Source of the DNA: a virus
Taxonomy: Duplodnaviria > Caudoviricetes
Length of the DNA stretch: 29,254 nucleotides
Strand: one strand, 5' to 3'
Virus record (IMG/VR): IMGVR_UViG_3300032225_001255
Span: 1-29,254 of that record
The notes under the pieces are model-generated. The model did not search any database. It was not told the DNA's origin and saw only the letters and a list, made by a program, of their open reading frames with translations. A program made the position numbers and the translations under genes. Shown here piece by piece: positions 1 through 29,254 of the stretch. Positions within the stretch are counted from its first letter, which is position 1. Each line of letters begins with the position of its first letter.

Positions 1-396
1 TGTCGTTTAAAGGCTTATCGTTGTCCTGCTAACGTCTTAACTATTGGTTATGGAAATACCTTCTACGAAGACGGAACAAAAGTAAAAGACGGCGATGTAA
101 TAACGCAGCAACGTGCTGAGGAATTGGCGAAGTTTATAATTGACCAATTTGCTGTAACCATTGCACCTTTCATTCAGAAACCGCTCAATGATAATCAATT
201 TAGTGCTTGTGTTTCACTTGCTTATAACATCGGAACGGGTGGTTTCAAAAAATCTTCTGTATTCAAGAAGTTAAACATTAATCCTAACGATGCAACAATA
301 GCTGATTCATTTCGTTTATGGAACAAAGGTGGTGGTAAAGTATTGCCTGGTTTAGTTAAACGTCGTGAGGCTGAAATTGAATTATACTTCAAATGA
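1..396 (+). CDS. Endolysin, GH24 phage lysozyme (5' truncated by window edge)
   Basis: Frame is open from base 1: CRLKAYRCPANVLTIGYGNT...NQFSACVSLAYNIGTGGF...WNKGGGKVLPGLVKRREAE. These are GH24/RrrD-type motifs; the catalytic Glu would lie just upstream of the window. Confidence 0.93.
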   Translation, partial: CRLKAYRCPANVLTIGYGNTFYEDGTKVKDGDVITQQRAEELAKFIIDQFAVTIAPFIQKPLNDNQFSACVSLAYNIGTGGFKKSSVFKKLNINPNDATIADSFRLWNKGGGKVLPGLVKRREAEIELYFK

Positions 397-397
397 T

Positions 398-646
398 ATG
401 AACACAGAAAACGAGATTCAATTGATACACGAACAGCTTCAAGATATGAACAAAAAGATAGATCGAATCTATCATGTCTTAATAGGTGATGACGAAATGA
501 AGATTGAAGGTCTTGTAAGTAAGGTTCAAAAGCATGATAAGTACATTCAGAATCAAAGGTTGCAGGTTGCTCGTTTAAGTGGTATTGCAGCAACAGCAGG
601 TGTCATTGGTGGATTAATTGTTCAACTGATTCTAAAAGCATTATGA
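398..646 (+). CDS. Coiled-coil protein with C-terminal TM helix (holin/antiholin-like)
   Basis: ATG at 398 directly follows the lysin stop; hydrophobic C-terminus IAATAGVIGGLIVQLIL; lysis-cassette position. Confidence 0.6.
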   Translation: MNTENEIQLIHEQLQDMNKKIDRIYHVLIGDDEMKIEGLVSKVQKHDKYIQNQRLQVARLSGIAATAGVIGGLIVQLILKAL

Positions 647-912
647 AAGATTGGTTGAAATCTTTGTTAACATCATGTTCAAAAGTTAGTTCGAAACGAA
701 TTGTTGCTATATTTGTTACAATTAACCTAATTACTTTTAGTTACATTGCAACTTTTACAACGTATATCTGTCCAATTGAGATGTTTGACACACTCGCATT
801 ATTGACAGGTGGAATGTTTGGTGGTACTGTGATTGAAAAGTTTACTAAATCAAAAACAAATGGCGAAGGAACTAACGACAGCACGACAAATAGCAGCGGA
901 GATTTGCAGTAA
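643..912 (+). CDS. Putative holin (2 TM)
   Basis: SSKR followed by two hydrophobic segments and a polar tail; ATGA overlap with the upstream gene. Confidence 0.6.
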   Translation: MKDWLKSLLTSCSKVSSKRIVAIFVTINLITFSYIATFTTYICPIEMFDTLALLTGGMFGGTVIEKFTKSKTNGEGTNDSTTNSSGDLQ

Positions 913-1861
913 ATTTTCAGAAACACCTTCGCTCACGTTAGCGAAAAAGTTGTTTGCTGAATATCCAGAAGTCTACAAAAACATTGAATCGGCAAGAAGT
1001 ATCATTCGTCTTATTCGTGGAAAGAATGGCAATTTCAATAGAAAAACAACAACAGATAAAAAGTTGTTTGACTCTAAACTAAGACCATTAAACCCATTTG
1101 CACTACCGAAGTCATATGCAAAGAAACGTAGACACGTCGAAGTGAAGGGAACAAAGTTCTTAATCCTTTGCGATTTGCACTTTCCCTACCAAGACAACGA
1201 AGCAATTGAGTGCGCAATTAACGAAGGTTTAAAACAAGGCTGTGATTCAATCATCTTGAATGGCGACGCGTTAGATTGTCACATGATTTCAGACTTTGTT
1301 AAAGATCCTCGTAAGCGTAAATTCAAAGATGAACTTTATTCTATTCGTCAATTTCTTGCATCGTTAAGACACACGTTTCCAACGGCAAACATTTACTATA
1401 AAGAAGGCAATCACGAAGAAAGATATTGGCGTTATATGCGAATCAAAGCACCTGAGTTATTCGACATTGACGCGTTCGACTTTCCAACGTTGACGCATTG
1501 CGACAAGCACGACGTGAAATGGATTGACGGAAAGAGCAAATTGAATATCGGCAAACTTTCGATATTTCACGGGCATGAATTCGGAAAGCAATTCCTTCCT
1601 TCTGTCAACGTAGCGCGTGGGTTGTTTATGAAGACAAAAGTAAGTGCGCTTTGCGGACACCACCACCAGACAGCGGAACACAACGAGCGCGACGCTAACG
1701 GTAAGTTTATTACTTGTTGGGGTATTGGTTGCTTATCTGAATTATCTCCCGATTACAACCCTTATTCGAAGTACAATCATGGCTTTGCAATAGTTGAGAA
1801 AGGAACAAATGGAAGTTACAGCGTTAAAAACTACCGCATACACGAAGGGAAAATACTATGA
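860..1861 (+). CDS. Calcineurin-like metallophosphoesterase with N-terminal helical/HTH-like region
   Basis: Motifs DLH, GDALD, GNHE, HGH and GHHH occur in canonical order; likely start is ATG 860. Confidence 0.88.
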   Translation: MAKELTTARQIAAEICSKFSETPSLTLAKKLFAEYPEVYKNIESARSIIRLIRGKNGNFNRKTTTDKKLFDSKLRPLNPFALPKSYAKKRRHVEVKGTKFLILCDLHFPYQDNEAIECAINEGLKQGCDSIILNGDALDCHMISDFVKDPRKRKFKDELYSIRQFLASLRHTFPTANIYYKEGNHEERYWRYMRIKAPELFDIDAFDFPTLTHCDKHDVKWIDGKSKLNIGKLSIFHGHEFGKQFLPSVNVARGLFMKTKVSALCGHHHQTAEHNERDANGKFITCWGIGCLSELSPDYNPYSKYNHGFAIVEKGTNGSYSVKNYRIHEGKIL

Positions 1862-2433
1862 AAAGGAATATACTCGCAGCAATTTTATTGTTCATTGGAA
1901 CTTCAATCTTTTGGTTGGTTATTTGTTGGAATTGGTGGGGAAAAGTTCATGCAAATAATGCAACAACTGAACTACAAACACAGGATAGCATAATAAATTA
2001 CAACGCTGGCGAATATGACCGATTACTTGCTGAACAAATAGAACTTTATAAACAACTTCGAACGTATGAAGACGCTCAACTTACAGCCAAAACCACCTAT
2101 AAAAGAACTCGTTCTACTATTGTTATTCGAGATACTATTACTCGCGTGGATGTCATCCATTTAGTTAACAGTTGCGACAGCGTTATTGCTTCCGATTCGC
2201 TTGTAATTGACAATCTAAAAGAACAATTAAACATCGAAGAACAAAAAGTAAACAACTTGCAAGAAACAGCAGGTGCTTATAAACAGAAAGAAGACATTTT
2301 ACAGGAGGAAATTAACACTCTAACTGCTGATAAAAAGAAATTGGAGAAACAAAAAAAGCGCAGAAACCATGCTTTAGTGTTTACTTCAACTGTCGCTATT
2401 TTGTCGACGTTTGTTCTTTTAATTTTACTTTAG
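1858..2433 (+). CDS. Membrane-anchored coiled-coil protein, spanin-like
   Basis: N-terminal hydrophobic segment, long coiled coil, C-terminal TM after KKRR; last gene of the lysis cassette. Confidence 0.55.
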   Translation: MKRNILAAILLFIGTSIFWLVICWNWWGKVHANNATTELQTQDSIINYNAGEYDRLLAEQIELYKQLRTYEDAQLTAKTTYKRTRSTIVIRDTITRVDVIHLVNSCDSVIASDSLVIDNLKEQLNIEEQKVNNLQETAGAYKQKEDILQEEINTLTADKKKLEKQKKRRNHALVFTSTVAILSTFVLLILL

Positions 2434-2581
2434 ATTCATCAACGTAAAACTTCATTGAGAACTGGATTGCTTCGCTTAAGAAAGTGTTGCGACTATTATC
2501 ACCGCGTTTCTCATCAATCTCATTCCAGAGGTCTTTGTGCAAGTATACGCATATTCCTTTCTTAGTTTTGCTCTGCGCCAT
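2396..2581 (-). CDS. Ribbon-helix-helix DNA-binding protein
   Basis: ICVYLHKDLWNEIDEKRGDNSRNTFLSEAI fits the beta-helix-helix RHH pattern. Confidence 0.7.
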   Translation of the reverse strand: MAQSKTKKGICVYLHKDLWNEIDEKRGDNSRNTFLSEAIQFSMKFYVDESKVKLKEQTSTK

Positions 2582-2786
2582 CTTCTTTGTTTTTAGTCAT
2601 CATTGAACCTATCATAAGCGCTAAGTAGATTTTCTCTTTTGCGTTCATGTCTTTGCGCTGTGAAAGTTCAAGAAGAATATCTCCGAGAATCTTTCCTTGT
2701 TGGAAGTAGGTTGCGATTGAATTAACAATTTCTCGTTCGCGGTCGTAAGTCATTTTTAAAGACTCGTATAGTGGTGTTTGTTTCAT
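2562..2786 (-). CDS. Hypothetical protein
   Basis: 74 aa ORF in operon packing. Confidence 0.6.
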   Translation of the reverse strand: MKQTPLYESLKMTYDREREIVNSIATYFQQGKILGDILLELSQRKDMNAKEKIYLALMIGSMMTKNKEDGAEQN

Positions 2787-2809
2787 TGTACTAATATAGT
2801 GAAGCTATG

Positions 2810-4129
2810 CTAACCGATAACATATTGTCCATAACTTGGATTGAGTTCGAAGTACATTCGCATCATAATAGCGTCGGCAACGTCAGGTGAAATGCCTTCA
2901 CGATTCTTAATAACGTCCTTCGGTGTGACCATAAGTTTTCCGTCCACGTCAGCGCGATGTCGTTTAATCATTTCAAGTTCACGAACAATTTGTTCTTTAC
3001 GTGTACTGGATAGAATCGTTACCTTGTTTTCTTCAACGTACTGAGCAAGTTTGTAGTAACATTCGCTTTTGAGATTTTGGTATTGTGCATGCTTTGGTTT
3101 AGATCCATTGACGAATCCTCGACATTTTAAGAAGTCAACGACACCACCACCTACTCCGTCTTCGTCGCATATTACGTCTTGAAGTAAAATTGAGTGTTGT
3201 TGACAGGTTAAGCGAACTTTGTTCACGACTTCATCTAACGCTGCTCTATTGAGTTCAATTATATCAATGATAGTTAGACCTTCCCAAACGCAAATGATTG
3301 TTCTGTCCTTACCAAAACGTGCTATGTCGGCTGTGATATATTTCTTACCTTCATTCATTACTTCGTTGCGGAACATTCGAAGAAGATTTTCTGTTTGGAA
3401 CAACTTGTCGCTATCGTCGTCAAACTCCCAGTTGCCTTCGAGTAGACGTTTGCGGTCGTATTCGGGAAGGCGACGCAATGATTCAATGTAAGCAACAGGA
3501 AGAAAGGGATTATCTTGCGGTAATGCTTGCACGAAAGCTCGGTGTGAAGGCAATTCGTTCCTGTTGTTCTTCATGTAGAACTCGTTGTACAACCACCCCT
3601 TCGACGGATTGCAGGACAAGAAACCTTTCGGAATAAGATTGAACTCGTTCAACTTATAACGACATCTGGAGTGAACAATGCTGACTGCTTTTTCTGTTAC
3701 TTCGGAACATTCGTCTACGAAATAATCCGTGATTTCAAGCGACCCTAATGAATTGTAGTTGACATCTGAGGGGTAAGCCTGCAAATCTTTTAGGACTATT
3801 TCGCTTCCGTTGAAGAACTTAATTATGTTCGATTGTCCGTTGAACGTGTAATGTTTATTCGCTATCAATCCGAATTCTTCAGCAGTTTCAAAGAACGTGT
3901 TTAACGTCGTCTTTTTTAAGTTGTCTAACTTTGCACGTCCAATTAAAGAACGTGTCCCTGCGTACTTCAAACGGCGTTGTATCTGCCACATACAACCGAA
4001 CTTCGTCTTACCACCACCTGCCGCGCCACCGTACAACAACTGTTCAACGATGCTGTCGGTATTCAAGTAATTCAACGCTTCAATCTGACGCGGCAGGTAT
4101 GTCGGTTTGTATGGTTGGCTCACCACCAT
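2810..4129 (-). CDS. terL: Terminase large subunit
   Basis: Walker A GGAAGGGKT, Walker B YFVDE, coupling motif SCNP, LLEGNW linker, RNase H-like nuclease motifs ADIARFGKD and PDVADA. Confidence 0.95.
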   Translation of the reverse strand: MVVSQPYKPTYLPRQIEALNYLNTDSIVEQLLYGGAAGGGKTKFGCMWQIQRRLKYAGTRSLIGRAKLDNLKKTTLNTFFETAEEFGLIANKHYTFNGQSNIIKFFNGSEIVLKDLQAYPSDVNYNSLGSLEITDYFVDECSEVTEKAVSIVHSRCRYKLNEFNLIPKGFLSCNPSKGWLYNEFYMKNNRNELPSHRAFVQALPQDNPFLPVAYIESLRRLPEYDRKRLLEGNWEFDDDSDKLFQTENLLRMFRNEVMNEGKKYITADIARFGKDRTIICVWEGLTIIDIIELNRAALDEVVNKVRLTCQQHSILLQDVICDEDGVGGGVVDFLKCRGFVNGSKPKHAQYQNLKSECYYKLAQYVEENKVTILSSTRKEQIVRELEMIKRHRADVDGKLMVTPKDVIKNREGISPDVADAIMMRMYFELNPSYGQYVIG

Positions 4130-4239
4130 TTAGTAATAAAGTGATAAATAATGTAAGCAATACAGCCAACGATTGTAACATTTAATCCAATTGATAATAC
4201 AACTCCAATTGCTGCTAAAATTTTGTCTTTTGTGTCCAT
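4120..4239 (-). CDS. Small membrane protein (39 aa, not in ORF track)
   Basis: Manual translation MDTKDKILAAIGVVLSIGLNVTIVGCIAYIIYHFITKWW; it overlaps the terL start. Confidence 0.6.
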   Translation of the reverse strand: MDTKDKILAAIGVVLSIGLNVTIVGCIAYIIYHFITKWW

Positions 4240-4245
4240 TATTTT

Positions 4246-4602
4246 TTATTTATTATCTTTTATAAAAGATCCATTTTCCATTTTACCATTTCTTTTTTTA
4301 ATAATATTATAAGCTGAATTTATACACTGTTCAATAGTAATATTATTTTCTAATTGTGAACCAGTAAAACTGTTTTTTGGCATGCCAATATTGTTTGAAA
4401 ATTTAGCAATTGAAGTTAAGACTATAACACAATCTCCAATAGCATCAATAATCTCTTCAATATTATTATTTATAATAGCCTTAGCTAATTCACCACATTC
4501 TTCTTGGAGTTTAATATATTGTGTTTTAATATCTCCATTTTGGTAAATACCTTTTGCACTTGCCCATTCTCTTATATCTGAAAATTCATTTGTTAATTTC
4601 AT
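4246..4602 (-). CDS. MazG-like (all-alpha) NTP pyrophosphohydrolase
   Basis: QYIKLQEECGELAKA...IIDAIGDCVIVL and AYNIIKKRNGKMENGSFIK. Confidence 0.88.
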   Translation of the reverse strand: MKLTNEFSDIREWASAKGIYQNGDIKTQYIKLQEECGELAKAIINNNIEEIIDAIGDCVIVLTSIAKFSNNIGMPKNSFTGSQLENNITIEQCINSAYNIIKKRNGKMENGSFIKDNK

Positions 4603-5231
4603 AAGTGTTTATTTAAAAAGTTGTTATATAAGTGTAAATTGCTAGAAAAATGATAATACCAACCAATTTTTAAATTTAATTTTTTAGCTATTAATTCTTG
4701 TAATTTTGAAAAACAGTATTGATCATTGCAAAACCCAAACCATAAATCGTTAGATCTCATATTAACAGTCATACAAAGTTTATGATTTATTATTTGAAAA
4801 TGAACAGACATTGTACATGGTGTATCGTTTTGATATGTATCTATTTCTTTACCGTCGTAAAAAGAAAGAACAGCTTGTCTTGTATTGTTATTATTTAGTT
4901 TTTCAATTACTTTTTGTAATTGATTATTTCTATTCCATTGCCAACCATAATTTGATCTTACATTTCCATTTTGATCCATATGTTTTTTCCAAATAGAAGC
5001 TTTTTTTGATATTTCTTCTGCATTAGGGTTTCCAGTTAAATACCATTGCCATTCATATTCAGCATAATTCTGATTCCAATTTCTAAAACTAGAATTTATA
5101 CTATTATTTAAAGGGTTTTCAATGTAAAAACCTATATTAAATAAAGTTTTTGTATTAGAAAATTCTTGACCATTATTACATATGTACTTATAAAAATGTT
5201 CGAAAGCATTCTGAGCATTACTAAATTTCAT
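4599..5231 (-). CDS. Thymidylate synthase-fold enzyme, dCMP hydroxymethylase/methylase-like
   Basis: NYG, TRQA, catalytic PC, MRSNDLWFGFCND and NLHLY motifs; compact at 210 aa. Confidence 0.85.
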   Translation of the reverse strand: MKFSNAQNAFEHFYKYICNNGQEFSNTKTLFNIGFYIENPLNNSINSSFRNWNQNYAEYEWQWYLTGNPNAEEISKKASIWKKHMDQNGNVRSNYGWQWNRNNQLQKVIEKLNNNNTRQAVLSFYDGKEIDTYQNDTPCTMSVHFQIINHKLCMTVNMRSNDLWFGFCNDQYCFSKLQELIAKKLNLKIGWYYHFSSNLHLYNNFLNKHL

Positions 5232-5496
5232 TTTTTTTATTATTGTAAAAATTGTTTAGAGATCCTAAATAAGCAACAGCATCTAAAAGATTATCTTCTT
5301 TGTGATTATAACTTTCACGAGATAATTTTAAAGCGACTAATGCTTTATACATTAAGTCTATACTTATATCCATACCTGTCATGCCTGAAAGAATTTTAGC
5401 TGCTCTATGCATACCTTCTTCAAAAGGACCATATTGTCTTTCTTTTTCTTCAGATCTTATATTTACAATTTCATTTGCTTTTTCTAATATATTCAT
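5221..5496 (-). CDS. Small all-alpha phage protein (DUF6378-like, often near nucleotide-modification genes)
   Basis: ILEKANEIV...RQYG...LKLSR...DNLLDAVAY pattern. Confidence 0.65.
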   Translation of the reverse strand: MNILEKANEIVNIRSEEKERQYGPFEEGMHRAAKILSGMTGMDISIDLMYKALVALKLSRESYNHKEDNLLDAVAYLGSLNNFYNNKKNEI

Positions 5497-5502
5497 TTTG
5501 TT

Positions 5503-6258
5503 TTATTGTTTTGATAGATATAATTTATACAACTCACGCATTCCTTCAAAGTGAATTGATTCTTTAAGTAGCTGACGCTTTCTATCACTCATTCGTTCAA
5601 CCATTGGCTTATTCAAGTTCTGCTCAAAGTAGATAGTCTTTCTCGCCTTCGCTTTGCAAAGTTTATATTCTTCATCTGTGAATGTATCAATTGTTATTTG
5701 CTTACTTTCTTCAAGCCAACGCATAAGTGATACTGCACGAATTTCAATAACCATGTATTTTCCCTTCTTATAGTTGTGCAAATCTTCCTGAAGCATTCTT
5801 CTCCAGCTGTCATCGTTAATAGCCATTTCTTTTTCTTTTAGTTGTTTTGATTCTTCTTCTTTTGATTCAGCAATTTCACGCTGTATTTGTAGATTGGCTT
5901 TGTCACGATGTGGTTTGTAGTGTGTCAAAACATCGCCAATGAAAGACACACTCAACGCTCCAAAGTGTTCGCATTTTTTATCAAGTTCATTCGCTGCATT
6001 TAGTTCAAACGCGAGATTGAAGTGTTCAAATGTCACCCAACGGAAGTGTTTGCCTATGAACTCGTGCAACATTTGCAACAGTTGAGCTTCTGGTAACGCG
6101 ATGCCGTACATGGCGCAGACCTTAGAACAAAGTTTGACAAACGCAGGTAGGTCGTAGTCGGCAACGAACGCGCTTTCGCGCTCTGCACGATCAACCCTTT
6201 GTGTAATTGTGAGCGTCGTTGTAGATGCGTTGCGCAGCATCGGAGTCGAATTTTCCAT
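5503..6258 (-). CDS. Putative replication accessory protein (helicase-loader/P-like position)
   Basis: Overlaps and follows the initiator-like gene; helical, FNLAFELN...HFGALSVSFIGDVL. Confidence 0.45.
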   Translation of the reverse strand: MENSTPMLRNASTTTLTITQRVDRAERESAFVADYDLPAFVKLCSKVCAMYGIALPEAQLLQMLHEFIGKHFRWVTFEHFNLAFELNAANELDKKCEHFGALSVSFIGDVLTHYKPHRDKANLQIQREIAESKEEESKQLKEKEMAINDDSWRRMLQEDLHNYKKGKYMVIEIRAVSLMRWLEESKQITIDTFTDEEYKLCKAKARKTIYFEQNLNKPMVERMSDRKRQLLKESIHFEGMRELYKLYLSKQ

Positions 6259-6613
6259 TTTTGATTTTTGTTGTTTGGTTTGTAGTTACAAAGGTAGATA
6301 AGTCCCACTTGCGCACAGCTGCCTTCCAGTCTTTCATTTGATTGCGTCCGACCTTCCAACCATTTGCTTCGTAGTGAGCATGGAATTTCTCGGTAAATTT
6401 AAGCGCATCTTGCTCACTTAGTTTCTCACAGGCATAATCATAGATTTCAACCACAGTTGGTTTCTTAAATGACGGCTTCTTTTCTTTAGTTGTTGCTGGA
6501 AGTTGTGCTTGTGGAATTGATAAGCGAATAAGAATATCATTTATCTTCTGTTCTTGTTCCTGAATTGCAGCTTCAAGTTGAATGATTCTTTGTTTTAATT
6601 GTAGTATTAGCAT
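6191..6613 (-). CDS. Phage replication-initiator C-terminal-like protein
   Basis: FKKPTVVEI...FHAHYEANGWKVGRNQMKDWKAAVRKW, a motif typical of phage replisome-organizer C-termini. Confidence 0.7.
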   Translation of the reverse strand: MLILQLKQRIIQLEAAIQEQEQKINDILIRLSIPQAQLPATTKEKKPSFKKPTVVEIYDYACEKLSEQDALKFTEKFHAHYEANGWKVGRNQMKDWKAAVRKWDLSTFVTTNQTTKIKNGKFDSDAAQRIYNDAHNYTKG

Positions 6614-6624
6614 TGATTTTAGTT

Positions 6625-6813
6625 TTAGTATTCATCTCTTTCCATATCTGCATCTTCTTCCTTCTGACAATAATAGCAAAGTCCTATTTCATCTTCAAAC
6701 ATTTCTTGAATATCGCTGTCGTCCCAGTCACGATATTTTCTATTAGTTGATTTAATTTCTGCAATTCGTTCTTCAATTATTTCTGAATCGCAATAACGAC
6801 AATATTCACTCAT
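6625..6813 (-). CDS. Small acidic zinc-binding protein
   Basis: Two CxxC pairs (CRYC, CYYC). Confidence 0.6.
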   Translation of the reverse strand: MSEYCRYCDSEIIEERIAEIKSTNRKYRDWDDSDIQEMFEDEIGLCYYCQKEEDADMERDEY

Positions 6814-6815
6814 AA

Positions 6816-7349
6816 TTATTTGATTTTAGATTTTCTTTTTGCTTTAAGTTCTTTTTGATGCTCAACGTGGTCAACAAACTTAGTAAAAAAAGCCATTGGT
6901 TTAGCATAACCTATCTCAGCTAATAAAAAACAAATGCGTTCTACGTTCGCCCGATAATATTTGTCCCACTCAACTTGTGCGCTTGCCTGGTTAATTCCAT
7001 GTAAAATAGTTGCGTGGTCTTTCTTGTATCGGTCACCAATGTTCTTTAATGATAAAACATAGCACGGTCTAATAATGAAAAATATAATTTGTCTTGCAGT
7101 TACTATTTCACGCTTTCTTGTCGTCGAATACAATGCCTGTGAAGGAACACCTAACACAGAACATGTAACATCTTCCAGAGCAGACCAAAACATATCGCGT
7201 TCGTTTTCCATTTCCTTTTGCATTTCTATTTGTTCACTAGTTAAACGCTCATAACGTGGCGTTATCATAGTCCACAATGTTTCGAAGCGTTCCATATATC
7301 TAAAAGGTATCATATCGCTGATCTCTGCTCGTATCTTCTCGTTAGTCAT
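6816..7349 (-). CDS. Stand-alone DnaA domain IV (C-terminal HTH) protein
   Basis: TRKREIVTARQI...SLKNIG...KDHATILHG matches the DnaA_C signature; no AAA+ domain. Confidence 0.85.
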   Translation of the reverse strand: MTNEKIRAEISDMIPFRYMERFETLWTMITPRYERLTSEQIEMQKEMENERDMFWSALEDVTCSVLGVPSQALYSTTRKREIVTARQIIFFIIRPCYVLSLKNIGDRYKKDHATILHGINQASAQVEWDKYYRANVERICFLLAEIGYAKPMAFFTKFVDHVEHQKELKAKRKSKIK

Positions 7350-7581
7350 TTTCTTCGTTTATTAATTTGGTTGGTGTAAAGGTGCTGAATACTTCTTCAC
7401 GTGAAAGACCTGTGTGAAGGCAAATGTTGTTAAAATCTTTGATTCTCATTCTTTCAGGGTGTGCGACGTAAAGACGTGCCGTTGGATCGCTTATGCGTAA
7501 TGCTGTCTTAAAGTTTGTTAGCGTCTTGAAGTTAATCTTCACTAAACGACCGAATGGCGTCTTGTATATTCCTTTGTTCAT
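7342..7581 (-). CDS. Small HTH/Cro-like protein
   Basis: TLTNFKTALRISDPTARLY helix-turn-helix-like segment. Confidence 0.5.
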   Translation of the reverse strand: MNKGIYKTPFGRLVKINFKTLTNFKTALRISDPTARLYVAHPERMRIKDFNNICLHTGLSREEVFSTFTPTKLINEEND

Positions 7582-7871
7582 TTTTTTAATAGTGGTTTAA
7601 TCAACTGTTGTTTTTTCTTGTTGTCGTCGTGGTTCGTTCCTCTTAGTTCTGGGTTGTGCTCCTTAACAAGTCGTGCCATGCGTGTAATATTATCTGCGCT
7701 TACATACTTTCCACTTTCGTACATAGCAAAGAAGTTGCTTGTTATATCTTTGCGTTCGTAGAATTGTTGTTCCCAAACTTTCACGCAAAGAGCTTTATTA
7801 TTGTTGCGCAGTGTAGAATATTTCTTTAGTAGTTTCTTAACTCGATTTTCCAGTGTTATTAATTTTTTCAT
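7578..7871 (-). CDS. Hypothetical basic protein
   Basis: 97 aa ORF with ATGA overlap; ITRMARLVKEHNPELRG. Confidence 0.65.
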   Translation of the reverse strand: MKKLITLENRVKKLLKKYSTLRNNNKALCVKVWEQQFYERKDITSNFFAMYESGKYVSADNITRMARLVKEHNPELRGTNHDDNKKKQQLIKPLLKK

Positions 7872-7893
7872 TGTATTTTAATTCATTAAGTGC

Positions 7894-7932
7894 TATAAAA
7901 GGCGCGTATGTATGAGATAAACGCCTTTTATA
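7894..7932. terminator. Intergenic hairpin, possible (bidirectional) terminator
   Basis: Perfect 11 bp inverted repeat TATAAAAGGCG (7894-7904) / CGCCTTTTATA (7922-7932), downstream of the SSB-like gene. Confidence 0.55.
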
Positions 7933-7945
7933 ACATGTTATTAAT

Positions 7946-8623
7946 TTAGAATGGCATATCGTCTTCGTCTGGCATTTGCATCGGTTCATTGACATTTGAT
8001 TCTTTAACTAAACCTCTTTGTTCCAACATTGCTTTTGCTCGATTAAGTTGATCTGCAGATTTGTCTAAACGATGGCTAAATTCAGCTGAAGAACTCACTT
8101 TGTTCTGCAACCACTCTGGAAGCATCTTAAAGCGTAAGTCGAAATCAGGTGAATCGTAGTCTAAAAGAAACGCTGCGTTCACCTGTGGTGGGCAAGTCAT
8201 TCCTTTAGCAAGTGGCGACGCTCCTTTCAAGTCTGCGTAGGTGCGCCCTGTGTTCGATGTGCGGTGCATTACAGACACCATTGCTTCTTTACCAAGCAAA
8301 GTACCAATGTCGAATTTAGATGCTTCAGAATCGCTCATTGCTTTTCCAAGCCAAGATTGAACGAAGGCGCGTAACCCACTCTTTTCGTGCATTGAAAGTG
8401 TGAAGTCACGTCCAATTGAGAACGGTTGTTCACCTTTACCGAAGTCAGCTAACTCTAAAGGTAGTTCAAAGACCAGGCGAACTTTGTTCACTAACTTTTC
8501 TTCACCTTGATAGGTGTCGACGATTGTGCCGATGTGAATGATTTGGTAGCAACGTGCGACGTGCGTTCCTGCGGGTACTGTTTGACCTGCGCTGTTGTTG
8601 TTTTGTTGGGCAATGATGCTCAT
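7946..8623 (-). CDS. Single-stranded DNA-binding-like protein (in-frame upstream start at 8749)
   Basis: VPAGTHVARCYQIIHIGT beta-rich core and acidic C-tail DEDDMPF typical of SSBs; A-rich leader before ATG 8623. Confidence 0.7.
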   Translation of the reverse strand: MSIIAQQNNNSAGQTVPAGTHVARCYQIIHIGTIVDTYQGEEKLVNKVRLVFELPLELADFGKGEQPFSIGRDFTLSMHEKSGLRAFVQSWLGKAMSDSEASKFDIGTLLGKEAMVSVMHRTSNTGRTYADLKGASPLAKGMTCPPQVNAAFLLDYDSPDFDLRFKMLPEWLQNKVSSSAEFSHRLDKSADQLNRAKAMLEQRGLVKESNVNEPMQMPDEDDMPF

Positions 8624-8748
8624 GTTGTTTATTTGGTTTTGATTTATATAATTTTCAAATTTGTTTGCGAGCTTTGTTTCTTCATTCTGCCAGAACCATT
8701 CGTTCTGCGACATTTGCTCCTCTTCGCTTATTCGCTTGTAATAACCCA

Positions 8749-9039
8749 TTACAAATGGTCGTCAAAAATGTTAATATCAAAACTGAAACTGATTCCGTCC
8801 TTTTCAAGCGTGACAAAGTCCAAATCAAACTCAGTATCGTATTGGCGAAAGAAGCGACCGCGCAAATTGATATTATACATATTGTCGAGGTCGTCGATAA
8901 ACACGAGGTGTTGTTCTTGGTCTACTTCAAACCAACCTGTTTGGTCGTCATTGTAGTTATTGGCAATTGATTTGATGCGTTCGTTCAACGTGCGTATATC
9001 GTCGTCGCTGAAGCAGTAAGTGATTTTTGGACAGTACAT
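8749..9039 (-). CDS. Hypothetical acidic protein
   Basis: 96 aa ORF with A-rich leader and TAATG coupling to the next gene. Confidence 0.65.
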   Translation of the reverse strand: MYCPKITYCFSDDDIRTLNERIKSIANNYNDDQTGWFEVDQEQHLVFIDDLDNMYNINLRGRFFRQYDTEFDLDFVTLEKDGISFSFDINIFDDHL

Positions 9040-9186
9040 AGTTTTGATTTTTAGTGGTTACAAATGTATTCAATTAGTTGGTCGTTCCAACGTACTTCTG
9101 AAAGTTTTTGACATTTCTCAATGTTCTCTGCTATCTCGTTGTGCGTTAAGTTGTATGCGTTAGCTGAAGAATAAACACAAACAAAA

Positions 9187-9417
9187 TTAGATTTCTTTGT
9201 TTGGCTCTGGTAGTTCCTTCCAATGCGACGTATTAAGTTTGAGGAATACTCGCTCAAGTTCTGCAATTCGTTGGTCGCACAATTGATCCCGAGACAATGT
9301 CCCGTTCTTTTGATTACCGTAGTAATTTTGTGCGGTAATGATTCCGTCAATAAGAATGTGTACTTCTTCTTCAAAGAGAAAAATTGATTTGTAAAAATTG
9401 GCTCTTTCATTGTTCAT
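9187..9417 (-). CDS. Hypothetical early protein
   Basis: 76 aa ORF with AACAACCAAATCAA leader. Confidence 0.6.
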   Translation of the reverse strand: MNNERANFYKSIFLFEEEVHILIDGIITAQNYYGNQKNGTLSRDQLCDQRIAELERVFLKLNTSHWKELPEPNKEI

Positions 9418-9431
9418 TTGATTTGGTTGTT

Positions 9432-9602
9432 TTAGATTTCTTTTGATTCAATTATTTCTTCGCGTGGTATAGCTGACTTGATTCGGTCATATGCAGATTT
9501 TGCATCTTCGTAGCTTGTATAAGACATATGAAACTCACCATTGACTACAATCTTGTAATACATATCGGTCAGCGTTGTTTTTTGGATTAGTTCTACTTTC
9601 AT
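9432..9602 (-). CDS. Hypothetical early protein (56 aa, not in ORF track)
   Basis: Manual translation MKVELIQKTTLTDMYYKIVVNGEFHMSYTSYEDAKSAYDRIKSAIPREEIIESKEI; ATGA overlap. Confidence 0.65.
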   Translation of the reverse strand: MKVELIQKTTLTDMYYKIVVNGEFHMSYTSYEDAKSAYDRIKSAIPREEIIESKEI

Positions 9603-9712
9603 TTTGTTGTGTGATTTGGTTGTTGTTCTAATTGTCTTGTTTGTTCGTCAATCGTTCCTGCGATTAACATTGCTCCGAAAAGAAGCGCGATGTAGAGTAG
9701 TGTTTTTTTCAT
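9599..9712 (-). CDS. Small membrane peptide, first gene of leftward operon (37 aa)
   Basis: Manual translation MKKTLLYIALLFGAMLIAGTIDEQTRQLEQQPNHTTK. Confidence 0.6.
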   Translation of the reverse strand: MKKTLLYIALLFGAMLIAGTIDEQTRQLEQQPNHTTK

Positions 9713-9743
9713 TTGTTTTTGTTTATCTTTGGTTTGTTGAGTA

Positions 9744-9777
9744 CAAATGTATGCTAAACTTTTGAATACACAACAAA
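9744..9777 (-). promoter_or_regulatory. Bacteroidota sigma-A type promoter of the leftward operon
   Basis: Minus strand TTTGTTG-N19-TACATTTG matches the -33 TTTG / -7 TAnnTTTG consensus, about 30 nt before the first ATG. Confidence 0.75.
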
Positions 9778-9818
9778 AAAATGAAAATAAATTAAAAATA
9801 AATTCTAACTAATTGAAA

Positions 9819-10223
9819 ATGAACGTTACCACATACAAAAAAACTTACAAAAAAAGTAATGCAAAGCGTAAACCAACGCCCGAATCTGAATCAAACCAAC
9901 AAGAAATAGTAATTAAGTATCTAAAATTAGCATATCCCGACGTTCTTTATTGCGCTTCAGCAGGTGGAATGAGAACAAGTTACTTGCAAGCAGTCAAGAT
10001 GAAGCGCACAGGATATGTCAAAGGCTTTCCCGACCTATTCATATACGAACCACGTAGTACGTTTTACGGTCTTGCCATTGAGATGAAGAAAGAAAAGGGG
10101 GGTATTGCTTCACCAGAGCAGAAGCGTTGGCAAGAACAATTAAGAAACAGAGGCTATTGTTCTTATATTTGTAAAGGTAGCGAGGAAGCAATCAAAGTAA
10201 TCGACGAATATTTTAATGAGTGA
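9819..10223 (+). CDS. VRR-NUC domain nuclease (Holliday junction resolvase-like)
   Basis: ESNQQ...GYVKGFPDL...AIEMK...SPEQKRWQEQL, PD-(D/E)xK pattern. Confidence 0.9.
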   Translation: MNVTTYKKTYKKSNAKRKPTPESESNQQEIVIKYLKLAYPDVLYCASAGGMRTSYLQAVKMKRTGYVKGFPDLFIYEPRSTFYGLAIEMKKEKGGIASPEQKRWQEQLRNRGYCSYICKGSEEAIKVIDEYFNE

Positions 10224-10723
10224 CACTTGACCAATACATAGAAGGACATTACAAAAAGTTCAAAGAACTTGCGAAGAACATTTCGCGAGGCGAGGATTAC
10301 TACGAAGACTTGCTTCACGATTCTTTGTTGTCTATGTTTGGTTCAAAACACATCGAAAACTTAATCGAAACAGGTGACTTTGAGTTTTATCTTATTCGTG
10401 TGATGTATCTTGCCGTCAATTCACCTACTTCGCCTTTCTACCGTCAAACAATCGCCTGGAACAGAAACCGTCGAGACTTTAAAGAATATGCGCACGAAGT
10501 CGATAAGACTTGGTTAGGTGCACGCATGACAAACGAGCAACTTGATATTCTAATTAGCCGGTTAACCGAGTTTGAACGTCTTATCTTTCAGGAGTACATC
10601 TTCGAAGGTTTCACCTATCGCGAGTTTTCTAAGCAGACAGGAATACCTACCATATTCCTTTACCGAACAATTGATTCAATTAAACAAAAAATAAGAGCAA
10701 ATGTTATTCGCAAAATCAAGTGA
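10220..10723 (+). CDS. ECF sigma-factor-like transcription regulator
   Basis: Region 2-like EDLLHDSLL and region 4-like LTEFERLIF...GFTYREFSKQTGIP. Confidence 0.8.
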   Translation: MTLDQYIEGHYKKFKELAKNISRGEDYYEDLLHDSLLSMFGSKHIENLIETGDFEFYLIRVMYLAVNSPTSPFYRQTIAWNRNRRDFKEYAHEVDKTWLGARMTNEQLDILISRLTEFERLIFQEYIFEGFTYREFSKQTGIPTIFLYRTIDSIKQKIRANVIRKIK

Positions 10724-11141
10724 GTATAAGCGACGTTTAGATATATGTCGCAACTGTAAATTCTTCGAAGCATCCACGCAAAGCTGTGGACCATTGATCG
10801 TGGGCGAAGAAGTAGAGACAGAAGTCCTATTCCGAAAGAAATCAATCAAACTTTGCGGGTGTGTCATGCCAATAAAAGCAAAACTTGCCTTTGCTTCTTG
10901 TCCTACCTCTAAATGGGACGGTGTCTTGTCGTTGGAAGAACAAATAGAGTTCAAACGATTTCTTCTCGATATGAAGACGCAAGGACGTTTGGAACAGAAA
11001 GATATGCTGAAGTTCTATTCGTTCAAGGATAAAGCCACAGGAGCGTTCAACGAGCGTTCTACTTGTCCACCTTGCGTAAAGAAAGACATCAACACATTTC
11101 TTGAATCAATGAAGGACGTTGACGTTGATTTGAACAATTAG
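10701..11141 (+). CDS. Cysteine-rich zinc-binding protein
   Basis: RRLDICRNC, LCGC..KAK..SCP..KW and TCPPC motifs. Confidence 0.7.
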   Translation: MLFAKSSEYKRRLDICRNCKFFEASTQSCGPLIVGEEVETEVLFRKKSIKLCGCVMPIKAKLAFASCPTSKWDGVLSLEEQIEFKRFLLDMKTQGRLEQKDMLKFYSFKDKATGAFNERSTCPPCVKKDINTFLESMKDVDVDLNN

Positions 11142-11181
11142 AAACTTAAAACTATTCGATCATCTTTTGACACAACAAACG

Positions 11182-11263
11182 TATATTTGTAGAGCCAAGT
11201 AATAAGTTATTACCCCCTTTTGTTTTTGCTTGGCGGCTAGAAACAATTGGGGGTATATTTTTT
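11182..11263 (+). ncRNA. Candidate small RNA or attenuator leader with -7 promoter element and terminator-like hairpin
   Basis: TATATTTG at 11182-11189; long stem TACCCCC (11211-17) / GGGGGTA (11249-55) followed by T6; GCCAAG (11194-99) is complementary to CTTGGC (11229-34) at the apex. Confidence 0.5.
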
Positions 11264-11512
11264 GAAGTAAATGAAACAAACTGAATAAGAACACTAAGAT
11301 CCTTCGTAAGTCAAAGCGAAGTAACCAATGACTACACTTGCAATACATCAATGCTTGGATCGTGCAACTGCCCTTTTAAGGGCGAGAGTAATCTTTTTCG
11401 GGGGAGCTTTTTCTTTTGTTCTTTCTTTAAAGTGCTTACACGTTTTCTTTGTTCTTTTCTTTTCTTTGCATATTTAGTGACATACTATAAATTTAATGAC
11501 ATATAAAAACTT

Positions 11513-11749
11513 ATGACACCAAAAGAAAAGGCTAAAGAACTATTAGATAAGTATTGGATATACTTAAGAGCTAACTTACTTTATGATGAAGAAGCAAAAG
11601 AAGACGCAAAACAATGCGCTTTAATTGCAGTAGATGAAATAGAAGAAGCACTTACCGATTATGGTAGAGGGGATTCACTTCAACTTCAAAACATGGATAG
11701 TGAATTTAGATTTTGGGAACAAGTAAAACAAGAAATAGAGAAGTTATGA
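11513..11749 (+). CDS. Hypothetical phage protein (MTPKEKA family)
   Basis: MTPKEKAKEL...AKQCALIAVDEI...FWEQVKQEIEKL. Confidence 0.75.
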   Translation: MTPKEKAKELLDKYWIYLRANLLYDEEAKEDAKQCALIAVDEIEEALTDYGRGDSLQLQNMDSEFRFWEQVKQEIEKL

Positions 11750-12099
11750 TAATTATTCCAGCACAATTAGAATCAGTAGGTACAAGGAAGGACAAGACTT
11801 TAAAGTTAACCTTTGGAACAAATGAGTTAAGTCCTTTACAAGCGTCAGAACTATTCACAATAGCTAATCAGTTCGGTTATCTTGCATTCAAAGACGAAGA
11901 CTTCAAACGCGAAGAACTGGACGCAGTAGAAAGTCTTAAGAGCGAACTTGAAGATACGCTTAAGAAACCCTCACAACGTTTGCGTGGTGTTCTATTCAGA
12001 CTATTCGAACAGGACAACGACGGATTCAAAACGTTCTCTAAATACTACGACTCACGAATGGAACAACTTATTAACCATTACAAAGGAAAATTAGGGTAG
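11746..12099 (+). CDS. Hypothetical phage protein
   Basis: ATGA overlap start; TRKDKTLKLTFGTNE...KPSQRLRGVLF. Confidence 0.75.
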   Translation: MIIIPAQLESVGTRKDKTLKLTFGTNELSPLQASELFTIANQFGYLAFKDEDFKREELDAVESLKSELEDTLKKPSQRLRGVLFRLFEQDNDGFKTFSKYYDSRMEQLINHYKGKLG

Positions 12100-12143
12100 T
12101 TCTTATATTTATACTTTAGTAAACATCAAAAGTTTAGAAAAAG

Positions 12144-12413
12144 ATGGGGTTACCAAAAGGCAAAACAAACAATCCAAAAGGCAGACCTGTCGGTTCACAA
12201 AACGAACGGACAATAATGTGGCAGCAACTTGGTGAGTACGTCGTGACGCAAGGAGCAGAACGTGCGATGACTGTCTTGCATTCAATGGATGATGAAGATT
12301 ATCTTCATAACTATCTTATGATGCTTGAATACTTCAAACCTAAACAGGCGAGAACAGTTCACGCAGGCGACAGCGAAGCACCGGTACAAATAATTATCAA
12401 TGACAAACTATGA
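12144..12413 (+). CDS. Terminase small subunit-like protein
   Basis: N-terminal KGKTNNPKGRPVGSQN motif (DUF5681-like) and beta-strand C-tail PVQIII. Confidence 0.6.
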   Translation: MGLPKGKTNNPKGRPVGSQNERTIMWQQLGEYVVTQGAERAMTVLHSMDDEDYLHNYLMMLEYFKPKQARTVHAGDSEAPVQIIINDKL

Positions 12414-12655
12414 GTAAAGCAAATTTAACATTTGACCTTGACGACAGAGACGATCGTATTGAGTTCGAGCGCATGATGAAGGCTCGCGATATGGCAATGG
12501 TCTTGTGGGAAATAGATATGAATGGTTATCGCAAGTTTACTAAGTACAACGACAGGCAGGAAGGCGCATATCAGGAAGGTATAGAAGAAGTATTTGAATA
12601 CATTCGTCAATTACTAAAAGAACATAACATAGACGTTGAACAATTGATTATATGA
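12410..12655 (+). CDS. Hypothetical protein
   Basis: 81 aa ORF with ATGA overlap. Confidence 0.7.
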   Translation: MSKANLTFDLDDRDDRIEFERMMKARDMAMVLWEIDMNGYRKFTKYNDRQEGAYQEGIEEVFEYIRQLLKEHNIDVEQLII

Positions 12656-12699
12656 TAGTGGAAAATAATCTACAAAAAGAACGTTTTAGTGGAAAATAA
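12656..12699 (+). repeat. 13 bp direct repeat TAGTGGAAAATAA x2
   Basis: Copies at 12656-12668 and 12687-12699, 31 bp apart. Confidence 0.7.
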
Positions 12700-12710
12700 A
12701 CAACAAAAAT

Positions 12711-12854
12711 ATGCCAATACCTACACCAACCTCAACAGAACCAAAAGAAGATTTTATCTATCGTTGCATGAGCGACGAAAAAATGGTTTCTGAATATCCA
12801 GACTCTACACAACGTTATGCTCTTTGCATCGCAACCTATAAAGAAAACAAATGA
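12711..12854 (+). CDS. Small phage protein (47 aa, not in ORF track)
   Basis: Manual translation MPIPTPTSTEPKEDFIYRCMSDEKMVSEYPDSTQRYALCIATYKENK. Confidence 0.75.
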   Translation: MPIPTPTSTEPKEDFIYRCMSDEKMVSEYPDSTQRYALCIATYKENK

Positions 12855-13207
12855 ACTATCTTGATAAAATAAGACGCAACCTAAACGCTCAGGAGCGCAT
12901 ATCATTTGACTTTGATGGAACACTTTCCACACCACAGGGCAAGTCACTTGCTAAACGATTCATATCAAAGGGATACATAGTCTACATAGTAACTGCTCGC
13001 GCTCAACGATTAAGTAAAGCAGTATATGAAGTAGCAGACGAATTAGGCATCTCACATAATCGCGTTAAGATGACAGGAAGCAATAGTGCAAAGATTGACT
13101 TCATTGTGAACAATCGAATACGCAAACACTACGATAATAACCCTGACGTTGTGAATGAATTGAAGGACAAAGGAGTTGAGGCAACACTTGTTAATTATGA
13201 AAAATAA
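12851..13207 (+). CDS. Minimal HAD-superfamily phosphatase
   Basis: SFDFDGTL (motif I), IVTAR (II), K (III), HYDNN (IV). Confidence 0.85.
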   Translation: MNYLDKIRRNLNAQERISFDFDGTLSTPQGKSLAKRFISKGYIVYIVTARAQRLSKAVYEVADELGISHNRVKMTGSNSAKIDFIVNNRIRKHYDNNPDVVNELKDKGVEATLVNYEK

Positions 13208-13300
13208 GCATAATGTTAATTCTTATCATATTCTTAAAAGTTACAAAGTATTGATTTTCAATAAGAATGAACTAAAAAGTGTTAAATAATAAAATAACGA

Positions 13301-13462
13301 ATGTTAAATAGTGATAACAAATTGAACTTCTTGCGGTCACAGATTGCAATGTTTCACCCCGAATGGACGAAGGAACAGGTACACATAGAAGCAATCAGAG
13401 TAAACGAAGAAGCAAATAGCATCGACGACGACGATGAAGGTTGTCTTTATTGCGGATCTTAA
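13301..13462 (+). CDS. Small protein with C-terminal CxxCGS (53 aa, not in ORF track)
   Basis: Manual translation MLNSDNKLNFLRSQIAMFHPEWTKEQVHIEAIRVNEEANSIDDDDEGCLYCGS. Confidence 0.7.
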   Translation: MLNSDNKLNFLRSQIAMFHPEWTKEQVHIEAIRVNEEANSIDDDDEGCLYCGS

Positions 13463-13473
13463 ACAAAAATAAT

Positions 13474-14055
13474 ATGAGCATAAAAGTAAGTATACCAGCT
13501 GACTATTCTTCGATAAGCGTCAAGCAATATGTTGACTATCAAGCAGCAAAGAACGATATTGAACGTTTACTGTCAATTAGTAACTTGACAAAAGAGAAAG
13601 CAGAACAGATTCCTTTCCAACACTTGCCAACATTAATAGAAGCATTTGAAGGAATATTGTTGAATGAAAGCGCAAAGTTCTTTGAGACGATAACTATTAA
13701 GGACAAGGACTTTGGTTTTATTCCTGACCTTTACTCTATCTCAATGGGTGAGTACGCAGACATAAGCACCTGGAGTGCAGATGTGTCAACAAATATGGTT
13801 AAGATAATGGGAACGCTTTACAGATCAATCGACAAACGTGTAGGTTCAAAATACACAATCGTCCCACATAGCAAGGCAAACCGCGAACTTGTTGAAGGTT
13901 ATGTCGAGCAGATGACACTCGAACAATTCAACGGTGCGATGCTTTTTTTTTCGACTTTGCTCAACGAACTAAGCAACACTTCGCTAGATTATTTGGAGAC
14001 AGAGGTGAAGAAGTTGGAGATGGAGTTGACGCAATTGACGACCGAGACAACCTAA
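13474..14055 (+). CDS. Tail assembly chaperone-like protein (short form)
   Basis: FGFIPDLYSISMGEYADI; T9 slippery run at MLFF; likely start ATG 13474. Confidence 0.7.
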   Translation: MSIKVSIPADYSSISVKQYVDYQAAKNDIERLLSISNLTKEKAEQIPFQHLPTLIEAFEGILLNESAKFFETITIKDKDFGFIPDLYSISMGEYADISTWSADVSTNMVKIMGTLYRSIDKRVGSKYTIVPHSKANRELVEGYVEQMTLEQFNGAMLFFSTLLNELSNTSLDYLETEVKKLEMELTQLTTETT

Positions 14056-14231
14056 ACCAAGTACTCGGACGATACGGTTGGTATCACTTATTTATGGAAG
14101 CGTGTGGACGCGACATAACTAAATTAGACGCAATTACGGAAAAATCCGCGTGGGAGATATTTACATATATGACTTACCTAATAGACTACAATTATGTCGA
14201 ACGTACAAAGCTACAACGCGCTCATCGATAG
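13950..14231 (+). CDS. -1 frameshift extension of the tail assembly chaperone (gpGT-like)
   Basis: The -1 frame is open from the T9 run: FDFAQRTKQHFARLFG...GRYGWYHLFMEACGRDITKLDAITEKSAWEIFTYMTY...; it fills the 14056-14193 gap. Confidence 0.75.
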   Translation, partial: FDFAQRTKQHFARLFGDRGEEVGDGVDAIDDRDNLNQVLGRYGWYHLFMEACGRDITKLDAITEKSAWEIFTYMTYLIDYNYVERTKLQRAHR

Positions 14232-16608
14232 ATTCAAAGCATTTGCTTCTGGACACTTTATTCTCAAGACTTTCTCACATGGACAGATAGATACAGCTGA
14301 CCTTGAGAAGTTTACTGAATATCCGTTCATGCACGTTGTGCCTTCTAACGTTTCTTATGCTAAAGGAACAAAGACATTCTCATTTCAGATTGTCCTTGCA
14401 GATCTTCCAAGAGATAAAGACGATAAGGTAGAATTTCAGCGTGAGGTTCTTTCCGACCTTCAACGCATAGCCGAAGATTTAATTGCTGAGATAACGAACC
14501 ACCGTGTGTTATTTGGTGACTTAATCACAGTACAAAACGTTTCGTTAGAACCATTCCTTGAAGAATTTCACAATACATTGACTGGTTGGACTGTTAGTCT
14601 TGAATTGCTCGTTCCTTACTATTGGGATGCGTGTTCTATTCCTGCTGAGTGGAATAATTACTTCGAAATAGGAACAGGTGGCGTAGGATCAATATTGTCA
14701 TTTAACGATTCAATCGTTCAAGACGGTAACGGAGTAGTAACTCTTGAGAATGATTTGTTAGCTCCACCTGCTAACTACTATTACGGAACAAATGGAGAGG
14801 GTGTTCGTGGTTGGTATCTATTGACGGATAATGTAGGTATAACTTGTGAAACAATTGGTTCATGTCAAACGATTATAGACATCGAAGCAGCGATTGACGC
14901 ACTCGAAGAAGAAATTGTTTTGAAGGCTGACATCACAAGCATCAGCGCGGTTGGTTTCTCGAATGATTACAACGACTTAGACAACCTTCCAACAATTCCA
15001 GCTGCTCAAGTCAATTCAGACTGGAACGCGACAAGCGGAGTGGCTGAGATTCTTAACAAGCCAACAATACCAACTTCACTACCTCCAAACGGAGCAGCAG
15101 GAGGGGATTTAACAGGCACTTATCCTAATCCAACAGTTCACAGAGTACATGGAGTAGATTTTCAAAGTGGTGCGCCTGCTGTAGATGACACATGGATTTA
15201 CGTTAGCACTCCCTTCGGCACACAGCCTTTTCAATGGCAGCACAGCAAACTAAAGACTTCGCAAGTTCAGAATGATAGCACCGTAACAGGAACGAATGCA
15301 GACGATGCGCTTGAGCATTTAGATAGCACTAAACAAGCGAATCTTGTTAGTGGAACGAATATAAAAACAGTTAATTCTAACTCATTACTTGGAGCAGGTA
15401 ACGTATCTGTTGGAACGGTTACAAGTGTTTCAGCATTGACGTTAGGCACAACAGGAACAGACTTAAGCAGCAGCGTCGCAACAGGAACAACAACACCTGT
15501 AATAACACTTAACGTACCTACTGCATCAACAGCTAATAGAGGTGCTTTGAGTGCTGCAGATTGGACTACGTTTAACGGCAAGCAGGCAGCGTTAGTAAGT
15601 GGAACAAATATTAAGACTATCAATAGCACTTCGCTTTTAGGTAGTGGAAACGTAGCTGTTGAGCCAACGATTACAGCAGGTACAACATCGCAATATTACA
15701 GAGGTGACAAGACTTTTCAAACACTCGATAAAACAGCTGTTGGACTAAGCAACGTAGATAACACAAGCGATGTAAACAAGCCTGTTTCAACAGCTACGCA
15801 AACAGCGTTAAACCTTAAAGAAAATTCAGCGAACAAACAGAACTCGTTAGCAACTGACGGTACAGGGGTAAAATTCCCAACTGTTGATGCTGTTAATAAC
15901 TTGTCATTTATTGATAAGGGTAAAGCAATGGTATCATTCTTTACTGATTTTTACGGCGCTGATGTTTCACGCGATGGTTTAGTTTCAGCTACTTCGGGCG
16001 GAATTATTGCAGCTCAGTCTTTAACAATAGCTCCAAATAGAACAAATCAGCAAGGCGTACATTCTTTAAGCACCGCTTTACTTGCAACCAATTGGGCTAA
16101 TCATGTTAGTTCCAGTATTACAAGTTTTTATTTAGGCAATGGGGCTTGGGTTTATGAAACTTCTATTAACTTAAATAATTTAAGTACAGCATTAGAACGA
16201 TTCAGAATTATTAGCGGTTTTGGTAATACAAGTGGATCAGCTGTTGAAACAGACGGTGTTTTTTTTACTTACGATGAAGGGGGCACAGCTAACGGAACTG
16301 CTGCCTCTCCAAACTGGCAATGCGTAACAGTTGCGAACTCTGTTCGTACTTTAACTACAACTTCGACAGCTGTAACTAACGCAGCATGGATTAAGTTAAG
16401 AATTGAGATTAATGCAGCAGCTACTTCAGCAGCTTTTTATGTGAATGGAACTTTGATTGCAACTCATACAACGAACATTCCTTTAGGTAGCGCATCTCGA
16501 TTTGTGCTTGTAAAACAAGGTATATTTAAAACAATAGGAATAACTAACCGAGTTATGTGGGTTGACTACTTAGGTTACGAAAACATTCAAACATCACCTC
16601 GCACATGA
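14194..16608 (+). CDS. Tail-terminator/neck-like domain fused to fibre-like repeats and a C-terminal beta-rich domain
   Basis: N-terminal ~150 aa EYPFMHV...EPFLEEFHNTLTGWTV; fibre motifs QVNSDWNATSG, GGDLTGTYPNPTV and VGLSNVDNTSDVNKPVSTA. Confidence 0.7.
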   Translation: MSNVQSYNALIDRFKAFASGHFILKTFSHGQIDTADLEKFTEYPFMHVVPSNVSYAKGTKTFSFQIVLADLPRDKDDKVEFQREVLSDLQRIAEDLIAEITNHRVLFGDLITVQNVSLEPFLEEFHNTLTGWTVSLELLVPYYWDACSIPAEWNNYFEIGTGGVGSILSFNDSIVQDGNGVVTLENDLLAPPANYYYGTNGEGVRGWYLLTDNVGITCETIGSCQTIIDIEAAIDALEEEIVLKADITSISAVGFSNDYNDLDNLPTIPAAQVNSDWNATSGVAEILNKPTIPTSLPPNGAAGGDLTGTYPNPTVHRVHGVDFQSGAPAVDDTWIYVSTPFGTQPFQWQHSKLKTSQVQNDSTVTGTNADDALEHLDSTKQANLVSGTNIKTVNSNSLLGAGNVSVGTVTSVSALTLGTTGTDLSSSVATGTTTPVITLNVPTASTANRGALSAADWTTFNGKQAALVSGTNIKTINSTSLLGSGNVAVEPTITAGTTSQYYRGDKTFQTLDKTAVGLSNVDNTSDVNKPVSTATQTALNLKENSANKQNSLATDGTGVKFPTVDAVNNLSFIDKGKAMVSFFTDFYGADVSRDGLVSATSGGIIAAQSLTIAPNRTNQQGVHSLSTALLATNWANHVSSSITSFYLGNGAWVYETSINLNNLSTALERFRIISGFGNTSGSAVETDGVFFTYDEGGTANGTAASPNWQCVTVANSVRTLTTTSTAVTNAAWIKLRIEINAAATSAAFYVNGTLIATHTTNIPLGSASRFVLVKQGIFKTIGITNRVMWVDYLGYENIQTSPRT
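15331..15654 (+). repeat. Internal fibre repeat KQAxLVSGTNIKTxNSxSLLGxGNV x2
   Basis: Copies at 15331-15405 and 15580-15654, diverged at synonymous sites. Confidence 0.85.
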
Positions 16609-16730
16609 TAATAACAAAATATAGAATGATTACCGAGAACGGTTATATCGAAACGCTCAGTGAGCAAGAAGCTATTGAGTGGGGTAATTATACAACAGTA
16701 ACAGAAGAAGTTCCAGACGACAATGGCTAA
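16605..16730 (+). CDS. Small protein after fibre (41 aa; possible fibre chaperone)
   Basis: Manual translation MIITKYRMITENGYIETLSEQEAIEWGNYTTVTEEVPDDNG; overlaps both neighbours. Confidence 0.6.
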   Translation: MIITKYRMITENGYIETLSEQEAIEWGNYTTVTEEVPDDNG

Positions 16731-17256
16731 CGAACAGAGCGCACCTAACTTCTTCGCTGTTGTGAATGACATGGCTAAACGCTTTGTCGAGTTGATGCAG
16801 TCTGACTATCGAATGAAACGAAAGGTAGGACGCAACTACACGAATGCAGTAGCAAGTGGAACGCTTGAAAAGTCATTAGCTTACAGATTAAAGATTAAAG
16901 GATCTTTAATCAATATTTCGATATATGCAAAGGGTAAAGCATCTGAATATTTTCTTGCACGTGAGAACGGAAGAAGACCAGGCAAGCAACCACCAGTAAG
17001 CGCAATTTTAGATTGGATGCGATTAAAGCCTATTAAGTTACGTGACAAAGAAAGTGGTAAGTTCAAGAAATCAACAGAAGCACTAAAAAAACAAGTTGCT
17101 TTTATGATTGCTCGTAAGATAGGACGTGACGGAATAAAGGGTTGGAAGGCATTTGACTACGCAATGGAAAACATTTGGGATGAATACGAAGCAAAAATAA
17201 TTGATGCTTACGGTAAAGATTTTGGAGCAAGTTTAGAAGGATTAAACGACATATAA
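16723..17256 (+). CDS. Tail completion/neck protein (HK97 gp10-like)
   Basis: ASGTLEKSL...ENGRRPGKQPPVSAILDW...FMIARKIGRDGIKG. Confidence 0.7.
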   Translation: MANEQSAPNFFAVVNDMAKRFVELMQSDYRMKRKVGRNYTNAVASGTLEKSLAYRLKIKGSLINISIYAKGKASEYFLARENGRRPGKQPPVSAILDWMRLKPIKLRDKESGKFKKSTEALKKQVAFMIARKIGRDGIKGWKAFDYAMENIWDEYEAKIIDAYGKDFGASLEGLNDI

Positions 17257-17267
17257 AAAATAAAATA

Positions 17268-18500
17268 ATGGCAATTACTATCAACGATCAACCGTCTCAA
17301 TATACGCCTATCGGACAACGACTTATGATTGTTTGCAGTTCAACAAACTTAGGTAACACAGGTTTTCGTTATGTGTTCGACTTTGGTTCTTTCCAAGTCA
17401 ATGTACAACCTAACGCAAGCGGAAAGGGAATGCTTGATCTTGCGCCAATATTCAGAGAATCATTGACACATGACCCTTTACTTTTGACAACAAATACAAC
17501 TGAAACTTCAAGTGTTGCTAATATTAGTTGTACAATTAAAGAAGGTTGGTTGGTTGACGGAGTATTTACTATTAGCGGAAGCGGAATGGCTGACATTGAT
17601 AATGTATTTGCTTTCCTTGCTGAATACCAAGTAAGCGATGGTTATAAACCAGATGTCAATATTCGTTATGCCTTAGATGGACTGTCAAAGTATTTAATGA
17701 GCGAACGAACAGTTAATACGCATAATTGGATTGAAGCATCTGCTCGTGGTTTGTCGAGTGACTATATTTATATTCCAACGCGATTAGCTGACTATGGAAT
17801 TATGTACACACCTTCAGCAACGGCATTGCTTCTAGATAACAATTTTGACATTGCAGTATTTTCAACATACGACAATAATAACGCTTTGATTGATACGGTA
17901 AAAGTTGAATTGAGTGACGCAAATAATCTTGTTAATGTCATTGGTGCTAATCCAATGAATTTGATTGCAGGTGGTTTAGATTTCACAAATGTTAAGTATT
18001 ACACGATACAAATTGGAAAAGAAATTATGTTCCCTATCTACACACCCGCTTCACGCGTTTATTGTTTTTATCTTGTTCCTGACGATTGTCGCTTTGACAA
18101 TGTTCGTTTGAGTTGGGCAAATACTTGTGGCGGTGTTGATTACTTCAATTTTACAAAGAAGTCGGAGTTATCGTACAACTACGATCGTAAGCAATACCAA
18201 AAAGTGGTAGGTTCATATAACGAATCAACGTTCGGTTTTAACACTTCAGACAGAGGTTCAACAGACCGATATGTGACTACAACAAAAGGACTACAAATAA
18301 ACAGCGACTGGATAAGCGTAGGCGAGTTTCAATTGCTTCAAACGCTTTGTCGTTCCAATGACGTATACATAATTAATGACGAGGGTACAATGACACCTGT
18401 TCTTATAGATACTCAGAACTTTGTTATCAAAGACGAACGCTATTCAAAAGTTTACAACGTTACTTTGAACCTTAAATACTCACAACCTGTAGGCTTATGA
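17268..18500 (+). CDS. Tail tip/baseplate protein (distal-tail-like)
   Basis: Beta-rich, with WANTCGGVDYFNF motif; position in the tail module. Confidence 0.6.
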   Translation: MAITINDQPSQYTPIGQRLMIVCSSTNLGNTGFRYVFDFGSFQVNVQPNASGKGMLDLAPIFRESLTHDPLLLTTNTTETSSVANISCTIKEGWLVDGVFTISGSGMADIDNVFAFLAEYQVSDGYKPDVNIRYALDGLSKYLMSERTVNTHNWIEASARGLSSDYIYIPTRLADYGIMYTPSATALLLDNNFDIAVFSTYDNNNALIDTVKVELSDANNLVNVIGANPMNLIAGGLDFTNVKYYTIQIGKEIMFPIYTPASRVYCFYLVPDDCRFDNVRLSWANTCGGVDYFNFTKKSELSYNYDRKQYQKVVGSYNESTFGFNTSDRGSTDRYVTTTKGLQINSDWISVGEFQLLQTLCRSNDVYIINDEGTMTPVLIDTQNFVIKDERYSKVYNVTLNLKYSQPVGL

Positions 18501-21151
18501 TAAACGAAGTAATACTAACGCTAACCGATAATAACGGCAATGCGTCAACAATTGACCTTTATGAGAATGAAAAGGTACATCTCAACTACAAATTCACAGA
18601 CCTAACGAACTTCAGTTCAATAGGCAACTACTCTCAGGAATTTCGCATTCCTGCAAGTAAGAATAACGTAGACTTCTTCGGTGCTATCTTTAATGTAAAC
18701 TTCAATGGTTGGTTTGACTTTCGTAAGAAAGTTGATGCCTCGCTAACAGTTAACACAATACCCATTGCAACGGGACATATACAAGTGAAAAAGTTGTACT
18801 GGCAGACGGGTAAACTATTCGAATTTGAAGTAGTTTTCTTTGGTGAAATACCAAATCTTTCACGTTTATTAAATGAGAAGAAGTTACGCGATATTGAGAG
18901 TATTGCAGCAGGTGACTTAGACTATGATTTTATTTATGCTAATGTTATAACCCCACCGAATGACCATACTATTTTAACATTATGCGATAAGTGGAATTTA
19001 ACAGAATCAAATCAGCAAGGACAGCCTATTTTTTGGGAATACAATTTAACTGATCCTGGAAATACAGCACAACCTTTAAGAGTTGGACATTTAACGCCAG
19101 CTGTACGTGCATATTATTTATTTGACCAAATACTTAAAGATGCAGGTATACAATGGACAAGTGATAATTTAAGTTCATGTCTTGAAAATGTTTATATACC
19201 ATTTATTAATGGTCAATATTTGAATAGTTCTGTTGGTCTTAATGATAATGCTTCAAAATTAGCTTTAGCAAATAATATATATGGATTAAGTTTTGGATTT
19301 TCTTCAAACTTATATAACTTATATAGTGATTTTACAGAGTATCAAGATACAGGAAATAATTGGAGTAGTGGTATTTTTACTGTACCTTTTAATGGTAATT
19401 ATACTTTTAACATTGCAATAAATGGTAGAGTTAATACATTAGATGGTTATGATTATCAAGGTTTATATTATACAAGAATTGTAGTATATGTAAATGATAT
19501 TTATACTTATTCTTATGAGTTAAATCAAGGGGGTTATATTTTTCACTTAAATACAAATCAAACATATTCTTTTAATACAGGAGATGAAGTAAAATTTTAC
19601 TTTCAATTAGTTCCACAACAAGGTAATTTACCTTTTTATGCTCCAATTTGGGATGTAGATTTATTTGGAAACACTCATATAGATTCATTTGGAACTGGGC
19701 TTGAATTATTAAGTATTGGTACTCCACTTGTAGGTGGAACTTGTGTAATGAAATTGAATGCTCCAGATATGAAGCAAATAGACTTTTTAACGTCTATACA
19801 AAAAATGTTTAATTTATCCTTCATTCCTGATAAAACACTACCAAATACGTTGCGTATTGAACCTATGAGTGAGTTTATTGGAAGTGGTAACACACTTGAT
19901 TGGAGTGATAAACTAGACTTGTCAAAAGATATAATGTATTACCCAACAACCGATTTACAAAAAGCAAATTTTACTTTTACTTATGCTGATGATAATGACT
20001 ATTTTAATTCTTTATATAAAGATAATGGTCATTTATATGGAACTTATAAAGTAACAGAAAACGACTTTGAAATAATTAATGAGTTTGCAACAGGTGAAGA
20101 AAAGGTTGAATTAACTTTTGCTCCAACACCTTGTTCAAATGTTGAAACATCAAATGTTATTGTCCCTAAATTTGTAAATAGCGAAGGTAATTTTGTTCAA
20201 CCTAAACCGCGTATTCTTTATTATGCTGCTGATTCTTTAGTACGATTATGGAATGAAGTTACAAACGGTCTTCAAAATACTTTAGTTCCTTGTTTAAATA
20301 ACTTCAGTTCAGTCAATGCAACAGTAAGCGATAAAGATTTAAACTTTGCTCCTGAGATAGCATTACATCCAATAATAGCACCGCCATATAACAACTTATA
20401 CAATCGTTGGTGGCGTAACTATTACCGTGAACTTTACGACGGACAAGCGCGTATAATGGAAGGAATGTTCGCACTAACATTAAACGACATATTTACTTTT
20501 CAATTTAGCGATAGGATATGGATTGTAGATTCATGGTGGCGCATTCTTGAAATTACGGGTTACGTTGTTGGTGAGCAAGAAATGACCAGCGTCAAACTTA
20601 TTCGTCTTCTTGATATAGATAATGGCTGCGACCTTAAACCTGTCTCAGCTAATCTTGACCAAACGTTAAATTGGGAAACTCCGAATGGAGATCCTGCAAC
20701 AGTAACTGAAGATTGCTGTCGTCGTTTTGGCTATAATTGGAATAGTGCGAAGAACAATTGTTTTTCACAACCCAACATAGGTACGCGTTCATTCATAACA
20801 GCACAAGCACCTACTTTAGCACCAACCGATTTCGGAGCGCCAGTACGTTTCAACGCTTCTGTTTCACAACCTATTAAGACACTCACTACAGATTATGTGG
20901 TAACTAATTTTGATAGAGTATTGATTGGAGATGAAAGCGCAGGTGATATAATCGTTTACTTGCCTTCTGCAACGACCATAATAGGTCGTGAAATAATCAT
21001 TCAGAATAAGACAGGAACGAACAAGATTATTATTACTCCTTATACCGGTGAAACAATCAACGGTAGTATTTCATTGTGGCTCACAACAGCAAGACAAACA
21101 GTAACATTAATTAGCGATGGAACAGACTTCACAACAACAACTGCAAAGTAA
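18497..21151 (+). CDS. Large tail tip/hub protein
   Basis: YSQEFRIPASKNN, DFLTSIQKMFNL, DWSDKLD; C-terminal fibre-like domain. Confidence 0.7.
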   Translation: MINEVILTLTDNNGNASTIDLYENEKVHLNYKFTDLTNFSSIGNYSQEFRIPASKNNVDFFGAIFNVNFNGWFDFRKKVDASLTVNTIPIATGHIQVKKLYWQTGKLFEFEVVFFGEIPNLSRLLNEKKLRDIESIAAGDLDYDFIYANVITPPNDHTILTLCDKWNLTESNQQGQPIFWEYNLTDPGNTAQPLRVGHLTPAVRAYYLFDQILKDAGIQWTSDNLSSCLENVYIPFINGQYLNSSVGLNDNASKLALANNIYGLSFGFSSNLYNLYSDFTEYQDTGNNWSSGIFTVPFNGNYTFNIAINGRVNTLDGYDYQGLYYTRIVVYVNDIYTYSYELNQGGYIFHLNTNQTYSFNTGDEVKFYFQLVPQQGNLPFYAPIWDVDLFGNTHIDSFGTGLELLSIGTPLVGGTCVMKLNAPDMKQIDFLTSIQKMFNLSFIPDKTLPNTLRIEPMSEFIGSGNTLDWSDKLDLSKDIMYYPTTDLQKANFTFTYADDNDYFNSLYKDNGHLYGTYKVTENDFEIINEFATGEEKVELTFAPTPCSNVETSNVIVPKFVNSEGNFVQPKPRILYYAADSLVRLWNEVTNGLQNTLVPCLNNFSSVNATVSDKDLNFAPEIALHPIIAPPYNNLYNRWWRNYYRELYDGQARIMEGMFALTLNDIFTFQFSDRIWIVDSWWRILEITGYVVGEQEMTSVKLIRLLDIDNGCDLKPVSANLDQTLNWETPNGDPATVTEDCCRRFGYNWNSAKNNCFSQPNIGTRSFITAQAPTLAPTDFGAPVRFNASVSQPIKTLTTDYVVTNFDRVLIGDESAGDIIVYLPSATTIIGREIIIQNKTGTNKIIITPYTGETINGSISLWLTTARQTVTLISDGTDFTTTTAK

Positions 21152-21335
21152 AGCAAACGCAATGGGGGCGTGTTTAGAGTTCATTAAGTTGAATATGAAA
21201 AGCAATAGCGAGTTTGGACGTATGGCAAATGGCAAGCGTAATCTAAAAATGTGGAAGCACTATGCATGGAAAGTAATTCGTATTTCGGTAAATGTAGCAT
21301 TTTGGATATTTATAATTTATAAACTACTCTCATAA
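21117..21335 (+). CDS. Small membrane protein preceding tape measure
   Basis: C-terminal hydrophobic helix; the start may be 21161. Confidence 0.55.
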   Translation: MEQTSQQQLQSKANAMGACLEFIKLNMKSNSEFGRMANGKRNLKMWKHYAWKVIRISVNVAFWIFIIYKLLS

Positions 21336-23443
21336 TGGCAAATTCAATAGATATACTTGTAAATACAAATGGTGTAACTGTTCTTAATCAAACAGCTGAA
21401 GCTGCTGACAATGCGGCTAAATCATTTGGGATAGCTAAAACAGAATTAAATAATTTACAAAAGCAGCTTCAAGATATGGCTGCTGCTGGTCAGCAAAATA
21501 CAGAAGAATTTAGAAAAGCAGCAGAAAGAGCAGGAGAACTTAAATCAAGTTTACAAGGTTTAACAGCTGAAATTAATGCAAATGCAGGAAGTGCTTTTGA
21601 AGGCATTTCAAATAATGTTTCTCTTTTTGGAGATCGTTTAATGTCATTAGATTTAAAAGGAGCAGGTCAAGCATTGACAGGAATGGGTAATGCTGTTTCT
21701 CGTATCAATATAAAATCTTTAAAAGACGAACTTGGCGGTCTTGTTAGCGGTTTAGGAAATCTTGCAGGCGCTATTATTTCAAATCCATTACTTGCACTTG
21801 GCGGTGCAGTTGTTGGTTTAATAATGAACTTTGATAAGATAAATAATATTTTAGCAGGAACAGCAGAAAAAGTAGAAAAATTAGGTCAAGCTAATCTTGA
21901 TTTAGAAACACAAAACAAACTTCTTGAAAATAAATTAAACATTGAAAAAATTAGTAATGCAAATTCTGCATATGCTATAAAACTTCAAAAAGAAATTGCT
22001 CAAAATAATATTAAAGCAGCCGAAAACGAATTAACCATTGCTAAAACAACTGGAGATATTAATTCAATACGAGAAAAAGAAAATTTACTTATTGAAAAAA
22101 GAAATTTTCTTAATACTATAACTGCACAACAAGAAAAAGACAGACAAGGTGCTGTTGATTATGCTCGCTCTATTTTATATAAAGGTTATAAAGAACAACT
22201 TGAAAATTCTAAACAACAACAATTAATAGAAACGCAACGAGTTGCAACAGCAGAATTAATAAAACAAAAACAAGAAGAACTTTTAGGTGTAAGAGCAAAA
22301 GAATCTATATTAATTCAAGATTCAAACAAAGAAGACGAAAAGAAAAAGAAAAATTTTGTTGAAATAAATAATGAAGCTAAAGTAAACTATATTGAAAGAG
22401 CTGCTGAAAGTGAAGCTGTAAAAGCAAAACAAGACGAAATAAACAAACTTATTGCTGAAGAATCCGATTTAAAAAAGGTTTCTAATATGCTTTGGAATGG
22501 AGAACTTTTAAAAGTTGAAGAAGTAAATACAGAAATAGCAAAAGGTGATGACGCAGCAGCAAAAAGATTAAAGGATCGTTTAGAATATGAAAAAGAAGCG
22601 CGCCAAAGTAGATTAGATGATATAGAAAGAATTGATGAAGAAATTTATCAAACAACTTTAAGTGAACAGGAGAAAGAAATTGACGCAGTTAGAAATAAGT
22701 ATTTTGAATTAATAACACTTGCTGATTTTTATGGTCGAGATTCAACATCTTTAAAAGAAACTCAAGCAAAAGCAGAAGCAGAAATAAATAAAAAATATGC
22801 CGATGCAGCTTTACAACTAAAACTTGATAACGATGAAAAATTAAAAGCTGCTGATGAAAAAGCAAAAGCAGAAGCCAAAAAAAGAGAAGAGGAAGCAACT
22901 CAATTTGAAATTCAAAGTCAAAATCAACTAGCAGAAGCAAAGTGGAATATAGCAAATGGTTCAATATCTTTATTAGGAACACTTTTTCAAAAAAATAAGA
23001 AGGCAGCAGATGTTGCTTTTGCTCTTGAAAAAGGTCTTGCTATTGCTAAAGTAGTAATAAGCAATAGAGCAGCAAATGCTGACATTTTTGCAAAACAATT
23101 AGCATTTTATTCTTCATCTGGACCATTAGCAATACCGTTAGCAGCAGCAAGTTCAGCACCAATGTTTGCAGCAAATAACATAAACGCAGCAGCTGCTATT
23201 GCAGCAATTGTAGCAAGTGGAGTAAGTAAATTTATGAACGGTGGAGGAGTAGGTGGTGGTGGCGGTGGAACTATGCCAAGCGGTGGTGGTGGAACACAAG
23301 CACCTTCACCTGCAAACTTCGCGTTCTTAGGAAACCAACCAAACCAACAACCACCGCTTCAGGCATACGTCGTAAGCAGTCAAGTGAGCAGCAACTTAGA
23401 AGCGCAACAATTAATTCAGAACCAATCAAAATTAGGAGGATAA
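21335..23443 (+). CDS. Tape measure protein
   Basis: 702 aa, Ala/Lys/Glu-rich coiled coil, hydrophobic patches, Gly-rich linker, C-terminal QAYVVSSQV. Confidence 0.85.
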   Translation: MANSIDILVNTNGVTVLNQTAEAADNAAKSFGIAKTELNNLQKQLQDMAAAGQQNTEEFRKAAERAGELKSSLQGLTAEINANAGSAFEGISNNVSLFGDRLMSLDLKGAGQALTGMGNAVSRINIKSLKDELGGLVSGLGNLAGAIISNPLLALGGAVVGLIMNFDKINNILAGTAEKVEKLGQANLDLETQNKLLENKLNIEKISNANSAYAIKLQKEIAQNNIKAAENELTIAKTTGDINSIREKENLLIEKRNFLNTITAQQEKDRQGAVDYARSILYKGYKEQLENSKQQQLIETQRVATAELIKQKQEELLGVRAKESILIQDSNKEDEKKKKNFVEINNEAKVNYIERAAESEAVKAKQDEINKLIAEESDLKKVSNMLWNGELLKVEEVNTEIAKGDDAAAKRLKDRLEYEKEARQSRLDDIERIDEEIYQTTLSEQEKEIDAVRNKYFELITLADFYGRDSTSLKETQAKAEAEINKKYADAALQLKLDNDEKLKAADEKAKAEAKKREEEATQFEIQSQNQLAEAKWNIANGSISLLGTLFQKNKKAADVAFALEKGLAIAKVVISNRAANADIFAKQLAFYSSSGPLAIPLAAASSAPMFAANNINAAAAIAAIVASGVSKFMNGGGVGGGGGGTMPSGGGGTQAPSPANFAFLGNQPNQQPPLQAYVVSSQVSSNLEAQQLIQNQSKLGG

Positions 23444-23446
23444 AAA

Positions 23447-24034
23447 ATGAAAAAAATTAAAGTTATTGAATATGGCATCGACGATGCTGGACTACTCGGA
23501 GTGTACGCAATTAGTGTTGTTGAACAACCCGCCATAGGGGTCGATTTCGTCGCCTTAAGCGAACAACACAATGTGAAGTTCAAAGAAGATTTTAGAGGTC
23601 TTTTATATGGTGCATTGTTAATTCCTGACCAACTGATTTATAGACGGGACGATGCAACAAATGAGGAGTATTATGTGAAGTATTCAAAGGACACCATTCG
23701 CGCTATTGCTTACAACTATATGAAGCAATCAAACCAAAACAACGCAACAGTTGAACACGCAAAAGTAGTTGACGGAGTTAGTCTTGTTGAAACGTGGATA
23801 ATCGAAGGTGAAAACGACAAGTCGAAGAACTTTGGCTTTGATCTTCCAGAAGGTACTTGGTTCGGCTGCATGAAGGTCGAGAACGAAGAAGTAAAGCAAC
23901 AGATTCAAAACAAAGAGGTATTGGGTTTCTCAATCGAAGGGAACTTTGTTATTGACAAAGAAATGTACATGAGTAAACATGAAGAATTTGCTGCACTTCT
24001 TGATGAAATAAACGAGCTTCTTAAAGACGAATAA
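23447..24034 (+). CDS. Prohead protease (XkdF-like serine protease)
   Basis: AISVVEQPAI, GALLIPD, EH, VETWI, LPEGTW and GFSIEG motifs. Confidence 0.85.
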   Translation: MKKIKVIEYGIDDAGLLGVYAISVVEQPAIGVDFVALSEQHNVKFKEDFRGLLYGALLIPDQLIYRRDDATNEEYYVKYSKDTIRAIAYNYMKQSNQNNATVEHAKVVDGVSLVETWIIEGENDKSKNFGFDLPEGTWFGCMKVENEEVKQQIQNKEVLGFSIEGNFVIDKEMYMSKHEEFAALLDEINELLKDE

Positions 24035-24037
24035 GTA

Positions 24038-24214
24038 ATGAATATTGAAGCAGGTGGTTTCTTAAAGTTGGAGTTGTTCAACGACGATGCTAACCTGTTT
24101 TTGAATGCACTTACCAAGATAACGAATGAAGGTGGTAAAATGGGATTCAAAAGTTACGGACTAAGCGAGGACGAAATGAAGACGCTCAACGCAATACTTG
24201 ATTCTTTAGGATAA
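24038..24214 (+). CDS. Hypothetical protein (58 aa, not in ORF track)
   Basis: Manual translation MNIEAGGFLKLELFNDDANLFLNALTKITNEGGKMGFKSYGLSEDEMKTLNAILDSLG. Confidence 0.65.
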   Translation: MNIEAGGFLKLELFNDDANLFLNALTKITNEGGKMGFKSYGLSEDEMKTLNAILDSLG

Positions 24215-24242
24215 AAAAAACGGGGGAAATCACGCCCCCGTT
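24213..24242 (-). terminator. Rho-independent terminator oriented on the minus strand
   Basis: AACGGGGG/CCCCCGTT stem; the A8 run at 24213-24220 gives a U-tract only for minus-strand transcription. Confidence 0.75.
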
Positions 24243-24283
24243 CAAACCTTAAAATCAAAATCAACCTATGAAAAGTCGAATTA
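24213..24283 (-). ncRNA. Candidate ~70 nt antisense small RNA
   Basis: Minus-strand TATATTTG (24289-24296) upstream, U/G-rich body CAUAGGUUGAUUUUGAUUUUAAGG, terminator downstream. Confidence 0.55.
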
Positions 24284-24339
24284 CGAAACAAATATACGTT
24301 CTTTTCTATTTAGGTACTAAACATTTAATAAACACTTAT

Positions 24340-24909
24340 ATGAATTTACGAGAAAAAGTAAACGCTCTTTTCGCAAAGCACAATGTAAGCCTATCAGCTG
24401 AAGAAGTTGTTGAGGTAAAACAGATGGTTGAAGCGATACTACAAGACGGAACAAGTATCTACTCAGACAGCGACGCTTGGGCAGTTGGTGTTCGTGCATT
24501 CGCTAAAGACATGGACGGCAATGAAGTCGCTCTTATGGATGGTGAATACACAACAGCAGAAGGTCTTGTTGTAACTGTTACAGGCGGTCTTGTTGAAGAA
24601 ATTGCTGCTGTTGCTGAAGAAGCACCAGAAGCGGAAGTTGCACCTGTTGAGGTTGTAGCTGAAGAACAAGCATCTGAATCACTAAGCGCAGAAGTTGAAG
24701 GACTTTTGTCATTGGTTGCTAAGTTGGAAAGTGAACTTGCTGACGCTAAAAAAGCGAACGCTAACCTTTCAAGCGAAGTAACAAAATTAAGCGCGCAGCC
24801 TGCCGCTACTTCAATCAAAGAAGTAAAGCAAGCAAAAAACAACGCATCTGCTAAACCTTACAACAAGATGAATGCAGAAGAACGTTTCTTCTTTCACTTA
24901 AACAAATAA
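24340..24909 (+). CDS. Capsid scaffolding-like protein
   Basis: Acidic and Ala/Glu-rich, DGEYTTAEG motif, coiled coil; lies between protease and capsid. An in-frame upstream ATG exists at 24268. Confidence 0.75.
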   Translation: MNLREKVNALFAKHNVSLSAEEVVEVKQMVEAILQDGTSIYSDSDAWAVGVRAFAKDMDGNEVALMDGEYTTAEGLVVTVTGGLVEEIAAVAEEAPEAEVAPVEVVAEEQASESLSAEVEGLLSLVAKLESELADAKKANANLSSEVTKLSAQPAATSIKEVKQAKNNASAKPYNKMNAEERFFFHLNK

Positions 24910-24926
24910 AAAAATAAAATAAAAAA

Positions 24927-25823
24927 ATGGCTACTACCACTTCATTAACTACAACCTTCGCAGGTCGTGAAGCAGCAGGATATATCCGCGCTGCATTTTT
25001 GAGTAACGAGTCTTTGGCTGCAGTTACCTTCAAAGAAAATATCGAATACAAACAAGTTGTTCGCAAATTAGTTGATTCTATCAGCTTCAAAAACGCTACT
25101 TGTGATTTTGATCCACAAGGAACAGTTACTTTAACAGAGCGTGTTCTTGTTCTTGAGAAATTCCAAATCCACAGACAATTGTGTAAGAAAGATTTCTTAG
25201 CAGATTGGGAAGCAAAATCAGAGCAAAACGGAAATCTTCACGCTTCATTAGCTGACGCAATGATTGCTAACATCTTAGCAGGAATGGCAGGTGAGAACGA
25301 GCGTTTGATTTGGCAGGGTGTTAACGCTAACGCAGGTGAGTACGATGGTTTCGAAACATTGCTTTCTGCTGACGGAAGTGTTAATGCAGTTCCAACTCCA
25401 GTTGCTATCACTGAAGCTAACGTAATTGCTAAAATTAAGTTGTTGGTTGCTCAAATGCCTATCCGCATCCGTCGTGCTGCTGAGAAGCCTGTTATCTTAC
25501 TTTCATCTGACGTTGCAGAACACTATCGTAATGCAGTTTTAGGACTTGGCGCAGGTTACTACTTGTATCAAGGAGAGGCTATCAAGATGACTTGGAACGG
25601 TCAGTACGACATTATCGAGTGTCCGGGTATGTCTTCTTCTACTATGGTAATGTGGCAGAAGTCTAATGCTTGGTTCGGTACTAACTTGATGGATCAATGG
25701 AATAACGTTGCTCTTTTGGATATGTATGCACATGACCTTTCTGATAACGTTCGTTTTGCTGCTTCTTTCTTCGCTGGTGTTCAGTACGGATTCGGAAACG
25801 AAATCGCTTACTACAACGCATAA
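24927..25823 (+). CDS. Major capsid protein
   Basis: 298 aa after the scaffold; CDFDPQGTVTLTER, ENERLIWQG, YDGF, GVQYG; followed by a terminator. Confidence 0.85.
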   Translation: MATTTSLTTTFAGREAAGYIRAAFLSNESLAAVTFKENIEYKQVVRKLVDSISFKNATCDFDPQGTVTLTERVLVLEKFQIHRQLCKKDFLADWEAKSEQNGNLHASLADAMIANILAGMAGENERLIWQGVNANAGEYDGFETLLSADGSVNAVPTPVAITEANVIAKIKLLVAQMPIRIRRAAEKPVILLSSDVAEHYRNAVLGLGAGYYLYQGEAIKMTWNGQYDIIECPGMSSSTMVMWQKSNAWFGTNLMDQWNNVALLDMYAHDLSDNVRFAASFFAGVQYGFGNEIAYYNA

Positions 25824-25849
25824 TCAGACCATTCTAACCCTTGCATAAT

Positions 25850-25881
25850 AGAGGTGGTGGCATAAAAACCACCCCTCTTTT
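25850..25881 (+). terminator. Terminator after capsid gene
   Basis: AGAGGTGGTGG...CCACCCCTCT stem followed by TTTT. Confidence 0.65.
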
Positions 25882-25904
25882 GTGCTAATAAAAAACATAA
25901 TAAT

Positions 25905-26420
25905 ATGGCAAATTGTGAATTAAGTATTGGATTCGACCTCGATTGTAAAGACGGGGTAGGCGGTATCAAACAAATTGTTTTGGCAGATTGGAATAATATT
26001 AATTTAAACACAATTACTCTAGATCAGGACGAAATTATTACAGCACTTCCACAAGGAACTGATTTGTACAATTACGCGTTACCAACACAAACAGGATCGT
26101 TTGAAGAAACAATAAATTTTAACCGCGACGCGGGTACTATTTTCTATACGCAAACGGTAAACATTATGTTGCAAAAATTAAGTGCTGCAAAGCGTCTTGA
26201 ATTGCAAAGTGTTGCTACTACTCGAGTTGTTGTTTTCGTTAACGATGCAAACGACAATTGGTGGGCTGTTGGTGTTGAAAATGGAGCAGACCTTTCTACT
26301 GCAACAGGAGCAACAGGTACTGTTTTTGGTGACGCACACGGTTATACTTTGGCGTTCGTTCAAGAAAGCGTTAAGCGTGCTTACAAATTATCTGCATCTC
26401 CGTCTATTTTAGTAGACTAA
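25905..26420 (+). CDS. Major tail (tube) protein
   Basis: C..S.G..LDCKDGVGGIK N-terminus; TGTVFGDAHGYTLAF. Confidence 0.7.
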   Translation: MANCELSIGFDLDCKDGVGGIKQIVLADWNNINLNTITLDQDEIITALPQGTDLYNYALPTQTGSFEETINFNRDAGTIFYTQTVNIMLQKLSAAKRLELQSVATTRVVVFVNDANDNWWAVGVENGADLSTATGATGTVFGDAHGYTLAFVQESVKRAYKLSASPSILVD

Positions 26421-26431
26421 TAAAAACTTTT

Positions 26432-26461
26432 ACACATAGAGGGGCAACGCGTCCCTCTGTG
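26432..26461 (+). terminator. Hairpin after tail tube gene
   Basis: CATAGAGGG...CCCTCTGTG stem (one G-U pair); no clear U-tract. Confidence 0.45.
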
Positions 26462-26493
26462 CTGTAATTTCAGCAAACAAATAAAAGGATAGA

Positions 26494-26877
26494 ATGGTTT
26501 ATTTGAATACAAACACAGCGAATCAATACGCATGGCTTTCACTAGATGAAGGACGTGCTTACTTCAACGTTGCATTCACATACTATCTTTTAATTTTAAC
26601 CTACGAAATGACAGGTGAAAAACTCGCTCAGGTCGTAGATGTAGTTATGGAAAGTCAACGAGTAACAAAGATTCGTTTGACAACAGTTGGTCTTGTCGAT
26701 GCTGGTAAATACAAGTACGAAGTGTACGGACAAAACAGCGCAGTTAATTTAGACCCAACAGATGCTTCCGTTGTTGGACTTATTGAACGAGGTTCAATGA
26801 TTCTCCAAGATGGAACAATTTACTTTGACGTTTCAACGCCTACGATTCCCGTAGACGTAATTTATACAGGGGCATAA
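26494..26877 (+). CDS. Virion structural protein (head-closure-like position)
   Basis: Beta-rich, GKYKYEVYGQNSAVNLDP; directly upstream of portal. Confidence 0.55.
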   Translation: MVYLNTNTANQYAWLSLDEGRAYFNVAFTYYLLILTYEMTGEKLAQVVDVVMESQRVTKIRLTTVGLVDAGKYKYEVYGQNSAVNLDPTDASVVGLIERGSMILQDGTIYFDVSTPTIPVDVIYTGA

Positions 26878-26878
26878 T

Positions 26879-28561
26879 ATGAGCAATATACAAGCAATAA
26901 ATCTTTCAGCATACGAACCAGTTGAAGCGGTTGAAAAAGAGAATCGTGCCGGTTGGATTGACTACGGTTTTAACAACTTATTTCCGCAACACCTCATAAC
27001 GCTTTACTACAACAGTCCTATTCATAACGCATTAACGAACTCAATTGCTTATATGATTGAGGGAAAGGGTACAGGAACTATTCTCGACAATGCGCTTCAA
27101 GGTATTGCGTTTGACTTAAAACTTCAAGGTTCGTTTTGTGCTGAAGTAATATGGTCAATGGACTTCACTCGCGTTGTAAAAATCAACCACTTGCCATTTG
27201 AGAACTGTCGTTTAGCTTACGACAAAGAAGAAGAAGATATTACAGGTATTTGGTATTCTCGTGACTGGGCTAATTATCGTAGCAAGAAAGGAAAGCCTGA
27301 GTTCATTCCTTCATTCAATCCTTCACAGGCACAAGAGCAACCAAGACAAGTTATATATGCTCACGGCATGATGGCAGGAAGTTCGTACTACGCGAAACCT
27401 GACTACTTCGGGGCGTTGAATTATGTTGAGTTGTCTTATCAAATGGGCATGTACCACGTCAATAATATATTGAATGGTCTATTCCCTTCATTCATTATTA
27501 ACTTTTTGAATGGCATTCCGCAGAAAGAAGAACGCGAAGCTATTCGTCGTGAGTGGGAAACAAGATTGAGCGGTGCGAGTAATGCGGGTAAGTTTTTGAT
27601 GACCTTCAATGAGGATCCTACACGCGCTCCACAAATCGAATCTTTTCCACTTAGTGACGCAGATAAGCAATATCAATTCTTAAGCGAAGAAACAGCGAAG
27701 CAAATTATGGTAGGACATCGCGTTGTTTCTCCATTAATTCACGGCATACGCGATACAACAGGATTTGGTTCGAACAAAGATGAAATGTTGGTAGGTTTGG
27801 AGATATTTAATAACTTAGTTATTAAGCCATACCAAAGAATCATTGAGAATGTCTTTACTCCAATTTTAGGAGAGATAAATATCGAAATGAACTCTCCATT
27901 CAATGAAGAAGTCGCAGTTGTTCAACCAACAGTCCAGACTACTGAGTTAAAAAAAAAAGTAGTTGCTGCTGAGAATGACTTTTCAGATGAGCAAGGTCGT
28001 GTTTGGATTAATGCACTAAAAGAAAAAGCTGAGTTAGTCGATTTGAATGAGTGGGAATTGTTAAGCGAAGAAGATGTAACAGAGCCTCATAACGAAGCTA
28101 ATTTCAGACAAGAATACATGAGTGTTCGCGATTATTCAAACGCTGACGAGAAGTCTCCATTTGGCGATACAGGACTTTATAAATTACGTTATGCTTACTC
28201 TCAAAATTTAACTGAAAATAGTCGTGAGTTTTGTCAAGAAATGGTAAGTCTTTCGCAAGCAGGTTTGTCTTTTCGTTATGAAGATATTCAAGACATGAGT
28301 GACGCAGGCATAAACGGAGAATTTGCACCTTCTGGAAGTTCAAGTTATAATATTTTTATTTGGAAAGGTGGCGCATTTTGTCACCACTTTTGGAAGCGTC
28401 AAATATATATTAGAAAGCGAGATTCAAAAGGTAAGATTTTACCTAATGATGGATTGAATAATGACAAACGTGTAGGTAATAATCCATACGTTCCACAAAA
28501 AGGTGCAGAAGGTGTTGCGCCAATTAATACACCAAGCAGAGGTTCACTTAAATACTCATAA
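26879..28561 (+). CDS. Portal protein with C-terminal MuF/minor-head-like domain
   Basis: YGFNNLFPQ, YYAKPDY, NGLFPS, SGASNAGK, HRVVSP; C-terminal SREFC...KGGAFCHHFW. Confidence 0.85.
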   Translation: MSNIQAINLSAYEPVEAVEKENRAGWIDYGFNNLFPQHLITLYYNSPIHNALTNSIAYMIEGKGTGTILDNALQGIAFDLKLQGSFCAEVIWSMDFTRVVKINHLPFENCRLAYDKEEEDITGIWYSRDWANYRSKKGKPEFIPSFNPSQAQEQPRQVIYAHGMMAGSSYYAKPDYFGALNYVELSYQMGMYHVNNILNGLFPSFIINFLNGIPQKEEREAIRREWETRLSGASNAGKFLMTFNEDPTRAPQIESFPLSDADKQYQFLSEETAKQIMVGHRVVSPLIHGIRDTTGFGSNKDEMLVGLEIFNNLVIKPYQRIIENVFTPILGEINIEMNSPFNEEVAVVQPTVQTTELKKKVVAAENDFSDEQGRVWINALKEKAELVDLNEWELLSEEDVTEPHNEANFRQEYMSVRDYSNADEKSPFGDTGLYKLRYAYSQNLTENSREFCQEMVSLSQAGLSFRYEDIQDMSDAGINGEFAPSGSSSYNIFIWKGGAFCHHFWKRQIYIRKRDSKGKILPNDGLNNDKRVGNNPYVPQKGAEGVAPINTPSRGSLKYS

Positions 28562-28564
28562 AAA

Positions 28565-29137
28565 ATGGCACTACAACCCGAAGTTCTACTCATTGATGAA
28601 AACTACATTAAGAAATATACGTGGATAAACGGAAGCGTTGACCCATTACTTCTTTATCCTGCTATCTATCTTTCACAAGATAAGTACGCACAGTTGTATT
28701 TAGGTACTGACCTTTATAATCGCATCAAAGAAGACGTGGTGAACGATGACATTGCAGGCGCATACGCGACCCTTCTTGACAATTACTTGCGTCGCATGAT
28801 AATGTGGTGGACGATGTACGAAGTCTTGCCTCATTTGTACGTTAAAACAGATAACGGAAGTCTTGTTATTCGTACAAGCGAAGATACTACACCTATCTCG
28901 CAAACAGACTTACAGAACTATCGCGATCAAGCGCGTTCACAAGCAATGTTTTATACACAGCGTATGGTTGATTATTTGTGTTTCAATCAATCGGAATTCC
29001 CTGAATACACATCAAATACTACTCAACAGATATGGTCACAGACAAATGTTTATCCATCAAACGCTTTTGAGATTTCAACAGGACGTGACCGTATGCCTTA
29101 TCAATATCGTAGACAAGGTTTAGGATGGCTTAGATAA
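28565..29137 (+). CDS. Head-tail connector/adaptor-like protein
   Basis: Helical; INGSVD...QD..LGTDLY...YLC..FPEY; follows portal. Confidence 0.6.
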   Translation: MALQPEVLLIDENYIKKYTWINGSVDPLLLYPAIYLSQDKYAQLYLGTDLYNRIKEDVVNDDIAGAYATLLDNYLRRMIMWWTMYEVLPHLYVKTDNGSLVIRTSEDTTPISQTDLQNYRDQARSQAMFYTQRMVDYLCFNQSEFPEYTSNTTQQIWSQTNVYPSNAFEISTGRDRMPYQYRRQGLGWLR

Positions 29138-29151
29138 TTAAAACAAAATAC

Positions 29152-29254
29152 ATGGCTACAAGGGGACGGAAAAAGGACATGGTTAAGCAGAAGATTTACG
29201 AAGAAAAGTTTCGTAAGTATCTCATCAGAAAAGAAAAACAAATAAAGAAGTTAA
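29152..29254 (+). CDS. Small basic protein (3' truncated)
   Basis: MATRGRKKDMVKQKIYEEKFRKYLIRKEKQIKKL runs off the window end. Confidence 0.5.
   Translation, partial: MATRGRKKDMVKQKIYEEKFRKYLIRKEKQIKKL

Follow-up and report, generated by a model that had tools for sequence, protein, structure and literature searches.

The window, that is, the whole 29,254-nucleotide stretch of DNA analysed here, represents a 29-kb virus record with an estimated completeness of 94%. Its leftward block (2396–9602, plus a short ORF before 9713) encodes terminase, MazG, thymidylate synthase, a DnaA-type helix-turn-helix protein and an NGO0469-family replication initiation protein, and is labelled "early" from gene content and promoters. 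The rightward block contains a sigma-like gene, tail genes, an XkdF-type protease and a portal. The large terminase gene (2810–4129, minus strand) ends the leftward early-type block, on the opposite strand to the head genes and distant from them, an arrangement that is common to the relatives. A probable capsid scaffold gene (24340–24909, plus strand), with a conserved start at ATG 24340, is located between the XkdF-type protease gene and a probable capsid gene; neither of these two genes could be assigned to a named family, and both were identified by position. Upstream of it, a 58-aa gene (24038–24214, plus strand) gave no family match and is strongly conserved, reaching 78–98% in most close relatives.

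A Bacteroidota host was inferred because of capsid matches to Nonlabens phages and TANNTTTG promoters, which point to this phylum. The sole cultured phages with a capsid match were Nonlabens phages P12024S and P12024L (28%). A search of species genomes for a host gave one unusable hit, a capsid match of 35% in a metagenome bin, on a contig of 4.5 kb. No integrase family was found among the 45 ORFs scanned of the 94% complete record, and all 53 records are linear or terminally repeated, with none classed as provirus.

Architecture of the minus-strand unit

The intergenic region upstream of the scaffold gene harbours a compact minus-strand unit, which consists of a −7 box, a 44-nt U/G-rich body, a GC hairpin and a U8 tail. 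The −7 element, TATATTTG (24289–24296, minus strand), is by sequence of the type read by the Bacteroidota primary sigma factor, and a −33 element, TTTA (24318–24321, minus strand; TTTG in many relatives), is placed 21 nt upstream of it. The predicted product is a 72-nt small RNA (24213–24284, minus strand), whose start, G24284, was positioned 4 nt after the −7 box following the spacing of 4–5 nt between this box and the transcript start reported for Flavobacterium (PMC6847099). The RNA would include an anti-AUG triplet, CAU (24268–24270), which on the plus strand is an ATG in frame with the scaffold gene; an invariant seed, UUUGAUUUU (24251–24259), in a region predicted to be unpaired; and an intrinsic terminator (24213–24243), with a GC stem at 24221–24240 and the U8 tail at 24213–24220. 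The stop codon of the 58-aa gene is overlapped by this predicted U tail.

The initial annotation had described a self-contained unit with this −7 element, an imperfect −33 element, a body of about 40 nt and a terminator working on the minus strand only. All these parts were recovered: the −7 and −33 elements at the positions given above, the body at 44 nt, and a hairpin with T tail (24243–24218) that is absent from the plus strand. Singly, the signals occur at chance level, with 42 matches to the TANNTTTG promoter pattern in the window vs 40.7 expected, and 12 terminators within 14000–29254 vs 8.9 in shuffles. The combination of promoter, U/G body and terminator was found once in the window and in none of 25 shuffles of the window and, as detailed below, is conserved. 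The initial observation is confirmed.

On the plus strand, back to back with the promoter of the RNA, we infer a possible late-promoter element, CTATT (24306–24310), which is replaced by CCGTT in distant relatives; the latter was tallied in 25 of 61 regions upstream of scaffold starts. The possible motif CTATT/TTATAT is also present at 12100–12112 and 11468–11478 (plus strand). It may be read by the phage sigma-like protein (10220–10723), whose family match is below the cut-off.

Conservation and distribution of the unit

Close relatives were compared over 80 loci plus the window, of which 70 have both flanking genes and 57 of these are distinct; a longer-cut set comprised 82 distinct regions, 73 of them in the window's clade. 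The −7 box is at the identical offset in 75/75 distinct close-relative regions, with variation confined to its two free positions (TA in 34, CA in 12, GA in 9, and GT and AT in one each of the 57 distinct sequences). TTTA or TTTG at spacing 21 was found in 53 of these 57, being absent from the four of a divergent clade, and the predicted RNA start is a purine in all 57. Within the window's clade, TTTGATTTT is present and the seed UUUGAUUUU invariant in 73/73 regions, and the terminator arms are fully complementary in 70/73, with four arm variants featuring swapped pairs and a T tail of 7–9. The consensus fold of 20 sequences comprises the terminator alone; part of its covariation is a register shift between 6- and 7-pair stems, so that the genuine terminator swaps are those in the arm-variant count. 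A metagenome scan recovered the unit in 26/26 usable loci (28 fetched), a set that likely overlaps the viral one. Since the sequences are kin and recombine, none of these counts corresponds to independent events.

The alignment with related phages thus supports promoter, seed and terminator alike. The seed initially envisaged, which contained the CAU, did not stand: only 63 of the 82 distinct regions keep this triplet, which was consequently rejected as the seed, the invariant one being UUUGAUUUU. A 5' hairpin displaying the CAU in the fold of the window was also discarded, as it is lost from the 20-sequence consensus. Judging from its sequence, we hold with high confidence that the locus is a real conserved unit, probably an RNA gene.

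More distant relatives were searched for promoter, U/G body and terminator outside genes in 29 near-complete genomes. A promoter-bearing unit was found in 27, being absent in G030 and G033; these 27 include units retrieved with hand-written patterns (G009, G022) or a relaxed promoter (G037, G038) and two doubtful ones (G034, G040). Units on the minus strand precede the protease gene in the G028–G035 group and G046 and follow another gene in G036, while those of G037–G039, G041, G042, G049 and P12024S are on the plus strand and face no opposite-strand ORF of >18 codons. The candidate unit of Nonlabens phage P12024S, near 10175–10245 of JQ823122.1, is directly before a gene and might be an attenuator. 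As for the site upstream of the scaffold gene, many relatives have a divergent promoter there that apparently serves real genes; others have, on the plus strand, a U/G tract with a terminator.

This site (24285–24340) is a swap point, at which the same divergent promoter leads into the RNA unit in the window and into various inserted leftward genes elsewhere (L149, L171, L179, L183, L191 and L198). In L107, the divergent promoter upstream of the scaffold gene (minus strand) precedes a stretch that is richer in G/C, contains short repeats and does not resemble the U/G body. In G037 (L254/L255), the orientation of the protease and tape-measure genes is opposite to that of the capsid genes. Promoter-less U/G tracts were also observed before a terminator after the protease gene (plus strand) in G028–G035, G044, G045 and G047, some of them repeating a short match to several early leaders. 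These tracts before plus-strand terminators were rejected as the same element for want of an own-genome advantage; late leaders of the home genome were matched more poorly than foreign ones (8-mers, 0.024 vs 0.052 and 0.080).

The initial annotation had also cautioned that ATG 24268 shares the reading frame of the scaffold ORF, which is correct, and that the unit might therefore be antisense in cis to an extended scaffold start. Under this alternative, the RNA or its transcription would mainly silence read-through into the scaffold–capsid operon, the read-through would be translated from the upstream in-frame start, and the likeness to early leaders would be a by-product of leader style. The scaffold frame is indeed open over −57 to −1 in 75/75 regions, with stops in the other frames in 65 and 74, and 73/75 have an upstream in-frame ATG, at −72 (46), −57 (at least 22) or −48; the 22 sequences with an ATG at −57 have no in-frame ATG at −72. 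The terminator scan found no plus-strand terminator at the site of the unit, so the RNA would find a perfect complement in any read-through message (full duplex, −60.5 kcal/mol), and the unit and the protease leader overlap in G028, G032 and G035. However, the extension is devoid of codon periodicity, with an entropy of 0.65/0.58/0.68 vs 0.26/0.14/0.81 in the scaffold, and column resampling of it expects only 0–9% stops. Its sequences represent few independent haplotypes scattered over the tree, and the upstream ATG is lost in some relatives. Accordingly, this caveat stood in weakened form: the open frame and the ATG are there, but conservation shows no codon-type pattern, and promoter and terminator are kept. 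With plus-strand units elsewhere lacking a sizeable opposite-strand ORF, we deem it unlikely that insulation in cis is the main function. A cis role beside a trans role is plausible, because read-through messages would encounter the fully complementary RNA.

Matches between the predicted RNA and early leaders

The complement of the seed, which was defined from the invariant alignment columns, is AAAATCAAA and is found four times in the window, namely in the unit and at 6260, 6819 and 9043; the three copies outside the unit each end 1–5 nt before a leftward early ATG. The first predicted target is the leader of a 96-aa early gene (ATG 9039), where the complement (9043–9051, minus strand) is just after the promoter at 9061–9068; of 17 clade genomes inspected, 16 have it. 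The second is a 251-aa early gene (ATG 6258), with the complement (6260–6268, minus strand) ending 1 nt before the ATG and kept in 17/17 clade genomes. The third is a 62-aa early gene (ATG 6813), with the complement (6819–6827, minus strand) 5 nt before the ATG; it was found in 3 genomes under the label of this gene. Searches provided no family names for the predicted target proteins. The five early-gene strings initially quoted as resembling the antisense of the body (9037, 6811, 6611, 6256 and 9415) are all present at these coordinates, but the full 9-nt complement occurs in three only (9037, 6811 and 6256). The complement tract covers A-rich positions, among them A-3, and such positions, A-3 included, are reported to tune translation initiation in Flavobacterium (PMC6847099).

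Across 16 clade genomes, the seed complement ranks first of 72 same-letter 9-mers, with 45 early-leader and 3 late-leader matches out of 68 in total, and 15 of the 16 genomes have two or more early-leader matches. Within the clade, it is found in 29/33 promoter-proximal early leaders, which mostly belong to two homologous genes and so are not independent, in 21/263 other early leaders and in 3/440 late ones; promoter-proximal early leaders of two distant groups gave 0/27. The 6260 copy follows a promoter-like box (6289–6296) and is inside an upstream ORF (6191–6613), which could explain its conservation. Yet its three codons show no synonymous variation in 17/17 genomes, vs 2/29 degenerate columns upstream that are likewise fixed, and they include the rarest Ile codon (95/605 in the window). 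The box and the leader of the downstream gene (5503–6258, minus strand) both lie within this ORF, where indels are multiples of three.

The 9-mer could also serve a phage regulator that binds DNA or RNA, as an operator or a translational-repressor site, of which the head-module copy would be a further instance or a decoy, with an incidental minus-strand transcript. Two of the three early copies are directly after promoters, and the distance of the 9043 motif to the promoter is steadier (8–9 nt) than to the AUG (3–7 nt). Against this, in every promoter-bearing unit listed the seed-like copy is antisense on the unit's own predicted transcript, the copy in the window is framed by conserved promoter and terminator, and the ORFs scanned include no repressor family, with small unassigned ORFs remaining. 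A regulator site is thus a very improbable explanation.

Covariation between bodies and leaders was assessed with one genome from each of 11 clades, picked by eye with regard to body type and capsid identity. Genes were obtained with a purpose-made ORF caller, and "early" genes were those on the strand that does not carry the capsid gene, a rule by which some genes of G039, G040 and P12024S are misfiled. In terms of shared k-mers, bodies preferred their own early leaders over foreign ones (p = 0.008, 0.0008 and 0.0006 for 7-, 8- and 9-mers, respectively; not significant for 6-mers, p = 0.21), while the preference was not significant for late leaders (p = 0.25, 0.44 and 0.65 for 6-, 7- and 8-mers). 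The 8-mer result for early leaders persisted when any one clade was dropped (p ≤ 0.0054), when representatives were redrawn (median p = 0.001) and when G034, G040 and P12024S were omitted (p = 0.0036), and leaders directly after a promoter gave p = 0.0005–0.002. Clear matches to own leaders were found in G009 and G022, G035 and G012 (14 nt each) and in P12024S (12 nt); G028, G036 and G040 had none above 9 nt. Nine of 11 sham queries gave nothing. A sham protease leader scored p = 0.02–0.03, but it overlaps the unit in 3/11 genomes, and an A/C-rich late leader free of such overlap reached p = 0.002, at 7-mers only. Covariation with early leaders, which the anti-leader reading had anticipated, was therefore detected across the 11 clades and was not seen with late leaders. 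The lack of a clade-specific match for late leaders and most shams also argues against the insulator explanation, and a cis role leaves both the plus-strand units and the early-specific covariation unaccounted for.

Pairing energies for the window alone were borderline or not significant against shuffled controls. The top-5 pairing energy was equalled by 4/100 shuffles, the ungapped helix by 18/60 and the 10-mers by 139/1000, and early and late leaders did not differ significantly in energy (p = 0.14). Perfect matches between body and leaders in the window attain 10 nt only, and its body comes only 4th to 9th among the 11 when scored on the early leaders of its own genome. Among the other 20 genomes, the energy of 14 was reached by ≤2/100 shuffles, and an ungapped-helix test allowing G-U pairs favoured the own genome in only 4/19.

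Some bodies, such as that of G036, pair with leaders of many foreign genomes, and several clades have no match at home. Both observations would fit a generic anti-leader whose main targets are mRNAs of the host, or an RNA that sequesters a host protein binding U-rich RNA, in the service of host takeover. The FopS family and GibS, small RNAs of Bacteroides thetaiotaomicron (PMC11697453, PMC7366714), are similarly built, repress translation starts and bind RbpB (PMC11697453). The own-genome, early-specific covariation speaks against such a host-directed role, which we regard as rather improbable.

Proposed mode of action and relation to known systems

Taken together, a stand-alone gene for the predicted 72-nt RNA, acting in trans as a repressor of the phage's own early leaders, is the reading that we favour with moderate confidence, because promoter, terminator and seed are conserved, the seed complement is found in early leaders, and body and leaders change together at the clade level. 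The trans-acting anti-leader initially proposed is hence supported by conservation, complement placement and clade covariation, but not by the CAU, kept in 63/82 regions, or by the weak energies of the window. The host's primary polymerase would transcribe the RNA from a promoter of the type that also drives the early genes, and its unpaired UUUGAUUUU seed would pair with the AAAAUCAAA tract directly before early start codons. Such pairing would cover the A-rich positions that Bacteroidota ribosomes use instead of a Shine-Dalgarno site and block initiation. A delay circuit may be envisaged, with early-gene translation going on until the RNA has built up, so that early expression becomes a pulse. 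Being antisense to the head operon, the RNA would further form a full duplex with any read-through late message, possibly as a second role. More speculatively, the possible late promoter back to back with that of the RNA might shut the latter off, and the RNA might contribute to superinfection exclusion or to a lifestyle switch.

Among known systems, the unit is built like FopS/GibS but is outside the FopS family. Likenesses include length (FopS, about 65–70 nt; unit, predicted 72 nt), a primary-sigma promoter (in the unit, by sequence, TANNTTTG), a single-stranded 5' part followed by an intrinsic terminator, which is the sole element of the unit's consensus structure, and repression through pairing close to start codons, in many cases that of a message's first gene, which in the unit is predicted. 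Unlike the multicopy FopS paralogues, one promoter-bearing copy was detected in this genome; its seed is internal and clade-specific, whereas FopS has a shared R1 seed sequence; and the predicted targets are the phage's own early genes rather than host glycan transporters. With the FopS model (RF04319), the best match in the window is this unit, but at 19.6 bits vs a cut-off of 56, so it is not a member, and 0/5 genomes exceeded the cut-off. One FopS-like copy has been reported in a phage (PMC11697453).

The C4 antisense RNA of phages P1 and P7, of about 77 nt, acts in trans near ribosome-binding sites, has variable specificity segments, is part of immunity, and comprises three stem-loops cut from a precursor by RNase P (PMC5320573). 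Like C4, the unit is predicted to encode a phage RNA acting in trans on phage messages; unlike the C4 described there, its conserved structure is the terminator only and it has its own promoter. Rfam searches of the window and seven related loci yielded nothing at the family cut-offs and no C4 match, leaving only a weak score of 25.5 bits for L20_leader vs a cut-off of 58.7. Lambda OOP and P22 sar are short promoter-to-terminator cis-antisense units that act on the overlapping phage message. The present unit is likewise short, runs from promoter to terminator and is antisense to a phage message, but its conserved seed matches distant leaders, and its place and strand change between clades. No description of such a unit in Bacteroidota phages was found among the Creative Commons papers and preprints listed. 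A 2025 review of phage small RNAs, which tabulates 38 of them, does not describe one in the part covered (PMC12197685).

A bolder proposal, which we put forward only tentatively and consider possible rather than probable, is early control by RNA only, in which one clade-tuned anti-leader RNA would be both a timer and a silencer of incoming phages of the same clade. Equally tentatively, seed and leader tag would then define immunity groups without a protein repressor. Such control would exploit the absence of Shine-Dalgarno sites in Bacteroidota. The transcript is testable, because a candidate unit is present in a cultured relative, Nonlabens phage P12024S, and an exact seed and exact targets are available for a reporter test. 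If true, abundant and almost uncultured Bacteroidota phages would time their early genes by a small RNA that co-evolves with a leader tag, and the GibS/FopS-style block of Shine-Dalgarno-free starts would extend to phage self-regulation, which suggests a compact programmable translational repressor for Bacteroidota.
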